Program-made: the position numbers and the translations under genes | Shown here: in pieces, positions 1-60,909 of the stretch | Numbering within the stretch: the first letter of the stretch is position 1 | How the letters are laid out: each line of letters opens with the position of its first letter | Assembly: GCA_964538435.1 (NCBI GenBank) | Contig: CAZIDX010000008.1 | Location: 1 to 60,909, forward strand | DNA: 60,909 nt | From: an uncultured Gammaproteobacteria bacterium | Lineage (GTDB): Bacteria > Patescibacteriota > Patescibacteriia > UBA9934 > GWF2-40-263 | Reading direction: 5' to 3' | The notes under the pieces: generated by a model | Databases searched by the model: none | Told to the model about the DNA's origin: nothing | Seen by the model: the letters and a program-made list of their open reading frames with translations, nothing else

Positions 1-646
1 CACTTACGGTCTGTACATTCTGCGCAAGTGTTCCCCAGTCAATTGGACCAGGCATGCCAAGTGAGAGAAGTGTCTCAATATCCAATGTGTCTGTGAGGGT
101 TCCTGTTCCACCTTGAGCGTCAGTCACCTTTACCCAAGCAGTCCAGTTTGTTCCTGCCTCTGAACCACCTGCCATTGATGAGTTGGTCCAGAATGCCAAG
201 GCGATTGTACAGTTGTACTGAAGTGAATCAGCGTCACCAGCCTGAGTTCCGCAGTTTGCTACTTTGTAACAATTGTTTGGATCTGCACTACATGACTGAC
301 TGACTCCCTCAGCTGAATAGAATGTCATCTCAACGTTTGAGATATCACTATCACCATTGGTGTCAGTAACAGTTCCTGAAATCTTAAGTGATGAATCTGT
401 ACCCGATTGAAGGGTTAAGGTTCCATCAGAAAGTGCCGGATTTTGATCCGATTGTGCGTATGTAGCGATGTGGTTAAAGAAGATGTTGTCCACGGTTGGG
501 TTTGCGTTTGCAACTCCAGCTGATGAGTTGAGCTCGTCTGCTTGTGAATTTACACCCACAAGAGCCACAACAACAAACAGCGCGATAAGGAGCAATGCAG
601 CCCCTAAAATCCAGTGCAATGCACTAGAATTGTTTGATTCGGCCAT
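1..646 (-). CDS. Partial CDS (C-terminus beyond window edge): signal-anchored, probably surface-exposed protein of unknown function
   Basis: The minus-strand frame is open from ATG 646-644 to the window edge. I checked that no tta/cta/tca falls in that frame. It is absent from the ORF track because it has no stop. The N-terminus MAESNNSSALHWILGAALLLIALFVVVALVG is a signal-anchor helix. A Thr/Ser/Asp/Gly-rich sequence with several Cys follows. Confidence 0.45.
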   Translation of the reverse strand, partial: MAESNNSSALHWILGAALLLIALFVVVALVGVNSQADELNSSAGVANANPTVDNIFFNHIATYAQSDQNPALSDGTLTLQSGTDSSLKISGTVTDTNGDSDISNVEMTFYSAEGVSQSCSADPNNCYKVANCGTQAGDADSLQYNCTIALAFWTNSSMAGGSEAGTNWTAWVKVTDAQGGTGTLTDTLDIETLLSLGMPGPIDWGTLAQNVQTVS

Positions 647-789
647 AATACGTAAGTAAGAATTAATTAGAAAAATGAATTATGTCCGGGAGCAAGGTCG
701 ATACCCCCGAATACTTGCCTTAATTATAGCAAAAAACAAACTTAAAATTGTCCACAACCAAAAAACACCCTCTCGGGTGTTAAAGATGA

Positions 790-2553
790 TCAGGAATTTT
801 CTCCTGCCACACGCAAAATCTCTTCAACGGTCGTGAGTCCATCAAGCACCTTAAGTATCCCGTCTTGCTGCATGGTTGTCATTCCTTGTTGCTTTGCCAG
901 CTCCCGCATCTGATACTCTGAAACATTATCTGACAGAGAGGCCTTGATCTCATCACTCATGGTTAGGATTTCATAAATACCAACACGTCCTTTATAGCCT
1001 GATCCATTACACGTGCTACAACCATCTCCTTTGTAGAACTTCCACTCAGTCTCTGGAGCAACCTTCTCACCCGATGCTTCAGGGATCTCTGAGGTTACTT
1101 TTTTTACAAACGCAAGCTGCTCCTCATCAAGTGTTGCCTCCTGCTTACACTCCTTGCAGATCCGCCGCGTTAAACGTTGACCAATGATTGCATTCAATGC
1201 CGGGGCAAGTAAAAACGGCTTTACACCCATGGAGATAAAACGAGGAATCGCACCAGCAGCATCGTTGGTGTGCAGAGTGGAAAGCATCATGTGTCCGGTA
1301 AGGGCTGCATTGATCGCAACCTCAGCTGTTTCCAGGTCTCGAATCTCTCCAACCATCACAACGTCTGGGTCCTGACGAAGGATCGATCGCAGCCCCCCTG
1401 CAAACGTATAGTTCTTCGAGTGGTCAATCTGTGACTGGTTAATCCCTTCGAGCTTGTACTCAATCGGGTCTTCAAGTGTGATGATTTTTACGTCAGTGGT
1501 GTTGAGTTTGCGCAAAATCGCGTAAAGCGTGGTTGTTTTACCAGATCCAGTTGGACCAGTAGTGATCACCATTCCATGAGGCTTTACAATTTCACGAAGG
1601 AGCTTTTTCTCAGCCAAGGGCCTGTATCCAAGCTGTTCAAACTCTACATTGATCGCACTTGGCTTTAGAAGTCGCATCACCACAGACTCACCCCAGGTCG
1701 TTGGAATGGTTGAAACACGAACATCAGTATCACCTTCTTTAAGAAAGATGGTAAATCGTCCATCCTGCGGACGATCAGTGACATTGATCTTGAGTCCGCT
1801 AATAAGTTTAATACGCGCGATAATTTTCTTCCAAAAATCATGAGGGAGAGCAGCGACTTCTTGTAGTACTCCATCGATTCTAAATCGCACAGCAATCGTC
1901 TCTTGCTCAGCTTCAACGTGAATGTCTGAGGTGTCAAACTGGAGCGCAGCAGCCATCACAATGGTAATGATGTCTGTAACACTCGAGTTGTCCATGACAG
2001 ATTGAACGTCTGAATACGCCTTAAGCTGCTTCTTGTACTTTTCAAGTTCGTCATCAGTTACCTTCACACCCTTCACCACTTCTTTGATCTGCGGGAGAGT
2101 GTCATACGCCTTAATCGCAACACGCAAACTTTCCTCTGAGATTTTATAAACACCACCATTTGCATTGTAGCGCTCCTGAAGCTCATGAAGCATTGATTTT
2201 ACCTCTTCGTTTTCAGGTTGCGTGCTGGCAAGTCGAATCTCAGGGCCTGTGTAAAGAAAACAAACCACACTGAGTTTCACAGCCCGATCTTTTTCAATGA
2301 TGCGCAGTGCTTCAGGTGAGATAGGGAAGCCTTTAAGGTTTACATACTTCACACCAGCCTGCGCAGCTTCCTGCTCAGCAACAGTTTCTTTTTCTTTGAG
2401 TCGCACCTCTCCCATCTTTTCATCAAACTTCTCCATGGCCGTCTGTTGGCCTGGAGCAGATGGGGTCGCGTTTGCCGAGTTGGTACCCGTAAACTTTAGG
2501 AGGTCTTCAATGCTTTGGATGTCATTTTGCATAAGAAAAAGGGTCAGAGGCAT
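790..2553 (-). CDS. pilB: Type IV pilus / type II secretion assembly ATPase (PilB/GspE family)
   Basis: 587-aa ORF with a GspE-type N-terminal domain, Walker A GPTGSGKTT and a C-terminal tetra-Cys cluster (CKECK...CSTCNGSGYKGRVGIYE). Confidence 0.9.
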   Translation of the reverse strand: MPLTLFLMQNDIQSIEDLLKFTGTNSANATPSAPGQQTAMEKFDEKMGEVRLKEKETVAEQEAAQAGVKYVNLKGFPISPEALRIIEKDRAVKLSVVCFLYTGPEIRLASTQPENEEVKSMLHELQERYNANGGVYKISEESLRVAIKAYDTLPQIKEVVKGVKVTDDELEKYKKQLKAYSDVQSVMDNSSVTDIITIVMAAALQFDTSDIHVEAEQETIAVRFRIDGVLQEVAALPHDFWKKIIARIKLISGLKINVTDRPQDGRFTIFLKEGDTDVRVSTIPTTWGESVVMRLLKPSAINVEFEQLGYRPLAEKKLLREIVKPHGMVITTGPTGSGKTTTLYAILRKLNTTDVKIITLEDPIEYKLEGINQSQIDHSKNYTFAGGLRSILRQDPDVVMVGEIRDLETAEVAINAALTGHMMLSTLHTNDAAGAIPRFISMGVKPFLLAPALNAIIGQRLTRRICKECKQEATLDEEQLAFVKKVTSEIPEASGEKVAPETEWKFYKGDGCSTCNGSGYKGRVGIYEILTMSDEIKASLSDNVSEYQMRELAKQQGMTTMQQDGILKVLDGLTTVEEILRVAGENS

Positions 2554-2637
2554 TCGCGCCCATGACTCCTTTATCAGGAGAATTCTCTCCCAGTGTACGT
2601 GTTTTTTATTGTCTTCGCAATTAACCTTCGTGAATAA

Positions 2638-3621
2638 CTAGTGATGCAGTAATTTAAGGATTCTTGCAAACGGATGGAGTCCGTGGATTCTGTGTGTGGC
2701 TTTCTTGTAGAACAGATACCAAGCTGTGTACTGGAACGTAGTAATAAGCCCACCAAAGAGCATGACAAGAAGCACAGCCACAAGTCCTGAAACAACATTT
2801 ACAGCAAGGAAGATGGTGTATGAGCCAGAAAGCAAGGCTGATGTGTACAGAATCGAATACGGAATTGACAAAGTGGAAAGAAGCAGAAGCATAACAAGGC
2901 CGGCTCCAAACGAGAACATGAAGAGGAGTAGTCCATACTCAAATGTAGCAATCCACTGCTTGCGGAACATCTTTGCGGCACGTTCAATTGCGTGAAGAGC
3001 TGAATGGTTTTTATTGACCACATCAATGAGTGCGAGAATCGAGATGATATTTACAATCAAAACAGCTGGAACAAACACAAGCATCGCAACAAAGAAAATG
3101 ATGGCATTGTATTGCGTTGTTTGCACGTAGAACAAAAGCAGGGGAAGAGTCATGAGCATGACCAAAATGGCAGTAGTGACTTTTGTGAGTGTGGCAATCG
3201 TAAGGATGTCCCAAAAGTGCTTATGTGTTTCTTTGCGAATTTCATGTGGATCAGGAGTGTGCTTAACCTTCATGCCCAAGATGATCGCTCCTTGAGAAAT
3301 GATCGCCATCACAAGCAGAAGAAGTGTAACGAGTGTAATGGCAGTTAGCAGGCCAGCTGCGCGTCCATTCCCAACCACAACAAGCTGGTGAATATATTGC
3401 GAGGCAATTTCATAACCAAAGAACGAGCTACTCATGAGTTGCTCAAGAAGATTGCCGCCAACCTTCACCTTTTTCATGGTCGCAAATGCAATATCAACGA
3501 CTCCGCCGGTTGAAATGATTGCCGCAAAGATACCAAAAACCCACAACGTCTTCCGCTGCCAAGTTAGGCGGGCTGCTTCAATAAGAAGTCTGCGGTAGAG
3601 AGCTGTGGGTTTTTTTGACAT
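2638..3621 (-). CDS. Polytopic membrane protein, function unknown
   Basis: The ORF track gives 2638..3759, but the upstream part overlaps the ftsH 3' end. The internal ATG at 3621 is preceded by AGGAGG (3625-3630 on the plus strand as cctcct). The product has about 7-8 hydrophobic helices. Confidence 0.6.
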   Translation of the reverse strand: MSKKPTALYRRLLIEAARLTWQRKTLWVFGIFAAIISTGGVVDIAFATMKKVKVGGNLLEQLMSSSFFGYEIASQYIHQLVVVGNGRAAGLLTAITLVTLLLLVMAIISQGAIILGMKVKHTPDPHEIRKETHKHFWDILTIATLTKVTTAILVMLMTLPLLLFYVQTTQYNAIIFFVAMLVFVPAVLIVNIISILALIDVVNKNHSALHAIERAAKMFRKQWIATFEYGLLLFMFSFGAGLVMLLLLSTLSIPYSILYTSALLSGSYTIFLAVNVVSGLVAVLLVMLFGGLITTFQYTAWYLFYKKATHRIHGLHPFARILKLLHH

Positions 3622-3640
3622 ATTCCTCCTAGCGCGGGAC

Positions 3641-5458
3641 CTACTCCTTTTCTGAGAGCAGCTCCTCGAACGCTTCTTTTTCAATGGTTTCTTCTTTGAG
3701 AAGCTTGTTTGTAATAAGTTCCAGCTTCTCCCTTTCTGTTTCGAGTATATCACGAGCAACGTTCATTGCGCCATTCACAAGCTTCTCCACTTCTGCATCA
3801 ATCGCTTCTGCTGTCTTCTCAGAGTAGTTGCGCTGCTCATGGATCTCCTTGCCAAGGAAAACCATTTCCTGTGACTCACCAAACACGCGTGGTCCGAGTG
3901 TTTCACTCATTCCAAAGCGTGTAACCAATTCTCGAGCAATGCGTGTACACTTTTTCAGATCATCAGATGCTCCAGTGGTCACGTCTCCAAACACAGCCTT
4001 CTCAGCCATGAACCCTCCGAGCATTACGGACATATCATCAATAAACTGTGCTCGCTTGTGGAGCCGTCGATCTTCAGATGGAAGCTTCAGGGTGTATCCG
4101 CCAGCAGAACCACGAGAGATAATAGAAACTTTATGAACAGGATCTGCATGCTCAAGCATGTGAGCAACAAGTGCGTGCCCAGCTTCGTGGTATGCCGTAA
4201 TTTTCTTCTCTTCCTTGTTCATGACATAGCTCTTTCGTTCTGGTCCAAGAAGAACCTTCTCAATTGAGTCAAGAACGTCTTCCTGATTGATCTTTTTGTC
4301 ATTTCGTCGCGCAGCGCGAATAGCTGATTCGTTAAGTAGGTTCATGAGATCTGCCCCAGAGAACCCTGGGGTCCGTTCAGCAACACGCCGAAGGTTCACA
4401 TCATCATCAAATGGTTTGTCCTTTGCATGCACCTTCAAGATCGCCTCTCGCTCATTAATGTCTGGCATGTCAATCATGACACGTCGATCAAATCGACCAG
4501 GGCGAAGAAGGGCTGGATCAAGAACATCTGGTCGGTTTGTTGCGGCAATCACGATCACTCCAATATTTGGATCAAACCCATCCATCTCAACCAAGATCTG
4601 GTTGAGAGTCTGCTCACGCTCATCATGGCTTCCACCAAGACCAGCTCCACGCTGACGTCCAACCGCATCAATCTCATCAACGAAAACAATGCAAGGTGCA
4701 GCCTTTTTCGCGCGAGTAAAGAGATCTCGTACACGAGATGCACCAACTCCCACAAACATTTCAACAAACTCTGAGCCGCTCATGTGGAAAAATGGCACCT
4801 TTGCTTCTCCAGCAACCGCTCGAGCAAGAAGGGTTTTACCAGTTCCAGGTCGCCCCATAAGAAGTACGCCCTTTGGAAGCTTGGCTCCAAGATCTGAGAA
4901 TTTCTTTGGATCCATGAGGAACTCAACAACTTCCTGCAGCTCTTCCTTTGCTTCCTGCGCACCTGCAACATCCTTGAATGAAACTTTTTGCTTTGTATCT
5001 TTAATCTCTCGTGCATTACTCATTCCAAAACTCATCGCCTTGCTGTTTGCACCCTGCATCTGCCGGATCATAAACCAGAAGATGAGCACAAGAAGAAGGA
5101 GTGGAAGCAGGGAAGGAAGGATGACGCCCATGATGTATGAGCGAGTTGATCGATCCTCAACGCTGATATCAGCTGCGCGCAGCTGCTCAGAAGTGATTCC
5201 GTAGTCAATGAGTACTTCAGACAAAGAAGCACCAGATTCTTTTCGGGTGAGTTGCTTTGTGCCGTCATTGAGGGTGATGTTCACCTCAACACCTTCCATC
5301 TCAATAGATTCAACAACGCCGTTTTCAATCTCCTCAACAAGTGTTGCCATGGAGATGTCCTCAGTCTTCTCGTTGCTAAGTGTGTAGCTTGAAAAAAGCG
5401 CAGCCACAACAAGCACAACAAGAATCCCGAGAACAATATTTTTTGATAGTGGTTTCAT
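3641..5458 (-). CDS. ftsH: ATP-dependent zinc metalloprotease FtsH
   Basis: N-terminal TM helices, AAA+ Walker [19 protein letters not shown] and zinc motif HEAGHA. 605 aa. Confidence 0.95.
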
Positions 5459-5511
5459 ATGCGTTTATGCAATCAACGCCGATCAGATTTTTGATCGGCG
5501 TTGTATTGTGT

Positions 5512-6786
5512 TTATTCGGTTGGCGTCTCTTCAGCCTCTTTCTCCTCCTCCGCCTCAGGTGCAGCTTCTTCAGCTGATATTTCTTCTGCTGCCACCTCTT
5601 CCACCTTCACCTCTTCAGTCTTTTCTTCTTCTTTCTTCTCTTCTACCACCTCTTCAGCTTCTTCTTCAGTCTTTTCCTCTACAGGTGCTTCTTCTTTCTT
5701 TGTCTCACTCAAAGCCTTTAGAGAAAGACCAAGGCGATGCTCCTTTGGTTCAATTGAGACGATTTTGAAGTCTATGAGATCACCAGGGCTTGCGATTTCA
5801 GTCACATCAGCAACTGGCTTGTCAGAAAGTTCACTGACATGAGCAAGTCCGTGGATTTCCTCATCAAGCTCTACAAACAATCCAAACGGGTTCACCTTAA
5901 GGACAGTTCCTTTTACTGTGTCGCCAACCTTGTATCGTTCCTTCACGTTTGACCAGGGGTCAGTGAGGAGCTTCTTCATAGAAAGGAAGATCTTGCTTCC
6001 CTCAATGCCGATAATCTCAGCATTAACTTTTTGTCCGATCTTAAGTATATCGCGCGGATGATCAATTCGTTGCCATGCAATCTCTGAGATGTGCACAAGC
6101 CCCTCAAGAGAGTCGAACTTCACAAACGCTCCAAAGTCAGCAACCGCAGTAACCTCACCTTCAACAACGTCGCTTACTTCAAACTTTGTAATAATATTCT
6201 TTTGTTCATCTTCCCAAACAACCTTTTCTGAAACAATGAGCTTTTCATCTTCCTCGTTTACATCAATGACACGTACTTTCATGGTCATGCCAATGTAAGA
6301 TTTGAGCTTTTCAAGAATCTTGTTCTTGTCACCACCGCTTACGCGTGGGTAGTGCTCAGGAGAAAGTTGTGACACAGGAAGGAACCCTGTGATGTGTGAG
6401 AGTCGAACAATGAGTCCGCCCTTGTTTGCTTCCAAGATCTTTGTCTCAGTTGCATCGCCTGAAGTGAACAATCGTCGAAGCTCTTCCCAAGCCTTTTGCT
6501 GTCCAGCAAAGCGGAAAGAAAGTTCCAGCTCACCATTTTCATTCTCGGTCTCCATGACCGTTGCTTCAACCGCCTCACCAGGTACAAGGTTGTTGTACTC
6601 AGCAGACTCAGCAAAAAGTTCTTTGCCTCGCACGACTCCGGTTGCAACACCGTCAACGTCAAGACGAATTTCCCGTCGTCCAGTCCCGATCACAGTTCCT
6701 GTGACCACATCACCGATCTGCGGGATATTTAGATAATCGCCCTCCTGAAGGAGTTTTTCAAACTCCGATACAGTTTTCTTTTGCAT
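5512..6786 (-). CDS. rpsA: 30S ribosomal protein S1 with acidic C-terminal tail
   Basis: Repeated S1 OB-fold motifs (GDVVTGTVIG, VVEGEVTAVADFGAFVKF, GDTVKGTVLKVNPFGLFVEL). The last roughly 60 aa form a Glu/Lys-rich tail. Confidence 0.9.
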   Translation of the reverse strand: MQKKTVSEFEKLLQEGDYLNIPQIGDVVTGTVIGTGRREIRLDVDGVATGVVRGKELFAESAEYNNLVPGEAVEATVMETENENGELELSFRFAGQQKAWEELRRLFTSGDATETKILEANKGGLIVRLSHITGFLPVSQLSPEHYPRVSGGDKNKILEKLKSYIGMTMKVRVIDVNEEDEKLIVSEKVVWEDEQKNIITKFEVSDVVEGEVTAVADFGAFVKFDSLEGLVHISEIAWQRIDHPRDILKIGQKVNAEIIGIEGSKIFLSMKKLLTDPWSNVKERYKVGDTVKGTVLKVNPFGLFVELDEEIHGLAHVSELSDKPVADVTEIASPGDLIDFKIVSIEPKEHRLGLSLKALSETKKEEAPVEEKTEEEAEEVVEEKKEEEKTEEVKVEEVAAEEISAEEAAPEAEEEKEAEETPTE

Positions 6787-6987
6787 AGTGTGTTCCGATA
6801 GGCTAGCCGCGTCTGATGCGGGGGCCCGTCGGGGCTATGGAATTAGTAGAATAACGGGCCAAGCATAGCCAAAACCTCGTTTTCTGTCAATGGCAATAGA
6901 GTTTGGGGCTGGCAGACAAAATTCAAGGAAAACCTCCGTGATCGTGCAAAAATGGCACACAACTTCCCGTACGTGCGAGAAGTTGTG

Positions 6988-7515
6988 TCACTGTTTTTTC
7001 GCAAGGAAAACCTCGACCCACTGTTCTGCTCCTGCACGATTAACAAAATGTTGCACATCTTCAAGAACATTTCTGTCCGATTCCCAAACGCTCATTTGTC
7101 TTTTTCTAAAACCAGCACGTTTGAGAAAGGACCTAAACGCATCCCTTCCTTTGTTGGCAGAAAGAGGGAAGTCATACATCACAATACAGACCTGATTGAA
7201 TGGGAGAAGACTCCTCTCTGCAAGTGTCCGAGAAAGCAGTTCTTTCTCACCTTCCTCGCTCAGTTCTAAGAAAATTCTATTCCTAATCTTCTTCTCTTTC
7301 ACCAAGTTTTTCTTTTTTAGATAAGACAATCGCCTCTGTGAAGTATTTTTGTTAGAGCGCTCACAGAGCATGCTCTTTCGCTGCCGGCCATGACCTGCCC
7401 ACAGAGAAAAAAGATCATCTGTGTCCCGTAAACCATCGGCTAGATATTTAAGAGTCGAGGTGATAATTTCTTTTCCCCGCGAGCTGTGTTGTTTGGAATC
7501 ATCTGTATGTTGCAT
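6988..7515 (-). CDS. wHTH plus Cas2-like (ferredoxin-fold) domain protein, PaaX-like architecture; paralog 1
   Basis: 175 aa. The C-terminal segment VCIVMYDFPLSANKGRDAFRSFLKRAGFRKRQMSVWES matches the Cas2/PaaX-C pattern (V.YDI...R..F...L...GF...Q.SVW). It is a clear paralog of 51303..51812. Confidence 0.6.
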   Translation of the reverse strand: MQHTDDSKQHSSRGKEIITSTLKYLADGLRDTDDLFSLWAGHGRQRKSMLCERSNKNTSQRRLSYLKKKNLVKEKKIRNRIFLELSEEGEKELLSRTLAERSLLPFNQVCIVMYDFPLSANKGRDAFRSFLKRAGFRKRQMSVWESDRNVLEDVQHFVNRAGAEQWVEVFLAKKQ

Positions 7516-7524
7516 ACATAAAAT

Positions 7525-7538
7525 CTCGTACGTACGAG
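7525..7538. promoter_or_regulatory. Palindrome CTCGTACGTACGAG (variant of the TTCGTA-SS-TACGAA motif), 10 nt upstream of ATG 7515
   Basis: Perfect 14-nt palindrome. It sits at the same position relative to the start codon as 51279-51292 does for paralog 2. Confidence 0.55.
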
Positions 7539-7576
7539 TTTTTGTGTTGTGCCTGGAGGTGCTTTTTCAAATACAA

Positions 7577-7620
7577 AACTCCCCAACACGATCGAATTAG
7601 AATCGCATCAAAGGGGAGTT
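7577..7620 (-). terminator. Terminator-like hairpin in the leader of wHTH-Cas2-like paralog 1
   Basis: On the minus strand: aactcccc-27 nt-ggggagtt followed by ttgtatttg. It lies between the promoter at 7633-7661 and the palindrome/ATG. Confidence 0.45.
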
Positions 7621-7632
7621 GCTTATAGGTTC

Positions 7633-7661
7633 ACTACAGCACCAACCAGCGTCAATGTCAA
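7633..7661 (-). promoter_or_regulatory. Promoter upstream of wHTH-Cas2-like paralog 1
   Basis: On the minus strand: TTGACA (7661-56), 17 nt spacer, TGTAGT (7638-33). Confidence 0.5.
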
Positions 7662-7742
7662 GACTTGAAACAGAAAACCCACCATCGCTTTGAGAGCTCT
7701 GGTGGGCAGTCTCGCCAGTAAAGGCGAGTTCGTGCTGAGGTG

Positions 7743-8471
7743 CTAGCTCGGCCGCGCGAGCAGTTTGCGCACACTGTGCGGGGTCATCTCGATCCAGCCG
7801 GGATCACGGATCATGGCCTTGTAGAACGGGACGGTCTCGCCCAGCTGAGGCTGCTCGTTCTCGGGCAGAAGCCTGAAGCCGAAGCGTTCGTAGTAGACCT
7901 GGTTGGCCGGGTTTGCGATCATCAGGAACACCGGCACCTTGTCCTGGTCAGCCATCCAGAGGATCGGGATGATCAGGGCGCTGCCATAGCGCTGACCCTG
8001 CAGGTCTTCGCTCACAGCGATGTTGTTGAGATACCAGTGCGGCTCCTCAGGACGAGTGCCATCGACTTCTCCCAGGATCTTGAAACCCTCGAGTGTCCGC
8101 TGCCAGCCGATGATGCGCATACCAACAGGCATGAGCTTGATCTGCTCCCATATGCTCAGCTTGCTGGCTGTGTGCGGGGTCCACCAGGCTGCTGCGTGTC
8201 CATGGTCTGCCTCCCAAGCAGTGCCGTAGGGAGCGATGAAGCCGTCGATGTCCATCTCGTAGAGCAGCTCACGCGCCTTGGCGCGGACGTCTTCCGGCCC
8301 CTTACGCACAACCCAGTCCATGAAGGCGTCATGCAGCCCAAAGACGTTGTCCATGTGAGCAACAGCGCGCCTGCGCGTATCTGCATCACCGAAGTCAATC
8401 GGTTGCAGGTTGAACGGTTCCAATTCCTTGAGCAGCCAGTCCGGCAGCTCGTTTTCCAGTCTCAAGGGCAT
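7743..8471 (-). CDS. GNAT family N-acetyltransferase (GC-rich islet gene)
   Basis: Motif A QGQRYGSALI followed by VFLMIANPANQVYYERFGF. I chose the ATG at 8471 with AAGGAG 6 nt upstream, because the track start at 8513 is GTG. Confidence 0.75.
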   Translation of the reverse strand: MPLRLENELPDWLLKELEPFNLQPIDFGDADTRRRAVAHMDNVFGLHDAFMDWVVRKGPEDVRAKARELLYEMDIDGFIAPYGTAWEADHGHAAAWWTPHTASKLSIWEQIKLMPVGMRIIGWQRTLEGFKILGEVDGTRPEEPHWYLNNIAVSEDLQGQRYGSALIIPILWMADQDKVPVFLMIANPANQVYYERFGFRLLPENEQPQLGETVPFYKAMIRDPGWIEMTPHSVRKLLARPS

Positions 8472-8503
8472 GGATGCTCCTTTTTTAGCTGAGGTGACAG
8501 AGC

Positions 8504-8532
8504 TTTTTAGCACTCCATTACCTTTTTGTCAA
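8504..8532 (-). promoter_or_regulatory. Promoter of the 7743..8471 GNAT gene
   Basis: On the minus strand: TTGACA (8532-27), 17 nt spacer, TAAAAA (8509-04). Confidence 0.5.
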
Positions 8533-8571
8533 TCAATAAGAAAACCCCGTCCTTCCGGCAGGGTTGTCGTC

Positions 8572-9120
8572 TCAGGCTGCAGCCTCCATGTGTCTGTTGA
8601 TGATACGGATCATCTCACACTTGTGAGGGCGTACATAGCCAGGAGGTTTTCTGTACTTGCCTTGGCGGCTGGGAGTGGTTCGGCGCTTGCGCGCCAGGTG
8701 TGCGCGGTTGTCTGCCTTGACCTTGCGAGCCCAGACCATGAACGACCGGTCCTTGAGCTTTCGAAGCAGTGCGCGTGCCAGATGTCGGTCCTCAGCCTCG
8801 ATCGTGAGCTTGTACTTCCCACGGCGAATCGAGATGTTCACAGACCAACGGTTCAGAGCATCGCGGAAGCGTCCGATCGGCAACTCGCTTCCCATGTCGA
8901 TCAGGCGAGTCATCCACACACGCTTGATCACATGGGAGAAGTCAGGCATCTCGTGCAAGCCGGTTGGGGGAGGAACGTACACCCCGCGCTTGTCCGTCAT
9001 GAGCAGGACGCTGCACTCAGAGCCATCAGGCATGGTGAACGTTGTGGTGTCAAAGAACCAGCCCTCCTCGCCGTCGATGGGGATGAGCTTGAGCTTGTCA
9101 GTGTCGACGTAGCACTTCAT
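8572..9120 (-). CDS. Hypothetical protein with basic C-terminal tail (GC-rich islet gene)
   Basis: ATG at 9120 is preceded by GGAGGTG. The gene has its own TTGACA-17-TAGGTT promoter and a downstream hairpin. I recognise no domain. Confidence 0.5.
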   Translation of the reverse strand: MKCYVDTDKLKLIPIDGEEGWFFDTTTFTMPDGSECSVLLMTDKRGVYVPPPTGLHEMPDFSHVIKRVWMTRLIDMGSELPIGRFRDALNRWSVNISIRRGKYKLTIEAEDRHLARALLRKLKDRSFMVWARKVKADNRAHLARKRRTTPSRQGKYRKPPGYVRPHKCEMIRIINRHMEAAA

Positions 9121-9163
9121 GGCCACCTCCAAGTCGTAGTTGATTGCCGTAAGCCAACGTTCC

Positions 9164-9192
9164 AACCTACGTTTTTTAAAGATTTTTGTCAA
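9164..9192 (-). promoter_or_regulatory. Promoter of the 8572..9120 gene
   Basis: On the minus strand: ATTCTTGACAAAAA with TTGACA (9192-87), 17 nt spacer, TAGGTT (9169-64). Confidence 0.55.
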
Positions 9193-9241
9193 GAATCAAG
9201 CAAAAAGAAAGGACCGACTCCGTGGAATCGGTCCAGCTCGC

Positions 9242-10069
9242 TCAGTTCTCGAGCAGGAGCTCCGGGAGCTCCTCGCGGCCCTGGTAGCGCCGGTAGGTGT
9301 TCTGTCCCTTGCGCGACCGCATGGCCGACTGCCACCGCAGGTTGCGGTACTCGTGTCCGCTGAGGCTCTGGAGGTGCTCGACCTCCTCGCTGGTGAGCTT
9401 GCGCGTGCGCGTGTACTCGAGCGGGTGGTAGCATTCGCGCCACTCACCGTCCTTCCAGACCACCTCGATGTGCCAGGTCAAGACCTCGACCCAGCAGAAC
9501 TCACCACTGTTCACGATGAAGTACGCGCTCTCGAGGTATCCGTCCATGATGGCGTCCAGGTCCGGGATGACCTGCTCGTGCACCGGCCAGGTGTCCGGCT
9601 CCGCGTGCTGCGGGCGCGGGCTCCGCGTCCAGTTCCACTCGTAGTCCTTGTCCGAGCGCAGGATGCCCTCGTGGTCCACGATGAGGTCCCGCCAGCCCGA
9701 GTGTGGGTCGTCCTCGAATCCGATCCAGTACCGGATCTGCTCTTCGAGGATCCTGTGTCCGCGCCAGGAACGCCGCGGGAACTTGCGGCACAGCCGGCTG
9801 TACACGTCGTCCCAGCGCTGTCCGATCTGCGACTGCAGCCAGCGGCTGAGGGCCTGCGAGCTGTGCTCGCGCTTGCCCGAGTATCCCCAGCACAGCGGCA
9901 GGGGCTCCGCCGGTTCGTGTTCCAGCCAGACTTCCTGGTCCAGGCTCAGCCTGTGGCAGTGCGCTCTCCAGCGCCTGCGCTCGCTCCGGTTGCTCGCCCG
10001 GCGGTTCTCCCGCCAGTCCGTCCTGCTCCCGCATTCCACCAGGGTGCGGGCCAAGTTCTTGGTGGACAT
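9242..10069 (-). CDS. Hypothetical Trp/Arg-rich protein (GC-rich islet gene)
   Basis: ATG at 10069 is preceded by AGGAGGTG. The gene has its own promoter (10147-10175) and a terminator hairpin (9216-9236). I recognise no domain. Confidence 0.55.
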   Translation of the reverse strand: MSTKNLARTLVECGSRTDWRENRRASNRSERRRWRAHCHRLSLDQEVWLEHEPAEPLPLCWGYSGKREHSSQALSRWLQSQIGQRWDDVYSRLCRKFPRRSWRGHRILEEQIRYWIGFEDDPHSGWRDLIVDHEGILRSDKDYEWNWTRSPRPQHAEPDTWPVHEQVIPDLDAIMDGYLESAYFIVNSGEFCWVEVLTWHIEVVWKDGEWRECYHPLEYTRTRKLTSEEVEHLQSLSGHEYRNLRWQSAMRSRKGQNTYRRYQGREELPELLLEN

Positions 10070-10081
10070 GTCTCTCACCTC

Positions 10082-10102
10082 CTATCGAAGACTTGAATAC
10101 AT
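10082..10102 (-). CDS. Candidate 6-codon leader ORF (MYSSLR)
   Basis: AAAGGAGGTG (10106-10115) lies 3 nt from ATG 10102. The TAG stop (10084-10082) overlaps the SD of the 9242..10069 gene. Confidence 0.25.
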   Translation of the reverse strand: MYSSLR

Positions 10103-10146
10103 GTGCACCTCCTTTCGTGGGGTTTTAGGGATTCTGGCAGCAACTC

Positions 10147-10175
10147 AGTATGTAATAATTTGCTCTTTTTGTCAA
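10147..10175 (-). promoter_or_regulatory. Promoter of the 9242..10069 gene
   Basis: On the minus strand: ATTCTTGACAAAAA with TTGACA (10175-70), 17 nt spacer, CATACT (10152-47). Confidence 0.55.
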
Positions 10176-10226
10176 GAATCTAGTATCATTCGAGCAGAGG
10201 CACGATAATCTGTAATCGTCATTTCT

Positions 10227-10916
10227 ATGCCACATCCACACCAATCCATGCTTGATGAGTTCGCTTTTGCAATCAGGCATTTTGTTCCAACGCTTCCAGA
10301 AGAAGTAAAAGCTGATGCAGAGCGAGTTCTCGAGTCTTTGACGCAAAACCCAGACGCTGACGAACCTATCATCAAGAAGGCCTTTCACGACATCGGGATC
10401 CAAGAATATCCGCATCGTCATGCCTACGATGAGCTCACAAGCACTTCCGCAGCAGATCAAATGAAAAAGATGGTCCTCTCGCATGTAGAAGACCCTGTCC
10501 GCGACATGATCAAGCCCCACCTTGATGCAGGTGTAGGCCTCACAGAGCTCGTACGCTCTGATGTGTTTGAAAAAGAGCTCTCTGCTGAGCAGCGCTACCA
10601 AGTGGAGGACGGAATTATGGTTGCAAAGTCAAAACTCGCAGATTCCCTTAAAGGCGAGGTAAATGACAATGCAGAGGCTTATCAAGACCTTCTCAAAAAA
10701 TGGCAGGACCACACAGAAGAGATCCAAATCAAGATCGAAGAACTAGAAAAGTACGCAGAAGGCGGCACAGAGTCCCAGCAAGAGGAGATCAGAGCCAAGG
10801 CCGAGCGCTACCGCGAAGGCTTCATTCTCACAGAAACCGACCCAGATCTGGAGGAAATCAAAAAGGAAATCGAGTACTGGCAAGAGACGTTTGCAAAAGA
10901 CGGAGAAAACGAATAA
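10227..10916 (+). CDS. Hypothetical acidic helical protein (backbone GC)
   Basis: 229-aa ORF, Glu/Lys/Asp-rich, with a coiled-coil-like C-terminal half. I recognise no domain. Confidence 0.55.
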   Translation: MPHPHQSMLDEFAFAIRHFVPTLPEEVKADAERVLESLTQNPDADEPIIKKAFHDIGIQEYPHRHAYDELTSTSAADQMKKMVLSHVEDPVRDMIKPHLDAGVGLTELVRSDVFEKELSAEQRYQVEDGIMVAKSKLADSLKGEVNDNAEAYQDLLKKWQDHTEEIQIKIEELEKYAEGGTESQQEEIRAKAERYREGFILTETDPDLEEIKKEIEYWQETFAKDGENE

Positions 10917-10954
10917 TAACAAACCAAAAAAGAGCCCCCAAGGCTCTTTTTTTG

Positions 10955-11497
10955 TTACGCACCCTGCTTTGCAAGCTGAAGGATCTCTTGAACAAAGTCA
11001 GATTTATCTTCTGTGTACTTCTCTCTTACACCTCGGTGCTCCGAAAACAACCTCTCCTTTAACTGGGTGTACTCCTCAGCCTTGTCTAAATGCTCGATGA
11101 GATAGTTGCGAAATAGCAAGTATTCTCTCCAGGTATCAGAATCAAGAGCAACAAGCTTCAAATAATGAGTCCGTTTCTCTTCGGGGCCCTTCACAAACAA
11201 AATACTTCCTTGAGTCTTTCGCTGGTCCCGCATAAAGGAATACCCGAGTTTTTCAAGTAGGGGTGTGCAACGCTCATAGTTGTCGAGTCGATCAATCGCA
11301 ACAGCAATATCCATAATGGGCTTCGCAAGCATTCCAGGGACAGCTGTGGACCCAACATGCTCAATTCCAAGAGCGATATCTCCAAGGGCTTCTTGCAAAG
11401 CCTGCTTCTCCTCTTGAAAAAGACGCGCCCACTCTGGGTTGTAAGGCACAAGTTTCACAGTGCCGCGTTTTAGCCCTAGCACATCATTCATATGCAT
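10955..11497 (-). CDS. GrpB/UPF0157 family protein
   Basis: GIEHVGSTAVPGMLAKPIMDIAV and LEKLGY motifs typical of GrpB nucleotidyltransferase-like proteins. Confidence 0.75.
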   Translation of the reverse strand: MHMNDVLGLKRGTVKLVPYNPEWARLFQEEKQALQEALGDIALGIEHVGSTAVPGMLAKPIMDIAVAIDRLDNYERCTPLLEKLGYSFMRDQRKTQGSILFVKGPEEKRTHYLKLVALDSDTWREYLLFRNYLIEHLDKAEEYTQLKERLFSEHRGVREKYTEDKSDFVQEILQLAKQGA

Positions 11498-11635
11498 ACA
11501 TATTATCAGATATTTTTACCAGAATCGATATCAACACATGTGCATTTTTCCCCTTGTTTTTTCTCTCAAAAAGTGCTAATATTTTGTCGTTAATTCTCCG
11601 TCAATCATGGACGGATTTCTCTTATTTTCTCCAGT

Positions 11636-12286
11636 ATGGAAATTACATGGAACGGACTTTCATCCTTTGAAATCAAGGCAGCTCGGCCAAGCGGGGACGT
11701 AAAGATTGTTACTGACCCCTACCAGAATACAACAGGGCTTCGCTTCTCTCGCACAGCGCAATCAGAGATCCTTCTTGTCTCACATGACGAAGACGACGCA
11801 AACAATATAAGCGCGATTGGAGGAGAGCCTTACGTTGTTGATATGCCAGGCGAGTTTGAGATAAAAGACATCTTCGTGTTTGCCATCGATGCTCCGCTCA
11901 AGCGTGAAGAAAAGAAAAAGCGCGTAAACAACCTAGTGTTTCGCATCGAAGCAGAAGGAATGAAGATCGCCCACCTAGGTGCGCTCGACAGGGCACTGAC
12001 AGACACAGAGCTCCAGCAACTCAACAACATCGACATTCTCATGATTCCAGTTGGTGGAGAGAGAGTGATGACTCCAAAAGTGGCTGCAGAGGTCATTTCT
12101 CAGGTTGAACCACGTATTGTGATTCCAATGACACACGGCATTCCTTCGCTCAAAGAAAAGCTTGGAACAGTGGATGTGTTTTGCAAAGAATTTGGAACCT
12201 GTAGGCGAGAAGACATGAGCAAGTTCAAGATCAAGAAAAAAGATCTTCCAGAAGAAGACATGCTTATCGTAACGCTCAGCAAGTAG
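11636..12286 (+). CDS. Metallo-beta-lactamase-fold hydrolase (UPF0173-like)
   Basis: N-terminal ITWNGLSSFEIK...VTDPY and VSHDEDD metal-site-like motifs. 216 aa. Confidence 0.7.
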   Translation: MEITWNGLSSFEIKAARPSGDVKIVTDPYQNTTGLRFSRTAQSEILLVSHDEDDANNISAIGGEPYVVDMPGEFEIKDIFVFAIDAPLKREEKKKRVNNLVFRIEAEGMKIAHLGALDRALTDTELQQLNNIDILMIPVGGERVMTPKVAAEVISQVEPRIVIPMTHGIPSLKEKLGTVDVFCKEFGTCRREDMSKFKIKKKDLPEEDMLIVTLSK

Positions 12287-12287
12287 T

Positions 12288-12662
12288 GTGGCCAAGAAAA
12301 AGGCTGTCAAACCTGTTCGGCTCCGTCCGCTCAGCACAAAACACCGCATCATGATGTATGCAAGCATCATGGTGGCCGTGCTGGTTATCAGTGTGGGTTG
12401 GTACATGACCATGAAAAACGTGCTGCCCGACCTGGGGCACTTTGGCGCCCAAGCCAGATCCACCTTTGAAGAAGTGACAGGCACGCTGATCGATTTTTCT
12501 CAACCAACCATCAACGAAGCCACAGAGCGTATTGAAGAGATCAAGCATCAATACAAAGACGCAACAGAAGCTGTGCAGGAAGAGATTCAGGCTCAAGAGC
12601 AAAGTGCTGCAACCGAAGAAGAGCCAGAAGATCAACAAACAAATCAAGACATAAGCGAGTAA
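12288..12662 (+). CDS. Small membrane-anchored protein, unknown function
   Basis: The GTG start lies 1 nt after the preceding stop. One TM helix (MMYASIMVAVLVISVGWY) is followed by an acidic tail. An internal ATG start is possible. Confidence 0.4.
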   Translation: MAKKKAVKPVRLRPLSTKHRIMMYASIMVAVLVISVGWYMTMKNVLPDLGHFGAQARSTFEEVTGTLIDFSQPTINEATERIEEIKHQYKDATEAVQEEIQAQEQSAATEEEPEDQQTNQDISE

Positions 12663-12684
12663 ACAATTTTCCGCATAAGACGAT

Positions 12685-15171
12685 ATGCCTCGAAAGAAAA
12701 AGTACAACCCTAATCAAGAGAAGCTCCTCAACAATGTTGGCAACATCGAGCCGCAAAGCTTGGTGAATGAAATGGAGACAGCCTACCTTGAGTACGCCAT
12801 GTCCGTTATTGTCGGACGTGCCCTCCCGGATATTCGCGACGGGCTCAAGCCAGTGCACAGACGTATTCTCTACTCCATGTGGCAGACAGGATTGCGCTCA
12901 ACAGCAAAGTTTAAAAAGTGTGCAACCGTTGTGGGAGACGTGCTTGGTAAGTATCACCCTCATGGCGACTCTGCAGTGTACGACTCTCTCGTGCGCATGG
13001 CGCAAGACTTTTCTATGCGCTACCCACTTGTGCGCGGACAAGGAAACTTCGGTTCCCTCGACGGTGACTCTGCGGCTGCCTATCGTTACACAGAGGCAAA
13101 GCTAGAAAAGATTTCAGAGGAACTGCTTCTTGACATTGAAAAAGACACAGTAGATTTCAAGCCAAACTTTGACGGCACGCACAAGGAGCCAACCGTGCTT
13201 CCAGCCAAGCTGCCAAACTTGCTTATCAACGGAACGGTTGGTATTGCAGTGGGAATGGCTTCAAACATTCCGCCACACAACCTCACAGAGATTGCCAATG
13301 CCGTGCTTGCGCTTATCAAAGACAAGAACACTACCATCGACGATCTCTCAGAAATCGTGCAAGGACCAGATTTCCCAACCGGAGCCATTGCGTACTCAAA
13401 GAACGACATCAAACAAGCGTTCTCAACAGGAAAGGGTGGTGTGGTTGTGCGCGCACGCACAGAGATTGTGGAGGGAAAGAAGGGATATCAAATTATCGTG
13501 ACCGAGATCCCATATCAGGTGAACAAGGCAAACCTTCTCATGAAGATTGCGCAGAATGTCAGGGACAAAAAGATCGAAGGTATTAAGGACTTGCGTGACG
13601 AGTCTTCAAAAGAAGGTGTGCGTATTGTGGTTGATCTGAAAAAAGATGCTTACCCGAAAAAGGTGCTCAACCGTCTCTATCAATCCACACAGTTGCAAGA
13701 GACCTTCCACTACAACATGCTTGCGCTGATCGATGGTATCCAGCCGCGTGTGCTCAACATCAAGATGATCCTGGAGGAGTACATCAAGCATCGGGTGGAA
13801 GTTGTGCGCCGAAGAACAGAGTTTGACCTTAAAAAAGCAAAGGACCGCGCACACATTCTCGAAGGATTGCGCATTGCGATTCTAAAGATCGACCAGGTAA
13901 TTAAGACGATTAAGGCATCAAAGGACAAGGACATCGCGCGCGAAAACTTGATGAAGAAGTTCAAGCTCTCAGAGCGCCAAGCGCTCGCGATCCTAGATAT
14001 GCGCCTCCAGCAGCTAGCTAACCTTGAGACGCTCAAGGTTGAGCAGGAATACAAAGACAAGCTCAAGATCATCAAGGAGCTCGAGTCCATTCTCAAATCA
14101 AAGAAAAAGATGATGGGTGTGATTGCAAAGGAAGTAGAAGAAGTGCGAGACAATCACGGGCAAGAGCGACGAACAGAAATCATCAAGCATGGCATCAAAG
14201 AATTCTCTATTGAAGACGTGGTGCCAGACAACCCAACCGTTGTCATGATGACGCGAGCAGGGTACATCAAGCGCCTCTCACCAGACACATTCAAGACGCA
14301 AAAGCGTGGTGGAAAGGGTGTGTCAGGACTTGCAACAAAGGAAGAAGATATTGTAGAGCAGGTATTCTCAACAACAACACACAAAGACCTTCTCTTCTTT
14401 ACCTCACGTGGTCGTGTGTTCAAGCTCAAGGCCTACGACGTGCCTGAGACATCGCGCACAGCCAAGGGGCAGGCCATTGTGAACTTCCTCCAGCTTGCAC
14501 CAGGAGAAAACATTTCAGCCTCATTCTCGCTGGGTGACATGGAAAAGATGAAGTACCTGGTCATGGTGACCAACCGTGGAACCATCAAAAAAGTCGAGCT
14601 CAGTCAGTTTGATAACGTGCGTCGCTCAGGACTCATCGCGATCAAACTAAAGGACGGTGAGAATCTCGAGTGGGTGCGACCAACCAGCGGAAAGGATCAA
14701 GTCGCGCTTGTGAGTGCAAAGGGGCAGGGAATCCGATTCTCAGAAGAAGACATCCGACCAATGGGGCGCGTAGCTGCAGGTGTGCGCGGAATGAAGCTCA
14801 AGTCAGACGACCAGATCGTTGGAATGGGAACCATCGACGCAACAGCTGCAAAGAAGAAGGGGAGCGTGCAACTCATGGTGATCATGCAAAACGGATACGG
14901 AAAGCGCTCAGACATCACAGAGTACAAAGTTCAAAAGCGCGGCGGTTCTGGAGTAAAGACCGCAAACATCACCAAGAAGACAGGAGACATTGTCTCAGCC
15001 CGCGTGGTTGCAGCAGACTCCAAGAACGATCTCTTCGTGATTACAGAAGCTGGACAAGTGCTCCGATCTCCAGTGAAATCCGTCTCAGTGCTCGGTCGAG
15101 CCACACAAGGTGTGCGTGTCATGCGATTCAAAAAAGCAGGAGACACCATCGCCAGCGTGGCGCTAGTTTAA
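12685..15171 (+). CDS. gyrA: DNA gyrase subunit A
   Basis: GKYHPHGD, active-site Tyr motif [10 protein letters not shown], and C-terminal beta-pinwheel repeats. 828 aa. Confidence 0.95.
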
Positions 15172-15213
15172 ATAAAGAACACCTCGGGGAAATCTCGAGG
15201 TGTTTGAATACAT

Positions 15214-15789
15214 ATGAAAATCGAATACGAAGCAACATTTGAAAACGTAAACAAAGAAGAGATTCGAGCTCGACTAAAAGAAGCAGGAGCCAAGCTGGAG
15301 AGAAAAGAGTTTCTTCAAAAAAGGGTGGTATTCAATCTCCCAAAGGGTCATGAGATTCCTGGAGGTTGGCTCAGGGTTCGGGATGAGGGAGATCGAATCA
15401 CCTGCAGCCTCAAAATCGTGGACGGAGATAAAATCGAGGATCAAAAAGAAATACAAATCGATGTGTCAGATTTTGATGAGGCAGTCAGATTACTCGAAAC
15501 ACTCGGTGCCGAGCGAAAGGCTTTTCAAGAGAGCAAGAGAGAGTTGTGGGTACTCGATGGAGTCGAAGTCATGATTGATGAATGGCCATGGCTCAGTCCG
15601 TTTATTGAGATAGAAGGGGAGAGTGAGGAGAAGGTTAGAGCTGTTGCTGAAAAACTCGGGTTTGATTATTCTAAGGCGCTTTTCTGTGCAGTGGGAGATC
15701 TCTACGCTCGTCAATTCAATATCACACTCGACCAGATCAACAATCAAACCCCACTCATCAAATTCGAGGATCCTTGCCCATTTGAGTAA
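15214..15789 (+). CDS. CYTH-domain protein (class IV adenylate cyclase / triphosphatase-like)
   Basis: N-terminal KIEYEATF (ExExK-like) motif and an overall alternating acidic/basic beta pattern typical of CYTH. 191 aa. Confidence 0.6.
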   Translation: MKIEYEATFENVNKEEIRARLKEAGAKLERKEFLQKRVVFNLPKGHEIPGGWLRVRDEGDRITCSLKIVDGDKIEDQKEIQIDVSDFDEAVRLLETLGAERKAFQESKRELWVLDGVEVMIDEWPWLSPFIEIEGESEEKVRAVAEKLGFDYSKALFCAVGDLYARQFNITLDQINNQTPLIKFEDPCPFE

Positions 15790-15838
15790 AACCACACCCC
15801 ACCCCCCAAAGAAAGTGTCAAAATACTTGTTGAGCGAA

Positions 15839-15933
15839 GCTGTGACATCAAAAACAAAAAACCGAGGTGGTGGTGCCCCTTGCGATATCGGGCGCCCGGC
15901 TCCGCCTCGGTTTTTTGTTTTTGATGTCATAGC
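15839..15933. terminator. Very long hairpin (about 32 bp, core 25 bp perfect), probably a bidirectional terminator
   Basis: 15843-15867 tgacatcaaaaacaaaaaaccgagg is the exact reverse complement of 15905-15929. The A-tract and T-tract lie inside the arms. It sits between the CYTH gene and the rpmF promoter. Confidence 0.6.
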
Positions 15934-15941
15934 AAGCGATC

Positions 15942-15970
15942 TTGACAAAAAACCCTCAACTTGATACACT
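15942..15970 (+). promoter_or_regulatory. Sigma70-type promoter of rpmF
   Basis: TTGACA (15942-15947), 17 nt spacer, TACACT (15965-15970). Confidence 0.55.
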
Positions 15971-15996
15971 TTCGCCGTTAAATAAGCAATTTTGTT

Positions 15997-16245
15997 ATGT
16001 CAGTACCAGCACGAAAAAAGTCAAATTCTGCAGGAAAGAGGCGCCGATCCCACATTCACGTAGACCCAGTAAACACTGCTGGTTGTGCTAAGTGTGGCAA
16101 GCCTGTGCTCTCTCACCGTGCATGTGGTTCATGTGGTTTCTACAAGGGACGACAGGCCGTTGATCACTCACGTGAGGCTGAGCGAACCATCAAGAAGATG
16201 GCAGCAGCCCCAGCACCAGAAGCAGAAGAAAAGACAGCAGAGTAA
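15997..16245 (+). CDS. rpmF: 50S ribosomal protein L32 (bL32) with C-terminal extension
   Basis: MSVPARKKSNSAGKRRRSH plus zinc ribbon CAKCGKP...CGSCGFYKGR. Confidence 0.85.
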   Translation: MSVPARKKSNSAGKRRRSHIHVDPVNTAGCAKCGKPVLSHRACGSCGFYKGRQAVDHSREAERTIKKMAAAPAPEAEEKTAE

Positions 16246-16249
16246 ACAA

Positions 16250-16272
16250 AAGCCCGGGGTTGCCCGGGTTTT
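16250..16272 (+). terminator. Intrinsic terminator after rpmF
   Basis: Stem cccggg / cccggg with loop gttg, followed by tttt. Confidence 0.6.
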
Positions 16273-16342
16273 GGCTTTTCATACAGCTCTTCCGGTGTTA
16301 CCATACCAGTAGTTCTTTTCGTTCATTAGTCCTTTTTGTTCT

Positions 16343-16840
16343 ATGTCCAATCGACACCTTTCACGTACAATTGCACTTCAGTCCCTGTACCAATGGGATT
16401 TTCAAGAGCAGCCAGCGGATCGCATGGCTGAAATTGTTAAATTCAATCGTCAGGAGTTCGCTCCAAAGTTTGATGATGAAGGCTTTGTAGACAAACTCAT
16501 AAATGGAGTGCTTGAGAACCTGGAAAAGATCGACCAGATCATCACCAAGTTCGCACCAAACTGGCCGCTCGATACAATCACGATCATTGATCGTAATGTA
16601 TTGCGCCTCGGCGTCTTTGAGCTCAAGATCGCAGAAGAGATCCCAGCCAAGGTTGCTATCAACGAAGCTATCGAGCTTGCAAAAGGGTTTGGAGGTCAAG
16701 CCTCAGGTCGATTTGTAAACGGCGTGCTCGGAGCCATCTACAAAGACATGGTCTCACGCGGTGTGGTCAAAGAAGTCGACAAAAAAGAAAAGCGAGAGAA
16801 ACCAGAGTCAGAAACAAAGGAGGACGAAGTTAATTCATAA
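16343..16840 (+). CDS. nusB: Transcription antitermination factor NusB
   Basis: RTIALQSLYQWDF... and VLRLGVFEL motifs. The C-terminus has a basic/acidic extension. Confidence 0.85.
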   Translation: MSNRHLSRTIALQSLYQWDFQEQPADRMAEIVKFNRQEFAPKFDDEGFVDKLINGVLENLEKIDQIITKFAPNWPLDTITIIDRNVLRLGVFELKIAEEIPAKVAINEAIELAKGFGGQASGRFVNGVLGAIYKDMVSRGVVKEVDKKEKREKPESETKEDEVNS

Positions 16841-16848
16841 CAAACCAT

Positions 16849-17544
16849 ATGCCCAAAGAAGATTTTTCTGATTTGGAACAAACCCTTGGTGTCACGTTTC
16901 AAAACAAAGATACGCTACGCCAAGCGCTTGTTCATCGCTCATACCTCAATGAGCACCCAGACTTTCCGCTCGGACACAACGAGCGACTCGAGTTCCTCGG
17001 CGACGCCGTGCTCGAGCTAGTCGTAACTGAAAACTTGTACGAAAATTACGAGAACCCAGAAGGGGAGCTCACAAACTGGCGCGCAGCACTAGTAAACTCA
17101 GAAATGCTAGCCAAGCTCTGCCACGAACTAGCAGCAGAGCCCTACCTCCACATGTCAAAAGGTGAGGCAAAGGATACAAAGTCAAAAGCGCGCAAGTACA
17201 TCCTAGCAAACGCCTTCGAGGCCATTATCGGAGCGATCTACCTTGACGCCGGATGGGAAGCAGCAAAAGTATTCATCACAGACCGCGTGCTCGCAGAACT
17301 TCCAGCAATCCTCAAAGACGAATCGTACATTGATCCAAAGTCTCGCTTCCAAGAAGCATCGCAAGAGCACCTTGGAATCACGCCTTCCTACAAGGTGATG
17401 TCAGAAACAGGTCCAGATCATGCAAAGGAGTTTGAAGTAGGTGTGTTCCTTGGCAAAGAAAAGGTTGCAGTAGGAAAAGGGACCTCAAAGCACGAAGCAC
17501 AAGTGGCAGCCGCACAAGCAGCAATCGAGCTCAAAGGCTGGTAA
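16849..17544 (+). CDS. rnc: Ribonuclease III
   Basis: Signature ERLEFLGDAVLELVV plus a C-terminal dsRBD (GPDHAKEFEVGV...GKGTSKHEAQVAAAQAA). Confidence 0.95.
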   Translation: MPKEDFSDLEQTLGVTFQNKDTLRQALVHRSYLNEHPDFPLGHNERLEFLGDAVLELVVTENLYENYENPEGELTNWRAALVNSEMLAKLCHELAAEPYLHMSKGEAKDTKSKARKYILANAFEAIIGAIYLDAGWEAAKVFITDRVLAELPAILKDESYIDPKSRFQEASQEHLGITPSYKVMSETGPDHAKEFEVGVFLGKEKVAVGKGTSKHEAQVAAAQAAIELKGW

Positions 17545-17613
17545 TCGTAACCCGGTTACGGAGTCTTTGCTAGAGTCAGTCAAAAAGAAAGCCGACCCCG
17601 CAATGGGTCGGTT

Positions 17614-18027
17614 TTAGATTGCAGCGAGCTCTGGAATACGGCCAAAGGCCACCAGGCGCTCTGCAGGGATGTTGCCGATCGGTGCTTCGATCACGCCAAG
17701 CGAAGAGTTCGCAGCATGAACGAATCGTCCAGACTCCGTGGTCATGCCAACATGCCCCACAAGATCGTGCTCGTGTCCCAAGCGTCGCTTGCCCTGACCA
17801 ACCATGAACACGAGGTCACAGGGTCTGAGGTCGTCCGGGTGAACTGGGATCGTGCGTTCAAACTGCTCCTGAGCGTAGCGTGGGAGCCGAATACCAGACT
17901 CAGCAAACACCCACCAGATCATCACAGAGCAGTTCACAATCTCTGGTGCATCCTCCGGCTGAGCACGAAGGATGTACTGCGCGCGACCAACCAGTGTCCG
18001 CGCCCGAGCTACGATTTCTTCGTGCAT
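17614..18027 (-). CDS. NlpC/P60 family cell-wall peptidase (GC-rich islet gene)
   Basis: Catalytic Cys context VNCSVMIWWVF, His GHVGMTT and FVHAANS. ATG at 18027 has GGAGGG upstream, because the track start at 18042 is TTG. Confidence 0.7.
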   Translation of the reverse strand: MHEEIVARARTLVGRAQYILRAQPEDAPEIVNCSVMIWWVFAESGIRLPRYAQEQFERTIPVHPDDLRPCDLVFMVGQGKRRLGHEHDLVGHVGMTTESGRFVHAANSSLGVIEAPIGNIPAERLVAFGRIPELAAI

Positions 18028-18075
18028 AAGGAGTCCCTCCAAATCGTACGTCGATAAGAATAGGGGATTTCATTC

Positions 18076-18117
18076 CCAACGTCCAGCGTCCAACGTCCAG
18101 CGTCCAATGCTGGACGT
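18076..18117 (+). repeat. 14-nt periodic TCCAA array (A-A-B) ending in a TCCAA-loop hairpin
   Basis: ccaacgtccagcgt occurs twice (18076-18103), then ccaatgctggacgt. 18093-18102 pairs with 18108-17 (10 bp, one GU). The loop is tccaa at 18103-18107. Confidence 0.8.
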
Positions 18118-18126
18118 CGAGGAGGA

Positions 18127-18155
18127 TTGACAAAACCACCAAAATACGCTTAAAT
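18127..18155 (+). promoter_or_regulatory. Promoter of the 18275..19747 gene
   Basis: TTGACA (18127-32), 17 nt spacer, TTAAAT (18150-55). Confidence 0.6.
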
Positions 18156-18274
18156 CCATTTCTAGCCGGCGCCGCCGGTTTAACGCTGAGAATGGACTTG
18201 CGATGCTCAGGCAACCCCTGAGATTGCGCCCGGAACCGCCGGGATCCGCAGCTCAGCACAACACAGGAGGAAGC

Positions 18275-19747
18275 ATGGCTTCCCGAAGAGACGACCGAGA
18301 AGGTGTGCGAAGCGAATATCTCGCCGCGCTCGCCGCTGAGGTGGCTCTTGCCGCCAAACCCGAAACCCTGTTTGCCGAGCGTACCTCGCTCGACATCAAG
18401 GGACGAACCCAAGCTCTCCAGGACGGACAAAGCGCCCTGCGCGAGCCTCTGGTGTCCGCGCACGTGGCAGCTGAGTTTCGCTCGGTTCCGGAGTGGATCA
18501 TCCATCCCAACACCGGCGAGATCTTCTTCGTTGGTGTGAAGATGACTGACATGGGTGAGTCCAGCGCTCGAGTCTACAAGGTGGGTCCCTGTGGCCCGAT
18601 CCCGCTCGACCAGCCAAACGACACCAAGCGCGTAAACGGGCTCCACTTCCCACTGGGAAGCAACGAGCCTGCCTGGACCGCTGTTCTCCAGTCCTCTCTC
18701 TGCGGAAAGGGAAGCAAGTCGCTCCAGTTCATCTGGGGAGACGACGTCTTCCGCCTCGGCTGGCCCAAGGCGAGTGAGGCTCGAGCCGCGACCTACCACC
18801 ATGCCCTGCACGCTTACGTGGATGTAAATGCTCGTAAGCACCTGATCGACCTGAATCTCTGGCGTCAAAGCAAGGTTGTCAGCTATTCAACCAAAGGGAT
18901 TCTCGATCTCTATGCGGCGTATGCTGGTGACGACGAACATGCCGAACTCGAGTACGCCACGGTCATCGAGGGGCACTTGATCCTGGTGCTAACCACGATC
19001 CTGCCTGATGAGCGAGCGCGCCTGATCTGGTGGTTCACACCAGAAGGAGATCGTTGCGAGCACAAGCTTCCACTTGGCAGCAACGTCAGTCGCGACGGGT
19101 TCCTCATCCGCAACGGGCTCCTTCACTTCGTGCGAACAGGCTACATGGGGTACACCCCCTCTCAGTTGACAGAGGACGGTCTGATCGAGGGGAACCGCAG
19201 CTGGCTCATGCCCGAAGGTGGATACATCCGTCGGGTAGGTAACCGGGTCATGCTCATCCAGCGCATGGGGATTGGTGAGCAGAACCCCAGCTTCTGCGTC
19301 ACAGACATGCTCTCTGGTCTCCGATACGGTGGCGAAGAGCACGTCATCCAGGGTGAGTTCAAGGACATCCAGTTGAACCACAACGCCATCCTGCTCCTTT
19401 GGGTGCGTGGAGGCATTCCTCGCTGGACGCGCTGGCCCATCGTCGCGAGCAAGCTGCTCGAGGTGGGGCCAGAAGAGGCTCTCGAGAACGAGTGGGACAT
19501 CGATGAGGGGACGCAGGCCGAACGTCTGGTGGTCTACCGCGACAACATCGGCTTCGTGGTCCACTCAAGCTACACGCACCCCAAGCTTGTCTGGAGCAGG
19601 CATTCTGGTTTGACCCAGGAGCTGCGCAGCCACAACGACAAGCCTGTCTGGGTCCCGGCCTATGGTCGGTTCGTGGTCGTGAGCTTTGGCTCCGGCACGA
19701 TCTACGTTCGCGCGTACAAGCCCCCGTTCGAATACGAATCGAACTAG
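18275..19747 (+). CDS. Hypothetical 490-aa protein (GC-rich islet gene)
   Basis: ATG at 18275 is preceded by AGGAGG (18265-70). The track start at 18203 has no SD. The product is Trp/Gly-rich with a beta-strand-like periodicity. I recognise no domain. Confidence 0.55.
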   Translation: MASRRDDREGVRSEYLAALAAEVALAAKPETLFAERTSLDIKGRTQALQDGQSALREPLVSAHVAAEFRSVPEWIIHPNTGEIFFVGVKMTDMGESSARVYKVGPCGPIPLDQPNDTKRVNGLHFPLGSNEPAWTAVLQSSLCGKGSKSLQFIWGDDVFRLGWPKASEARAATYHHALHAYVDVNARKHLIDLNLWRQSKVVSYSTKGILDLYAAYAGDDEHAELEYATVIEGHLILVLTTILPDERARLIWWFTPEGDRCEHKLPLGSNVSRDGFLIRNGLLHFVRTGYMGYTPSQLTEDGLIEGNRSWLMPEGGYIRRVGNRVMLIQRMGIGEQNPSFCVTDMLSGLRYGGEEHVIQGEFKDIQLNHNAILLLWVRGGIPRWTRWPIVASKLLEVGPEEALENEWDIDEGTQAERLVVYRDNIGFVVHSSYTHPKLVWSRHSGLTQELRSHNDKPVWVPAYGRFVVVSFGSGTIYVRAYKPPFEYESN

Positions 19748-19777
19748 GCCCGCGCAACCGAGCCAGGCTCGGCATAC

Positions 19778-19803
19778 AGGAGTTCCTTCGGGAACTCCTT
19801 TTC
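19778..19803 (+). terminator. Intrinsic terminator after the 18275..19747 gene
   Basis: Stem aggagttcc / ggaactcct with loop ttcg, followed by tttc. Confidence 0.7.
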
Positions 19804-19832
19804 AAATACTCGTTATTCATTTCAAAGTTTAA

Positions 19833-19920
19833 CTTCCAACGTCTGACTTCCAACGTCTGACTTCCAACGTCTGACTTCCAAAGTCAGGCTTCCAAAGTCA
19901 GGCTTCCAAAGTCAGGCTTC
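19833..19920 (+). repeat. Tandem array of six 14-nt units: 3x cttccaacgtctga then 3x cttccaaagtcagg
   Basis: Exact 14-nt period. Each unit has an invariant TCCAA plus a 9-nt variable part that is partly reverse-complementary between the two halves. The central hairpin is ctgact-tccaa-agtcag (19871-19887). Confidence 0.85.
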
Positions 19921-20044
19921 TAATTTCTCAAACAGAAAACCCCCGCGCGAGCAGACAATATCGACATCGAATGTCCATGTGGTGTTGGTGGGGTATTTAT
20001 GTGGTTGAAACAAAAAAACGACCAGTATGAACTGATCGTTTTTG

Positions 20045-20119
20045 TGGTACACCGGGTGGGGTTCGAACCCACGGCCAAGAGATTAAGAGTCTCCTGCTCT
20101 ACCACTGAGCTACCGGTGC
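20045..20119 (-). tRNA. tRNA-Lys (anticodon CTT), CCA encoded
   Basis: Hand-folded cloverleaf. Acceptor gcaccgg/ccggtgt, D arm gctc-agtggta-gagc, anticodon arm ggaga-CTCTTAA-tctct, T arm gtggg-ttcgaac-cccac, then A-CCA. Confidence 0.85.
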
Positions 20120-20161
20120 ATAGAAAAATTGTGGATCAACGGCAATAGTATGCCAAGAATA

Positions 20162-20190
20162 TTGACAATCGTCAATATCTGCGGTAGTAT
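20162..20190 (+). promoter_or_regulatory. Promoter of tRNA-Arg
   Basis: TTGACA (20162-67), 17 nt spacer, TAGTAT (20185-90). It lies 28 nt upstream of the mature 5' end. Confidence 0.6.
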
Positions 20191-20218
20191 CTTGCTGTGA
20201 ACAAAACCTTCACCCTGT

Positions 20219-20295
20219 GCGGGTGTAGCTCAGCTGGATAGAGCGCGTGGCTTCGGACCACGAGGTCGGGGGTTCGAGTCCTCCCGCCCGCACCA
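20219..20295 (+). tRNA. tRNA-Arg (anticodon TCG), CCA encoded
   Basis: Acceptor gcgggtg/cgcccgc, D arm gctc-agctggata-gagc, anticodon arm cgtgg-CTTCGGA-ccacg, T arm ggggg-ttcgagt-cctcc, then A-CCA. Confidence 0.9.
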
Positions 20296-20346
20296 CAAAA
20301 ACTACCAGAAATCTGGTGGTTTTTGTTTTGTCTGAGTTTTTATGCC

Positions 20347-20373
20347 AACATCCAGTGTCCAACACTGGGTGTT
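20347..20373 (+). repeat. TCCAA-loop hairpin (11-bp stem)
   Basis: aacatccagtg-TCCAA-cactgggtgtt with one GU pair. It has the same 14-nt spacing from an upstream CCAA as the arrays at 18076 and 19833. Confidence 0.75.
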
Positions 20374-20449
20374 GAATATTGTAAAACCCCCCAACTTTTG
20401 CTGAGGTTTTTTGTTTGTCAAAACATAACAAACTTTTTGTTGCAAACCC

Positions 20450-20478
20450 TTGACTTTCCACTGATTTTGTGGTAAATT
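20450..20478 (+). promoter_or_regulatory. Promoter of the LysM-vWA gene
   Basis: TTGACT (20450-55), 17 nt spacer, TAAATT (20473-78). Confidence 0.6.
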
Positions 20479-20550
20479 ACTCTCTTCCTACGGGCCAATC
20501 TAGACACACTAAACCCCTTTACCCCGTATGGATTCGAAGAGGAGAATCTG

Positions 20551-21444
20551 ATGCAGCAGTTCCTGCAGAACGTCCGCGCCCGTCTGGGCCGTCTGTCCCC
20601 CCGTCAGCGTCGCATCGGCACCATCGTCGGCATCTTCGTCCTGGCCTTCATGCTCGCCCTCGTCCTGTGGCCGAGCGGTGACGGCGCCATCGAGGTCGAC
20701 CCGGCCGACACCCAGCACAACGAGGTCACCCACGTCGTGCAGTCCGGCGAGTACCTGATTGCCATCGCCAAGGAGCACCAGGTGCCCTGGCAGGCGGTCG
20801 CCACCCGCAACCAGACCGATCTGGACCAGCTCGCCAACGAGCGGTGCGAGAAGCTCTCCGAGCGCTACCGCAATCGCACCAACGGTGGACACTACTGCGC
20901 CGAGCAGTTGGTCTACCAGGGGCGCAAGATGTACGGCCTCAACTCGCTCCAGCCTGGCGACAAGGTCATCATCCCGCTCACCAGTCACCCCGTGGTCGAC
21001 TCGGTGATGCAGTCCATCCCGGGCCAGTCCATCGCCATCGTGGTCGATGACACCGGCTCCATGGGCAACGACATCAGCGAGGTCAGCGCGTGGTACATGC
21101 GCGCCACCGGCCAGTTCGGCAAGGACATCGCCACGGTAGTCCTGTACGCCGACGGGTTCACGCGCGAGTACGAGTCCACCGGCCAGGTCCAGTTCCGGAC
21201 CACCGGTTCGGTCGAGACCACGCGCGCCGCCCTGGAACAGGCAGCAGCCTCGAACCCGGACGCCATCGTGCTCGTCAGCGACGAGCCCGGCGACGACTGG
21301 AAGGGCTTCCGCGGCCTGGACCTCCCGCCCGTCTACTCCCACTCGCTCGAGGAGGAGTCGCACGACAACCTGCGCAAGGTGTCGCGCAAGACCGGTGGCG
21401 AGTTCATGCGCCCGCCCCTGCACGCCGTGATCGCGTCCCGCTGA
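20551..21444 (+). CDS. Membrane-anchored LysM plus von Willebrand factor A domain protein (GC-rich islet gene)
   Basis: GAGGAG SD, N-terminal TM (IGTIVGIFVLAFMLALVLW), LysM (HVVQSGEYLIAIAKEHQVPWQAVATRNQ) and vWA MIDAS-like IAIVVDDTGSMGND. Confidence 0.7.
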   Translation: MQQFLQNVRARLGRLSPRQRRIGTIVGIFVLAFMLALVLWPSGDGAIEVDPADTQHNEVTHVVQSGEYLIAIAKEHQVPWQAVATRNQTDLDQLANERCEKLSERYRNRTNGGHYCAEQLVYQGRKMYGLNSLQPGDKVIIPLTSHPVVDSVMQSIPGQSIAIVVDDTGSMGNDISEVSAWYMRATGQFGKDIATVVLYADGFTREYESTGQVQFRTTGSVETTRAALEQAAASNPDAIVLVSDEPGDDWKGFRGLDLPPVYSHSLEEESHDNLRKVSRKTGGEFMRPPLHAVIASR

Positions 21445-21534
21445 CACGACGGTAACGAGCCCTGCGCTCGACAAAGCACCCTGTGAGGTGACTCTGTCGT
21501 CGCGCAGGGTGTTTTGTTTGTATGGCTCATTCGG

Positions 21535-21563
21535 TTGACAAAACAGTAAAATAGTGGTATCTT
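21535..21563 (+). promoter_or_regulatory. Promoter of the 21591..21896 gene
   Basis: TTGACA (21535-40), 17 nt spacer, TATCTT (21558-63). Confidence 0.6.
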
Positions 21564-21590
21564 ATGCTGTCCCCAACACCCGAGGACATC

Positions 21591-21896
21591 ATGAGACACC
21601 TCGTGGTCCTAACGCTCGTCAACGTAGTTCATGCGCAAGCCCAGTACGCGTGTGACGATCCGATCTGCATCAACTGGGAAAACATCTTCATCCTCCTCTT
21701 ATTCGCAGCATTCCTGGTGGTCTGCGCGATCGTCATTGCTTGCCTTGCTGGAATTCTGTACGTGCTGATGACGATCATCCTCCTGATCGTTCATCTGTTC
21801 AGGTGCTGCACCAGCGCCAAGTACAGACGCGAGTACAAAGAAGAAGTCGCTCGCAGCAAAGCAGAGCGAGAAGAAGCGAAACGCCAGGGCGACTAG
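21591..21896 (+). CDS. Small secreted/membrane protein (signal peptide plus one or two TM, basic tail)
   Basis: ATG at 21591 lies after GAGGA. The track start at 21564 falls immediately after the -10 box. MRHLVVLTLVNVVHAQA is signal-like. A long hydrophobic segment and the tail KYRREYKEEVARSKAEREEAKRQ follow. Confidence 0.5.
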   Translation: MRHLVVLTLVNVVHAQAQYACDDPICINWENIFILLLFAAFLVVCAIVIACLAGILYVLMTIILLIVHLFRCCTSAKYRREYKEEVARSKAEREEAKRQGD

Positions 21897-21980
21897 CCCA
21901 CAACGCACGTCCCCGCACGTGCAACGAAACACCCAATCGGTGACTCGTTGCTGTGCGGGTGTTTTGTTTCCTTTGAATAC

Positions 21981-22009
21981 TTGACAACCGAGTGAATAAT
22001 GATTAGTTT
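21981..22009 (+). promoter_or_regulatory. Promoter of the 22037..22261 gene
   Basis: TTGACA (21981-86), 17 nt spacer, TAGTTT (22004-09). Confidence 0.5.
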
Positions 22010-22036
22010 AGTAAGCTTGCTCAATGGAGGTGGAAG

Positions 22037-22261
22037 TTGGCAATCCTGTTCACGATTGCGTTCGTGATGCTCGCTGTGGTCGGCTACAAGCTGTCCTGGC
22101 ACATCGGTCTGATCATTCTGTTCTCAGGCCTCTCGTTCGCTTGCCTGATCTTCGCGATCTCCCGCAGGCGCAAGTACTCTGTCCAGATCAGTTGGATGGC
22201 GGAAAACCTCGACGACCTCATCCCAGACTGCGGCGATATCGACATCGACCTCTGGGATTGA
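22037..22261 (+). CDS. Small two-TM membrane protein with acidic C-terminus
   Basis: TTG start is preceded by GGAGGTGG (22026-33). AILFTIAFVMLAVVGY and IGLIILFSGLSFACLIFAI are hydrophobic helices. Confidence 0.45.
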   Translation: MAILFTIAFVMLAVVGYKLSWHIGLIILFSGLSFACLIFAISRRRKYSVQISWMAENLDDLIPDCGDIDIDLWD

Positions 22262-22329
22262 CTCCCTCTGCTGCGCTATGGTTCTCCCTGGCGCTTTTTC
22301 AATTAGAAAAGCGAGTCGGCGTAGACTCG

Positions 22330-23019
22330 CTAAGGGTGGGGAAGACGCGCAGGGGATCCCATGCGACGCCAGGTCGTAAACGGCACACGCACGCGGCAGG
22401 TGCGATCGCGCTGTCTGCACTGCGCAAAGTCAGTGCTTCCAGTCTTTGCAAATGAACACACGCAGGTGGCTTGGCAGATCCCAGGTGGGAGCTGATCAAA
22501 ACTGATCATCTGCATGCCGTGGCGTTGGCCAATGTGAATCGCCTTGATGTTCGTGGTCGTTCCCAGGATATTGGAGTTGCGGTAGCGATCCAGGAACAGG
22601 CGGTAGAGCACGTCCCCAATCGGCATGGAGCGCGCGCTACCGCTCTTGAATCGATACTCACGCACAACCACGTACGTACCGAGCTCGTACCACATCTCGC
22701 CTCGATCGTCTCGCTCAAGCTCCCAAAGGATGATGCAGCCAACCACACAGTTGTGAGATGTACGATCCACCGCGATCACCACGCGCCCATCGTACGCAGC
22801 AGGCTCAAGCTCAGCTCGGGTCTTGGTCAGAAGATGTCTCTCCTCGCGCGTGATGTCTTCGAGCTCGTTATACCAGCTTTCATCGAGGGCGAGCAAGCGC
22901 TCACCCCACAAGTAGTCGATCCCAGGTGTACCCCGACGATCCAGGGCGAATCGAACAGCCGCTCCCAAACGACTGGTGCGGATTGAAGTATTCAGATCAG
23001 TAGCCATCATCCCAAACAT
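22330..23019 (-). CDS. GNAT-fold-like acyltransferase with Cys-rich C-terminus (weak call; GC-rich islet gene)
   Basis: ATG at 23019 has AAGGAGAG upstream. The beta4-alpha3-beta5-like stretch ELGTYVVVREYRF...IGDVLYRLFL...NILGTTTN resembles the GNAT core. The motifs are not canonical. Confidence 0.45.
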   Translation of the reverse strand: MFGMMATDLNTSIRTSRLGAAVRFALDRRGTPGIDYLWGERLLALDESWYNELEDITREERHLLTKTRAELEPAAYDGRVVIAVDRTSHNCVVGCIILWELERDDRGEMWYELGTYVVVREYRFKSGSARSMPIGDVLYRLFLDRYRNSNILGTTTNIKAIHIGQRHGMQMISFDQLPPGICQATCVCSFAKTGSTDFAQCRQRDRTCRVRVPFTTWRRMGSPARLPHP

Positions 23020-23040
23020 CACTCTCTCCTTATGTTTCCA

Positions 23041-23072
23041 TGACTTTTATTCGTACCTACGAACAAAAGTCA
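23041..23072. promoter_or_regulatory. 32-nt near-perfect palindrome containing TTCGTACCTACGAA (candidate operator)
   Basis: tgacttttaTTCGTACCTACGAAcaaaagtca. The core is at 23050-23063. It overlaps the -10/TSS of the minus-strand promoter at 23069-23097. Confidence 0.6.
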
Positions 23073-23097
23073 TAGGTATTTTTGCTTGGTGTGACAA
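23069..23097 (-). promoter_or_regulatory. Candidate promoter of the 22330..23019 gene
   Basis: On the minus strand: TTGTCA (23097-92), 17 nt spacer, TATGAC (23074-69). Confidence 0.45.
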
Positions 23098-23267
23098 ACA
23101 AAAACACCCCGCGAGGAGGTATTTTTGCTTTGCATGAATTTACTCAGGGCATCACAAAACATCTCCCGCAATCGGGGTCTTCTTGCTCTGCTTTTTTGCG
23201 TTTGAGTAATTCATACTGCGCTTAAGATACTTGAAAAATAGCCCTTTGTCAAATATGATGGGCTCAT

Positions 23268-24149
23268 ATGCAAGAAGTCATGTCATCAATCTGGAGAGTT
23301 CAGGGCGAGAACCCAGGACCAACACTCACGATCACTGGAGGAATCCACGGTAATGAAAAAACAGGGATCGAAGTCGTCTCAAACCTGCGCGAAAAGATCA
23401 ACTCAGGCAAGATTAAGATCGTTGCTGGAACACTCTACCTCGCGCACGGCAACCTCGAGGCCATGAAGATCCCAGACCGCGGCACAGAGCCACGCCTAGA
23501 CCTCAATCGAGCATTCCACCTCAACCTACTCGACCGAGAGCCAGACGGAACTTACGAAGATGCTCGGGCTCGTGAGCTTGCACCAATCTTCAAGGAGACG
23601 GATCTGCTCGTTGACCTGCACGCCACCAACAAGCCATCCGAGCCTTTTATTGCTTGTTATAGTATTGACGAGGCTCATCAAGAACTCTATCAGTGGTATC
23701 CATGCAAAAAGATTATGCTTGATCCAGATAGTATTGTGGGTGGAACACCAGTCACAACCGAGGAGTATGTCGAAGACAATGGGGGAATCGGAATCTGTTT
23801 TGAAACCGGACAAGCCGATGATGTGAGTCGTATCGCAGAAGTGGAGGTTATGACCATGAATGTGCTCAAACACTACGGATTCGTTGAGGGTGATCCGCAG
23901 CCTCCAGAGCAAGTTGAGCAAGAAGTCTTCGAGCTCACGCTCCGCATCGACATGACCGAAGCCGGTTGGGGCTACGCAGAAGGTTTTGGAAACAAGTCCT
24001 GGGAACCATTCACAGCAGGGACACAAATCGGAAGACACGGAGACGAGCCACTCATCCCAGATTATGACGGAATGATCGTCTTCCCAAAGATGCCGCGACA
24101 CAGAGTGCTTGGAAAACCCGTTGGATATCTTGCAAAGAAAATTTCATAA
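23268..24149 (+). CDS. Succinylglutamate desuccinylase/aspartoacylase (AstE/AspA, M14-like) family deacylase
   Basis: Zinc-site motifs TGGIHGNEKTG and VDLHAT. 293 aa, backbone GC. Confidence 0.7.
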   Translation: MQEVMSSIWRVQGENPGPTLTITGGIHGNEKTGIEVVSNLREKINSGKIKIVAGTLYLAHGNLEAMKIPDRGTEPRLDLNRAFHLNLLDREPDGTYEDARARELAPIFKETDLLVDLHATNKPSEPFIACYSIDEAHQELYQWYPCKKIMLDPDSIVGGTPVTTEEYVEDNGGIGICFETGQADDVSRIAEVEVMTMNVLKHYGFVEGDPQPPEQVEQEVFELTLRIDMTEAGWGYAEGFGNKSWEPFTAGTQIGRHGDEPLIPDYDGMIVFPKMPRHRVLGKPVGYLAKKIS

Positions 24150-24154
24150 TCAGA

Positions 24155-24179
24155 AAAGCTCGGCCGTGTGCCGAGCTTT
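24155..24179. terminator. Bidirectional terminator between convergent genes
   Basis: Stem aaagctcggc / gccgagcttt (10 bp) with loop cgtgt. Confidence 0.7.
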
Positions 24180-24182
24180 CGC

Positions 24183-24584
24183 TTATGCGCAGACGAATGG
24201 AATCGAAGGAGACCCGGTCTTGCCGACCTGATCCGGATCCGGCGGATCCCGATCAATGTTGAGCACGCACAGATCCGTGACAGAACGCCGTGACTCGACC
24301 CAGGAGCGGACGTCCTCGAGCGAGTCGAAACCTGGCTCATCGCGCACGGTGAGCCACTTCATCCCGCATGCCTTCATGCTCTCGATCGTGTCCATCACAT
24401 TCTGAAGCGTGATCTCGACGAACGTTCTGTCACCTCCAGCGCTCCGGTAGTAGGTCTGGTCTTCCTCGGTCTCGTGGTTGTCTGCGTACGGGTGTGGGGG
24501 CCAGCATTTCTCAGCGTGGACCACCAAGACGAGCCCACAACTCTCCCCAGCGCAGATGATGTGGTAGCGCTTTTTCCCAGCCAC
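24183..24584 (-). CDS. Hypothetical 133-aa protein (GC-rich islet gene)
   Basis: GTG start with GAGG 8 nt upstream. The promoter at 24621-24649 is divergent from the 24657 promoter. I recognise no domain. Confidence 0.45.
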   Translation of the reverse strand: MAGKKRYHIICAGESCGLVLVVHAEKCWPPHPYADNHETEEDQTYYRSAGGDRTFVEITLQNVMDTIESMKACGMKWLTVRDEPGFDSLEDVRSWVESRRSVTDLCVLNIDRDPPDPDQVGKTGSPSIPFVCA

Positions 24585-24620
24585 TTGTATGCCTCGTTTC
24601 TCCAGCTGGTTAAGATAGAC

Positions 24621-24649
24621 ACATTGCCCTCAAAACACGGTTTTGTCAA
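24621..24649 (-). promoter_or_regulatory. Promoter of the 24183..24584 gene
   Basis: On the minus strand: TTGACA (24649-44), 17 nt spacer, CAATGT (24626-21). Confidence 0.5.
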
Positions 24650-24656
24650 GGGATTG

Positions 24657-24685
24657 TTGACAAATTCTCATTTTCTGGCATTATG
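24657..24685 (+). promoter_or_regulatory. Promoter of the 24714/24780 transcription unit
   Basis: TTGACA (24657-62), 17 nt spacer, ATTATG (24680-85). Confidence 0.55.
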
Positions 24686-24713
24686 GGCTGTTCGCAGCAA
24701 AGAGGAGCAAACA

Positions 24714-24764
24714 GTGGAAGCAACACTTTCCGACACGGACATTGCCCTGATTCTCAAGGGGTGA
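24714..24764 (+). CDS. Candidate 16-codon leader ORF (VEATLSDTDIALILKG) ending in TGA, in frame with the 24780 ORF
   Basis: AGAGGAG (24701-07) lies 6 nt upstream of GTG 24714. The TGA at 24762-64 is in the same frame as ATG 24780, which has no SD of its own. Confidence 0.3.
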   Translation: MEATLSDTDIALILKG

Positions 24765-24779
24765 ATCGATCTGATTCCC

Positions 24780-25475
24780 ATGTTTGGCCCAAACGCACTT
24801 GGGGCCATCGGAATCCTGCTGAGCACAGACAAAGCAGACGCTCTCCCAAGAGTGATCTGCCTGGCCCAGGAGGTGGATGATGAGATGCGGCAGCTCGCTG
24901 CAAAGCGACTGTTCGCACAAGAAGACCGAGTGTTTCTCGTCACGCAGCAGGAGGCAGCAAATCTCCTCGCAGACAAGATGCGTCCCATCCTGGATGAGCT
25001 GGATGTCAGCCTGCGCAAGTTCTACGGTCCGATCCTGGATGTTCTCACTTGCGCAATCATGCAAATCGGCCCGCCCTGGTACCCAGACCTCCGGTTCCAA
25101 GACGAGCTCGAGTATCTGCGTGCGTTCGTGAGCCTTGCCAAGCAGTTCAGGATCACTCCGCAAGCGTTTAATGAGCAAGGGGTTCGCGCTCACCACCAGG
25201 CATTCCGCTATGTGACAACTCCCGAGCAGTACCGTCAAAGGATTCTGGACGCTATCGATCGCTCAGGTCCCCAGGTGATTCCGATGCTGCGTGCAAACCT
25301 CAGGAGAGACTGCGCAGCTCGTCTGGGTGTTCCAGAGTCAAAGCTTGGAACCTGGGATGAGGTGATCAACGAGAATGTATTCTGGAGTCTGCGCGCAAGC
25401 CTGATCCAGGAGATCGAAAAGAACATCCTCCGCATCTGGCCCGAAACCGCCCAGATCGGAACGCCCGAGGCCTAA
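24780..25475 (+). CDS. Hypothetical helical 231-aa protein (GC-rich islet gene)
   Basis: Longest protein-like frame in the GC-rich stretch, with a terminator overlapping the stop codon. I recognise no domain. The start is uncertain (see leader ORF 24714..24764). Confidence 0.5.
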   Translation: MFGPNALGAIGILLSTDKADALPRVICLAQEVDDEMRQLAAKRLFAQEDRVFLVTQQEAANLLADKMRPILDELDVSLRKFYGPILDVLTCAIMQIGPPWYPDLRFQDELEYLRAFVSLAKQFRITPQAFNEQGVRAHHQAFRYVTTPEQYRQRILDAIDRSGPQVIPMLRANLRRDCAARLGVPESKLGTWDEVINENVFWSLRASLIQEIEKNILRIWPETAQIGTPEA

Positions 25476-25534
25476 CCCAAGGCCTCTTTCTATTTGTAGG
25501 CAAAACGCCACGTTTCTGGTAGTATTCCTTTCGT

Positions 25535-26806
25535 ATGCGATATTCACAACTTTTCGGAAAAACAACAAAGTCTGCGCCACATGACGCTGACTCACCAAAC
25601 GCACGACTGCTCACGCAGGCCGGTTTTGTGCACCAGCTTATGGCTGGGGTGTACTCCTACCTCCCGCTCGGTCTTCGCACACTCGACAAAATCAAAGACA
25701 TCGTACGAGACGAGATGAACAAGCTCGGCGCAAACGAGATCTACATGCCAGCACTGCACCCAAAGGATGTGTATGACAAAACAGAACGCTGGGACAAGAT
25801 TGACGTACTCTTCAAACTCGAAGGGCATGGCGGAAAAAAGTACGCACTCGGTTCAACACATGAAGAAACAGTAACTCCACTTGTCCGCGACTACGTGCGT
25901 TCATACAAAGACCTCCCAATGGCTGTCTACCAGATTCAAGACAAGTTTCGCAACGAAGCGCGTGCCAAGTCAGGTCTCCTGCGCGGACGAGAGTTCTCAA
26001 TGAAAGACATGTACAGCTTCCACACAGACGAGGAAGATTTCAATAAGTTCTACGAAGGCTCAAAGCAGGCTTACCTGAATGTATTCAACCGCTGTGGACT
26101 TGATGCAAAGATCGTAGAAGCCGACGGGGGAGTGTTCTCACGCTTCAGCCACGAGTTCCAAGTAGAGACCCCGCATGGAGAAGACATCATCTTCACCTGT
26201 GACTGTGGATTCGCGCAGAACAAAGAAATCGTAGAGGTAAAAGAAGGTGACACCTGCCCAGCATGTAGCAAGGGAACCGTCCGCACAGAAAAAGCCATCG
26301 AGGTTGGAAACATCTTCCCACTCAAAACAAAATTCTCAGACGCATTCGATTTCAAAGTACAAGGAGCAGACGGAGAAATGATCGACATCCTGATGGGATG
26401 CTACGGCATCGGCCCATCACGCGTCATGGGATCAATCGTTGAGGTGCACCACGACGACAAAGGAATGGTCTGGCCAAAATCAGTCGCACCGTTCCACGTC
26501 CAGCTCATCACACTCCCAGGCAACGACCGTATCCAAGAAGTCGCATCCACGCTTGCAGATGATCTAGAAGCCGAAGGAGTCCAGGTGCTCTGGGACGACC
26601 GCGACACAAGAGCAGGGGAGAAGTTTGCAGATGCAGACCTGATCGGACTGCCACTACGTCTCGTTGTCTCAGACAAGACGCTCGCAGAAGATTCAATCGA
26701 GTGGAAAGAGCGGCGCGAGAGCGAAGCGAGACTCGTGAAACTCGATGCAATCGCAAGTGAGGTAAAAGAGTGGCTCGCAGCCCCAGACCACCTCACATCA
26801 CACTAG
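25535..26806 (+). CDS. proS: Prolyl-tRNA synthetase, short form without INS editing domain
   Basis: The N-terminus MRYSQLFGKTTKSAPHDADSPNARLLTQAGF is typical of ProRS. Class II motifs 2 and 3 (FRNEARAKSGLLRGREF; GCYGIGPSR) and an anticodon-binding C-terminal domain are present. The product is only 423 aa. Confidence 0.9.
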   Translation: MRYSQLFGKTTKSAPHDADSPNARLLTQAGFVHQLMAGVYSYLPLGLRTLDKIKDIVRDEMNKLGANEIYMPALHPKDVYDKTERWDKIDVLFKLEGHGGKKYALGSTHEETVTPLVRDYVRSYKDLPMAVYQIQDKFRNEARAKSGLLRGREFSMKDMYSFHTDEEDFNKFYEGSKQAYLNVFNRCGLDAKIVEADGGVFSRFSHEFQVETPHGEDIIFTCDCGFAQNKEIVEVKEGDTCPACSKGTVRTEKAIEVGNIFPLKTKFSDAFDFKVQGADGEMIDILMGCYGIGPSRVMGSIVEVHHDDKGMVWPKSVAPFHVQLITLPGNDRIQEVASTLADDLEAEGVQVLWDDRDTRAGEKFADADLIGLPLRLVVSDKTLAEDSIEWKERRESEARLVKLDAIASEVKEWLAAPDHLTSH

Positions 26807-26811
26807 ACATC

Positions 26812-26839
26812 AAAACCCGGCCACCAAGCCGGGTTTTTT
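26812..26839. terminator. Bidirectional terminator after proS
   Basis: aaaa-cccggc-caccaa-gccggg-tttttt. Confidence 0.7.
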
Positions 26840-26882
26840 GTATTCGAAAAGAGGTGCTGCAAGACACCTCTGCGTGGTTGAG

Positions 26883-27086
26883 CTAACGCTCGAAGTTCTT
26901 GCGACCGCTCTTTGCGTTGCACAGATCGCAATCGGTGAAAGTGCAGCCTTCACACGGATCGCTGCTGCGAGGGGGGTCGTAGTCACGGGAATCCTCTTCC
27001 TCGTCGCGTCCTCCGCCAGAACCGCTGGCAGCAACGGCTCCGAGGCCAAGGAGAATTCCGATTCCGGTGCTGACGGGATCGGGCAT
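26883..27086 (-). CDS. Small (67-aa) protein with a hydrophobic Gly-rich N-terminus, an acidic linker and C-terminal CxxC-x4-CxxC
   Basis: ATG at 27086 is preceded by AAGGGAG and lies downstream of the promoter at 27133-27161. Sequence: MPDPVSTGIGILLGLGAVAASGSGGGRDEEEDSRDYDPPRSSDPCEGCTFTDCDLCNAKSGRKNFER. Confidence 0.4.
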   Translation of the reverse strand: MPDPVSTGIGILLGLGAVAASGSGGGRDEEEDSRDYDPPRSSDPCEGCTFTDCDLCNAKSGRKNFER

Positions 27087-27132
27087 GATGTGCTCCCTTG
27101 GTTGTGTTACCAAATCATTTGGCAACACCTTC

Positions 27133-27161
27133 AACATAGATGATGCAACCCAACATGTCAA
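27133..27161 (-). promoter_or_regulatory. Promoter of the 26883..27086 gene
   Basis: On the minus strand: TTGACA (27161-56), 17 nt spacer, TATGTT (27138-33). Confidence 0.55.
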
Positions 27162-27171
27162 AAGAGATTAC

Positions 27172-27199
27172 TTGACAAACCCATTTTTTATGCTACGCT
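27172..27199 (+). promoter_or_regulatory. Promoter of a short transcript (27205-27355)
   Basis: TTGACA (27172-77), 16 nt spacer, TACGCT (27194-99). It sits back-to-back with the minus-strand promoter. Confidence 0.45.
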
Positions 27200-27209
27200 T
27201 AGTCCAGAT

Positions 27210-27305
27210 ATGAATAACAGAAAGCACTACACGAATATGTTCCAGCCGCTCGCATCAGGTATTGATTGCGTGCAGCTTTTGCATTTCCGGGTAGTGATGT
27301 TCTGA
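27210..27305 (+). CDS. Candidate 31-aa peptide (MNNRKHYTNMFQPLASGIDCVQLLHFRVVMF), or the non-coding body of a small RNA
   Basis: This is the only ORF between the promoter at 27172 and the terminator at 27333-27355. It has no SD. The ATG lies about 5 nt from the predicted TSS, so the mRNA would be nearly leaderless. Confidence 0.2.
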   Translation: MNNRKHYTNMFQPLASGIDCVQLLHFRVVMF

Positions 27306-27332
27306 TAGAGATTTTTTAATCAGACCAGAATC

Positions 27333-27355
27333 AACCCGGGAAACCGGGTTGTTTT
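27333..27355 (+). terminator. Intrinsic terminator with GAAA tetraloop
   Basis: aacccgg-gaaa-ccgggtt followed by gtttt. Confidence 0.65.
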
Positions 27356-27430
27356 AATTCGTAGCACAAAATTGAACGATCGTGACCTCACGTTCGGTTG
27401 GTTTTGTGCACCCTAACCACGAGGTGACGT

Positions 27431-28606
27431 ATGGGTGCAAGACGCACATACTATCTGTTCACAGCTCTCTGTGGACTCGGCATGGCAGCAACCGCAACAG
27501 CCTACACACCCTTCCTGCAAACCCTCGGGCTAACGCTTGGAGAGATCGCGCTCGTCAATGCGATCTTCTGGGCCACGCTGATCGCTGCAGAGATGCCGAC
27601 CGGCATGCTCGCTGATGGAAAGTCCAGGGCCTGGTCGCTTCGCTGCGGTGTGGTGTTCTATGGAGCAGGCGCGCTCGCATATCTGTTCGCAATCGGATTC
27701 TGGTCTGCTGTCTTCGCTGAGATACTGATCGCTGTGGGGGGAGCCTTCCTCTCTGGCGCGCAGCAAGCCTGGATCGCAGATGCGCTCGCGCGCGAAGGAG
27801 CAAAAGATGAGCTCCGAAAAGTGTACGCAACCGATTCTGTAATCCGAGGAACCATCATGGTGTTCGGAGGATTTGCTGGCTCTGCAATCGCGCTCACATT
27901 CGGCTACAGGTTTATCTGGGTGCCATTCATCTTCACAGGAGCAATCGCGTTCTACGTTGCAAAACGATTCATGAACGGCAAAGGCGAGCCACTTGAGTAC
28001 GTAACCGAACTCCAAGCGTTCAAGCTCAGCCTCAAGCTCCTAAGAGAAAGCCGCGCGCTCCTCTGGGTGGTCGCAGCTCTCATCGTGTTCGGTGCAGTGG
28101 TCGCATTCAATCACTACTGGGCGCTCTACTTCCTGCCACAAGTAGGGCAGTGGAACTTGTCGTACTTCTGGGTCGCGATCTACGTCGGGTTCGTGCTCGC
28201 TGGCATGCTCGCTCGCAAGCTAACGATCCCGCTCGGGCAAGAGGCAAGGCTCATTGCGCTCGCACTCGCGCTCACAGGGCTCGGTCTGCTCGCCGCAGCT
28301 TCTCCGTATCTCGGAATTGCAGCCAGCGGCGTAGTCCTCCACGAGTTTGGTCGAGGGTTCTTCGTGCCCCTCACCGACAGCTTCGTGCAGCACCGCGTGC
28401 ACACCAGCTACAGAGCCACCTTCGGCTCCCTCCAGTCATTCCTAGGACGCATCGGCTTTGCCATCGTCCCATTCATCGTCTGGATCGGTGTGGAAGGCAA
28501 GCCAGACTCCCCAGAAACGATCTCAATCGTCTGGATGATCTGCGCAGCCTTCATCCTGCTCGGAGCCGCCGTGCTCTACCTAGTCCGCCCAAACGGCCGT
28601 GACTAA
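27431..28606 (+). CDS. MFS transporter (moderately GC-rich)
   Basis: 391 aa with about 12 TM helices. A GAGGTGA SD precedes the ATG. The loop motif GMLADGKSR resembles MFS motif A. Confidence 0.7.
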   Translation: MGARRTYYLFTALCGLGMAATATAYTPFLQTLGLTLGEIALVNAIFWATLIAAEMPTGMLADGKSRAWSLRCGVVFYGAGALAYLFAIGFWSAVFAEILIAVGGAFLSGAQQAWIADALAREGAKDELRKVYATDSVIRGTIMVFGGFAGSAIALTFGYRFIWVPFIFTGAIAFYVAKRFMNGKGEPLEYVTELQAFKLSLKLLRESRALLWVVAALIVFGAVVAFNHYWALYFLPQVGQWNLSYFWVAIYVGFVLAGMLARKLTIPLGQEARLIALALALTGLGLLAAASPYLGIAASGVVLHEFGRGFFVPLTDSFVQHRVHTSYRATFGSLQSFLGRIGFAIVPFIVWIGVEGKPDSPETISIVWMICAAFILLGAAVLYLVRPNGRD

Positions 28607-28610
28607 GCAA

Positions 28611-28638
28611 AACAACCCTCGTACGTGAGGGTTGTTTT
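28611..28638 (+). terminator. Intrinsic terminator after the MFS gene
   Basis: Stem aacaaccctc / gagggttgtt with loop gtacgt, followed by tt. Confidence 0.65.
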
Positions 28639-28664
28639 CAATAAGAAAACCTGATCAAGATTGA

Positions 28665-29174
28665 TCAGGTCGTATAATGTTTTCCCGCCAGAAGCTCGGC
28701 AGAGCGGCGCTCGGTCCACTCCAGGGCCTCTTGCTCGGTCCCAAAGGCGGCAAAGAGCAGGCTGTAGAGCGGGACACCCTCGTGTTCGCTCCCGTCCGGC
28801 AGGATCAGGTGGTCATGCTGCGGGTCAGGATCGCCCTCACGAAGAAACAGGGGGCCGAACTGATGCCAGGTAGCAAGCACGCAAGGTTCCATGTTCTCGT
28901 ATCCGCGCTCACCAGGCCTAAGCCAGGTGACCCACAGACCACACTTTTCGATAGTGATTTCATGCGCAGCTGGAATCACGGCGGTCACAGGCTTGCGGCT
29001 GCTGTGACGACAGTTCTTGATACCACCCATCACATCAGCTTTGATCACACCCACCCAAGCTCGTGCCTCCTCTCGCGCTCGCACAGGCCTGACATAGTGG
29101 TAGTCGAACATGACCTCCGAATGCACGCGGTGGATCTTCCGAAGAAGCTCAAGCTCTTTTCTTGTTCGTGCCAT
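28665..29174 (-). CDS. Hypothetical 169-aa protein (GC-rich islet gene)
   Basis: ATG at 29174 is preceded by GGGAGGTGAG. The stop codon lies inside a terminator hairpin (28650-28669), followed by gttttcttattg. I recognise no domain. Confidence 0.5.
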   Translation of the reverse strand: MARTRKELELLRKIHRVHSEVMFDYHYVRPVRAREEARAWVGVIKADVMGGIKNCRHSSRKPVTAVIPAAHEITIEKCGLWVTWLRPGERGYENMEPCVLATWHQFGPLFLREGDPDPQHDHLILPDGSEHEGVPLYSLLFAAFGTEQEALEWTERRSAELLAGKHYTT

Positions 29175-29290
29175 TTCTCACCTCCCACCTTAAGTATTCC
29201 TTCAGAAGGCACATGCAACCAGACCAACTGTCTAATTTTCAGACAACAAAAAACACCCTGATTCATCAAGGTGTTTTTAAATCTTTGGTT

Positions 29291-29581
29291 TTAGATCTCT
29301 CGCTTTCCTTTCAGAGTATCCTTTAGCGCCTTTCCAGCTTTAAACTTTGGAACAAGCACAGATGGAATCTGAATCTTTTCTGTTGGATTTTGAGGATTTA
29401 CTCCGATTCGACCCTTACGCATACGTGCGCTAAAGGTTCCAAACCCTGCAATGGTGACTTCTTCACCATGAACGAGGGCTCGAGTAACAATCTCTTCAAA
29501 ATACTCAACGAAATCTTCGGCAAGCTTTTTTGAGATATCGAGTTTGTCCGCAAGACGTGCGGCAAGTTCTGCTTTGTTCAT
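29291..29581 (-). CDS. hup: DNA-binding protein HU
   Basis: MNKAELAARLADKLDISKK... plus the beta-arm RMRKGRIGVNPQNPTEKIQIP. 96 aa. Confidence 0.9.
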   Translation of the reverse strand: MNKAELAARLADKLDISKKLAEDFVEYFEEIVTRALVHGEEVTIAGFGTFSARMRKGRIGVNPQNPTEKIQIPSVLVPKFKAGKALKDTLKGKREI

Positions 29582-29639
29582 ACAAGTAGCTATAAATAAT
29601 CTGCACTAAATATAGCAAAGAAAACGATATTTGTCAAGT

Positions 29640-31202
29640 CTACTTTGCGTATTCAACCACTCGAGTCTCACGAATAACCGTGACCTTGATCTCACCTGGA
29701 TAGCTGAGTTCTGACTCGATTTTGTTTGTAATATCCTTTGCAAGCTTATATGCCTGGAGGTCATCGATCTGCTTTGGATTGATAAATACCCTAATCTGAC
29801 GCCCAGCCTGGATGGCATAGGTCTTTTCAACACCTTCAAACGTACTTGCTGTGCGCTCAAGCTCCTCCATGCGTTGAATGAACTGCTCCAGAGACTGCTT
29901 TCGAGCTCCAGGGCGCGCTCCGCTAATAGCGTCAGCTGCTTTGATGATGGCACCCTCAATAGTCTTTGGCCGATCCTCATGGTGAGCAATCGACTGGTAA
30001 CAAATTTCTTCAGGGAAACCAAACTTCTTCATGATGTTATATCCGATCTCAGGATGCGCTCCTTGCATGTCGTGATCAACGGCTTTTCCAATGTCGTGGA
30101 AGAGCCCACCCTTTTTACACACAAACACATCAGCTCCAAGCTCCTCACCAATCATTCCAGCAATAAGTCCAACTTCCATTGAGTGCTGTAGCGCATTCTG
30201 GCCATAGCTCGTTCTAAAGCGCATGCGTCCAAGAATAGAAACAAGCTTTGGATCAACAGAAGACACGGGAATACCAAGTTGATAAAGAGCTTCCTCTCCA
30301 AACTTACGCAGATCCTTTGCCAAACTCTTTTTGGCATCATGGATAGATTCCTCAATGCGAGCCGGATGAATACGCCCGTCTTTGATAAGCGCATCAAGCG
30401 CACGCTTTGCAACCTGACGTCGGATAGGCGAGAACCCACTGATTGTGATCATCTCTGGTGTGTCATCAACAATGATCTCAGTTCCAGTTAAAAGCTCAAT
30501 AGCCTTAATGTTTCGCCCTTCCTTTCCAATCACACGCCCCTTCATCTCGTCATTTGGAAGGTTTACGGATGTGGTGGTTGTGTCAGTGGAAACAGATGAA
30601 GCGAATCGAGTGAGGGCAAGTGACAAGAGTTTGCGAGACTGCTTTTCAATCTCGTCCTCATTATCCTTTTCAAGTTTGCGAATGCGGCTCATGAGCATTT
30701 CCTCTGAATCTCTCTCCACAAGTCGCAAAAGATGCTCCTGTGCCATGGCTTTGTCCATGCCAGCAATCTCTTGAAGCTTGTCAGCTTGTTCCTGCTTGAT
30801 TGCGCGAACACGATCCTTTAGCTCCTCAAGCTTTTTTGCCTTCTCTTCGATCTTGTTTTTTCGATCTTCGATTTCAATGATCTTCTTATCAAACATGGAC
30901 TCCCTTTTTTCTAGTCGTCGCTGTTGATCCTGAAGGTCACGCCTTCGAGATTGTTCATCTCGCTTTGCATCATCAAGGATCTTCATGGCCTTATCTTTGG
31001 CCGAGAGAAGAACCTCTTGATGTTTTGATTTTGCGTCTTGGAGTACGTCTTGGTGCTTTTGCTTTGCATCCGAGATCAGCTTTTCAGCACGATCTTCTGC
31101 CTGGTCAATAGCTTTCCTGGCCTGAGCCTTTCGAAAGAAGTATCCCAGCACAGCACCGATAACCATTGCTCCAACACCTAGTAATATGGTTTCAAATGAC
31201 AT
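29640..31202 (-). CDS. rny: Ribonuclease Y
   Basis: N-terminal TM helix, long coiled coil, KH domain (VIGKEGRNIKAIE) and HD domain (LFHDIGKA...HHED). Confidence 0.9.
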   Translation of the reverse strand: MSFETILLGVGAMVIGAVLGYFFRKAQARKAIDQAEDRAEKLISDAKQKHQDVLQDAKSKHQEVLLSAKDKAMKILDDAKRDEQSRRRDLQDQQRRLEKRESMFDKKIIEIEDRKNKIEEKAKKLEELKDRVRAIKQEQADKLQEIAGMDKAMAQEHLLRLVERDSEEMLMSRIRKLEKDNEDEIEKQSRKLLSLALTRFASSVSTDTTTTSVNLPNDEMKGRVIGKEGRNIKAIELLTGTEIIVDDTPEMITISGFSPIRRQVAKRALDALIKDGRIHPARIEESIHDAKKSLAKDLRKFGEEALYQLGIPVSSVDPKLVSILGRMRFRTSYGQNALQHSMEVGLIAGMIGEELGADVFVCKKGGLFHDIGKAVDHDMQGAHPEIGYNIMKKFGFPEEICYQSIAHHEDRPKTIEGAIIKAADAISGARPGARKQSLEQFIQRMEELERTASTFEGVEKTYAIQAGRQIRVFINPKQIDDLQAYKLAKDITNKIESELSYPGEIKVTVIRETRVVEYAK

Positions 31203-31449
31203 AAAAACTTCTCAGTACACTGAGAAGCCAACAATCCTTTCTGTGAAAGGTGTGCAAGATTTGGGATTTCAAAAACGCGTGTTTTTACAACAAATCTTCC
31301 TCGAAAATCAAGGAAGGTAATAGTGAAATTGAGAGATTCCAAGCGTTTTTTGACATAATATGCTCGTCCCTGAGATCTTGCTTCGGCTTCGTCTAGTGCT
31401 TCTTTAACAAATAGTTACATCCGAAGGTTAGCAAAGAAACCCTCTTGTG

Positions 31450-32154
31450 TCAAAGGGTGGGAGAGAGTTGTTCAAGCACTTTTTCAACGGGAAAAAGATG
31501 CTCTGCAACGTTCTCGCTTGAGAGTCGATCTAACGTTTGTGCATCGTCAATCGAAAATGTTCCAATTTTTGTGCGTCGAAGCTCCTCAACATACCCGCCA
31601 CCACCCAGGTCCTTTCCAATATCCCGAGCAAGCGCACGAATATAGGTTCCGCTGGAGCATTCAATCGTTACAGCGATCCTATCTTCACACATGGGGAACT
31701 GCGCATCCATGCGATACACAGTCACGCGCCGAGGCTTGACCTCGAGCACCTCTCCTTTGCGCGCAGCCTCATACATCTTCTGTCCCTTCACCTTTATGGC
31801 GCTGTACGCAGGAGGAATCTGCTCAATCACACCAGTGTAGCTTTCAAACACGGCTCTGATTTCTTTTTCACCAACACTGTCAATCGGTGCTGGAGTGATT
31901 TCACCTTCCCTGTCGTCTGTATCAGATTGCGCACCGAACATAAACACAGCCTCGTACGTCTTATCAAGCCCAACGAGTTTCTGCATCTCCCGCGTTGCAG
32001 GGCGGCCAACACCAACAATCAGAAGCCCAGTTGCAAACGGGTCTAGTGTGCCAGCATGCCCAACCTTTCGAATACCAGTCACGCGCCGAACACGATCAAC
32101 AACATCATGGCTCGTCATGCCAGCGGGCTTGTCGATAAGTAAGAATCCTTCCAT
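31450..32154 (-). CDS. truB: tRNA pseudouridine-55 synthase TruB
   Basis: LLIDKPAGMTSHDVV and catalytic GHAGTLDPFATG motifs. Confidence 0.9.
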   Translation of the reverse strand: MEGFLLIDKPAGMTSHDVVDRVRRVTGIRKVGHAGTLDPFATGLLIVGVGRPATREMQKLVGLDKTYEAVFMFGAQSDTDDREGEITPAPIDSVGEKEIRAVFESYTGVIEQIPPAYSAIKVKGQKMYEAARKGEVLEVKPRRVTVYRMDAQFPMCEDRIAVTIECSSGTYIRALARDIGKDLGGGGYVEELRRTKIGTFSIDDAQTLDRLSSENVAEHLFPVEKVLEQLSPTL

Positions 32155-32174
32155 ATATCTTGTAGTCTACAAGG

Positions 32175-32203
32175 TTGACGCCTTTTATCAAATCAGATTA
32201 AGT
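32175..32203 (+). promoter_or_regulatory. Promoter of the 32241 MFS gene
   Basis: TTGACG (32175-80), 17 nt spacer, TTAAGT (32198-203). Confidence 0.5.
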
Positions 32204-32240
32204 GCAAGCTCGGTCAATAAGCCAACAAAACGGAGAAACC

Positions 32241-33437
32241 ATGAAGAGTAATGTCTCGCGGAATCCGCGCTTGCTCTTCTGGGGAAGAGCGTTCTTTGAG
32301 ATCAAGATGATGACAGCCGTCACTGTCTTGTTTTACCTCAGCCGCGACATGTCGCTCGAGCAAGTGTTCTACATGAGCATTGTTTGGTCCATTGTCGCAA
32401 TTGCAACAGAGGTGCCGTCTGGGTATCTCGCAGACAAGATTGGTCGCAAGCGCACGCTCATCCTGGGTGTGCTGCTCATGCTTGGGGCGCACATCGCAAC
32501 CTTGATTGCATATGGACCGTGGGCATTCGCCGGAATCTTTGTGCTCATGTCTGCATCCTTTTCCTGCTTCTCAGGAACAGATGAAGCACTTTTGTACGAG
32601 AGTCTCAAAGAAATCGGCAAAGAAGAAGAGATGACCAAGCACAACGGTCGCCTCATGTCAGCGCGAACCATCTTCAAGCTCTTCATCCCACTCATCGGGG
32701 CATTTGTCGCACGCGATCTTCTCGATTGGCAGTTCCAACTGCTCATCTGGGTAAACATCGCCGCCGTCCTGCTCTCTCTTGCGTTCCTTCTAAGGCTGGT
32801 GGAGCCGAAGCGAATAAAAAGCGTGTTCAGCGCTGAGCTAGGTGTCTTCCGTCAAAGCATCGACACAATCCGAAACCATCCATGGCTCCTCAAGGCATCG
32901 CTCAACAAGATCCTCATCTTTATCGCAGTCTTCATCACATGGCGCATCTACCAACCCCTGCTTGCAGAGTCTGGTATGAGCATTATGTGGCTCGGAGTGT
33001 TTGACGTCATTGGTTACATCATTCTCACATCAATGCGTTGGAATACTGACGTGCTGGTGAAGTGGTTTGGTGCTGCGCGTTACATTGCTCTCACAGCGTG
33101 GATAGGTGTTGCGTTCTTAGTCGTGAGTATTCTGGCAACAAACCTGTGGCTCGATTTTGTAGCGCTCGCGCTTGTAATAGGAGTGATAAGCGGACGCGAA
33201 CCAGCATTTGCACACGCGATCAACCAGCGAATCGAATCGCGATCTCGAGCCACAACGCTCTCAAATCTCAACATGATCAAGAGCGTGCTCGACATCCCCA
33301 TCTTCATTGTCGTAGCTCAGTTGACACTATATGGATACGACACTGTGCTCATGCTCGCAGCATCTCTATGTGTGATCACACTCGTACTCCTACCGCTTCG
33401 AGAGCACGAACTTAAACCACTAGCTGCTTCTGGCTAG
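32241..33437 (+). CDS. MFS transporter (backbone GC)
   Basis: ATG at 32241 lies after GGAGA, because the track start at 32202 is GTG. Motif A-like GYLADKIGRKRT. About 12 TM helices. Confidence 0.7.
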   Translation: MKSNVSRNPRLLFWGRAFFEIKMMTAVTVLFYLSRDMSLEQVFYMSIVWSIVAIATEVPSGYLADKIGRKRTLILGVLLMLGAHIATLIAYGPWAFAGIFVLMSASFSCFSGTDEALLYESLKEIGKEEEMTKHNGRLMSARTIFKLFIPLIGAFVARDLLDWQFQLLIWVNIAAVLLSLAFLLRLVEPKRIKSVFSAELGVFRQSIDTIRNHPWLLKASLNKILIFIAVFITWRIYQPLLAESGMSIMWLGVFDVIGYIILTSMRWNTDVLVKWFGAARYIALTAWIGVAFLVVSILATNLWLDFVALALVIGVISGREPAFAHAINQRIESRSRATTLSNLNMIKSVLDIPIFIVVAQLTLYGYDTVLMLAASLCVITLVLLPLREHELKPLAASG

Positions 33438-33495
33438 CAAAACGACACTCACCACCAGGTGGGTGTTTCTATTTATCCCGACCAAGGCGTCGGGA

Positions 33496-33524
33496 TTGAC
33501 AAATTCGTCTTTTTTAGCTACAAA
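33496..33524 (+). promoter_or_regulatory. Promoter of the 33647 gene
   Basis: TTGACA (33496-501), 17 nt spacer, TACAAA (33519-24). A perfect 7-bp hairpin tcccgac-caaggc-gtcggga abuts the -35 box. Confidence 0.5.
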
Positions 33525-33646
33525 TCATTTCTAATTTGGACGCAGCGCAAAGGATCTACAAGGATCTTTCGCGTTGCGACTAAGGTTTGCTGATTGCGTA
33601 AAGAGGCGCAGGCTCAACACTCCGACGCACAGAAAGGTGGTCAGTC

Positions 33647-34240
33647 ATGACGCTGACCAAAGACCAACAGGAGCTCATGAATCGGCTCGGGGAGCTGGTT
33701 CCTTGGGGCATGATCGACACAAGGCAGGTCCTTTGTGGGGTGAGTGGCAGAAAATCTCCGAGGAAACCCTCAACCAGACCCCAGAGAAGAAGTAGGGTCA
33801 AGCGCGATATCTCGGTTCCGCCTGAGCTCGCCTGCCTGCCATACGAGTTCGGTCTCAGTGCTGAGATTCGACCGCAGGATCAGATCTCGGGTCGATATCA
33901 AGGTAATCCAGAGCTGAGCATTGATCTCATAAAACTCGTAAAAGCTCCGCCACACAACGTGCCTGCGAAAAAACGACATCTTGAGAACTGGAAAGAAGAG
34001 CTTGAGGACAAGCCTGTTCTCACGGTGCAGGTGCTCAGTCATCTTCTGAGGAATACCAGACTCGTCACTGAGCAATGGGGGAGATTCTCAGTGTTCTTCT
34101 GGGGAACAATAAGCCGCAGCTCAAGAAACAGTCTTTATGTGCCCTACATTCATTTCAGTAGTGGAAAATTGTATGTGGGCATGTACTGGACTCAGGGGTT
34201 CTTTGGAAAAAATTTCTATGCAGCTGTCCTGGCTGCCTGA
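33647..34240 (+). CDS. Hypothetical 197-aa protein
   Basis: AAAGGTGG SD precedes the ATG, after a roughly 120-nt leader. I recognise no domain. Confidence 0.45.
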   Translation: MTLTKDQQELMNRLGELVPWGMIDTRQVLCGVSGRKSPRKPSTRPQRRSRVKRDISVPPELACLPYEFGLSAEIRPQDQISGRYQGNPELSIDLIKLVKAPPHNVPAKKRHLENWKEELEDKPVLTVQVLSHLLRNTRLVTEQWGRFSVFFWGTISRSSRNSLYVPYIHFSSGKLYVGMYWTQGFFGKNFYAAVLAA

Positions 34241-34325
34241 GATTCCCGCTCAAGCACTCTTCCTGCGACCTAACGCAACAGGTCTGCAGCGAGGAGTGCT
34301 TTTTCAGTTCCTGCATCATGGACAT

Positions 34326-34491
34326 GGGGCCGGGTCGTTACATGTAGCATTTGAACAATTTTCAGTGAAAAACATAGATATTTTTTCGAAGCTCATTGTC
34401 ATCGAATAAGATGATAACAGAATTTCATAGAAATTTAACAATCCAAAAGATGAATTCAATCTACCCATGCTACATGTAACGACCCGGCCCC
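34326..34491. repeat. MITE-/inverton-like element with perfect 25-bp inverted repeats flanking a 116-bp AT-rich core
   Basis: 34326-34350 ggggccgggtcgttacatgtagcat is the exact reverse complement of 34467-34491. The core contains TTGAAC-17-ATAGAT (34351-34379). Confidence 0.7.
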
Positions 34492-34526
34492 TCTCTGTAC
34501 GACCCGGCCCCTCTCCGGCCCCTCTC
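34479..34526 (+). repeat. Direct repeats acgacccggcccctctc x2 plus a partial cggcccctctc
   Basis: Copies at 34479-34495, 34499-34515 and 34516-34526. The first copy overlaps the right inverted repeat. Confidence 0.75.
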
Positions 34527-34550
34527 GATCTCTCTCTTCATCGAGAATGA

Positions 34551-34579
34551 TTGACTAAATTCCTAATTTTAGCTAAACT
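34551..34579 (+). promoter_or_regulatory. Promoter of infB
   Basis: TTGACT (34551-56), 17 nt spacer, TAAACT (34574-79). The track's TTG start at 34551 is this -35 box. Confidence 0.6.
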
Positions 34580-34607
34580 CGCCAGCGTATATACCTATTT
34601 TTTGCCT

Positions 34608-36647
34608 ATGAACATTACCGAACTTGCGCGTCGTCTTAGAGCCAACCCTGAAGAGCTGCGGGAAAAACTCCCAGCGCTCGGATTTAGCGTTGGAAAAAAG
34701 GCGCTAAAAATTGATAATCGCCAGGCTCAGAAGATCATGAATGCCTGGAGCGAAATGAAGCGCAAGGAGCGGCTTGCAGAAAAAGTTGAGCGCCAAAAAG
34801 CGCGTGCAGAAGCAAAAGAGAACCGCGATCCATCAACACTCAAGCCAATCTCGGTACCGGCTGTTATTACGGTCCGAGACTTTGCCTCAAAGCTTGAGAT
34901 TCCAGTTCCTCGTCTCATGCAAGAGCTCATGCAAAACGGAATCCTCGCTTCTATCAACCAGCGCATCGACTTTGATACAGCAGCGATCATTGCAGAAGAT
35001 ATAGGTTTCCGCGCAGAGCTTGAGGGTGAGGAGGGTTCAGAAGAAGATGTGCAGGGGCTAGAGAAGATCAAGAGCAGCATTGAAAACGAAGACGCTGAGA
35101 AGCTTCTCGAGCGCGCGCCAGTCGTTGTGGTGATGGGGCACGTAGATCATGGAAAAACAAAACTCCTCGACGCAATCCGCTCAACAAATGTTGTTGACAC
35201 AGAGGCAGGTGGAATCACGCAGCATATCGGTGCGTACCAGGTTGAACGCAAGGGGCGTCAGCTTACATTTATTGACACACCAGGACACGAGGCTTTTACC
35301 GTGATGCGTTCTCGCGGTGCAAAGGTCGCTGACATTGCTATCTTGGTGGTGGCCGTTGATGACGGTGTGCAACCACAGACAAAGGAGGCGATCAACATTA
35401 TCAAATCAGCAAACCTTCCGTTCATTGTTGCGCTCAACAAGATCGACCGAGAGCAAGCCAACATTGACCGCGTAAAGGGAGAGCTTGCAGAGCATGATCT
35501 TACAGCAGAAGACTGGGGCGGAAAGACCGTCATGGTGCCGATCAGTGCCAAGCAGGGAACCAACATTGATGATCTGCTCGACATGCTTTTGCTTGTCGAA
35601 GACATGGAAAAGGAAAACATTGTTGCAAATCCAGACAGGCGTGCAATTGGAACCGTGATCGAATCAAACATGAACCCTGGTTCTGGTCCTGTGGCAACTG
35701 TACTTGTCCAAAGTGGAACCCTCAAAGTAGGGGACCCACTCGGTGTGCGTGGATCACTTTACGGGCGTGTGCGCGCGATGAAGAACTGGAAAGGAGAGGA
35801 AATCAAAGAAGCCCCTCCTTCAACTCCAGCCAAGATTATTGGGTGGAAACTTGCACCAGCAGTTGGTGACATCATGGAGATTCCTGAAAACGCAAAAGAC
35901 CTGGATCGCATCAAATCAACAGACACCTCTCGCAAAGCCACAGAAGAACTTGCATCAATCAAGTACAGCGCTCCTGAATCAGAGGGGTCTGAAGAGTCTG
36001 ACGCAAAGAAAGAAATCGTCAATCTCATCATTCGATGTGATGTGCTCGGCTCCCTTGAAGCAATCCTTGGAATGCTCGACAAGATCAAGCACGACGATGT
36101 CGGAGTGAAGGTGATTCAAAAAGGACTTGGAAACATCACAGACGGAGACGTAAACACAGCAGAAGCATCAAACGCCATTCTGGTTGGATTCAACGTCCAA
36201 ACAACAGGAACCGCAGAAGAGCTTGCGCGAGACAAAGAAGTTGATGTGCGCGAGTACAAGATCATTTACAAATTATTCGAAGATGTGCTCGCAGAGCTTG
36301 AAAAGCGATTGCCATCTGAGATGATCCTCACAGAGCAAGGTCAATTCGAGGTGCTCAAGAACTTCAAGAAGACAGACAATGGTTGGATCATTGGTGGTCG
36401 TGTGAAAGGCGACAAGATCAGACCAAAAGCCAAGCTTCGCCTCTCTCGAAACGGCGAATATGTTGGAGAAGGAGAGATCCTCTCCATCCAACTCGGAAAG
36501 TCTGAGCTAAAGGAAGGTCAAGTTGGGCAAGAGTGTGGAATCATGTACAAAGGAAAGGTGAAGCCAGAAGAAGGGGATGTGCTCGAGGCTTACACAGAAG
36601 AACGCAAGGCAAAAGCTTTCAGCATCGAAGGAATCAACCTGCGCTAA
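34608..36647 (+). CDS. infB: Translation initiation factor IF-2
   Basis: ATG at 34608 (MNITELARRL). GTPase motifs GHVDHGKT, DTPGH and NKID. C-terminal domains follow. Confidence 0.95.
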   Translation: MNITELARRLRANPEELREKLPALGFSVGKKALKIDNRQAQKIMNAWSEMKRKERLAEKVERQKARAEAKENRDPSTLKPISVPAVITVRDFASKLEIPVPRLMQELMQNGILASINQRIDFDTAAIIAEDIGFRAELEGEEGSEEDVQGLEKIKSSIENEDAEKLLERAPVVVVMGHVDHGKTKLLDAIRSTNVVDTEAGGITQHIGAYQVERKGRQLTFIDTPGHEAFTVMRSRGAKVADIAILVVAVDDGVQPQTKEAINIIKSANLPFIVALNKIDREQANIDRVKGELAEHDLTAEDWGGKTVMVPISAKQGTNIDDLLDMLLLVEDMEKENIVANPDRRAIGTVIESNMNPGSGPVATVLVQSGTLKVGDPLGVRGSLYGRVRAMKNWKGEEIKEAPPSTPAKIIGWKLAPAVGDIMEIPENAKDLDRIKSTDTSRKATEELASIKYSAPESEGSEESDAKKEIVNLIIRCDVLGSLEAILGMLDKIKHDDVGVKVIQKGLGNITDGDVNTAEASNAILVGFNVQTTGTAEELARDKEVDVREYKIIYKLFEDVLAELEKRLPSEMILTEQGQFEVLKNFKKTDNGWIIGGRVKGDKIRPKAKLRLSRNGEYVGEGEILSIQLGKSELKEGQVGQECGIMYKGKVKPEEGDVLEAYTEERKAKAFSIEGINLR

Positions 36648-36655
36648 CAATAGTC

Positions 36656-36693
36656 AAAAAACACCGCTACACATTTCAAGGGCGGTGTTTTTG
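36656..36693 (+). terminator. Intrinsic terminator after infB
   Basis: Stem acaccgc / gcggtgt with a 14-nt loop, followed by ttttt. Confidence 0.55.
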
Positions 36694-36763
36694 CTTGGGT
36701 CAGTGGGAAAATAGGTGTACAATCTTGGGGCAATAATATTTCTAATATCTTTTTGAAAAACCT

Positions 36764-37081
36764 ATGTCAGAACAAACATTTACACAGGACAATTTCGATG
36801 CAGCCGTACTCCAGGCAGAAAAGCCAGTACTCGTAGACTTCTGGGCACCATGGTGCGGTCCGTGCAAAATGATGTCTCCTATTATTGAAGAGCTTGCTGG
36901 TGAAATGGAGGAGGTTGTCATTGGAAAAGTAAACGTAGACGAGAATGCAGACATTGCGCAGCGCTACAACATCCTCTCAATCCCAACCTTCATTGTGTTT
37001 AAAGGCGGGCAGGTTGTTGAGCAGTTTTCAGGCGCCATGAACAAAGAACAGCTAAAAGAAAAGCTCCAAAAGCACATCTAG
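36764..37081 (+). CDS. trxA: Thioredoxin
   Basis: Active site WAPWCGPCK. 105 aa. Confidence 0.9.
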   Translation: MSEQTFTQDNFDAAVLQAEKPVLVDFWAPWCGPCKMMSPIIEELAGEMEEVVIGKVNVDENADIAQRYNILSIPTFIVFKGGQVVEQFSGAMNKEQLKEKLQKHI

Positions 37082-37085
37082 AGCT

Positions 37086-38024
37086 ATGAGTGTTGAGAAT
37101 GTAATCATCATTGGATCAGGTCCTGCTGGGCACACAGCAGCCATCTACACAGCCCGCGCTGAGCTAAAGCCGCTTCAGTTTGAGGGGCTTCAGCTTGGTG
37201 GTCAGCCAGGCGGTCAGCTCATGCTCACCACAGAAGTAGAAAACTACCCAGGTTTCCCAGAGGGCAAAGAAGGTCCAGAGCTCATGCAGCTTTTCAAAAA
37301 ACAGTCAGAGCGATTTGGAACCCGTGTTGTCTCAGCTGATGTCACAAAAGTAGATTTCTCTGCGCAACCACTCAAGGTTTGGGCAGGAGAGGATGAGTAT
37401 CAGACAAAGTCTGTGATCATCACAACCGGAGCGCAGGCGATGTGGATTGGTGTGCCAGGTGAGGTTGAGTATCAAGGCAAAGGCGTATCAGCATGTGCGA
37501 CCTGCGACGGATTCTTCTTCCGCGACAAAGAGATTGTGATCGTGGGCGGGGGAGATTCAGCAATGGAAGAAGCAAACTTCCTCACGCGCTTTGCAAAGAA
37601 AGTGACTGTGATGCATCGTCGCGATGAACTCCGTGCATCAAAGATTATGCAGCAGCGCGCATTCGACAACCCAAAGATCGAGTTCGCCTGGAACACAGAG
37701 GTAAAAGAAGTTCTTGGAGACGGAGACAAGATCACAGCTCTGCGCGTCTACAACAACAAAACAGAAGAGACCAGCGAGTTCCCAACTGAAGGACTCTTTG
37801 TTGCAATCGGTCACAAACCAAACACAAAGATCTTTGATGGGCAGCTCGACCTCGATGAAAAAGGCTACATCGTCACCACGCCTGGGACCAGCAAGACAAG
37901 CGTAGAAGGCGTGTTTGCCGGCGGAGATGTAGCAGATCACGTGTATCGCCAAGCCATCACTGCAGCAGGAACAGGCTGCATGGCCGCCCTCGACGCCGAA
38001 CGCTACCTTTCGGCAAACGAATAA
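37086..38024 (+). CDS. trxB: Thioredoxin-disulfide reductase
   Basis: GSGPAG FAD motif, redox-active CATCDG and GGGDSAMEEA NADPH motif. Confidence 0.95.
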   Translation: MSVENVIIIGSGPAGHTAAIYTARAELKPLQFEGLQLGGQPGGQLMLTTEVENYPGFPEGKEGPELMQLFKKQSERFGTRVVSADVTKVDFSAQPLKVWAGEDEYQTKSVIITTGAQAMWIGVPGEVEYQGKGVSACATCDGFFFRDKEIVIVGGGDSAMEEANFLTRFAKKVTVMHRRDELRASKIMQQRAFDNPKIEFAWNTEVKEVLGDGDKITALRVYNNKTEETSEFPTEGLFVAIGHKPNTKIFDGQLDLDEKGYIVTTPGTSKTSVEGVFAGGDVADHVYRQAITAAGTGCMAALDAERYLSANE

Positions 38025-38091
38025 CAACAACCCCGACGTTTTAGTCAGGGTCCCGACACCCTGGGTCGTCGGGGCTACCACCTACTCGCCT

Positions 38092-39312
38092 ATGAACAAC
38101 CCATTTGAAAACGCAATCACGCAGCTTGAGCGTGCAACATCGCTTACAGAGTTTGATAAAGATTTCCTTGAGCAGATTCGTCATGCAAACCGAGAGGTGC
38201 GCGTGAACATTCCTATAAAGATGGATGATGGATCACTCCGTGTCTTTGAGGGGTATCGCGTTCAGTTCAACAACGCGCGCGGTCCATACAAAGGAGGGAT
38301 TCGTTTTCACCAGGACACAGACATTCACGAGGTGAAGGCTCTAGCGTTCTGGATGGCGCTTAAATGTGCGGTGGCAAACATCCCAATGGGTGGAGGTAAG
38401 GGTGGTGTCACAGTAAACCCAAAGGAGCTCTCAATCGGCGAGATCGAGAGTCTTTCACGTGGGTGGATGGCCGCAATGTCAGATGTCGTTGGGCCTCAGC
38501 AGGACGTTCCAGCACCCGACGTAAACACCACACCGCAGATCATGGCCTGGATGGCAGATGAGTATGAAAAGATCACTGGAGATGACTCAGGAGCAGTAAT
38601 CACAGGAAAGCCTTTGGAAAACGGTGGATCAGAAGGCCGCGGCTCAGCAACAGCGCAGGGTGGTTTCTATGTATTCAACGCGCTCCGCACACGACTCGGG
38701 CTTCCAGAGAAATGTTCAGTCGTAGTACAAGGTTTCGGAAACGCAGGTCAGCACGCAGCCAGGCTCTGGGCCGAGGCAGGTCACAAAGTGATCGCAGTCT
38801 CAGACTCGCGAGCAGCTGTCATGAATCCAGAAGGTCTCGATGTGCAAGCGCTCATCAATCACAAAACCAAGACCCGATCAGTGGGCGACTTCGAAGGCGC
38901 AGAGAGTCTCGATCCAAACGAGCTCCTCTTCCAGGAGTGCGACCTGCTTATCCCAGCCGCGCTGGAAAATCAGATCCATAAAGACAATGCAGAAAAAGTG
39001 AGTGCAAAGGCTGTGCTCGAGCTCGCAAACGGACCAACCACACCAGCAGCAGACGACGAACTCTTTGAGCGAGGAATCCTAGTTGTACCAGACATTCTCG
39101 CAAACGCCGGTGGAGTAACAGTCTCAACCTTTGAGTGGGAGCAAAACGTCAAAGGTGAACACTGGACCGAAGAAGAAGTATTCGAAAAGCTCAAAAAGAT
39201 CATGGAGCTAGAAGCCGGCATGATCGCAGATGAGGCAGAAGAGCTCGGAGCTGACCTTCGCCGCGCCGCATTCGTGATCGCACTGCGCAGACTCCAAGAA
39301 GCAATGAAATAG
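38092..39312 (+). CDS. gdhA: Glutamate dehydrogenase (Glu/Leu/Phe/Val dehydrogenase family)
   Basis: YKGGIRFH, catalytic-Lys region PMGGGKGG, and Rossmann motif VQGFGNAG. Confidence 0.9.
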   Translation: MNNPFENAITQLERATSLTEFDKDFLEQIRHANREVRVNIPIKMDDGSLRVFEGYRVQFNNARGPYKGGIRFHQDTDIHEVKALAFWMALKCAVANIPMGGGKGGVTVNPKELSIGEIESLSRGWMAAMSDVVGPQQDVPAPDVNTTPQIMAWMADEYEKITGDDSGAVITGKPLENGGSEGRGSATAQGGFYVFNALRTRLGLPEKCSVVVQGFGNAGQHAARLWAEAGHKVIAVSDSRAAVMNPEGLDVQALINHKTKTRSVGDFEGAESLDPNELLFQECDLLIPAALENQIHKDNAEKVSAKAVLELANGPTTPAADDELFERGILVVPDILANAGGVTVSTFEWEQNVKGEHWTEEEVFEKLKKIMELEAGMIADEAEELGADLRRAAFVIALRRLQEAMK

Positions 39313-39367
39313 AAAGCAAAAGAGGTCCTCATGGGTCTCTTTTTGATTTACAATAAGAAAACGCCCT

Positions 39368-40252
39368 CTACGAGGACGTGCCAGGCAAAGCTTGAGCGCG
39401 TTCTTCTGCTCTCGCTCGCAGCCATCGAACAAGGTCGTTTGTCCATTTTCGTTGGTGAGTCTGGTGAGGAACTTGATGGAACCCTTGGCTTTTTGTGCCA
39501 ACAAGCGCGAGTAGTGGATGCCAGTCCAGCTCATACTCACGGTTGATGTCTCTTGTGCCATAAGCGATACGACTCCAGTCTTTTTGGCATTGAGGAGGAG
39601 TATCTTCCTTGATCTGCTTGGAGCTGATATACCAATGACTCCGTCGTCCAAGAAGAGATTTGACACTGACGCAAACACCTTCGGTTCCGTCCAAGAGGTG
39701 TGCAAACAGATCCACTCCCCACAAAACATCTTCTTGCACAGTTGGGGTGTACACCGAAAGCTCGTTGTGCTTTGCAAGATCAACAAGTGTATTCGAGGCA
39801 GCATGTGCCCCAGAAAGTGTGTTGATCCACAGTTTTCTGTGCTTTCGCTTGTTGAAAAGCCTGATCAGACGCTCTCGGTCATTCCGATTGATGCCCACAA
39901 GCGCCAAGGTGAGGCGGTGCTGGGTCATTGAACCAACAATGGCTATCACGCGGCGCTGATCTCGCTTGGGCAGTTGCCGGTACACCCCAAACAGGATCAG
40001 GGCTTCCAGCATCCACACTTCTTTGTCCAAGAAATGGTCGCGAACATGTGCCAGCTCGCTCTCCAAGATCTGCTCGAACATCGAAGTGATTACAGTGATC
40101 GGAACATGCTCACGATAATTTGGGATCACAGGGATCGGCTGTCGCGTCCGCGCAATGATATATGCAAGCGCGTAGAACTCAGGACTGAAGCCTCGGATCG
40201 TGAATGTGCTCAGGTCGATCTTTTCATGAGTGGCAAGAAACGACTCAGACAA
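39368..40252 (-). CDS. Hypothetical 294-aa protein
   Basis: TTG start at 40252 is preceded by AAGGAGG. Promoter at 40291-40319. The 3' flank contains gttttcttattg. I recognise no domain. Confidence 0.5.
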   Translation of the reverse strand: MSESFLATHEKIDLSTFTIRGFSPEFYALAYIIARTRQPIPVIPNYREHVPITVITSMFEQILESELAHVRDHFLDKEVWMLEALILFGVYRQLPKRDQRRVIAIVGSMTQHRLTLALVGINRNDRERLIRLFNKRKHRKLWINTLSGAHAASNTLVDLAKHNELSVYTPTVQEDVLWGVDLFAHLLDGTEGVCVSVKSLLGRRSHWYISSKQIKEDTPPQCQKDWSRIAYGTRDINREYELDWHPLLALVGTKSQGFHQVPHQTHQRKWTNDLVRWLRARAEERAQALPGTSS

Positions 40253-40290
40253 GCGTCCTCCTTATTCTCAGGCTATAGGGCCAGGCAAGG

Positions 40291-40319
40291 ACATTAAGCA
40301 AAACCTGGGGTTTTGTCAA
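40291..40319 (-). promoter_or_regulatory. Promoter of the 39368..40252 gene
   Basis: On the minus strand: TTGACA (40319-14), 17 nt spacer, TAATGT (40296-91). Confidence 0.55.
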
Positions 40320-40391
40320 TGTTGCAGGTAATATTTCGCTTCTTTTCATCCTAGTTTAGGCATATATGCGTCGATCGTCGCATAGGCGCCT

Positions 40392-40422
40392 AAACAGAAA
40401 AGACGGCAGCTTTCGCTAACCG
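40392..40422. repeat. 31-nt direct repeat, copy 1 (terminator-like on the minus strand)
   Basis: aaacagaaaagacggcagctttcgctaaccg is identical to 40794-40824. Read on the minus strand it is a hairpin plus ttttctgttt. Confidence 0.85.
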
Positions 40423-40448
40423 CCTCGTGTCGTTATGGGCAGCAGGAT

Positions 40449-40694
40449 CTACCAGTAGTCGCGCCTTCCGCGCGGGAAGCCGATCCGGCCGCTCTTGGAC
40501 TTGCTGCCGCCGCTCGATCTCGAGCGCTGGCTGTCACGCGCCGCGACTGCGCGCGCCGCACGGGCGACATCCGAGGTCACGAGGTAGCCCTCCGAATTCC
40601 TGACCGTACCATCGCTGTAGACCTTCAGCGGTTGGGTGTGGCCGTGTCCAGTGGGGGTGCGTACGCGCGTGGGGCAAACAGTGCGATAACCCAT
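40449..40694 (-). CDS. Small (81-aa) basic protein with Arg/Ser/Gly-rich tail
   Basis: ATG at 40694 is preceded by GGGAGGA and lies downstream of the promoter at 40762-40790. Sequence: MGYRTVCPTRVRTPTGHGHTQPLKVYSDGTVRNSEGYLV...SGRIGFPRGRRDYW. Confidence 0.4.
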   Translation of the reverse strand: MGYRTVCPTRVRTPTGHGHTQPLKVYSDGTVRNSEGYLVTSDVARAARAVAARDSQRSRSSGGSKSKSGRIGFPRGRRDYW

Positions 40695-40761
40695 CTTGGG
40701 TATCCTCCCTGGTCCTATCCTTGGACCATGTTGCGGAGACGAGGGTCTCCCAGGCTCAAGC

Positions 40762-40790
40762 ATCTTGCTTAAAAGAAGATGAAATGTCAA
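40762..40790 (-). promoter_or_regulatory. Promoter of the 40449..40694 gene
   Basis: On the minus strand: TTGACA (40790-85), 17 nt spacer, CAAGAT (40767-62). Confidence 0.5.
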
Positions 40791-40793
40791 CCC

Positions 40794-40824
40794 AAACAGA
40801 AAAGACGGCAGCTTTCGCTAACCG
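40794..40824. repeat. 31-nt direct repeat, copy 2
   Basis: Identical to 40392-40422. It lies just 3' of the 40834..41058 ORF on the minus strand. Confidence 0.85.
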
Positions 40825-40833
40825 TCCGTTGAC

Positions 40834-41058
40834 TTACGCCCGAAGCGTTACCAGACCTCTTGGCTCGAGCCAAAGCTTGGTCACGATCAGGTAGTTGAAC
40901 ACGCCCCAGGATGCACCGATCAGCGATCCGACCAGCACACCTATTGCCCCGCCGCCCATGAAGTGAACGATGCCAGCACCAATCGCTGCATCCACACTAC
41001 AGATCAGTCGTGCATCCGAGTGGATGCCCAGGAAGAGTGAGACTATGAAGACCTTCAC
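40834..41058 (-). CDS. Small hydrophobic glycine-zipper-like membrane peptide (start uncertain)
   Basis: GTG start with a weak SD. The sequence contains AAIGAGIVHFMGGGAIGVLVGSLIGASWG. It is divergent from leuS and sits behind ATTCTTGACAAAA. Confidence 0.3.
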   Translation of the reverse strand: MKVFIVSLFLGIHSDARLICSVDAAIGAGIVHFMGGGAIGVLVGSLIGASWGVFNYLIVTKLWLEPRGLVTLRA

Positions 41059-41140
41059 GAACTTCCCAGCAACCAGTCCAAGAAAAGGTGTTTTGTCAAG
41101 AATTGGCTAATCCTCACCCATTTGATACGATACGTCGCGT

Positions 41141-44100
41141 ATGAGTTACAACCACCAAGAGATTGAAAAGAAATGGCAGGATCGTTGGTTTTCAACCGAC
41201 GTCTTTCACGCCAAGAACGACTCTGATAAAGAGAAGTTTTATTGCTTGATTGAGTTCCCATACCCATCGGGGGCTGGCCTGCACGCTGGGCACCCACGAA
41301 GCTACACAGCGCTCGACGTGGTTGCGCGCAAGCAGCGTCATCTTGGCAAGAACGTTCTCTATCCAATTGGATGGGATGCGTTTGGGCTTCCAACAGAAAA
41401 CTACGCCATCAAGACCGGACGTAAGCCGCAGGATATTACAAAAGAAAATACAGACAAATTCCGTGAGCAGCTTAAGGGTCTTGGAATCTCTTTTGATTGG
41501 TCGCGCGAGATCAACACCACAGACCCGGAATACTACAAGTGGACGCAGTGGATGTTCCTTGAGTTTTTCAAAGCAGGCCTCACGTACAAATCAAATCTTG
41601 CTATCAACTGGTGTCTCTCTTGCAAGATTGGGCTTGCAAACGAAGAAGTGGTAAACGGTGCCTGTGAGCGCTGTGGTGGGGAAGTAGAAAAGCGGGACAA
41701 AGAGCAATGGATGATTGAGATCACAAAATACGCCGAGGAGCTTCTATCAGGACTCGATGAGGTCAATTATCTTGAAAAGATTAAAACGCAGCAACGCAAC
41801 TGGATCGGAAAGAGCGAAGGAGCCATGGTGGACTTCGAGGTTGCTGACCCACTGGGGCCTGTCACACCAGTGATCCGAGTGTTCACCACACGCCCAGACA
41901 CACTTTTTGGTGCAACCTACATGGTGCTCGCTCCAGAGCACGAGCTGGTTGAGCAGATTACGAGCAGTGAAAAGATGGGAGAGGTGAGCGAGTACGTCAA
42001 AGAAGCAAAAGCAAAAGCAGATATTGACCGAACGAACGACGAGAAAGAAAAAACAGGAGTCTTCACGGGTAGCTATGCAATCAACCCAGTCAATGGAGAA
42101 AAGATTCCAATCTGGGTAGCTGACTACGTAATGATGGGCTACGGAACAGGAGCCATCATGGCCGTCCCAGCCCACGACGAGAGGGACTTTGCATTTGCGA
42201 CCAAGTACGAGATCCCAATCATCAAGGTGGTTGAGCCTCCAGTGCTCCAGAACGTTATCAACCCAGACATCGGCATCGCCCACGCCATGCAGTCTGACAT
42301 CAAGATCGAACATGAATGCTACACAGGCGAAGGAAAGGCGATTAACTCTGGAGAGTTCAACGGACGTTCAACCGAAGAGTTCAAGACCGCCATCACAAAA
42401 TGGCTCGAAGAAAAAGAACTCGGAAAAGCCGCAACAAACTACAAGCTCCGAGACTGGGTCTTCTCCCGCCAGCGCTACTGGGGTGAGCCAATCCCGCTTG
42501 TGTACTGCCAGGCATGTCACAATAAGACAATTGAAAGAGATAATGTTGTAATCTTTCACGGCTGGGAAGACACATCCGAGCACACATTCATCCCAGGGCT
42601 CCGAGAAGAGCTCGAGAAAAAGAACTACAACACCCACGCCTTTGACGCTCCAAATCCAATGGAGCCGAATTTTGATGAGTGGTGGAAGTTTGCAAACGAA
42701 AAACTCGAAGGAATCAACACAGAAAACCTCGTACTCGTCGGTCACAGCATGGGTGGTGGGCTTGCGTGTAAGCTCGCAGAGAAATACAAAGTCAAAAAAC
42801 TTGTTCTTGTAGCTCCGGTTGGGTTCAAAGGTTCAGATGAGTACTTTGCTCAGTTCAAAGATGAGCTCACAGAGGATGAAATGAACACCTTTCGCTCTTA
42901 CATGGACCGAGAACTTGATATTAAAAAAGTGAAAGAGAACGTTGATGAAATCACTGTTATCTTTGGAGAGGATGACAAGTGGATCTCAAAGGAAGTTCAG
43001 GATTTCTACAAAACAAACTTTGGTGACGTGGCACAGATTGTCACCTGGCCAGGTGTAGGTCATATGGGGGGAGAAGAAGGAGCCAAGTTTGCTACAAGAA
43101 TCTCAAAGTATTTTGACACAAAAGACTTCTCAGGCTGGATCCCAGTTCCAGAAGCCGAGCTTCCTGTCACGCTCCCAGACGTAGAAAAGTACGAGCCAAC
43201 AGATTCAGGCGAGTCTCCGCTTGCAGTCATCGAGGACTGGGTGAATACAACCTGTCCTGAGTGTTCAGGGCCAGCCAAGCGAGAAACTGACACCATGCCA
43301 AACTGGGCAGGATCAAGCTGGTACTTCCTCGCCTACGCAATGAAACTCACAAACGATTTCAAATTCCCAATGAGCTCGTACGCGGATGTTCTGAAAAAAT
43401 GGATGCCTGTCGATTTCTACAACGGTGGAAACGAACACATCACACTTCACCTTCTTTACTCACGCTTTTGGAACAAGGTGATGCATGATCGTGGTCATGT
43501 GCCAGTGTCAGAGCCTTACAAGCGACGTCATGGTCACGGCCTTGTGCTTGCAGAGGATGGCACGAAGATGAGTAAGTCAAAGGGGAATGGAGTAGATCCA
43601 GATGAAGTCATTCGAGAGTACGGAGCTGATGCGCTGCGCATGTACATCATGTTCATGGGTCCATTTGAAGAACCAGCACCATTTAACATGAGCGGACTCA
43701 TCGGCGTGCGCCGCTTCCTCGACAAAGTCATGCGCTATGTTTCAGATTGGAACGAGAGTGGTGCAGAAGACCTCGGAAAGATTATCGAACCTCACATCAA
43801 AAAGGCTTCAGATGATATTGATAACTTTAGGTTTAACACAGCAGTTTCTAGTTTCATGAAGCTCTTCAACGAGCTCGGCGACAAAGCTTGCACCAAAGAT
43901 CAGCTCAAGCGGATCCTCACCGTGCTTTGCCCATTTGCTCCTCATATCGCAAACGAGTGCTGGGAAATGATCGGGGAGACAGGTCTTGTTGAAGAACAAG
44001 CTTGGCCAGAGTTTGACGAGAGTCTGCTCATCCGCGACACCATCGAAATGGGAGTCCAAGTAAACGGAAAAGTCCGTGCCAGCATCCAGCTTGCTCCAGA

Positions 44101-44227
44101 CGCAAGCGAGGAGGAAGCAAAAAAGATCGCGCTCGCAGAAGAAAATATTCAAAAACATCTTGAAGGCAAAGAGATTGTAAAGATCATCTACGTACCAGGT
44201 CGCATCCTAAACATTGTCGTGAAATAG
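41141..44227 (+). CDS. leuS: Leucyl-tRNA synthetase carrying an inserted alpha/beta-hydrolase domain
   Basis: HIGH (HAGH), KMSKS, CP1 editing domain (TRPDTLFGATYMVLAPEH) and zinc knuckles. The product is 1028 aa because of an insert of about 205 aa at residues ~460-665. Confidence 0.95.
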   Translation: MSYNHQEIEKKWQDRWFSTDVFHAKNDSDKEKFYCLIEFPYPSGAGLHAGHPRSYTALDVVARKQRHLGKNVLYPIGWDAFGLPTENYAIKTGRKPQDITKENTDKFREQLKGLGISFDWSREINTTDPEYYKWTQWMFLEFFKAGLTYKSNLAINWCLSCKIGLANEEVVNGACERCGGEVEKRDKEQWMIEITKYAEELLSGLDEVNYLEKIKTQQRNWIGKSEGAMVDFEVADPLGPVTPVIRVFTTRPDTLFGATYMVLAPEHELVEQITSSEKMGEVSEYVKEAKAKADIDRTNDEKEKTGVFTGSYAINPVNGEKIPIWVADYVMMGYGTGAIMAVPAHDERDFAFATKYEIPIIKVVEPPVLQNVINPDIGIAHAMQSDIKIEHECYTGEGKAINSGEFNGRSTEEFKTAITKWLEEKELGKAATNYKLRDWVFSRQRYWGEPIPLVYCQACHNKTIERDNVVIFHGWEDTSEHTFIPGLREELEKKNYNTHAFDAPNPMEPNFDEWWKFANEKLEGINTENLVLVGHSMGGGLACKLAEKYKVKKLVLVAPVGFKGSDEYFAQFKDELTEDEMNTFRSYMDRELDIKKVKENVDEITVIFGEDDKWISKEVQDFYKTNFGDVAQIVTWPGVGHMGGEEGAKFATRISKYFDTKDFSGWIPVPEAELPVTLPDVEKYEPTDSGESPLAVIEDWVNTTCPECSGPAKRETDTMPNWAGSSWYFLAYAMKLTNDFKFPMSSYADVLKKWMPVDFYNGGNEHITLHLLYSRFWNKVMHDRGHVPVSEPYKRRHGHGLVLAEDGTKMSKSKGNGVDPDEVIREYGADALRMYIMFMGPFEEPAPFNMSGLIGVRRFLDKVMRYVSDWNESGAEDLGKIIEPHIKKASDDIDNFRFNTAVSSFMKLFNELGDKACTKDQLKRILTVLCPFAPHIANECWEMIGETGLVEEQAWPEFDESLLIRDTIEMGVQVNGKVRASIQLAPDASEEEAKKIALAEENIQKHLEGKEIVKIIYVPGRILNIVVK

Positions 44228-44229
44228 TT

Positions 44230-44790
44230 ATGGCGCATTTACCAGAATCAGCAAAAAAGGTCTTCGACGGGATCGTCTTTGATGTCTACCAGTGGGAGCA
44301 AGAGCTCTTTGATGGCACTACAGCAACCTTTGAAATGCTCAGGCGCAACGATGGTGCAGAAGTCATTGCGGTCAAAGACGATAAGATCATGATTCAGATC
44401 CAAGAGCAGCCATACAAACCAGAATTCATATGTCTCCCAAGTGGAAACATCGAGGACGGAGAAGATGCACACACAGGAGCAGCTCGAGAACTGCTTGAAG
44501 AATCAGGTCATGTCTCAGACGACTGGGATCATTACAGCAAAAGAAACCCCTACTCAAAATACGATTGGACCATGCATGTGTTCATCGCACGCAACTGCCG
44601 CTACCAGCAAGAGCCAGAGCTTGATGGGGGAGAGAAGATCAAAGTTGAGTGGGTAACATTCGACGAACTTGTCGATCTCGTGGACTCAGGAAAGATGAAC
44701 AGAATCGAGCAAGAGCTAAGAGCACAGCTCATCCGCGCCAAGTATCACAAGCCAAGCTATGACGCGCTCAAGAAACGCATTTTCGGATAG
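44230..44790 (+). CDS. Nudix hydrolase
   Basis: Nudix box GNIEDGEDAHTGAARELLEESG. The start lies 2 nt after the leuS stop. Confidence 0.85.
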   Translation: MAHLPESAKKVFDGIVFDVYQWEQELFDGTTATFEMLRRNDGAEVIAVKDDKIMIQIQEQPYKPEFICLPSGNIEDGEDAHTGAARELLEESGHVSDDWDHYSKRNPYSKYDWTMHVFIARNCRYQQEPELDGGEKIKVEWVTFDELVDLVDSGKMNRIEQELRAQLIRAKYHKPSYDALKKRIFG

Positions 44791-44808
44791 GTTTCCACAA
44801 GCGTATCA

Positions 44809-44836
44809 TTGACAACAAACACGAGTCATGTACGAT
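44809..44836 (+). promoter_or_regulatory. Promoter of a short transcript
   Basis: TTGACA (44809-14), 16 nt spacer, TACGAT(AAT) (44831-39). Confidence 0.45.
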
Positions 44837-44844
44837 AATCACAG

Positions 44845-44922
44845 ACGAGTGAGGTAAGAAATTACTTCCATATCTCGGTGTCCCAAAACTCCCCAAACAA
44901 CTTTTTGTTGTGGGGAGTTTTT
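44845..44922 (+). ncRNA. Candidate small RNA (~80 nt) ending at a strong terminator
   Basis: The promoter at 44809 is followed by an 11-bp terminator stem aaaactcccca / tggggagtttt (44885-44895 / 44911-44921). No ORF with an SD lies between them. Confidence 0.35.
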
Positions 44923-44963
44923 GGTCATCCCGGGCCACGGGCCTGTGGAGGTAATATGATTTA

Positions 44964-45100
44964 GCCGCCTCAAAAACTCGATGAGATTACCTTGAACGGG
45001 CTGGCAATCGCCGAGTCGTACTGGAACGTACGTCGAGGTGATGCCTGGGTGCCCGTGAAAGGTAAGATCGTGAGTTTTTAGGTGGCCGGTTTGCTGTTTT
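44964..45100 (+). ncRNA. Candidate rod-like structured RNA (123-nt imperfect hairpin plus U-rich tail) upstream of ugd
   Basis: Hand-folded helices are 44964-79/45072-86 (15 bp, one bulge), 44996-45001/45051-56, 45003-12/45037-45 and 45017-21/45028-32 with a tggaac loop. The tail is cggtttgctgtttt. Confidence 0.35.
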
Positions 45101-45127
45101 CAGTCAATTTGCTAAAGTTCTATTCCT

Positions 45128-46444
45128 ATGAACCTCGTCATTATTGGAACCGGATACGTTGGGCTCACAACAGGAGTCGGATACGCCACACTTGGGCACA
45201 AAGTGGCTTGCGTTGATATTGATTCAAGCAAGATCGCCAAGCTCGACATGGGCCAAGTGCCGTTTTTCGAGCCTGGTGTGCAAGAAGCCCTCAGCGACCT
45301 TCAAGAGCAGGGAAGAATCGTTTTCACCACTGATCTTAAGGGGGTTATCAATCAGGCCGACGTAATCATGATCGGTGTAGGCACGCCACCAAAGAGCACA
45401 GGAGAGGCAGACCTCTCAGCGGTGTTTAAGGTGGCAGAGCAGATTGGAAAGCTTCTCGAGCACGAGGCAGTGATCGCAATCAAGAGCACGGTACCAGTTG
45501 GAACCAACCGCAAGGCACTTGGCATCATCAGGGAGAATCTCAAAGCTTCAGGTCGCGGTGCGCTCACAAGCCTGATCAACATCGTCTCACTCCCAGAGTT
45601 CCTTCGAGAGGGAACAGCACTCAAGGATTTCCTTGAGCCTGACCGTATCGTGATTGGATCAGACGACGAGGTTGCTGCGCAAACCATCGACAAGCTCCAC
45701 GAAAAAGTGAATGCCCCGCGCGTGCACACAACCATCGAGAGTGCAGAGCTCACCAAGTACGCTGCAAACGCCTTTCTTGCAACAAAGATTTCCTTTATTA
45801 ACGAAATTGCCAACCTGGCAGATCGTGTTGGGGCCGATGTACGCGATATTGCAACAGGAATCGGTCTTGACGCGCGCATTGGCCCTCACTTCCTCCGCGC
45901 AGGAATCGGTTACGGAGGCTCGTGCTTTCCAAAAGACGTCTCAGCCCTCGCACAGATCTCAGGCTCAAATGGGTATTCGTTTAAACTCCTCTCATCAGTG
46001 ATCGAGGTTAACAACCGCCAGCGCGACATGTTTTTTGCAAACATTCAACAAGTGCTCGGCCGGATCAAAGGGCGTCGCATTGCGGTCTGGGGACTTTCGT
46101 TCAAACCAAACACAGACGATGTTCGAGAATCAGCTGCAATTGATATCACGCAGCGTCTTATTGCGCATGGTGCAGAAGTGGTTGCTTATGACCCAGAAGG
46201 CATGGAGAGTGCAAAAAAGATTCTTCCAGACTCGGTCCAGTTCGCTCCAACCGCCGTTGATGCAACAGCTGGAGCTGAGGCGCTTGTTGTGCTAACAGAA
46301 TGGTCTGAGTTTCAAGATGTTTCGTTCGATACAGTAAAATCACGAATGCTTGAGCCGATTATTTTTGACGGACGCAATCATCTAGCAAACCTGAGACTCG
46401 ACCAAAAAGGATTTGCCTACTTTGGCGTAGGGCTATGCCTCTAG
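45128..46444 (+). CDS. ugd: UDP-glucose 6-dehydrogenase
   Basis: N-terminal IIGTGYVG Rossmann motif, catalytic GGSCFPKD and the UDPG_MGDP_dh C-terminal domain. Confidence 0.9.
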   Translation: MNLVIIGTGYVGLTTGVGYATLGHKVACVDIDSSKIAKLDMGQVPFFEPGVQEALSDLQEQGRIVFTTDLKGVINQADVIMIGVGTPPKSTGEADLSAVFKVAEQIGKLLEHEAVIAIKSTVPVGTNRKALGIIRENLKASGRGALTSLINIVSLPEFLREGTALKDFLEPDRIVIGSDDEVAAQTIDKLHEKVNAPRVHTTIESAELTKYAANAFLATKISFINEIANLADRVGADVRDIATGIGLDARIGPHFLRAGIGYGGSCFPKDVSALAQISGSNGYSFKLLSSVIEVNNRQRDMFFANIQQVLGRIKGRRIAVWGLSFKPNTDDVRESAAIDITQRLIAHGAEVVAYDPEGMESAKKILPDSVQFAPTAVDATAGAEALVVLTEWSEFQDVSFDTVKSRMLEPIIFDGRNHLANLRLDQKGFAYFGVGLCL

Positions 46445-47913
46445 ACAGAATCCGCTTATCACCATCAAAAACACTCGCCGCATTTTTGGCGGTGTTTTGT
46501 TTTGGAATCCTGCTCGGTGGATTCACAAACACGCTCGCAACCTCAACAGGGCTGCTACTCATCTTGATCCCCTTTGGGCTCGGACTGCTCACACCAAACA
46601 ACAGACACAAGTTTGTTCTGTTGCTCCTGGCAATGCTCATGCTCGGTGTCTTCCGCCACTATCAAGCTCTGCTCCCACCAAATATCCCAACCGTCGCTGA
46701 TCACACTGGAGTTCCTGTTCGTGTGGAGGGGGTTGTTGCTGCGGAGGTTGAGTCTCGAGAAAATAACCAGCGCGTGATTATCGATAGTGTGAGAGTGGTT
46801 GATGAATCAGTGGATGGAAAGGTGTTGGTTCAGCTCCCGCTCTACCCAGCCGCAAGCTACAATGACACACTTGTGTTCAGCTGCGCACTCGAGAAACCTG
46901 AACCATTTAATGGTTTCGCTTACGATCGCTACCTGGCCACACAAGGTATTCTTGCAACCTGTCCGTTCCCTCAATTTGCAGATGTGATCGAGTCAGACAA
47001 ATTCTCTGTTGTTGGTTCTATTCTCGCGATAAAATCATTTCTTCTAGATAAACTCGATCAGCTCGTCCCAGAACCACATTCAAGCTTTCTCTCAGGCCTG
47101 CTCTTTGGTGGAAACTCATCGCTCAGCACTGATCTCAAAGATGATTTCTCACGCACAGGAACCTCTCACATTCTCGCAGCCTCGGGTTTTAATGTGTCAT
47201 TATTCTCACTTGTCTTTTTGGGTTGGATCCTGCAGACGCCTCTTGGCCGAAAACGCGGCCTCGCTCTCACTGGGCTACTTCTTGTGATTTACACCATCAC
47301 AGCCGGAGCAACACCTGCAGTCATCCGCGCAGCTATCATGGGATTCCTTGTGCTCATCGAGCGCTGGATTTCACGAAAGGCACTCATGACAAATGTGATC
47401 CTGCTCGCGCTCTCGCTCATGCTGCTCACAAACCCACTACTCCTGCTCTCAGACGTTGGGTTCCAGCTCTCATTTGTGGCAACAACCGCGCTTCTTCTCT
47501 ACACTAAGCCGCTCTCAGAAAAACTTGAATTCATTCCTGCTCGCCTTGGGCTCAGAGAATCCTTCTCTGCTTCTTTGGCAGCGATTATCGCTACACTCCC
47601 AATCGTTATCTACCATTTTGGCCAAGTCTCACTGATCGCACCAATTGCAAACCTGCTCATCCTCCCGCTCGTTCCTTATGCAATCGGATTTGGAATCCTC
47701 GCACTAGCCGTCTCGCTTGCTTCTCTGCTGATAGGCACGGTCTTTGCTGCACCTGCATGGGCGCTCTCGCTCATCATGCTCTGGATCCTCACGGTCCTTG
47801 GGTCAATTGATTTGTTCGTGCTCTCAATCGAGTTTGTTCCAATCGTGGTTGTCTGCAGTCTGCTCGCACCAGCTCTCCTTGAGATTCTCCGTCGCAAATA
47901 TGCCCACTCATAG
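46435..47913 (+). CDS. comEC: ComEC/Rec2 DNA-uptake channel, N-terminal OB plus competence (multi-TM) part
   Basis: DUF4131-like VRVEGVVAAEV...VIIDSVRV followed by a polytopic competence domain (GTSHILAASGFNV). It overlaps the ugd stop by 10 nt. Confidence 0.8.
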   Translation: MPLDRIRLSPSKTLAAFLAVFCFGILLGGFTNTLATSTGLLLILIPFGLGLLTPNNRHKFVLLLLAMLMLGVFRHYQALLPPNIPTVADHTGVPVRVEGVVAAEVESRENNQRVIIDSVRVVDESVDGKVLVQLPLYPAASYNDTLVFSCALEKPEPFNGFAYDRYLATQGILATCPFPQFADVIESDKFSVVGSILAIKSFLLDKLDQLVPEPHSSFLSGLLFGGNSSLSTDLKDDFSRTGTSHILAASGFNVSLFSLVFLGWILQTPLGRKRGLALTGLLLVIYTITAGATPAVIRAAIMGFLVLIERWISRKALMTNVILLALSLMLLTNPLLLLSDVGFQLSFVATTALLLYTKPLSEKLEFIPARLGLRESFSASLAAIIATLPIVIYHFGQVSLIAPIANLLILPLVPYAIGFGILALAVSLASLLIGTVFAAPAWALSLIMLWILTVLGSIDLFVLSIEFVPIVVVCSLLAPALLEILRRKYAHS

Positions 47914-48808
47914 AGCAAGACCACGCAAGATGCCAAGCAAACAACTTGAGCGTGCACTCATTGCTCTTCTTGGAATCACACTAGCACTCTTAATCACATT
48001 TTTTTCTTCGCATGGAATCAGGCGATTGGATGATCAGACCATGCAGATCTGGTTCTTTGATGTGGGGCAGGGGGATGCAACGTTTATTGTCACACCAAAC
48101 GGCAAGCAGATTCTCGTTGATGCAGGCCCAAACAAAGGTGTGCTCTCAAAGCTTGGTCAGATCATGCCGTTTTGGGACCGCTCAATTGATGCAATCGTGC
48201 TCACACACCCAGACGCAGACCACATCACAGGTTTTGCTCAGGTGCTTGAACGTTATGAGGTTCACTCTGTGATCGAGTCAGGGCAAGAGGCCACCACAAG
48301 CATTGCTCGTGAAGTGGATCAGGCAATTGAAAACGAAAACGCGCACCACAATCTTGTGAGCGCAGGCGACAGCTTCGTATTCGATGAAGTTCTCTTTGAG
48401 GTTATCTGGCCCAATGCTCTCGAAGAAGGGGAGGTGGTTAAAGATCGAAACGAGCAGTCTGTTGTTTTGCGCGTGACATACGGCGAGACAACGGTGTTGC
48501 TCACAGGAGACATTGAAGAATCAACTGAACTTCAAATCCTTGATGATCTGCGACCTGTTGATGTGCTCAAAGCCGGTCATCACGGATCAGTTACATCAAG
48601 CTCGCCAGAATTTATCTCCGTCACACACCCGCGCGACACCATTATTTCCTGCGGTATAGATAATCGATATGGCCACCCACACCCCATCGTAATTGAGCGC
48701 ATAGAGGGGGTTGAATCAGAGATTTGGCGAACGGACACAGATGGAGACATTCTACTTTCATCAGATGGGGGAGAACCTACATTGCGCGCAGCACCCTTGA
48801 TGTTTTAG
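47900..48808 (+). CDS. comEC: ComEC C-terminal metallo-beta-lactamase domain encoded as a separate overlapping ORF
   Basis: ATG at 47900 overlaps the upstream TAG (47911-13) in a different frame. One TM helix, then FFDVGQGDA, THPDADHITG and KAGHHGS motifs. Confidence 0.75.
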   Translation: MPTHRARPRKMPSKQLERALIALLGITLALLITFFSSHGIRRLDDQTMQIWFFDVGQGDATFIVTPNGKQILVDAGPNKGVLSKLGQIMPFWDRSIDAIVLTHPDADHITGFAQVLERYEVHSVIESGQEATTSIAREVDQAIENENAHHNLVSAGDSFVFDEVLFEVIWPNALEEGEVVKDRNEQSVVLRVTYGETTVLLTGDIEESTELQILDDLRPVDVLKAGHHGSVTSSSPEFISVTHPRDTIISCGIDNRYGHPHPIVIERIEGVESEIWRTDTDGDILLSSDGGEPTLRAAPLMF

Positions 48809-48849
48809 TCTGGCTATGGTATTTTTTGGGCGAAAATAATCACCAAATT

Positions 48850-49317
48850 ATGTCACAGACACAAAAGACCCTTGTCCTTCTCAAGCCAGACGCACTTCAG
48901 CGTGATTTGCTTGGACAGATCGTTGATCGATTCGAGCGAAAAGGAATGAAGATCGTTGGAATGAAGTTTATCCGACTCGACGACAACTTGCTCGACGAGC
49001 ACTACTCCCATCTCTCAGACAAGCCATTCTTCGACTCCCTCAAGCAGTTCATGATGCAAACACCAGTCGTGGGAATGGTGCTCGAAGGATTCGATGCAGT
49101 AGCAGAAGTTCGAAAAGTCGTTGGATCAACCAACCCACGAGAAGCAGATGCTGGAACAATCCGCGCTGACTTCTCAATGAACATGCCATCAAATCTCATC
49201 CACGCCTCAGACTCAGAAGAGACAGCAGCAGCAGAGCTCGAGCGCTTCTTCCTTCCAGAAGAAATCTTCAACTACGAGAAAATCACAGACCGATACATTT
49301 TCGGTGAAGGAGTCTAA
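48850..49317 (+). CDS. ndk: Nucleoside diphosphate kinase
   Basis: ATG at 48850 (MSQTQKTLVLLKPDA). Active-site NLIHASDS. Confidence 0.9.
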   Translation: MSQTQKTLVLLKPDALQRDLLGQIVDRFERKGMKIVGMKFIRLDDNLLDEHYSHLSDKPFFDSLKQFMMQTPVVGMVLEGFDAVAEVRKVVGSTNPREADAGTIRADFSMNMPSNLIHASDSEETAAAELERFFLPEEIFNYEKITDRYIFGEGV

Positions 49318-49442
49318 GTTCAAAAAGAAAACTCGCCCATAACGGACGAGTTTTTGGTTTACCCTTTGACGATCTTGTGATTGTTTGATAGCCTGGGCCA
49401 TGCATTTCGCCACAACGACAACCAGAGGGGTATTCCGCGAAA

Positions 49443-49979
49443 ATGGCATCGACAAGAAAGAAGTTGGAAGACGTCTACTCAGGCCTGTCACCGGCAGCAA
49501 GAGCCTGGCTACTCAACGGCAAGATCACGCTCAAGGACGCTGAGCTCATCACAGAGGAGGAGATGAGTGAGCAAGAAGCCCTCGAGTGGATTCAGCGGTT
49601 CCGGATCAACAAGCGGTGGATCTGGGATCAGTGTGCATGCATCAAGGCGATCACGGACTTGTCCGGGCTCATCGATGATATTCTCGCCTACGAGGCGGTC
49701 AACGCGTTCTCCACAGAACAGTTCCTCATCGGAGATCTCACGCTCGAGCAGATGCGATATGCCTGCCTGAAGATGATGGGGCGCCGCAGTGTGCGCATGT
49801 TCACCCTGCTCAACTACCCAGGCATGGTGCAAGAGCGCCGCAACCTCGCTTACGATGCTCGCCGCAAAGCAGCCAAGCGTCGACCTGTACGTGCCAAGAG
49901 CAGCTCCAGGCAATGGGATCACTTCCTGCGTCACCACCACACCCAGGTTCGGGTGGGAGACACCGCGATCTTCATCTGA
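49443..49979 (+). CDS. Hypothetical 178-aa protein (GC-rich islet gene)
   Basis: Candidate promoter TTGACG-17-TAGCCT (49366-49394). A terminator cccgcaa...ttgcggg follows the stop. I recognise no domain. Confidence 0.45.
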   Translation: MASTRKKLEDVYSGLSPAARAWLLNGKITLKDAELITEEEMSEQEALEWIQRFRINKRWIWDQCACIKAITDLSGLIDDILAYEAVNAFSTEQFLIGDLTLEQMRYACLKMMGRRSVRMFTLLNYPGMVQERRNLAYDARRKAAKRRPVRAKSSSRQWDHFLRHHHTQVRVGDTAIFI

Positions 49980-50036
49980 TCACCGCTCCACGCGCCCGCA
50001 AGCTACGGTTTGCGGGCTTTCTCATCCACAAATTTT

Positions 50037-50065
50037 TTGACAGAAAAAACAATCACTGATAACCT
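50037..50065 (+). promoter_or_regulatory. Promoter of the 50211 GNAT gene (long leader)
   Basis: TTGACA (50037-42), 17 nt spacer, TAACCT (50060-65). Confidence 0.5.
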
Positions 50066-50168
50066 AAATACAGCGTATGACAATGCATTCAAACACATTT
50101 TTCTTTAGCTTCTTCTTCCGCTAAGCGGGGTGTGTTTGTCATAGTCTAAGCGAAACGCTAGAAAGACC

Positions 50169-50196
50169 AACCGCCTCCAAGCGGTTGTTTTGTTTG
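50169..50196 (+). terminator. Terminator-like TCCAA-loop hairpin inside the 5' leader of the GNAT gene (possible attenuator)
   Basis: aaccgc-cTCCAA-gcggtt followed by gttttgtttg. It ends 15 nt before the GTG start at 50211. Confidence 0.45.
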
Positions 50197-50210
50197 TCAC
50201 TGGAGGATAC

Positions 50211-51134
50211 GTGACGCAGCAAGCCATTAGTCTTCTCTCAGAAAAACCAACCATTCGAAACGCGATCCAGACAGATGTGCCAGGAATCAACAAGTTGTTC
50301 ACTGATGAGTACGGCCAAGGGTATCCATACAAGATTCAGGTGCTCGATCCACATACGATCGATGTCGTGGCTGAACTCTTTGGTGAGATCGTGGGATTCG
50401 CGCGCGCTGTGCCCTATGGTCACTACAGCCATGTCTGGGAGCTCGGCGGACTGGTTGTTCGACCTGACTGCCGACGCATGGGGATCGCACGCGCATTCAC
50501 AATCGAGCGCATCCGTCAGTTGAGGCTTCGCGGTGTAAAGACACTCGTTTCCGAATCAGTGGCCTGCTATGAAAACTGTGCTTCCCAGCACAACCTCATC
50601 AAGTTTGGTTTTCGTCCATACGGCATCCTTCCGTTCCAGCACCCCTGGATTCGACCCGAGTACCACGGAGAGCAGCCGCTCTCGCTCGTGCTCATGGTTG
50701 GTGATCTCAATGGTGGAACCAGATTCGGTACACGTAAGGTAAACATGACTAGCTGTGACTACCGAGCTTCCTTGCGTTTTCTCCAACGGACCAAGCTACG
50801 CCCTCCTTGGAGATGGGTGCGGGAAGCAAAGATGCCAGATGTCTTGTATGCTAAGCCAAAGCAAACACATGGAATCACTGGCTCAGCCTTTGTAGACATT
50901 CCCATCAACTGGGAAGCGTCAAGGGAAGTTTCGCGCGACTTGCGCGGACAGGGGTATCGATTCAGCGCGATCTTGCCTGGCTTTGGTCATACCAGCAGGA
51001 GCGAACCCTACGACCTCCTGCGCATGTATAAACCACCCGAGGCCTGCAAGCACGAACATGCATTCGACAAAGTGCATGTATTACCCAAACTCGAGCCGCT
51101 CAAAGCCTTCTGCGCCGCTGAGCTCGTTACCTAA
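50211..51134 (+). CDS. GNAT N-acetyltransferase with a ~150-aa C-terminal extension (GC-rich islet gene)
   Basis: GTG at 50211 is preceded by GGAGGA. Motif A VRPDCRRMGIARAF, then LIKFGFRPYG. Confidence 0.65.
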   Translation: MTQQAISLLSEKPTIRNAIQTDVPGINKLFTDEYGQGYPYKIQVLDPHTIDVVAELFGEIVGFARAVPYGHYSHVWELGGLVVRPDCRRMGIARAFTIERIRQLRLRGVKTLVSESVACYENCASQHNLIKFGFRPYGILPFQHPWIRPEYHGEQPLSLVLMVGDLNGGTRFGTRKVNMTSCDYRASLRFLQRTKLRPPWRWVREAKMPDVLYAKPKQTHGITGSAFVDIPINWEASREVSRDLRGQGYRFSAILPGFGHTSRSEPYDLLRMYKPPEACKHEHAFDKVHVLPKLEPLKAFCAAELVT

Positions 51135-51170
51135 GAGGTCCACGCAAGACCTCTTTTTCTATTTCATGGG

Positions 51171-51199
51171 TTGACACAATTGCATACGCATGCTGCAAT
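51171..51199 (+). promoter_or_regulatory. Promoter upstream of wHTH-Cas2-like paralog 2
   Basis: TTGACA (51171-76), 17 nt spacer, TGCAAT (51194-99). Confidence 0.5.
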
Positions 51200-51222
51200 A
51201 AAGACACAAATAACTCTCTCCT

Positions 51223-51262
51223 CCCCGTGCGCGTCCACAAAACCGCAGGGGTTTTTGTTTTT
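51223..51262 (+). terminator. Terminator-like hairpin in the leader of paralog 2
   Basis: ccccgtgcg / cgcagggg (one bulge) followed by tttttgttttt. It lies between the promoter and the palindrome/ATG. Confidence 0.45.
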
Positions 51263-51278
51263 AAATATGTAATAAAAG

Positions 51279-51292
51279 TTCGTACCTACGAA
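51279..51292. promoter_or_regulatory. Palindrome TTCGTACCTACGAA (candidate operator), 11 nt upstream of ATG 51303
   Basis: Arms TTCGTA/TACGAA. The same 14-mer occurs at 23050-23063. An inverted near-copy lies at 51818-51831. Confidence 0.6.
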
Positions 51293-51302
51293 AAAGAATT
51301 GT

Positions 51303-51812
51303 ATGCCAAGACAAAAAGGAAAAGGTGAGAATCTCATAACCTCCACTCTAGAATTTCTTAGCAATGGTGCTTGTGAAGCAAATCACTTGTTTGATTTGTG
51401 GACAGGGGACTCCAGAACAAGGAAAAGTATGGGGTGTGAAAAAACCTATCAAAGCAAAAAAGCCAGACTCAGGTATTTAAAAGAGAAAAAACTTATCGCT
51501 GTTAAAAAGAAAGAAGATAAAGTGATTGTTGAGCTGACAAAAAAAGGTGACAGAGAAAGAAAAAAACGCAGAAAAAATAAAGCAAGCAAACTACCTGTCA
51601 ATCAGGTGTGTTTAGTCACCTATGATATTCCTACTACTGCAAATAAGGCCAGAGATGCTTTTCGGTTCTTTTTGAAAAAACTTGGTTTCAAGAAAATAAA
51701 CCAGAGTGTCTGGCAGACAGAGTTTAATGTCATCGATGAGGTTCTGGGTTTTGTAAGGAAGGCAAAGATAGGTGAGTGGGTGTGTGTCTTTGTCGCAGCA
51801 AAAACAGGGTAA
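51303..51812 (+). CDS. wHTH plus Cas2-like (ferredoxin-fold) domain protein, PaaX-like architecture; paralog 2
   Basis: 169 aa. VCLVTYDIPTTANKARDAFRFFLKKLGFKKINQSVWQT. It aligns along its full length with 6988..7515. Confidence 0.6.
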   Translation: MPRQKGKGENLITSTLEFLSNGACEANHLFDLWTGDSRTRKSMGCEKTYQSKKARLRYLKEKKLIAVKKKEDKVIVELTKKGDRERKKRRKNKASKLPVNQVCLVTYDIPTTANKARDAFRFFLKKLGFKKINQSVWQTEFNVIDEVLGFVRKAKIGEWVCVFVAAKTG

Positions 51813-51817
51813 TTCTT

Positions 51818-51831
51818 TTTCGTAGGTGCGA
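51818..51831. promoter_or_regulatory. Palindrome variant TTCGTAGGTGCGAA just 3' of paralog 2
   Basis: 51810-51831 aattctttttcgtaggtgcgaa is the reverse complement of 51279-51300 with one mismatch, so the gene is bracketed by 22-nt inverted repeats. Confidence 0.55.
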
Positions 51832-51984
51832 ACAGGAATCACGATATTCAAAACACGCACTACAGCTGGATACATATGTTGTTCAGTGGAACAAGTATTG
51901 AGAAGAGCATTCCTGTATTTTTTGTTGTGGAAAGTGCTGTGTAAAAACCGTGGATGAACAGGGGACTACTCACCCTTGAAAAAC

Positions 51985-52012
51985 TTGATTCGAAATGTCA
52001 GAATGGTATATT
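51985..52012 (+). promoter_or_regulatory. Promoter of the 52018-52298 transcript
   Basis: TTGATT (51985-90), 16 nt spacer, TATATT (52007-12). Confidence 0.5.
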
Positions 52013-52017
52013 TAATT

Positions 52018-52298
52018 ATGCCTTACGGTCGAGTGGGTGTGTTCCACCTACAACAATCTAAACCTGGCCTGGGAATGCGCGGCTTCGGCAACGCAATAAG
52101 GCCAACCCGGTTCATCCGACTGATGTGGACGACATGGTGGATTCGACAAGCTGCCATCATCGCTACAGTGCCGGATAGATGCGTGCTCGAGAGGACTGCA
52201 AACAGGAGTACTCGTCAGACCGAACATGAACCCGTAATCATTGGGCCGCCCACTTCCCCGTTAGGCGCTAAAAGCCACCCAGCATTGGGTGGTTTTTC
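52018..52298 (+). ncRNA. Candidate structured ncRNA (~280 nt, GC-rich) between its own promoter and terminator
   Basis: Hand-found helices are 52031-39/52247-55, 52065-69/52100-04, 52076-79/52092-95 with a UUCG-capped tip, 52109-15/52226-32 and 52134-40/52154-60. The terminator is ccaccca-gcat-tgggtgg+ttttt (52275-97). The only ORF runs through the terminator and the next promoter. Confidence 0.4.
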
Positions 52299-52303
52299 AT
52301 TGA

Positions 52304-52332
52304 TTGACAATTTGGGTTATTTTTCCTAATCT
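52304..52332 (+). promoter_or_regulatory. Promoter of the 52367 gene
   Basis: TTGACA (52304-09), 17 nt spacer, TAATCT (52327-32). It is similar in sequence to the promoter at 53853. Confidence 0.6.
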
Positions 52333-52366
52333 AACCCTCTGCTCTTTCCAAGACGGAGATCTGTAC

Positions 52367-53356
52367 ATGACGTACAAACATAACTGCACAGGCTGCGGCA
52401 AATGCAAGCTCGAAGTTGAGTTGCCTCAGAGGGTCAGGAAGATTCTAGGTGACAATACAGCGATCGCAGAACCGTTCTTCATCAACGATCCAACGGACAT
52501 GGGTGCGCTCAAAGACGCATTTGTGCAGAGGGTGGGCGGTGAAGGTCCGATGATTGATGCTGTTGCATATGCAAATGCCGTGATGCGTCTTTCCTTGAAT
52601 GTGAAACGTGGTGCCCTCGAAGTCATGATGACTCACTACCAAGAGATGAGTAATCGAATGGTGGAGATTTGGGGATCGCACGAAAGCAGTGTTCGAGCCC
52701 TGATGGCTGCTGAAAAAGCTGGTATCTGTTTTGCGACCTACGAAGAAACCATTGAGATGTTTCGCATGGTCGTTTCTGTGCTTGAGAAAACTCACAGCTT
52801 TGAGCCTGCTGAGGACGAAACAGAAGAGCAGCAGCTTGTGGAATTGTGGGAGGTCATTGCGTGGCGCTTCGGAAAGTGCTTCGGTGCTGATAAGTACCTT
52901 GAGCGTGAAGAACTCCCGCCTTCAATGCAAGTCCCTACATTTGCTCCTGCGTTCTGCATCTCAATGCTCATGCAGCTAGGTGCCAACTCTGCACTCGATG
53001 TCATGTTGCGCAGAGCAGGCGAGGTGAATGAAGCCGAACGCGATCAGGTGTGTGTCGAGGATTTCTGGGCAGTCGTTGCAGCTCTCTCGAGCCGGAGTGT
53101 CACACTCGAAGAGTTCAAGAAACTCATCGAAATATCTGGGGTGTGGAAGTTTGTTGCGCTAGGACCGCTCGCACAATCGCGTGTGGTAAATGCGCACGTG
53201 TTCAGGCAATTAATAAACAATCCTCAGATCATCCAGGACCGCAGTGCTAATGAGATTGTCTCGCTCCTAAACGACTGGCACCAAGTTCGTCGCCGTGTCC
53301 GTCTCAATGAGTTTGCTCAGCGTTGGGGAAGCCTCGATGCTTACACAGCCTGGTGA
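52367..53356 (+). CDS. Hypothetical 329-aa protein, homologous to the N-terminal two-thirds of 53910..55322
   Basis: ATG at 52367 lies after GGAGA and downstream of the promoter. N-terminal CTGCGKCK. Alignable blocks with the fused paralog include DFWAVVAAL.../DIWLAVRAAH... and EIVSLLNDWHQ/EIMNLTEQWHS. Confidence 0.5.
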   Translation: MTYKHNCTGCGKCKLEVELPQRVRKILGDNTAIAEPFFINDPTDMGALKDAFVQRVGGEGPMIDAVAYANAVMRLSLNVKRGALEVMMTHYQEMSNRMVEIWGSHESSVRALMAAEKAGICFATYEETIEMFRMVVSVLEKTHSFEPAEDETEEQQLVELWEVIAWRFGKCFGADKYLEREELPPSMQVPTFAPAFCISMLMQLGANSALDVMLRRAGEVNEAERDQVCVEDFWAVVAALSSRSVTLEEFKKLIEISGVWKFVALGPLAQSRVVNAHVFRQLINNPQIIQDRSANEIVSLLNDWHQVRRRVRLNEFAQRWGSLDAYTAW

Positions 53357-53362
53357 GCGTTC

Positions 53363-53827
53363 ATGCGAGCAAGCAAGAAACCCAAGAAGCCTCCTCTCAC
53401 CCCGAGCGTCGTCCAAGCACCCGTGTCATCCAAGCCTGCACCAGAACCCGAACTCGAGGAAACCAAGCTTGCCCCCGATGGAATCGACTGGGACTGGGTC
53501 ATGGCCGAGCTCATGGTTGAGGATCAAGTTCCTGATCTGGACCCACGACTCGTGCGCATCACGATTGTGCACGGCCTGCTCCGCCAGGGTGATCGCATGT
53601 CCTCCATGGACCGACTACCCACACGGAGCCGTAGGCGATTCTGGAAAGAGTGTCGAGGCGCTGGAGTCAATCGCTCAAAGCTCGAAGCCGTTCGCGACCA
53701 GCTCAAGACACGTGGACTCATCAAGCTCAAGGCAGGAAAGTACTCCCTCGCCAGTCAGCTGAGTGTTGCCGACGAACTCCACATCCTTCACGACCGCATC
53801 CGAGAACTCTCGGAGCGCTACGTATAG
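53363..53827 (+). CDS. Hypothetical 154-aa protein (Pro/Lys-rich linker plus winged-helix-like domain), homologous to the C-terminal third of 53910..55322
   Basis: It is in the same frame as 52367..53356, separated only by TGA plus 2 codons. GIDWDWVMAE...LDPRLVRITIVHGLLRQGDRM...FWKECRG...GLIKLKAGKYSLA matches GLDWDWVMAE...LDPCIVRVIIVHGMLRSGDRV...LWKECEG...GLIERKKGKYSLA. Confidence 0.5.
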   Translation: MRASKKPKKPPLTPSVVQAPVSSKPAPEPELEETKLAPDGIDWDWVMAELMVEDQVPDLDPRLVRITIVHGLLRQGDRMSSMDRLPTRSRRRFWKECRGAGVNRSKLEAVRDQLKTRGLIKLKAGKYSLASQLSVADELHILHDRIRELSERYV

Positions 53828-53828
53828 A

Positions 53829-53849
53829 CCCACCAAATGGTGGGTTTTT
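53829..53849 (+). terminator. Intrinsic terminator after 53363..53827
   Basis: cccacc-aaat-ggtggg followed by ttttt. Confidence 0.65.
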
Positions 53850-53852
53850 CTG

Positions 53853-53881
53853 TTGACAAATGGGGGATTTTTGACTAATGT
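53853..53881 (+). promoter_or_regulatory. Promoter of the 53910 gene
   Basis: TTGACA (53853-58), 17 nt spacer, TAATGT (53876-81). Confidence 0.6.
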
Positions 53882-53909
53882 GATTTCTGCTCTTTTAATT
53901 GGGAGGAAC

Positions 53910-55322
53910 ATGCGAGTCATCATGAAGCTCGTGAATCAAATAGAGGTTACGTACCCAATCGTTCCCAACTCCAACCACCTGCGAGACCAGGAATTCATCA
54001 AGGAAGCACTCATCCAAGTCTGTTGTGAAAGCGAGCCCCCAGTTTGGGTCGAAATGTGGTTCCCGATCGCTATGGTCCGCCACTATCTGGAGCAAAACCC
54101 CATCAGGGTCAAGCAGGCCAACGATATCTTGTCCAAGATCATTCTGGATCACACAAAGATCTGGGGTGGAGCCTCACACGAAGCTCTTGGTGCGCTTGCG
54201 ATTGCAGAGGCCGTAGGGCTTCAGTTCGATTCCCATCGCGAGACCATGCAAGCGTTCACGCGCATACTCAAGGTCATCAACCGGAATAAAAAGTGGGACC
54301 ACTCAACGATCGCACTTTGGAAACGTGCAATCAGTGCAATGACTTCACGGGCCACGCCCGGCGGACAAGACTTCACTGAGTTGTATGACCGGCTAGAGGT
54401 TCCACCCTGGCTTCCTGGCTATTGCCTGGATCTGCTCTGTCAACTCGATGTAGACGACCCAACAGGCGTGAAGCACGTCTCATTCGATGATGGCACCACA
54501 GTTGTCAAAATGGACATTGGAGCTCCAGACATCTGGCTTGCTGTAAGGGCGGCACATGAACTCACACTCGGTGAAGTGCAGATCAGACGCTTCATCAAGG
54601 AGCATGGGCTTGTTAGGTTCATCTGGCTTGGTATGTGTTATAGCGAGAAGCTGATCAATCGATCGGCGTTCCTTCGCATGACCGCAAAACCAAGCCTCAT
54701 CAAAAACCTCTCCATGATCGAGATTATGAATTTAACAGAGCAGTGGCACAGTGCTGGGTGTCCTGATCTCGACAAGTTCATCAAGGTCGGGGGGACAGTC
54801 GAAAGCTTCGAGAGGCATCAGCAAGCTGAGCAAGAGCGACAGGCAGAGATACAAAGGCAGAAGCGTCGCAAACCTCAGCCCAAGCCCGAGCCAAGGGCGG
54901 CAGCGCCAGTCTACGTTGCTCCCAAACCCGAGCCTAAGCCAGAACCTGCCGCACTTGTTCCCGAAGGACTTGATTGGGACTGGGTCATGGCTGAGTTCAC
55001 TGGAGTCGAGGAGGTTTTCCCAAATCTGGATCCATGCATTGTGCGCGTGATCATCGTGCACGGAATGCTCAGGTCTGGAGACCGAGTCATGCCCATGGGA
55101 AGGCTTCCATCCAAGAAACTTCCAAAGCTCTGGAAAGAGTGCGAGGGTCCGCTGTGCTCGGACAAAGGGCAGTTCACAGGCGCACTCGAGCATCTCCGCA
55201 GAAGCGGCCTGATCGAACGCAAGAAAGGGAAGTACTCCCTGGCGCGAGCTCATCCACGCAACAAAGAGATGCATCCCATCCTCGAGCAGATCGAAGCGGT
55301 CTGCCAGAGGTACGCATCCTGA
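53910..55322 (+). CDS. Hypothetical 470-aa protein, the fused paralog of the 52367 and 53363 pair
   Basis: ATG at 53910 is preceded by GGGAGGA. It is colinear with the two upstream ORFs, including a Pro/Lys/Glu-rich linker (KPQPKPEPRAAAPVYVAPKPEPKPEP). Confidence 0.55.
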   Translation: MRVIMKLVNQIEVTYPIVPNSNHLRDQEFIKEALIQVCCESEPPVWVEMWFPIAMVRHYLEQNPIRVKQANDILSKIILDHTKIWGGASHEALGALAIAEAVGLQFDSHRETMQAFTRILKVINRNKKWDHSTIALWKRAISAMTSRATPGGQDFTELYDRLEVPPWLPGYCLDLLCQLDVDDPTGVKHVSFDDGTTVVKMDIGAPDIWLAVRAAHELTLGEVQIRRFIKEHGLVRFIWLGMCYSEKLINRSAFLRMTAKPSLIKNLSMIEIMNLTEQWHSAGCPDLDKFIKVGGTVESFERHQQAEQERQAEIQRQKRRKPQPKPEPRAAAPVYVAPKPEPKPEPAALVPEGLDWDWVMAEFTGVEEVFPNLDPCIVRVIIVHGMLRSGDRVMPMGRLPSKKLPKLWKECEGPLCSDKGQFTGALEHLRRSGLIERKKGKYSLARAHPRNKEMHPILEQIEAVCQRYAS

Positions 55323-55387
55323 GGGGTCTTCGGACCTCCATGCTCCGACCGTAGCGTCGGAGTTTTCTTAAACAAACAGCACTTTAC

Positions 55388-55416
55388 TTGACTAAAGTAC
55401 AGGTGCATGATAGCCT
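55388..55416 (+). promoter_or_regulatory. Promoter of the yerC-like gene; geometry implies a leaderless mRNA
   Basis: TTGACT (55388-93), 17 nt spacer, TAGCCT (55411-16). ATG 55423 lies 7 nt after the -10 box and has no SD. Confidence 0.5.
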
Positions 55417-55422
55417 AGTGGC

Positions 55423-55713
55423 ATGCGAGTAGAAACACCAGACAAAGAAAAGTTATTTGAGGCAATGTTAAGCCTCGAATCACTCGAAGAGTCAAAAGCT
55501 TTTTTCCGAGATCTTCTAACTGAAAACGAGATCGAGGAGTTTGCATTGCGCTTCAAAGCCGCCTGCATGCTCTCAGACGAGATACCATACACCACCATCC
55601 AGAACGAGACAGGCCTCAGCTCAACAACCGTGGCTCGCATTTCAAAATGGCTTAATTCAGGTATGAACGGATACAAACTCATCATCGACCGAGTGCATCA
55701 TCACGACTCCTAA
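55423..55713 (+). CDS. TrpR-like YerC/YecD family DNA-binding protein
   Basis: LFEAMLSL...FFRDLLTENEIEEFALRFKAA..L......Y..I...TGLSSTTVARISKWL is typical of YerC/YecD. Confidence 0.7.
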   Translation: MRVETPDKEKLFEAMLSLESLEESKAFFRDLLTENEIEEFALRFKAACMLSDEIPYTTIQNETGLSSTTVARISKWLNSGMNGYKLIIDRVHHHDS

Positions 55714-55784
55714 CGAGGCGTTGATTTGAATTGTCTTCAACAACGTCTCCACGGAGCCGTTTTTTGTTTACCTAACTTACTTTT

Positions 55785-56495
55785 ATGAACCAAACGCTAT
55801 TCATTGCAGCCACGCACGGCGACGAACCAATCGGTGTGCGTGCACTCGAAGCTCTTGAGAAAAAACAAGAGGACTTTGACTGGATCATCGGCAACCCGCG
55901 CGCGCTCAAGCAAGAACAACGCTTCACAGAAGCCGATCTCAACCGCAGCGCCCCAGGCCTGTTTACAGGCGCCACCTACGAATCCCGCCGCGCAGCCGAG
56001 CTGCTCTCGCTCACAAAAAAGTACGACGCTGTGATTGATCTGCACGGCACAACGCAAGACTGCGGGATCTTTGTGATCGTCACAAACCCGACTGACGAGA
56101 ATCTCAGGCTCGCATCAATGCTCGACATAGAGCGCATCGTCATCTGGCCAGCCATCACCCCAGACCTATCTGGCCCACTATCAGAGTTCTTCCCAGTTGG
56201 TCTTGAGATCGAGTGTGGGCGTAAAGATGCTCCAGAAACACAAAAACAACTCGAGAAAATCCTGACAAGCTTTCTAGAAAACAAAGAAGCACTCGAAAAA
56301 CAAGATTGGAAAAAAGCACTCAGGTACAAGCGGGTCTACGAGGTCTACGGAGAGCTTCGCAAAGACCCAGGCTTCAAGCTCAAAGAGTTTCAAGAAGTTC
56401 TGCTTGATGGAGAAACCTTCACCCCGCTTCTCATCTCTGTCTACAACAACATGTACGGAGTTGTTTGCTACAAACTCAAAAAGATAAAAGTATAA
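55785..56495 (+). CDS. AstE/AspA-family (succinylglutamate desuccinylase/aspartoacylase-like) deacylase, short paralog
   Basis: FIAATHGDEPIG and VIDLHGTT zinc-site motifs. It is distantly paralogous to 23268..24149. Confidence 0.6.
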   Translation: MNQTLFIAATHGDEPIGVRALEALEKKQEDFDWIIGNPRALKQEQRFTEADLNRSAPGLFTGATYESRRAAELLSLTKKYDAVIDLHGTTQDCGIFVIVTNPTDENLRLASMLDIERIVIWPAITPDLSGPLSEFFPVGLEIECGRKDAPETQKQLEKILTSFLENKEALEKQDWKKALRYKRVYEVYGELRKDPGFKLKEFQEVLLDGETFTPLLISVYNNMYGVVCYKLKKIKV

Positions 56496-56498
56496 ATT

Positions 56499-56552
56499 GG
56501 TAGCCGCAGGCTTTAGCCTGTGTTCGGACGCAAGCTGAAGCTTGCGGCTACC
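56499..56552 (+). other. Structured intergenic element (10-bp closing helix with internal hairpins)
   Basis: ggtagccgca (56499-508) pairs with tgcggctacc (56543-52). Inner hairpins are ggc-ttta-gcc and gcaagc-tgaa-gcttgc, and the latter competes with the closing helix. No U-tract follows. Confidence 0.35.
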
Positions 56553-56580
56553 GCATGCAAACCAAGGTCTGGAGGACACC

Positions 56581-57174
56581 ATGACCATCGCCCTGTTCGA
56601 TCCCGCGCGCGACATGTCTCGCATCATCGATCTCTACCAGAGCTGCTTTGCAGAGCCGCCCTGGCATGAGCGCTTTGACCCTTCAGAGCTCGAGGCCAAC
56701 TTCGAAGAAATGCTCTGCTGGCCCGATACACGCTTCCTGGTCTTCATCCAGGACAAAAGAGCAGTCGCGGCCACGATCGGCTTTCACGTCTCAAGAAAAC
56801 CTGACGTGCTCAAGCTCCTCGATTCCATTGACCAGAGCAGCTTCTACGCAGCCGAGCTTTTCGTGGACCCAAACAAACGCAAGCGCGGCGTGTGTACCAA
56901 GCTTCTGGAGTCGCTGCTCTCTCTGGGGGTAGAGCAAGGATTCACTCGCGTAAGCGCACGCACAAGCACAGCGCAATCCATCATCCAGCACTTGTTCCTG
57001 GAGCGCCTCGGTTGCAAAGTGGTAAGCAGACAGGATGTGGTCTCAACCAAGTGGCTTGATGGCAAAGAGTTGCTGGTGCCTGACCAGCGCATCATTATGA
57101 CGGGTTCCATCCCAAACGAGATTGCCGCTCTGGCAACTTCCACACGACCCCTTCTTGGCCACTGCGGCTTCTAA
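56581..57174 (+). CDS. GNAT N-acetyltransferase (GC-rich islet gene)
   Basis: ATG at 56581 is preceded by [18 protein letters not shown], motif A-like [18 protein letters not shown], and [10 protein letters not shown]. Confidence 0.7.
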
Positions 57175-57209
57175 GAAGGGGATTTCTATTTGTGCTATTA
57201 TCTATCCAT

Positions 57210-57647
57210 ATGCGAGCAGTCATCCAACGCGTCAAAGAATCCTCTGTCACCGTTGATGGGGAAGTGGTCGGAAAAATCGATCAGGGCCTTCTGGTTCTTC
57301 TTGCCATCCACAAAGACGATAACGAGGCCATGATTGAAAAAATGGCGCACAAAATTTCGCACCTACGAATTTTTGTTGACGATCAAGATAAGATGAGTCG
57401 CTCAGTCCAGAACGTGGCCGGCAGCGTGCTTGTGATCTCCCAGTTCACACTCTATGGCGACGTTCGCAAGGGAAACCGCCCAGGATTCACAGATTCAGCT
57501 CACCCTGACAAAGCAAAGCCTTACTACGAAAAAGTCGTGGACAAGATCCGTGCTCAAGGCCTGAAAGTAGAAACAGGAACATTCGCTGCTATGATGGATG
57601 TGTCACTTACAAACGATGGGCCAGTAACAATAATCGTTGATCTATAA
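57210..57647 (+). CDS. dtd: D-aminoacyl-tRNA deacylase
   Basis: ATG at 57210 (MRAVIQRV). SQFTLYGD and NDGPVT motifs. 145 aa. Confidence 0.9.
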
Positions 57648-57657
57648 AAGGGTGTTT

Positions 57658-57679
57658 CTTTTTCGTAGGTACGAAAAAG
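57658..57679. promoter_or_regulatory. 22-nt palindrome ctttttcgtaGGtacgaaaaag containing TTCGTAGGTACGAA
   Basis: Perfect 10-nt arms. It is the fifth copy of the TTCGTA-SS-TACGAA motif and lies between the convergent dtd and 57729 genes. Confidence 0.55.
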
Positions 57680-57728
57680 ATTCCCAAATTTGAAAACCCG
57701 TCCTTCCTGCGTGGGGGGCGGGTTTCGT

Positions 57729-58253
57729 TTACGCATCATCGAGCGAGTTGTGCGTAGTGGGTTGCTCTGCAAATTCGATTTCCTCTCCGGTCGTGAGGTC
57801 AACGAACACGAGAACGCCACCGCGCTTTGGCTTCAGTGCGATCCAGTTGTCACCAATGCGTAGCATCTGTGCTGTGCGCTTGAAGTGCACCTCGAGCGTT
57901 GCATTGATCTGTCCGTGACTGACTCTTGTCGACCCAACGAGCAGGTCCCACCCTCGAATCATAGCGAGGCGAGGCGGATTGCCCTTCACAGCACCGCACT
58001 TGGGGCAGAACGGTAGCGTGGCTCCATCCCTCTCGTGATACGAGTTCCTGCACGGCTCGTGGATATGAATCCTCATGTCCGTCATCGTCAGTGCAGCCAG
58101 CCTCAGATGGACCGTGCCACGGAATCCATCACTGCCATAGCTGGTCTTGCCAGTCTTCCCCATGGTGATAGCACCATCAGCGTTTCGAACAATGGTCCAG
58201 GTCGGCGCCATCGAGTATCCCTTCTCGTCCTTGACGGGCTCTTCAAGCGACAT
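57729..58253 (-). CDS. Hypothetical protein with a zinc-ribbon-like CxxxxH...CPKC motif (GC-rich islet gene); start uncertain
   Basis: 174-aa ORF. ATG 58253 lies inside the -10 (TAATGT) of a TTGACA-17 promoter (58250-58278), so the internal ATG at 58211 (MAPTWTIV) is an alternative start. Confidence 0.45.
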   Translation of the reverse strand: MSLEEPVKDEKGYSMAPTWTIVRNADGAITMGKTGKTSYGSDGFRGTVHLRLAALTMTDMRIHIHEPCRNSYHERDGATLPFCPKCGAVKGNPPRLAMIRGWDLLVGSTRVSHGQINATLEVHFKRTAQMLRIGDNWIALKPKRGGVLVFVDLTTGEEIEFAEQPTTHNSLDDA

Positions 58254-58328
58254 TACGCAAGTAAGTCCTCTATGTCAACCAATAAGAAAACCCGCACCTC
58301 CGTAGAGGGCGGGTGTTTTCGTTTCGGC

Positions 58329-59177
58329 CTAGTCGCCGAAGTGGTTGAACCCTTCGCGCTCGAACCGAGGCATGGGCGCACGCTTGTGACGCGTCGAGCG
58401 CATCAGCTGCAAGAACCGATCGCGCTTGCCATGCGGGTCGTCCATGGCCATGACTGCCTTCTCACCGCCAGCAGCGAACGCGCGCGCGAACGCATCCAGG
58501 GTCGAGTAGGACATCTCCAGGTCGGCCTCGTCACTCTGCCGGTTGCCGTCCGCGTCCTCGCCTTCGAGGTCCGCGCTCGGCACCTTGTCGATGATCCACT
58601 GCGGAGCGTTGAGCATGCGCAAGATGGACCAGACGTCCTCCTTGACGAACTGCACCAGCGGACCGAAGTCGCCATCCGCATCGCCGCCACCCTTGGTGTC
58701 GTAGCCCACGATGGTCTCGGACCAGTTGCAGGTGTTGATGAACAGGTAGCCGTTCACCTCGGCCCAGAGACGTCCCAGAGTCGTGCGCAGACGCGCCTTG
58801 ACATTGCCTTCGGCGATCTTCTTCCTCTTGTCCGAGAGCGCTTCCCAGCCATTGGTGCCCTCGATGTCGGCTTCGAGCATGAAGGTCGCGAACGTACGAT
58901 CGAGCTCGCGATCGGCGCATCGCACGCCAGCCCACTCGCAGAGTCGGTGAGCATCGGTCTTGGCGTAGTCAGCCGATCCGATCGGGATCGTGAGTGCCAG
59001 AACGCGCTCCGGGCCCAGAGCCTTGACCAGAAGACCCAGAGCAGCGGCGCTGTCAGCACCTCCACTCTTGTTGAGCAAGACACCCTTGGCGCCGGTGCTG
59101 TCCACAAACTCGCGGATCCACTCGATCTGCGCGAGCATCTCGTCGTAGGTGACGGGTTTGAGCATAGGGACGGTCAT
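58329..59177 (-). CDS. nadE: NH3-dependent NAD+ synthetase-like PP-loop ATPase
   Basis: ATG at 59177 is preceded by AAGGAG. PP-loop LNKSGGADSAAA and the NadE-like C-terminal ...STRHKRAPMP. Confidence 0.7.
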   Translation of the reverse strand: MTVPMLKPVTYDEMLAQIEWIREFVDSTGAKGVLLNKSGGADSAAALGLLVKALGPERVLALTIPIGSADYAKTDAHRLCEWAGVRCADRELDRTFATFMLEADIEGTNGWEALSDKRKKIAEGNVKARLRTTLGRLWAEVNGYLFINTCNWSETIVGYDTKGGGDADGDFGPLVQFVKEDVWSILRMLNAPQWIIDKVPSADLEGEDADGNRQSDEADLEMSYSTLDAFARAFAAGGEKAVMAMDDPHGKRDRFLQLMRSTRHKRAPMPRFEREGFNHFGD

Positions 59178-59297
59178 GATGACTCTCCTTACAGTCGATT
59201 GAGAGGGTTGGGTTTCCCACGAGCTCCGCATCAAAACGATGGGGCTCTCATGGAAACCCCCGACTCTAGCGCGCGTGGCTAGGGTCGGGGAAGGGGG

Positions 59298-60401
59298 TTA
59301 CTCGAGTCCTGCGAGCATGGTATCCAGCAGGAACTCCACCGTGGCCTCAGGGTGCATGACCTGGTGGCTCTCCTTGGTCTGGCCGATGACCAGGACGCGG
59401 TAGCCGTCGTCCTTACCGACCTTGACCCGCACCGGAGCGAAGTGCTCCTCACGGACGGCCTTGATGGCGGTCTGGTCGTACAGGTTGAAGACCAGGATGT
59501 GATCCCAGATCCGGTCGTCGCCGTTCAGGTGCGCGATGTTGTCGTGACCACCGCAGAACACGTTGCCGAACCAGGTGGAATCTCCCACCTTGCCCGGGAA
59601 GCAGGGGAGGCCTTCTCGACCTTCCTTGTCGTCAGCCGGCAGGTTGCACCGGTACCAGAGGTGCTGGATCAGGGCTTCCTGCATGGCCTGCAGACGGATA
59701 CCCACCGGGTGACCCGTGTCAGCGAACTCGTCGTAGCAGTCGCGCGGGCTGGCCGCGGCATACGCCGCCCACTTGCTGGTGATGGCCAGCGGGATGCCCA
59801 GGGTCTGCAGGACGTGGAACGCGTAGATGGACGCACCTTCATCGTGCTTGTTGTTCACAGCAGCGAACCAGGGCTTGAGCAGGCCGTTCTCGTCGAAGAC
59901 GAAGTTGCCGTGCTCGTCCACCTCAGCGCCACCCATCATGGACACGCCACGCAGCTTGCGCTGGAGCAGGTTCAGGTAGTAGGGCTTGCCCTCGGCCTCG
60001 CGCAGGTACTGAGCGATGTCGCTCATGCCACCAGCCGCCACGAACACCACGCTGTGGTTCGGGGACTCCTCGAGGATCTGCCAGAACAGGTCGCTGCCCT
60101 TGGGGAAGTCCATTTCCGCGCTGATGTACGGGACATCGAACTGGATGTGCTCGTTGGTCTGCCGACCACCGAAGTTCTTGCCAATGGCCACCGGGACATG
60201 GCTCAAACCGAGCTCATCCAGAGTGCCACGAGCCACACGTGCGCGCATCTCCACCGGGTTGCGGTGAACGATCACGCCACCGATCTTGATCTGACCGTGA
60301 CTCCTCATCCCAGCGAGCATGACCAGGCTGCCTTCTTCGTCCGGATCGTTGCCGGTCTCGCCGTTGAAGATGATGATCGGGGCATTGGGATCTCGAATCA
60401 T
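59298..60401 (-). CDS. Nucleoside hydrolase-like (IUNH-fold) protein, divergent
   Basis: AAGGAG SD. The N-terminal acidic cluster NGETGNDPDEEGSLVMLA resembles DxDxxxDD. AAVNNKHDEGASIYAFHVLQTLGIP resembles the (E)FNi..DPeAA..V motif. Confidence 0.5.
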   Translation of the reverse strand: MIRDPNAPIIIFNGETGNDPDEEGSLVMLAGMRSHGQIKIGGVIVHRNPVEMRARVARGTLDELGLSHVPVAIGKNFGGRQTNEHIQFDVPYISAEMDFPKGSDLFWQILEESPNHSVVFVAAGGMSDIAQYLREAEGKPYYLNLLQRKLRGVSMMGGAEVDEHGNFVFDENGLLKPWFAAVNNKHDEGASIYAFHVLQTLGIPLAITSKWAAYAAASPRDCYDEFADTGHPVGIRLQAMQEALIQHLWYRCNLPADDKEGREGLPCFPGKVGDSTWFGNVFCGGHDNIAHLNGDDRIWDHILVFNLYDQTAIKAVREEHFAPVRVKVGKDDGYRVLVIGQTKESHQVMHPEATVEFLLDTMLAGLE

Positions 60402-60496
60402 GTTTGTTCTCCTTCAGCAACAGAGGTTGACAGAATGTCCAACTCTGTTGGAAAGGGGCAAGCCGCGCAGAGCGAGACTTGCCTCGTTGGTTGGGC

Positions 60497-60909
60497 CTAG
60501 CAGCCCTTGTTGCGCTTGCGGAGCAGGCGCCTCAGCGCGCCGCCCAGCAGGTTCTCGTCGACCTGGCGGGCGATCCAGCGAAGGTCGTCGCGGTCGTTGA
60601 TGGCCTTGAGGATCTTGTCCATCTTCTCGCGAAGATCCTCGAGCATCTCACGGATCTTCTCCAGGCTCTCGCCCTGGTACAGGGCCAGCGCGATCTGGAG
60701 CTTGGCGTCCGGGATGCTGTAGAGCTCCTTCCAGGGCACCACCACGATCTTGATGTTCTCGTGGTCGCCCTCACCACCCTCGCTGCCCTGGATCTGCTCG
60801 ATGACCGAGTCGTCGACCAGGAGCTTGAGGTGGTAGAAGCCCATGCGCTCGTTGCAGCCGCCCGGCGAGATCCAGACCGGATCCTCGCACAGCGGCTTGA
60901 TGCGATCGG
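60497..60909 (-). CDS. Partial CDS (N-terminus beyond window edge), hypothetical protein
   Basis: The frame stays open upstream of the track's ATG (60844) to the window end (…DRIKPLCEDPVWISPGGCNERMGFYHL…). The stop is TAG at 60497-99. Confidence 0.45.
   Translation of the reverse strand, partial: DRIKPLCEDPVWISPGGCNERMGFYHLKLLVDDSVIEQIQGSEGGEGDHENIKIVVVPWKELYSIPDAKLQIALALYQGESLEKIREMLEDLREKMDKILKAINDRDDLRWIARQVDENLLGGALRRLLRKRNKGC

Follow-up and report, generated by a model that had tools for sequence, protein, structure and literature searches.

The region 52020-52273 on the forward strand of the window (the window being the whole stretch of DNA analysed, 60,909 nucleotides) is an independent RNA gene, served by a sigma-70-type promoter and an intrinsic terminator of its own. 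Its product is a new RNA family without an Rfam entry, of a familiar kind: a lineage-restricted, orphan, structured non-coding RNA. The reading that we favour, and hold to be probable, is that of a well-expressed and intricately folded RNA which founds a new family of the Uhrbacteria-type CPR bacteria and most likely works in trans, within a ribonucleoprotein, by means of the hairpin called P5 below. An earlier note on this DNA, made from the letters alone, had described the region as a structured, unclassified, non-coding RNA unit; homologues, covariation, the absence of an Rfam match and contigs recovered at the RNA level all agree with that description.

The coordinates of the gene and of its elements are given in Table 1. 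The promoter that had been read as TTGATT-16-TATATT at 51985-52012 was found by the promoter scan and is kept in every homologue: in the alignment of the homologous loci the -35 region (CTTGC/TTGAT) and the motif TGnTA(C/T)ATT are always present. The predicted transcription start is 52019/52020, and the 5' end proposed earlier, 52018, is no more than 2 nt away from position 52020, where the closing stem begins. At the RNA 3' end, the minimum free energy (MFE) fold contains a 12-pair hairpin followed by the U-run, i.e. the clean terminator of the earlier note; a hairpin and a U-run occupy this position in all the full-length homologous loci, with stem sequences that are unrelated to one another. 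The terminator scan of the window did not list the 52270-52297 hairpin, an omission that probably arises because the U-run is taken up into the A/U-extended stem. As a whole, the 281-nt stretch folds at -106.7 kcal/mol, which corresponds to a z-score of -3.4 against dinucleotide shuffles (only one of 200 shuffles folds as well); the comparison with shuffled controls that the earlier note had recommended was thus favourable.

Table 1. Positions, in the window, of the RNA gene, its signals and its structural elements
Feature	Positions	Strand	Description	Basis
RNA body	52020..52273	+	254 nt, from first P1 base to the A-run preceding the terminator	nhmmer and covariance-model matches, covariation
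Promoter	51985..52012	+	-35 TTGATT 51985-90, 16-nt spacer, TGn (extended -10) 52004-06, -10 TATATT 52007-12	promoter scan
Intrinsic terminator	52270..52297	+	A-run, stem CCACCCA/UGGGUGG 52275-92, loop GCAU, U-run 52293-97	MFE fold
Conserved upstream element	51937..51984	+	two direct repeats, then a short inverted repeat; accompanies the RNA gene	homology, repeats in all homologues
Closing stem P1, 5' strands	52020..52044	+	P1a 52020-28, P1b 52031-39, P1c 52041-44; partner 52243-52266	covariation
Closing stem P1, 3' strands	52243..52266	+		covariation, helices 1-2
Hairpin P2	52066..52103	+	base 52066-70/52099-103, internal loop GGGAAU / AAUA, upper stem and UUCG loop 52076-95	
P3, 5' strand (CGGU)	52108..52111	+	partner 52219-52222 (ACCG); long-range helix around the inner three-way junction	
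P4-P5 arm	52114..52176	+	P4a 52114-18/52172-76 (AUCCG/CGGAU), P4b 52124-28/52163-67, P5 hairpin 52130-62	
Invariant core (P5 and top of P4b)	52127..52164	+	38 nt, GGACGACAUGGUGGAUUCGACAAGCUGCCAUCAUCGCU; tandem U.G/G.U pairs, bulged A, CGACA-type loop	
Variable hairpin P6	52178..52216	+	base GAUG/CGUC	helices 8-9, per-sequence folds

Just upstream of the -35 lie two direct repeats about 11 nt apart, TGTGTAAAA (51938-46) and CGTGGATGA (51949-57). Repeats of the forms TGTG(G/T/C)A(A/T)A and (T/C)GTGGAT(G/A)(G/A)A are found at the same position in loci L002-L012, L022, L026, L029, L031 and L034, and so are kept even in L022, a distant relative. Homology with a related marine contig begins exactly at 51937: identity with this marine relative is about 88% across precisely 51937-52297 and ends there, the flanks being unrelated. 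The repeats are a possible regulator-binding site, either DnaA-box-like (TGTGGATAA) or response-regulator-like; for the DnaA-box reading, the motif is not enriched elsewhere in the window. Their conservation upstream of the promoter suggests that transcription of the RNA may be regulated.

The family counts about 25 copies, with 14 distinct full-length sequences, in MAGs of Candidatus Uhrbacteria and in metagenomes, and one distant relative besides. A degenerate pattern of the core matched 12 loci, six among the GTDB species representatives (4 of the 6 titled Candidatus Uhrbacteria) and six more in metagenomes; the same scan gave no match in viral contigs, and BLAST returned no phage match and, for plasmids, only 25-nt noise. 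A few 31-mers of the region are common to many marine, sediment, subsurface and groundwater runs, RNA runs included, and the window itself was found in seawater metagenome runs. As ndk lies immediately upstream of the RNA gene at many loci, the surroundings of another nine Ndk proteins of Uhrbacteria type were fetched and searched with the profile, which yielded four more full-length lineages (L026-28, L029-30, L031-33 and L034/37) and one distant relative. Four other related Ndk lineages had no copy within 4 kb of ndk in a covariance-model search with the filters off, which leaves two readings, a gene that changes its place or one that part of the group lacks. In the distant relative L022-24, nothing of the family sequence is left but CCGGUUU and the core hairpin, set in an RNA that otherwise differs. 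This second RNA (L022 6273-6600, also in L023 and L024) is longer, about 300 nt, and very stable (z = -8.1); it has the same upstream repeats, promoter and terminator as the family and is located between a GATase gene and a GIY-YIG gene.

The genes of the window form the set of a small-genome CPR bacterium (PilB, FtsH, S1, GyrA, RNase III, RNase Y, IF-2, LeuRS, ComEC and Ndk), and the closest Ndk proteins are named Candidatus Uhrbacteria or Patescibacteria. Locus L005 (CAYHRJ010000015.1) carries the Uhrbacteria-type ComEC-MBL-Ndk-RNA block and is nearly identical to the groundwater contigs L009 and L011; its title, 'uncultured Gammaproteobacteria', is probably a binning or labelling error. Elsewhere in the window, the leucyl-tRNA synthetase (41141-44227, + strand) contains an inserted alpha/beta-hydrolase domain (Ser_hydrolase/Abhydrolase, around amino acids 469-648), which sits between the editing and the anticodon-binding domains. 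Segments 8001-10000, 17001-23000 and 58001-60000 have 55-63% GC against a background of 45-50%, with long overlapping ORFs on both strands.

RNAalifold, run on 11 and on 16 sequences, recovered in both cases the closing stem, hairpin P2 and the core hairpin. On the MAFFT alignment the 44 pairs were 97.3% paired and 13 of them showed changes on both sides; not one of 500 shuffles reached the observed percentage of pairing, double-change count or covariation score, and the slid controls were 26-55% paired. Three helices were added from per-sequence folds and inspection: P3, which is long-range; P4, in two parts beneath the core; and P6, a variable hairpin. A covariance model of 68 pairs, R1, was built and then used to realign 15 sequences: there the pairs were 91.1% paired and 31 showed compensatory double changes (slid controls, 29-47%), counts which are biased towards the model since they come from an alignment fitted to it. 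The architecture is that of two nested three-way junctions: the closing stem P1 leads to an outer junction with P2, and P3 closes an inner junction with the P4-P5 arm and P6. About 20 nt, among them an invariant CAA, are unpaired between P1 and P2, and about 20 nt between P3 and the return strand of P1.

Support for the individual helices is as follows. The 21 pairs of P1 (helices 1-2) are 95-98% paired and six of them are changed on both sides. P2 (helices 3-4) has 11 pairs, 97-99% paired, six with compensatory changes (GGCC/GGCC, GGUUC/GAACC, GAUCC/GGAUC), and its conserved internal loop reads GRGAAU/AAHA across the family. P3 (helix 5) is 92.6% paired with compensatory changes in three of five pairs; the per-sequence folds agree, and other members have CGGUU/AACCG, AGGUUU/AAACCU or GGUUUU/AAAACC. 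P4a covaries (CUAUCAC/GUGAUAG, UUAUUCAA/UUGAAUAA, ACUGUU/AACAGU, UCCGCUC/GAGUGGA), as does the base of P6 (GACAC/GUGUC, GACG/CGUC, GAUG/CAUC). The peripheral elements vary: P6 is deleted in L001, and L002 and L034 have extra hairpins. Three of the four helices that had been drawn by hand for the earlier note belong to the 68-pair model. Helix 52031-39/52247-55 is P1b and the UUCG-capped stem at 52076-95 is the top of P2, both with compensatory changes; helix 52134-40/52154-60 is one of two registers of the invariant hairpin, and the second RNAalifold run chose the other. The fourth, 52109-15/52226-32, can form in the window and in the closest clade but is not kept family-wide, the conserved helix being 52108-11/52219-22.

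The strand is clear: members of the family score 146-260 bits with the covariance model on the + strand versus 10-33 bits on the opposite one (236.7 versus 12.6 bits for the window RNA), and the G.U pairs of the invariant hairpin, which would be A.C on the other strand, fit the + strand only. A protein-coding gene at 51976-52329 was considered and rejected, as the earlier note had anticipated for this ORF. The stretch left open across the core varies from 31 to 123 amino acids in three different phases among the homologues, so that neither frame nor length is conserved; contigs differ from the window by 1-2 nt indels. These indels and the shifting reading frames exclude a coding role. The core has no third-position variation, and the ORF product has no Pfam match. 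For L003 (875-1177), L006 (7384-7722), L007 (760-1104) and L027 (6657-6851), ORF lists as well as public gene calls show spurious ORFs of 64-114 amino acids running over the RNA gene. As to expression, metatranscriptome contigs of 158-234 nt project within 52034-52262, inside the RNA bounds. Two small-RNA-fraction libraries from freshwater sediment gave contigs of 182-202 nt at a depth of 33-59, wholly inside the L011 copy and with no coverage of the flanks, and at least two different members of the family occur in one metatranscriptome.

The most constrained part of the RNA is the 38-nt core. Its sequence is 100% identical in groundwater and subsurface metagenome contigs with diverged flanks, identical from seawater to groundwater, and nearly invariant across the 16 aligned sequences; both strands are invariant and do not covary. 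Purifying selection is strongest on this hairpin. P5 pairs in two registers, one chosen by each RNAalifold run (52134-40/52154-60 by the first), and the variants fit both: L026 and L034 favour one, L022 the other. L034 has a 7-bp hairpin in place of the P5 loop, which cannot therefore be the sole determinant. Pairing of the P5 loop with another part of the RNA was also considered; from alignments checked by eye, such complementarity is not conserved between clades.

Comparison with known RNAs gave no family for the gene. The scan of the whole window with Rfam 15 at gathering thresholds, another of the checks proposed beforehand, found only two tRNAs, both elsewhere; at E<=10 the 51700-52600 segment had only a meaningless microRNA match, and the RNAs of the window, L022, L005 and L002 had only noise, well below gathering scores. 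ARAGORN found no tmRNA in the window or in L001-L006. The literature searched by topic and by sequence string held nothing on the RNA at 52020-52273, and the literature searched described no lineage-specific non-coding RNA for CPR/Patescibacteria. An RNA associated with a reverse transcriptase (retron msr-msd or DRT non-coding RNA) was rejected, since neither the flanking proteins of the window nor the genes called in the fetched loci include an RT domain; the RNA is also closed off by a terminator. The closest parallels in kind are the orphan structured RNAs such as the raiA motif RNA, Bacteroidales-1, Chloroflexi-1 and OLE. These resemble the Uhrbacteria RNA in having their own promoter and terminator, a covarying multi-junction fold, invariant blocks, abundance in transcriptomes, restriction to one lineage and neighbours that are uninformative as to function. 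They differ from it in that Rfam 15 shows no sequence or structure match between them and the Uhrbacteria RNA, which occurs in CPR/Patescibacteria.

Where selection bears most strongly on an invariant hairpin while the periphery varies, action in trans and sequence-specific reading by a conserved partner may be inferred. An invariant element carried by a scaffold is the pattern of ribonucleoprotein RNAs such as the SRP, 6S, OLE and RNase P RNAs. On the strength of this pattern of conservation, the RNA would most likely be the RNA component of a ribonucleoprotein that acts in trans: its P5 hairpin of 38 nt would dock a conserved protein or a cellular machine in a sequence-specific manner, and the rest of the fold would serve as scaffold. 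It does not regulate the downstream gene in cis, nor does it need the neighbouring paralog genes. A bolder version, which we put forward tentatively and regard as rather unlikely, makes it the core of a previously unknown housekeeping ribonucleoprotein of the CPR lineage, ranking with the 6S, OLE or SRP RNAs and engaging a central machine through the hairpin. If so, that machine would be the factor-binding site of the ribosome, RNA polymerase or a processing enzyme, and the RNA might compensate for functions lost in reduced symbiotic genomes.

The main specific rival, and the most concrete alternative, is a 6S-like role, to which we give a somewhat lower probability still. The RNA would bind RNA polymerase as 6S and Ms1 RNAs do, P1 and the P3-P4-P5 arm serving as duplex arms and the two strands of about 20 nt as an open-promoter-like bubble, and would sequester the enzyme according to growth state. 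Several features speak in favour of it: the gene stands alone with a strong promoter and terminator and its transcript is abundant in small-RNA libraries; in a topology that may recall that of 6S/Ms1 RNA, a long end-pairing stem leads to a large two-strand region, unpaired over about 20 nt on each side, and to a second, irregular arm of about 30 bp. Reduced CPR genomes, moreover, are expected to keep mostly core RNAs. On the other hand, the Rfam 6S models gave no match at E<=10 on four family members, and the RNA has two additional conserved branches, P2 and P6, and a length of 255 nt against the usual 160-200 nt. Its strongest conservation, unlike that of known 6S RNAs, lies in the distal hairpin and not around the bubble.

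Considerably less probable is the idea of the earlier note that the RNA is the RNA component of a system with the adjacent orphan winged-helix proteins, p350, p154 and p519. The conserved backbone of the neighbourhood is ComEC - MBL - Ndk - [RNA] - (TrpR-like) - AstE-like, with lineage-specific genes inserted on either side of the RNA gene. The inserts in the window are, upstream, a 178-aa orphan, a GNAT gene and a PaaX/Cas2-like protein and, downstream, the p350/p154/p519 module. In support of a partnership, the window and loci L007, L008, L026 and L002 have p519-family genes directly downstream of the RNA in the same orientation, L002 with five or more in tandem. The family is also tiny: when 1.84 billion cluster representatives were scanned in full with HMMER, 32 belonged to it, of which nine or more are encoded at the RNA-adjacent position (a word-index search had found one homologue only). 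These loci, however, make up a single subclade, and the RNA with the same invariant core is present in at least ten distinct loci without a p519-like gene in the flank. Ten such loci have, next after the RNA, a gene of the AstE-like, DUF2914 or peptidase type, a small orphan, or a convergent gene of 269 or 640 aa. The RNA being conserved where p519-like genes are lacking, it does not depend on those proteins, and the partnership is refuted as a general explanation. The association is lineage-specific and could stem from a single insertion beside the RNA gene: all the p519-bearing loci share the upstream GNAT gene, as fits one inherited insertion. Between the RNA and the p519-type genes stands a strong terminator. 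The proteins, for their part, match no RNA-binding family or fold, and their sole recognisable part looks DNA-binding. The p519-type proteins are thus at most a subclade-specific addition beside the RNA, of which they could still make use.

Apart from this question, the p519 family deserves a description. Its members are orphans of about 470-530 aa, in which a Pro/Glu-rich linker joins an N-domain of unknown fold to a winged-helix-like domain at the C-terminus. The p350, p154 and p519 proteins have no Pfam, PHROGs or NCBIfam family match, p519 giving only a negligible sub-threshold NCBIfam match to TonB; its AlphaFold model is mediocre (pLDDT 61.6) and matches no PDB fold. The family is tandemly expanded beside the RNA gene, from two to at least five copies, at 52367-53356, 53363-53827 and 53913-55322 of the window (where one copy is split into two genes), L002 1196-8000, L026 6999-8468 and L008 1578-2966. 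On the upstream side, the exact protein of the 169-aa gene is not on record. The window also has two paralogous small PaaX_M (Cas2-like) proteins, encoded at 6988-7515 (- strand) and 51303-51812 (+ strand), each at the edge of a variable or GC-rich region, namely 7740-10100 (57-63% GC) and the islet around the RNA.

It is very improbable that the gene is a far-diverged form of one of the universal RNAs (RNase P RNA, tmRNA or SRP RNA) which the standard models miss in this lineage; the earlier note had already remarked on the absence of their motifs. The prior favours it, small genomes having few non-coding RNAs, and the 38-nt invariant element has the level of conservation of such RNAs. Some superficial likeness exists as well: GGAUUCGAC recalls the tmRNA 5' region, AAGCUGCC in P5 can be set against the SRP AAGCAGCC, and the 3' tail is RCCA in the groundwater clade. 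Against it, neither Rfam nor ARAGORN gave a match at any threshold, and the defining features of all three RNAs are absent. For tmRNA, the resemblance consists of GGAUUCGAC after about 12 nt, as at the tmRNA 5' end, of paired ends and, in some clades, of RCCA after the closing stem. But the RNA has no G3.U70 (the third closing-stem pair is C-G), no acceptor partner, no tag frame and no T-arm, the 3' strand running on into P1b; the motif varies in the family (GGAUACAAC, GGAUCAGAC) and is replaced in L034, and the tail reads RCUA or RCGA in other clades. RNase P RNA, suggested by UCCGG/ACA-ACCG, was rejected as neither GGAAAGUCC nor ACAGAA..GGCUUA is present in the sequence or the family consensus; the supported fold is fully nested, with no P4 pseudoknot, and no RNaseP model matched any of four members. 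SRP RNA was rejected for want of a GNRA tetraloop, of the CAGG/AGCA symmetric loop and of an SRP model match.

Slighter still is the chance that the RNA is a decoy or mimic of the ribosomal GTPase-associated centre, P5 in one register resembling helix 43 of 23S rRNA (the L11/thiostrepton 1067 loop) and binding L11 or a translation factor. The segment AUGGUGGAUUCGACAAGCUGCCAUCAU aligns with E. coli 23S 1057-1081, AUGUUGGCUUAGAAGCAGCCAUCAU; the two agree at 21 of 25 bases and share the hairpin register, and no local alignment with 23S ranked higher for the window or for L001. The score of 23 in this comparison with E. coli 23S is, however, at the level of shuffles (mean 21.7, maximum 30), so that the resemblance is statistically indistinguishable from chance and serves as a lead at most; the RNA lacks the helix 42/44 context, no equivalent of helix 44 or of the junction is evident, and the segment is not the best match in other family members. 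Hardly credible, finally, is a role as leader or riboswitch acting in cis on the downstream gene, or else as the coding sequence of the 117-aa ORF, and the comparative data refute it. The RNA does lie upstream of same-strand genes in the window, and the ORF spans it, but in most loci the gene that comes next is unrelated or convergent, the stems of the terminator are free to vary and share no sequence that could alternate with P1, and the ORF is broken in the homologues, where its phase and length differ.

To return to the trans-acting RNA that we favour, its interest lies first in the organisms that carry it. The CPR/Patescibacteria, a major part of bacterial diversity, have hardly been cultured, and their genomes are very small. 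A complex, covarying fold of 255 nt, a 38-nt element identical from seawater to groundwater and expression together make the RNA a strong candidate for an important cellular function. The alignment, the structure and the covariance model allow a survey of all CPR genomes, and gene calls can be corrected where, as in several pipelines, spurious ORFs of 60-120 aa are called across the RNA. The gene also marks a chromosomal spot beside which variable gene islets accumulate, the tandem orphan p519 family among them.

What the first reader, a model, noticed from the sequence alone, without database searches (positions are those of the whole stretch)
52304..55322. Tandem paralogous module of unknown function, once interrupted by a single in-frame TGA and once as a fused 470-aa ORF
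ORFs 52367..53356 (329 aa) and 53363..53827 (154 aa) are colinear with the N- and C-terminal parts of 53910..55322 (470 aa). Shared blocks include WG.HES/WGGASHE, DFWAVVAAL/DIWLAVRAAH and NEIVSLLNDWHQ/IEIMNLTEQWHS. After a Pro/Lys-rich linker come G(I/L)DWDWVMAE, LDP.(L/I)VR(I/V).IVHG(L/M)LR.GDR, (F/L)WKEC.G and GLI..K.GKYSLA, which looks winged-helix-like. The two short ORFs are in the same reading frame and separated only by TGA-GCG-TTC-ATG. Reading through that one stop would recreate the fused architecture. The promoters of the two copies are also similar (TTGACAatttgggttatttttccTAATCT versus TTGACAaatgggggatttttgacTAATGT), as are their upstream terminators. That points to a duplication of the whole unit. 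I recognise no known family. The N-terminal CTGCGKCK cluster occurs only in the split copy. The options are a recent nonsense mutation, a true gene fission, or programmed TGA readthrough that produces two isoforms.
Basis: seen in the sequence. Interest (0 to 1): 0.7.

Follow-up and report, generated by a model that had tools for sequence, protein, structure and literature searches.

The report
Split copy of orphan DNA-binding family
Two neighbouring genes of a previously undescribed protein family found only in a small group of tiny uncultured bacteria (Candidatus Uhrbacteria); one copy has been cut in two by a single stop codon in the flexible linker between its two domains. This looks like ordinary gene turnover in a fast-evolving family, not a special recoding mechanism.

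Summary
ORFs 52367..53356 and 53363..53827 are colinear with the N- and C-terminal parts of 53910..55322 (BLASTP E=7e-18 and 6e-33). They share a frame and are separated only by TGA-GCG-TTC.

The window comes from a Candidatus Uhrbacteria (CPR) chromosome that uses TGA as a normal stop. The proteins belong to an orphan family of about 40 representatives among 1.8 billion proteins. Nearly all are fused proteins of 460-530 aa, with no Pfam, NCBIfam, PHROG, PADLOC or PDB sequence match. Each has a fast-evolving all-alpha N-domain with no PDB fold match, a disordered linker and a MarR-like winged-helix C-domain.

Family genes sit in tandem cassettes, each with its own terminator, promoter and gene. 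There are 1-6 per locus and at least 11 in one genome, and copies are gained and lost.

The duplication is old, and both fused orthologs of the split copy lack the stop. The TGA is therefore a lineage-specific nonsense change in the linker. An ATG with a GGTGA Shine-Dalgarno-like motif follows 6 nt later, and both pieces still look coding. I read it as a young gene fission or an incipient pseudogene. Programmed readthrough has no support.

Separately, a conserved, unclassified structured ncRNA lies just upstream.

The parts
52304..52332 (+). Promoter of the split copy (copy A): TTGACA, 17 nt, TAATCT
   Evidence: Pattern match. The same -35/-10 layout directly after the upstream terminator precedes family genes in L001, L010, L008 and L011.
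52367..53356 (+). Copy A, N piece: 329 aa, all-alpha N-domain, ending in TGA. A GGAG Shine-Dalgarno motif ends 8 nt before the ATG.
   Evidence: ORF. 22% identity, E=7e-18, to the N part of copy B. AlphaFold2 pLDDT 83.6, pTM 0.81. Codon-usage score 0.33, within the range of genuine genes. No closer relative in 5.8 billion proteins.
53354..53356 (+). In-frame TGA that splits copy A. It falls just after the last helix of the N-domain, at the start of the disordered linker.
   Evidence: Sequence. Alignments with the fused relatives show sense codons at this position in P0004 and L004. The linker is disordered in the model of copy B, residues 321-355.
53352..53356 (+). GGTGA, a Shine-Dalgarno-like motif that overlaps the stop codon and ends 6 nt before the ATG of the C piece
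   Evidence: Only about 8 of 46 genes in the window have a motif of 5 nt or more. A random codon is followed within 3 codons by an ATG with such a motif in 0.6% of positions.
53363..53827 (+). Copy A, C piece: 154 aa, Pro/Lys-rich linker plus winged-helix domain
   Evidence: 45% identity, E=6e-33, to copy B. 69% identity to the C-domain of fused P0004 and 66% to the fused L004 gene. dN/dS 0.20 versus L004. Codon-usage score 0.41.
53826..53847 (+). Intrinsic terminator of copy A
53853..53881 (+). Promoter of copy B: TTGACA, 17 nt, TAATGT
   Evidence: It aligns with the promoter upstream of P0002 in L001.
53910..55322 (+). Copy B: fused 470-aa protein (P0001). N-domain residues 22-320, disordered linker 321-355, winged-helix C-domain 356-468. 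A GGGAGG Shine-Dalgarno motif ends 3 nt before the ATG.
   Evidence: ORF. AlphaFold2 pLDDT 89.4. Foldseek hits to MarR-family regulators for the C-domain. Ortholog P0002, 39% identity, sits at the same syntenic place in L001.
55342..55363 (+). Intrinsic terminator of copy B

Best explanation
The region holds two members, A and B, of a multigene family specific to a clade of Candidatus Uhrbacteria.

Each family protein has three parts: a roughly 300-aa all-alpha N-terminal domain that evolves very fast, a disordered charged linker, and a conserved C-terminal winged-helix domain of the MarR type. The most likely role is sequence-specific DNA binding: one-component regulators whose variable N-domain is the input or partner-binding part. 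That role is inferred from the fold only.

Each gene is an independent cassette with its own strong sigma-70-type promoter, Shine-Dalgarno motif and terminator. Cassettes are duplicated, diverge and are lost (birth-and-death evolution).

A and B were both fused in the common ancestor of the window organism and its relatives. In the window lineage, a single nonsense change created a TGA in the disordered linker of copy A. The stop lies between the domains and is followed 6 nt later by an ATG with a GGTGA ribosome-binding motif. The transcript is therefore expected to yield two polypeptides by termination-reinitiation: the N-domain (329 aa) and linker plus winged helix (154 aa). This would be a young gene fission whose pieces still look like working genes.

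Shown: paralogy, family membership, folds, orthology, the fused state of the orthologs, and TGA as a normal stop.
Inferred: DNA binding, the regulator role, and translation of the C piece.
For: - Paralogy.
- Family size and architecture: 41 representatives at E<=1e-3 among 1.84 billion proteins, almost all 443-534 aa and fused.
- Arrays: BH28 has six genes in a row at the same GNAT...YerC locus, one more upstream and four at a second locus, and all ten genes scanned in its two arrays are intact. The organism name comes, and the window's GyrA is 81-82% identical to Uhrbacteria MAGs.
- Cassette structure.
- Folds.
- Copy A orthologs are fused. P0004 is 489 aa with a C-domain 69% identical to the C piece. 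The L004 gene has a C-domain 66-69% identical.
- Copy B ortholog P0002 is at the syntenic site.
- TGA is a stop in 10 of 45 long ORFs.
- The stop lies at the domain boundary.
- ATG with GGTGA: only 0.6% of codon positions have this by chance.
- No promoter or terminator lies between the two pieces.
- Both pieces score as genuine coding sequence: 0.33 and 0.41, against 0.43 +/- 0.18 for genes and -0.57 off-frame.
- C piece dN/dS is 0.20.
- The 329-codon N piece is intact although it is only about 20% identical to its orthologs' N-domain, which could not happen under neutral drift.
Against: - Nothing shows that the C piece is translated or that the separated domains work.
- The family demonstrably loses copies. 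L001 keeps only a promoter, an ATG and the last 17 or so codons of copy A. L004 has no copy B. L011 has a frameshifted member.
- dN/dS averages over a long, saturated divergence and says nothing about the time since the stop arose.
- The two pieces are still exactly in frame, and the C piece keeps the whole disordered linker. That fits a very recent mutation as well as, or better than, an established fission.
- Foldseek E-values for the winged helix are weak (0.1-1), although probabilities are 0.9-0.99 and the hits are consistent.
- Most genes in this genome lack a Shine-Dalgarno motif, so its weight for initiation is uncertain.
Confidence: 0.5

Rival explanations
1. Incipient pseudogene. The TGA is a recent inactivating mutation in a redundant paralog that is on its way to being lost. 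The pieces have no function of their own.
For: - The family shows repeated loss and decay: a copy A relic in L001, no copy B in L004, and a frameshifted member in L011.
- Relatives carry either A or B alone, so the two look dispensable individually.
- The pieces are still perfectly colinear and in frame, as expected right after a single point mutation.
- The N piece is by far the most diverged N-domain of its ortholog group: about 20% identity, against 51% between the other two A orthologs.
Against: - There is only one disabling change. Both pieces keep a normal codon-usage signature.
- The N piece has an intact 329-codon frame and a confidently predicted family fold.
- C piece dN/dS is 0.20.
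- The stop lies in the one place where it does least harm and is followed by an ATG with a ribosome-binding motif, a combination expected at about 0.6% of positions. A selective filter on surviving mutations could also produce this.
Confidence: 0.3
2. Assembly or sequencing error, or a minority variant. In the real population copy A is a normal fused gene of about 486 aa.
For: - All other full-length family genes seen are fused.
- The window appears to be a single metagenomic contig with no second copy in the databases, so the base cannot be cross-checked.
Against: - Substitution errors in consensus assemblies are rare.
- Nothing in the local sequence, such as a homopolymer or repeat, suggests an error-prone site.
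- Reads are not available, so this was not tested.
Confidence: 0.1
3. Programmed recoding. The TGA is read through, or decoded as selenocysteine, Trp or Gly, to give a fused isoform alongside the short one.
For: - The two ORFs are in frame, and readthrough would recreate the family architecture.
- UGA preceded by UGG is a codon that tRNA-Trp can occasionally misread (general knowledge).
Against: - The stop is not conserved. Both orthologs have sense codons in an unconserved linker.
- There is no stable or unusual RNA structure around or after the TGA: z=+0.53, and 138 of 200 shuffles fold at least as well.
- TGA ends 10 of 45 long ORFs, and core genes are unbroken under table 11, so there is no code change.
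- The base after the stop is G, which is not a known leaky context (general knowledge).
Confidence: 0.03
4. Chimeric origin. The N piece is not the old N-domain of copy A but comes from another, unsampled paralog by recombination. Stand-alone N-domain paralogs of about 370 aa exist. The C piece would then be a 5'-truncated copy A.
For: - The N piece is about 20% identical to every known N-domain, including its supposed orthologs. The C piece is 69-70% identical to them.
- N-domain-only paralogs P0040 and P0041 exist.
Against: - The last 60 or so residues of the N piece carry A-group signatures (PQII.D, VRL..FA...G...AY.A). They are more similar to A orthologs (25-33%) than to B orthologs (21-25%).
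- The exact in-frame colinearity with only two codons between the pieces is most simply explained by a point mutation.
Confidence: 0.07

Closest known systems
MarR-family and related winged-helix transcription regulators (for example SarZ 3hsr, MexR 1lnw, NadR 5aiq, SlyA 3qpt)
   Same: The C-terminal 110 or so residues are modelled with high confidence as helix, short strand, helix, recognition helix, beta-hairpin wing and C-terminal helix. Their best structural matches are MarR-family proteins (Foldseek probability 0.9-0.99, TM about 0.35-0.44 on the target). The motif L..L...GLI....G.Y.L is typical of the recognition helix plus wing.
   Different: - No sequence-profile match to any Pfam or NCBIfam winged-helix model.
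- The domain sits at the C-terminus behind a 300-aa unrelated domain and a 35-50-aa disordered linker.
- The MarR dimerisation helices were not identified.
- DNA binding is untested.
Gene fission (split genes) with translational coupling in bacterial operons
   Same: The break is at a domain boundary. The two cistrons are co-oriented in one transcription unit. The stop and the next start are 6 nt apart, with a ribosome-binding motif overlapping the stop.
   Different: The split is seen in one genome only. The orthologs are fused. There is no evidence that selection has maintained the split state.
Lineage-specific tandem multigene families that evolve by birth and death
   Same: - Copy number varies from 1 to 6 per locus between related genomes.
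- Each copy has its own promoter and terminator.
- Relics and frameshifted members exist.
- One domain diverges much faster than the other.
   Different: The family is cytoplasmic-looking (no signal peptides noted) and has a DNA-binding-type domain, unlike classic surface-antigen families. No recombination or switching machinery lies nearby.

Membership tests
Winged-helix (MarR-like) DNA-binding domain | Winged helix-turn-helix fold (helices plus beta-hairpin wing) | tested here: met
   AlphaFold2 model of copy B: residues 356-468 have pLDDT above 90 and show H375-387, H404-411, H419-432, E435-438, E441-444, H452-468. The top 10 Foldseek PDB hits are all MarR-family regulators or MarR-like domains, probability 0.84-0.99, but with E=0.1-0.6.
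Winged-helix (MarR-like) DNA-binding domain | Match to a curated sequence model of the family (Pfam MarR, MarR_2, HTH_27 and similar) | tested here: not met
   No Pfam or NCBIfam hit for any of 38 members at E<=0.01, apart from scattered chance hits.
Winged-helix (MarR-like) DNA-binding domain | Binds DNA as a dimer | not testable with these tools
   This needs EMSA, DAP-seq or a structure.
Programmed stop-codon readthrough or selenocysteine recoding | The in-frame UGA is conserved in orthologs | tested here: not met
   P0004 and the L004 gene are uninterrupted, and the position lies in an unalignable linker.
Programmed stop-codon readthrough or selenocysteine recoding | A stimulatory RNA structure (SECIS-like hairpin) just downstream of the UGA | tested here: not met
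   Fold of 53330-53450: -22.4 kcal/mol, z=+0.53 versus shuffles.
Alternative genetic code (UGA as a sense codon, as in Gracilibacteria or Absconditabacteria) | UGA occurs in frame inside conserved genes and is not used as a terminator | tested here: not met
   10 of 45 long ORFs end in TGA. GyrA, LeuRS, IF-2 and FtsH are unbroken under table 11.
Pseudogene | Disruption relative to intact orthologs | tested here: met
   One in-frame stop, against the fused P0004 and L004 genes.
Pseudogene | Further decay: additional stops or frameshifts, loss of coding signature, dN/dS near 1 | tested here: not met
   No further lesions. Codon-usage scores are 0.33 and 0.41, like real genes. C piece dN/dS is 0.20. 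The N piece value of 0.38 has saturated dS and is therefore inconclusive.
Functional gene fission | Break at a domain boundary, with a start codon and ribosome-binding site for the downstream piece | tested here: met
   The TGA lies right after the last N-domain helix. ATG follows 6 nt later, preceded by GGTGA.
Functional gene fission | Split state maintained by selection in related genomes | not testable with these tools
   No close relative of the window's copy A exists in the searched collections. The more distant orthologs are fused.
Tandem multigene family (birth and death) | Several paralogs in tandem, with copy number differing between related genomes and relics of lost copies | tested here: met
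   Copy counts: window 2, L001 1 plus a relic, L004 1, L011 at least 3 with one frameshifted, BH28 6+1+4.

The most novel reading that the evidence does not exclude
The family is a diversifying recognition system private to a clade of Uhrbacteria. A constant winged-helix output domain is coupled to a hypervariable N-domain with a new fold. That N-domain is under selection to change specificity, for example in sensing host- or phage-derived molecules or in paralog-specific partner binding. The system is expanded to at least 11 copies in a genome of about 1 Mb, in a group generally described as having few regulators (general knowledge, not tested here). On this reading, the split copy is a natural experiment showing that the two domains can act as separate subunits.
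Probability: 0.15. Interest if true: 0.7.

Novelty: new variant of a known kind. Interest (0 to 1): 0.42.

Why it matters
The stop codon itself is ordinary gene turnover. The family it sits in is of some interest.

It is an undescribed protein family confined to a clade of Candidatus Uhrbacteria. It has a confidently predicted N-terminal fold with no counterpart in the PDB. It is amplified in tandem, with up to six genes in one array and at least eleven in one small CPR genome, and its N-domain evolves faster than any neighbouring gene.

CPR bacteria are generally described as having few regulators and very reduced genomes (general knowledge, not tested here). An expanded set of winged-helix proteins with a variable input domain could therefore be a clue to how these organisms sense partners or defend themselves. 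The split copy offers a natural test of whether the two domains work when uncoupled.

The conserved, unclassified structured RNA found next to the array is an independent lead.

Tried and rejected
- **Sequence-profile searches gave nothing.** Pfam, NCBIfam, PHROGs and PADLOC searches of the three ORFs and of family members found nothing meaningful. A profile search of PDB sequences gave only E=0.49.
- **Foldseek on the N-domain gave only noise.** Against the PDB, the N-domain model hit designed helical repeats at TM below 0.25. The full-length copy B model against BFVD gave only noise for the N-domain part.
- **The word-indexed protein search was nearly blind to the family.** It found 1 relative with P0001, 0 with P0003 and 3 hits with the family profile. 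The exhaustive HMM search was what revealed the family.
- **Several collection scans came back empty.**
  - The genome-contig scans with P0001 and with the C-domain alignment.
  - The first metagenome scan, which was swamped by the PEPEPE linker pattern.
  - An alignment containing partial rows, which the tool rejected.
- **Some data could not be retrieved.** P0001 is not on record in the contig index. DNA for the P0004 contig was unavailable, so dN/dS within the A group could only use L004.
- **A functional link between the upstream ncRNA and the family was rejected.** The RNA occurs without family genes in L015, L017 and L018.
- **The ncRNA being tmRNA, RNase P, SRP or 6S RNA was rejected as far as Rfam and ARAGORN can tell**.
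- **hyp178 (49443..49979) as a decayed family member was rejected**.
- **Horizontal acquisition was rejected.** GC content of the module matches the window.
- **A literature search for Uhrbacteria paralogs found nothing relevant**.
Full report
**1. Observation**

The three ORFs exist as described:
- 52367..53356: 329 aa, TGA stop.
- 53363..53827: 154 aa, TAG stop.
- 53910..55322: 470 aa, TGA stop.

The two short ORFs share a frame and are separated by TGA-GCG-TTC. BLASTP gives 22% identity (E=7e-18) between the 329-aa ORF and residues 82-300 of the 470-aa ORF. It gives 45% identity (E=6e-33) between the 154-aa ORF and residues 332-468. A three-way alignment is colinear throughout. It places the stop just after the last conserved N-domain motif, at the start of a Pro/Lys/Glu-rich linker.

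The two TTGACA-N17-TAAT promoters are real. Only 4 such sites occur in the window, against 0.31 expected. Terminator hairpins follow each unit.

**2. Organism and genetic code**

The window is a bacterial chromosome fragment encoding GyrA, IF-2, FtsH, RNase Y, LeuRS and ComEC. Its GyrA is 81-82% identical to several Candidatus Uhrbacteria MAGs.

TGA ends 10 of 45 long ORFs, and the core genes are unbroken under table 11. The TGA is therefore not a sense codon in this organism.

**3. The family**

No Pfam, NCBIfam, PHROG or PADLOC model and no PDB sequence matches. The word-indexed search of 5.8 billion proteins found one relative, P0002.

An exhaustive HMM search of 1.84 billion cluster representatives found 41 proteins at E<=1e-3. 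Nearly all are 443-534 aa and cover the whole profile. The fused architecture is therefore the norm.

AlphaFold2 with this alignment gives a confident model of the fused copy (pLDDT 89.4):
- Residues 22-320: an all-alpha domain.
- Residues 321-355: disordered.
- Residues 356-468: a winged helix.

Foldseek against the PDB returns MarR-family regulators (SarZ, NadR, MexR, HucR, RovA, SlyA), T4 MotA and Fur for the C-domain. Probabilities are mostly 0.9-0.99 but E-values are weak at 0.1-1.

The 329-aa piece modelled on its own is also confident (pLDDT 83.6, pTM 0.81). It has no structural neighbour in the PDB, with TM below 0.25.

**4. Genomic organisation in relatives**

The locus is syntenic across relatives: NDK, GNAT, (Cas2-like), ncRNA, family genes, YerC-like, AspA-like, GNAT, Dtd.

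| Source | Family genes at this locus |
|---|---|
| L001 | One fused gene (P0002, the ortholog of the window's fused copy B), preceded by a relic |
| L004 (FLOH01000188.1) | One fused gene whose C-domain is 66-69% identical to the window's C piece; no copy B |
| P0004 contig (JGI) | P0004, 489 aa and fused, C-domain 69% identical to the C piece, followed by another divergent paralog |
| Uhrbacteria BH28 | Six family genes in a row, one more after NDK, and four at a second locus; all ten genes scanned in the two arrays (six plus four) are intact |
| L011 | Two intact genes plus one broken by a frameshift inside a conserved motif |

The relic in L001 consists of a family-type promoter, an ATG, the last 17 or so codons of an A-type gene (MSIHTLHDRIRAISEKYAT*) and a terminator.

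Almost every family gene is preceded by the same layout: a terminator hairpin, then TTGAC(A), about 17 nt, a -10 box, a 35-45-nt leader and a strong Shine-Dalgarno motif. The amplification unit is therefore the whole cassette. The family evolves by birth and death.

**5. Age and orthology of the two window copies**

C-domain identities define two groups:
- Group A: the window's split copy, P0004 and the L004 gene, at 69-79%.
- Group B: the window's fused copy and P0002, at 60%.
- Between the groups: 44-50%.

The A/B duplication therefore predates these organisms. The similar promoters are conserved features, not traces of a recent duplication.

N-domains evolve much faster. P0004 and L004 are 51% identical, and B and P0002 are 35%. 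The window's N piece is only 17-21% identical to any of them. Its last 60 or so residues keep A-group signatures.

**6. What the TGA is**

Both A orthologs are uninterrupted, so the stop arose in the window lineage in a formerly fused gene. It lies in the disordered, unalignable linker.

- An ATG follows 6 nt downstream, preceded by GGTGA.
- Only about 8 of 46 genes here have a Shine-Dalgarno motif of 5 nt or more.
- A random codon is followed within three codons by an ATG in 6.7% of positions, and by an ATG with such a motif in 0.6%.
- No promoter or terminator separates the pieces.
- Both pieces have the codon-usage signature of real genes: 0.33 and 0.41, against 0.43 +/- 0.18 in frame and -0.57 out of frame.
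- C piece dN/dS against L004 is 0.20.
- The N piece keeps an open 329-codon frame despite extreme divergence. That rules out long neutral decay.
- No RNA structure accompanies the stop (z=+0.53).

I therefore favour a real, lineage-specific nonsense mutation that leaves a two-cistron unit able to make both domains separately. That is a young fission.

The same data also fit a very recent inactivating mutation in a family that visibly sheds copies. A base-call error cannot be excluded without reads. Programmed readthrough or recoding has no support.

**7. Function**

Function is inferred only from the fold and the organisation. I propose winged-helix DNA-binding proteins, probably one-component regulators, with a variable N-terminal input or partner domain.

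More distant paralogs carry a basic P.G.KR motif in the linker. Some paralogs begin with hydrophobic helices.

I could not find an operator motif beyond the shared promoter layout.

**8. Side finding**

- It is 81-88% identical at the nucleotide level to L001 and L004. The reading frame is not conserved, as an indel breaks it.
- It is present in seven Uhrbacteria-type genomes.
- It has 56 consensus base pairs, 94% of them paired.
- 15 pairs show changes on both sides, against 7.8 +/- 1.8 in shuffles and 4-6 in slid controls.
- It has no Rfam or ARAGORN match.
- In three of the genomes it is not followed by family genes, so it is not functionally tied to them.

**9. Verdict**

The split is ordinary. 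The family is new but built on a known kind of DNA-binding domain.

Noticed in passing
window 52019-52297 (+); promoter 51985-52012; terminator 52275-52297: A conserved structured ncRNA of about 250-280 nt with its own promoter and terminator. Seven homologues were found in Uhrbacteria-type genomes. It has 56 consensus pairs, 94% paired, and 15 pairs with two-sided changes against 7.8 in shuffles. There is no Rfam family at E<=10, and ARAGORN does not call it a tmRNA. Its identity is unknown. In three genomes it occurs without the protein family.
   Followed up: partly
window 41141-44227 (+): The leucyl-tRNA synthetase is 1028 aa and carries an inserted alpha/beta-hydrolase (Ser_hydrolase) domain at residues 469-648. 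The LeuRS of a syntenic relative (L019) is 807 aa, and no hydrolase family is listed for it.
   Followed up: partly
L001 2510-2606: A relic of a deleted family gene: a family-type promoter, an ATG and the last 17 or so codons (MSIHTLHDRIRAISEKYAT*), followed by a terminator. It lies just upstream of the intact paralog P0002.
   Followed up: yes
L011 12-1216: A family member broken by a 1-nt frameshift inside the conserved W..G.P..L..F motif. It is followed by two intact paralogs. It is either a second, independent case of decay in the family or a sequencing error.
   Followed up: partly
window, all genes; family genes at 52367, 53363, 53910: Only about 8 of 46 genes in the window have a Shine-Dalgarno motif of 5 nt or more. 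The family genes here have Shine-Dalgarno motifs of 4-5 nt (GGAG, GGTGA, GGAGG), and those in BH28 and L011 have strong ones. In all three places a consensus TTGACA -35 box sits directly after the upstream terminator.
   Followed up: partly
window 51303-51812 (+): A 169-aa protein with a PaaX-type Cas2-like domain, in a low-GC stretch (38%). It is present in L004 but absent from the same position in L001.
   Followed up: no
proteins P0040 (L019 8001-9122) and P0041: Distant paralogs of about 370 aa that consist of the N-domain only, with no winged helix. P0040 sits directly after NDK. P0041 is probably the gene downstream of P0004.
   Followed up: partly
proteins P0021, P0025, P0028 (first gene of the BH28 array, L010 5141-6718): These paralogs begin with one or two hydrophobic helices, which suggests a membrane-anchored variant of the family.
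   Followed up: no
loci L018, L025, L030-L032 and others: Many TPA MAGs labelled 'uncultured Gammaproteobacteria' carry an Uhrbacteria-like GyrA (65-76% identity). L018 also carries the Uhrbacteria ncRNA. The taxonomic labels are probably wrong.
   Followed up: no
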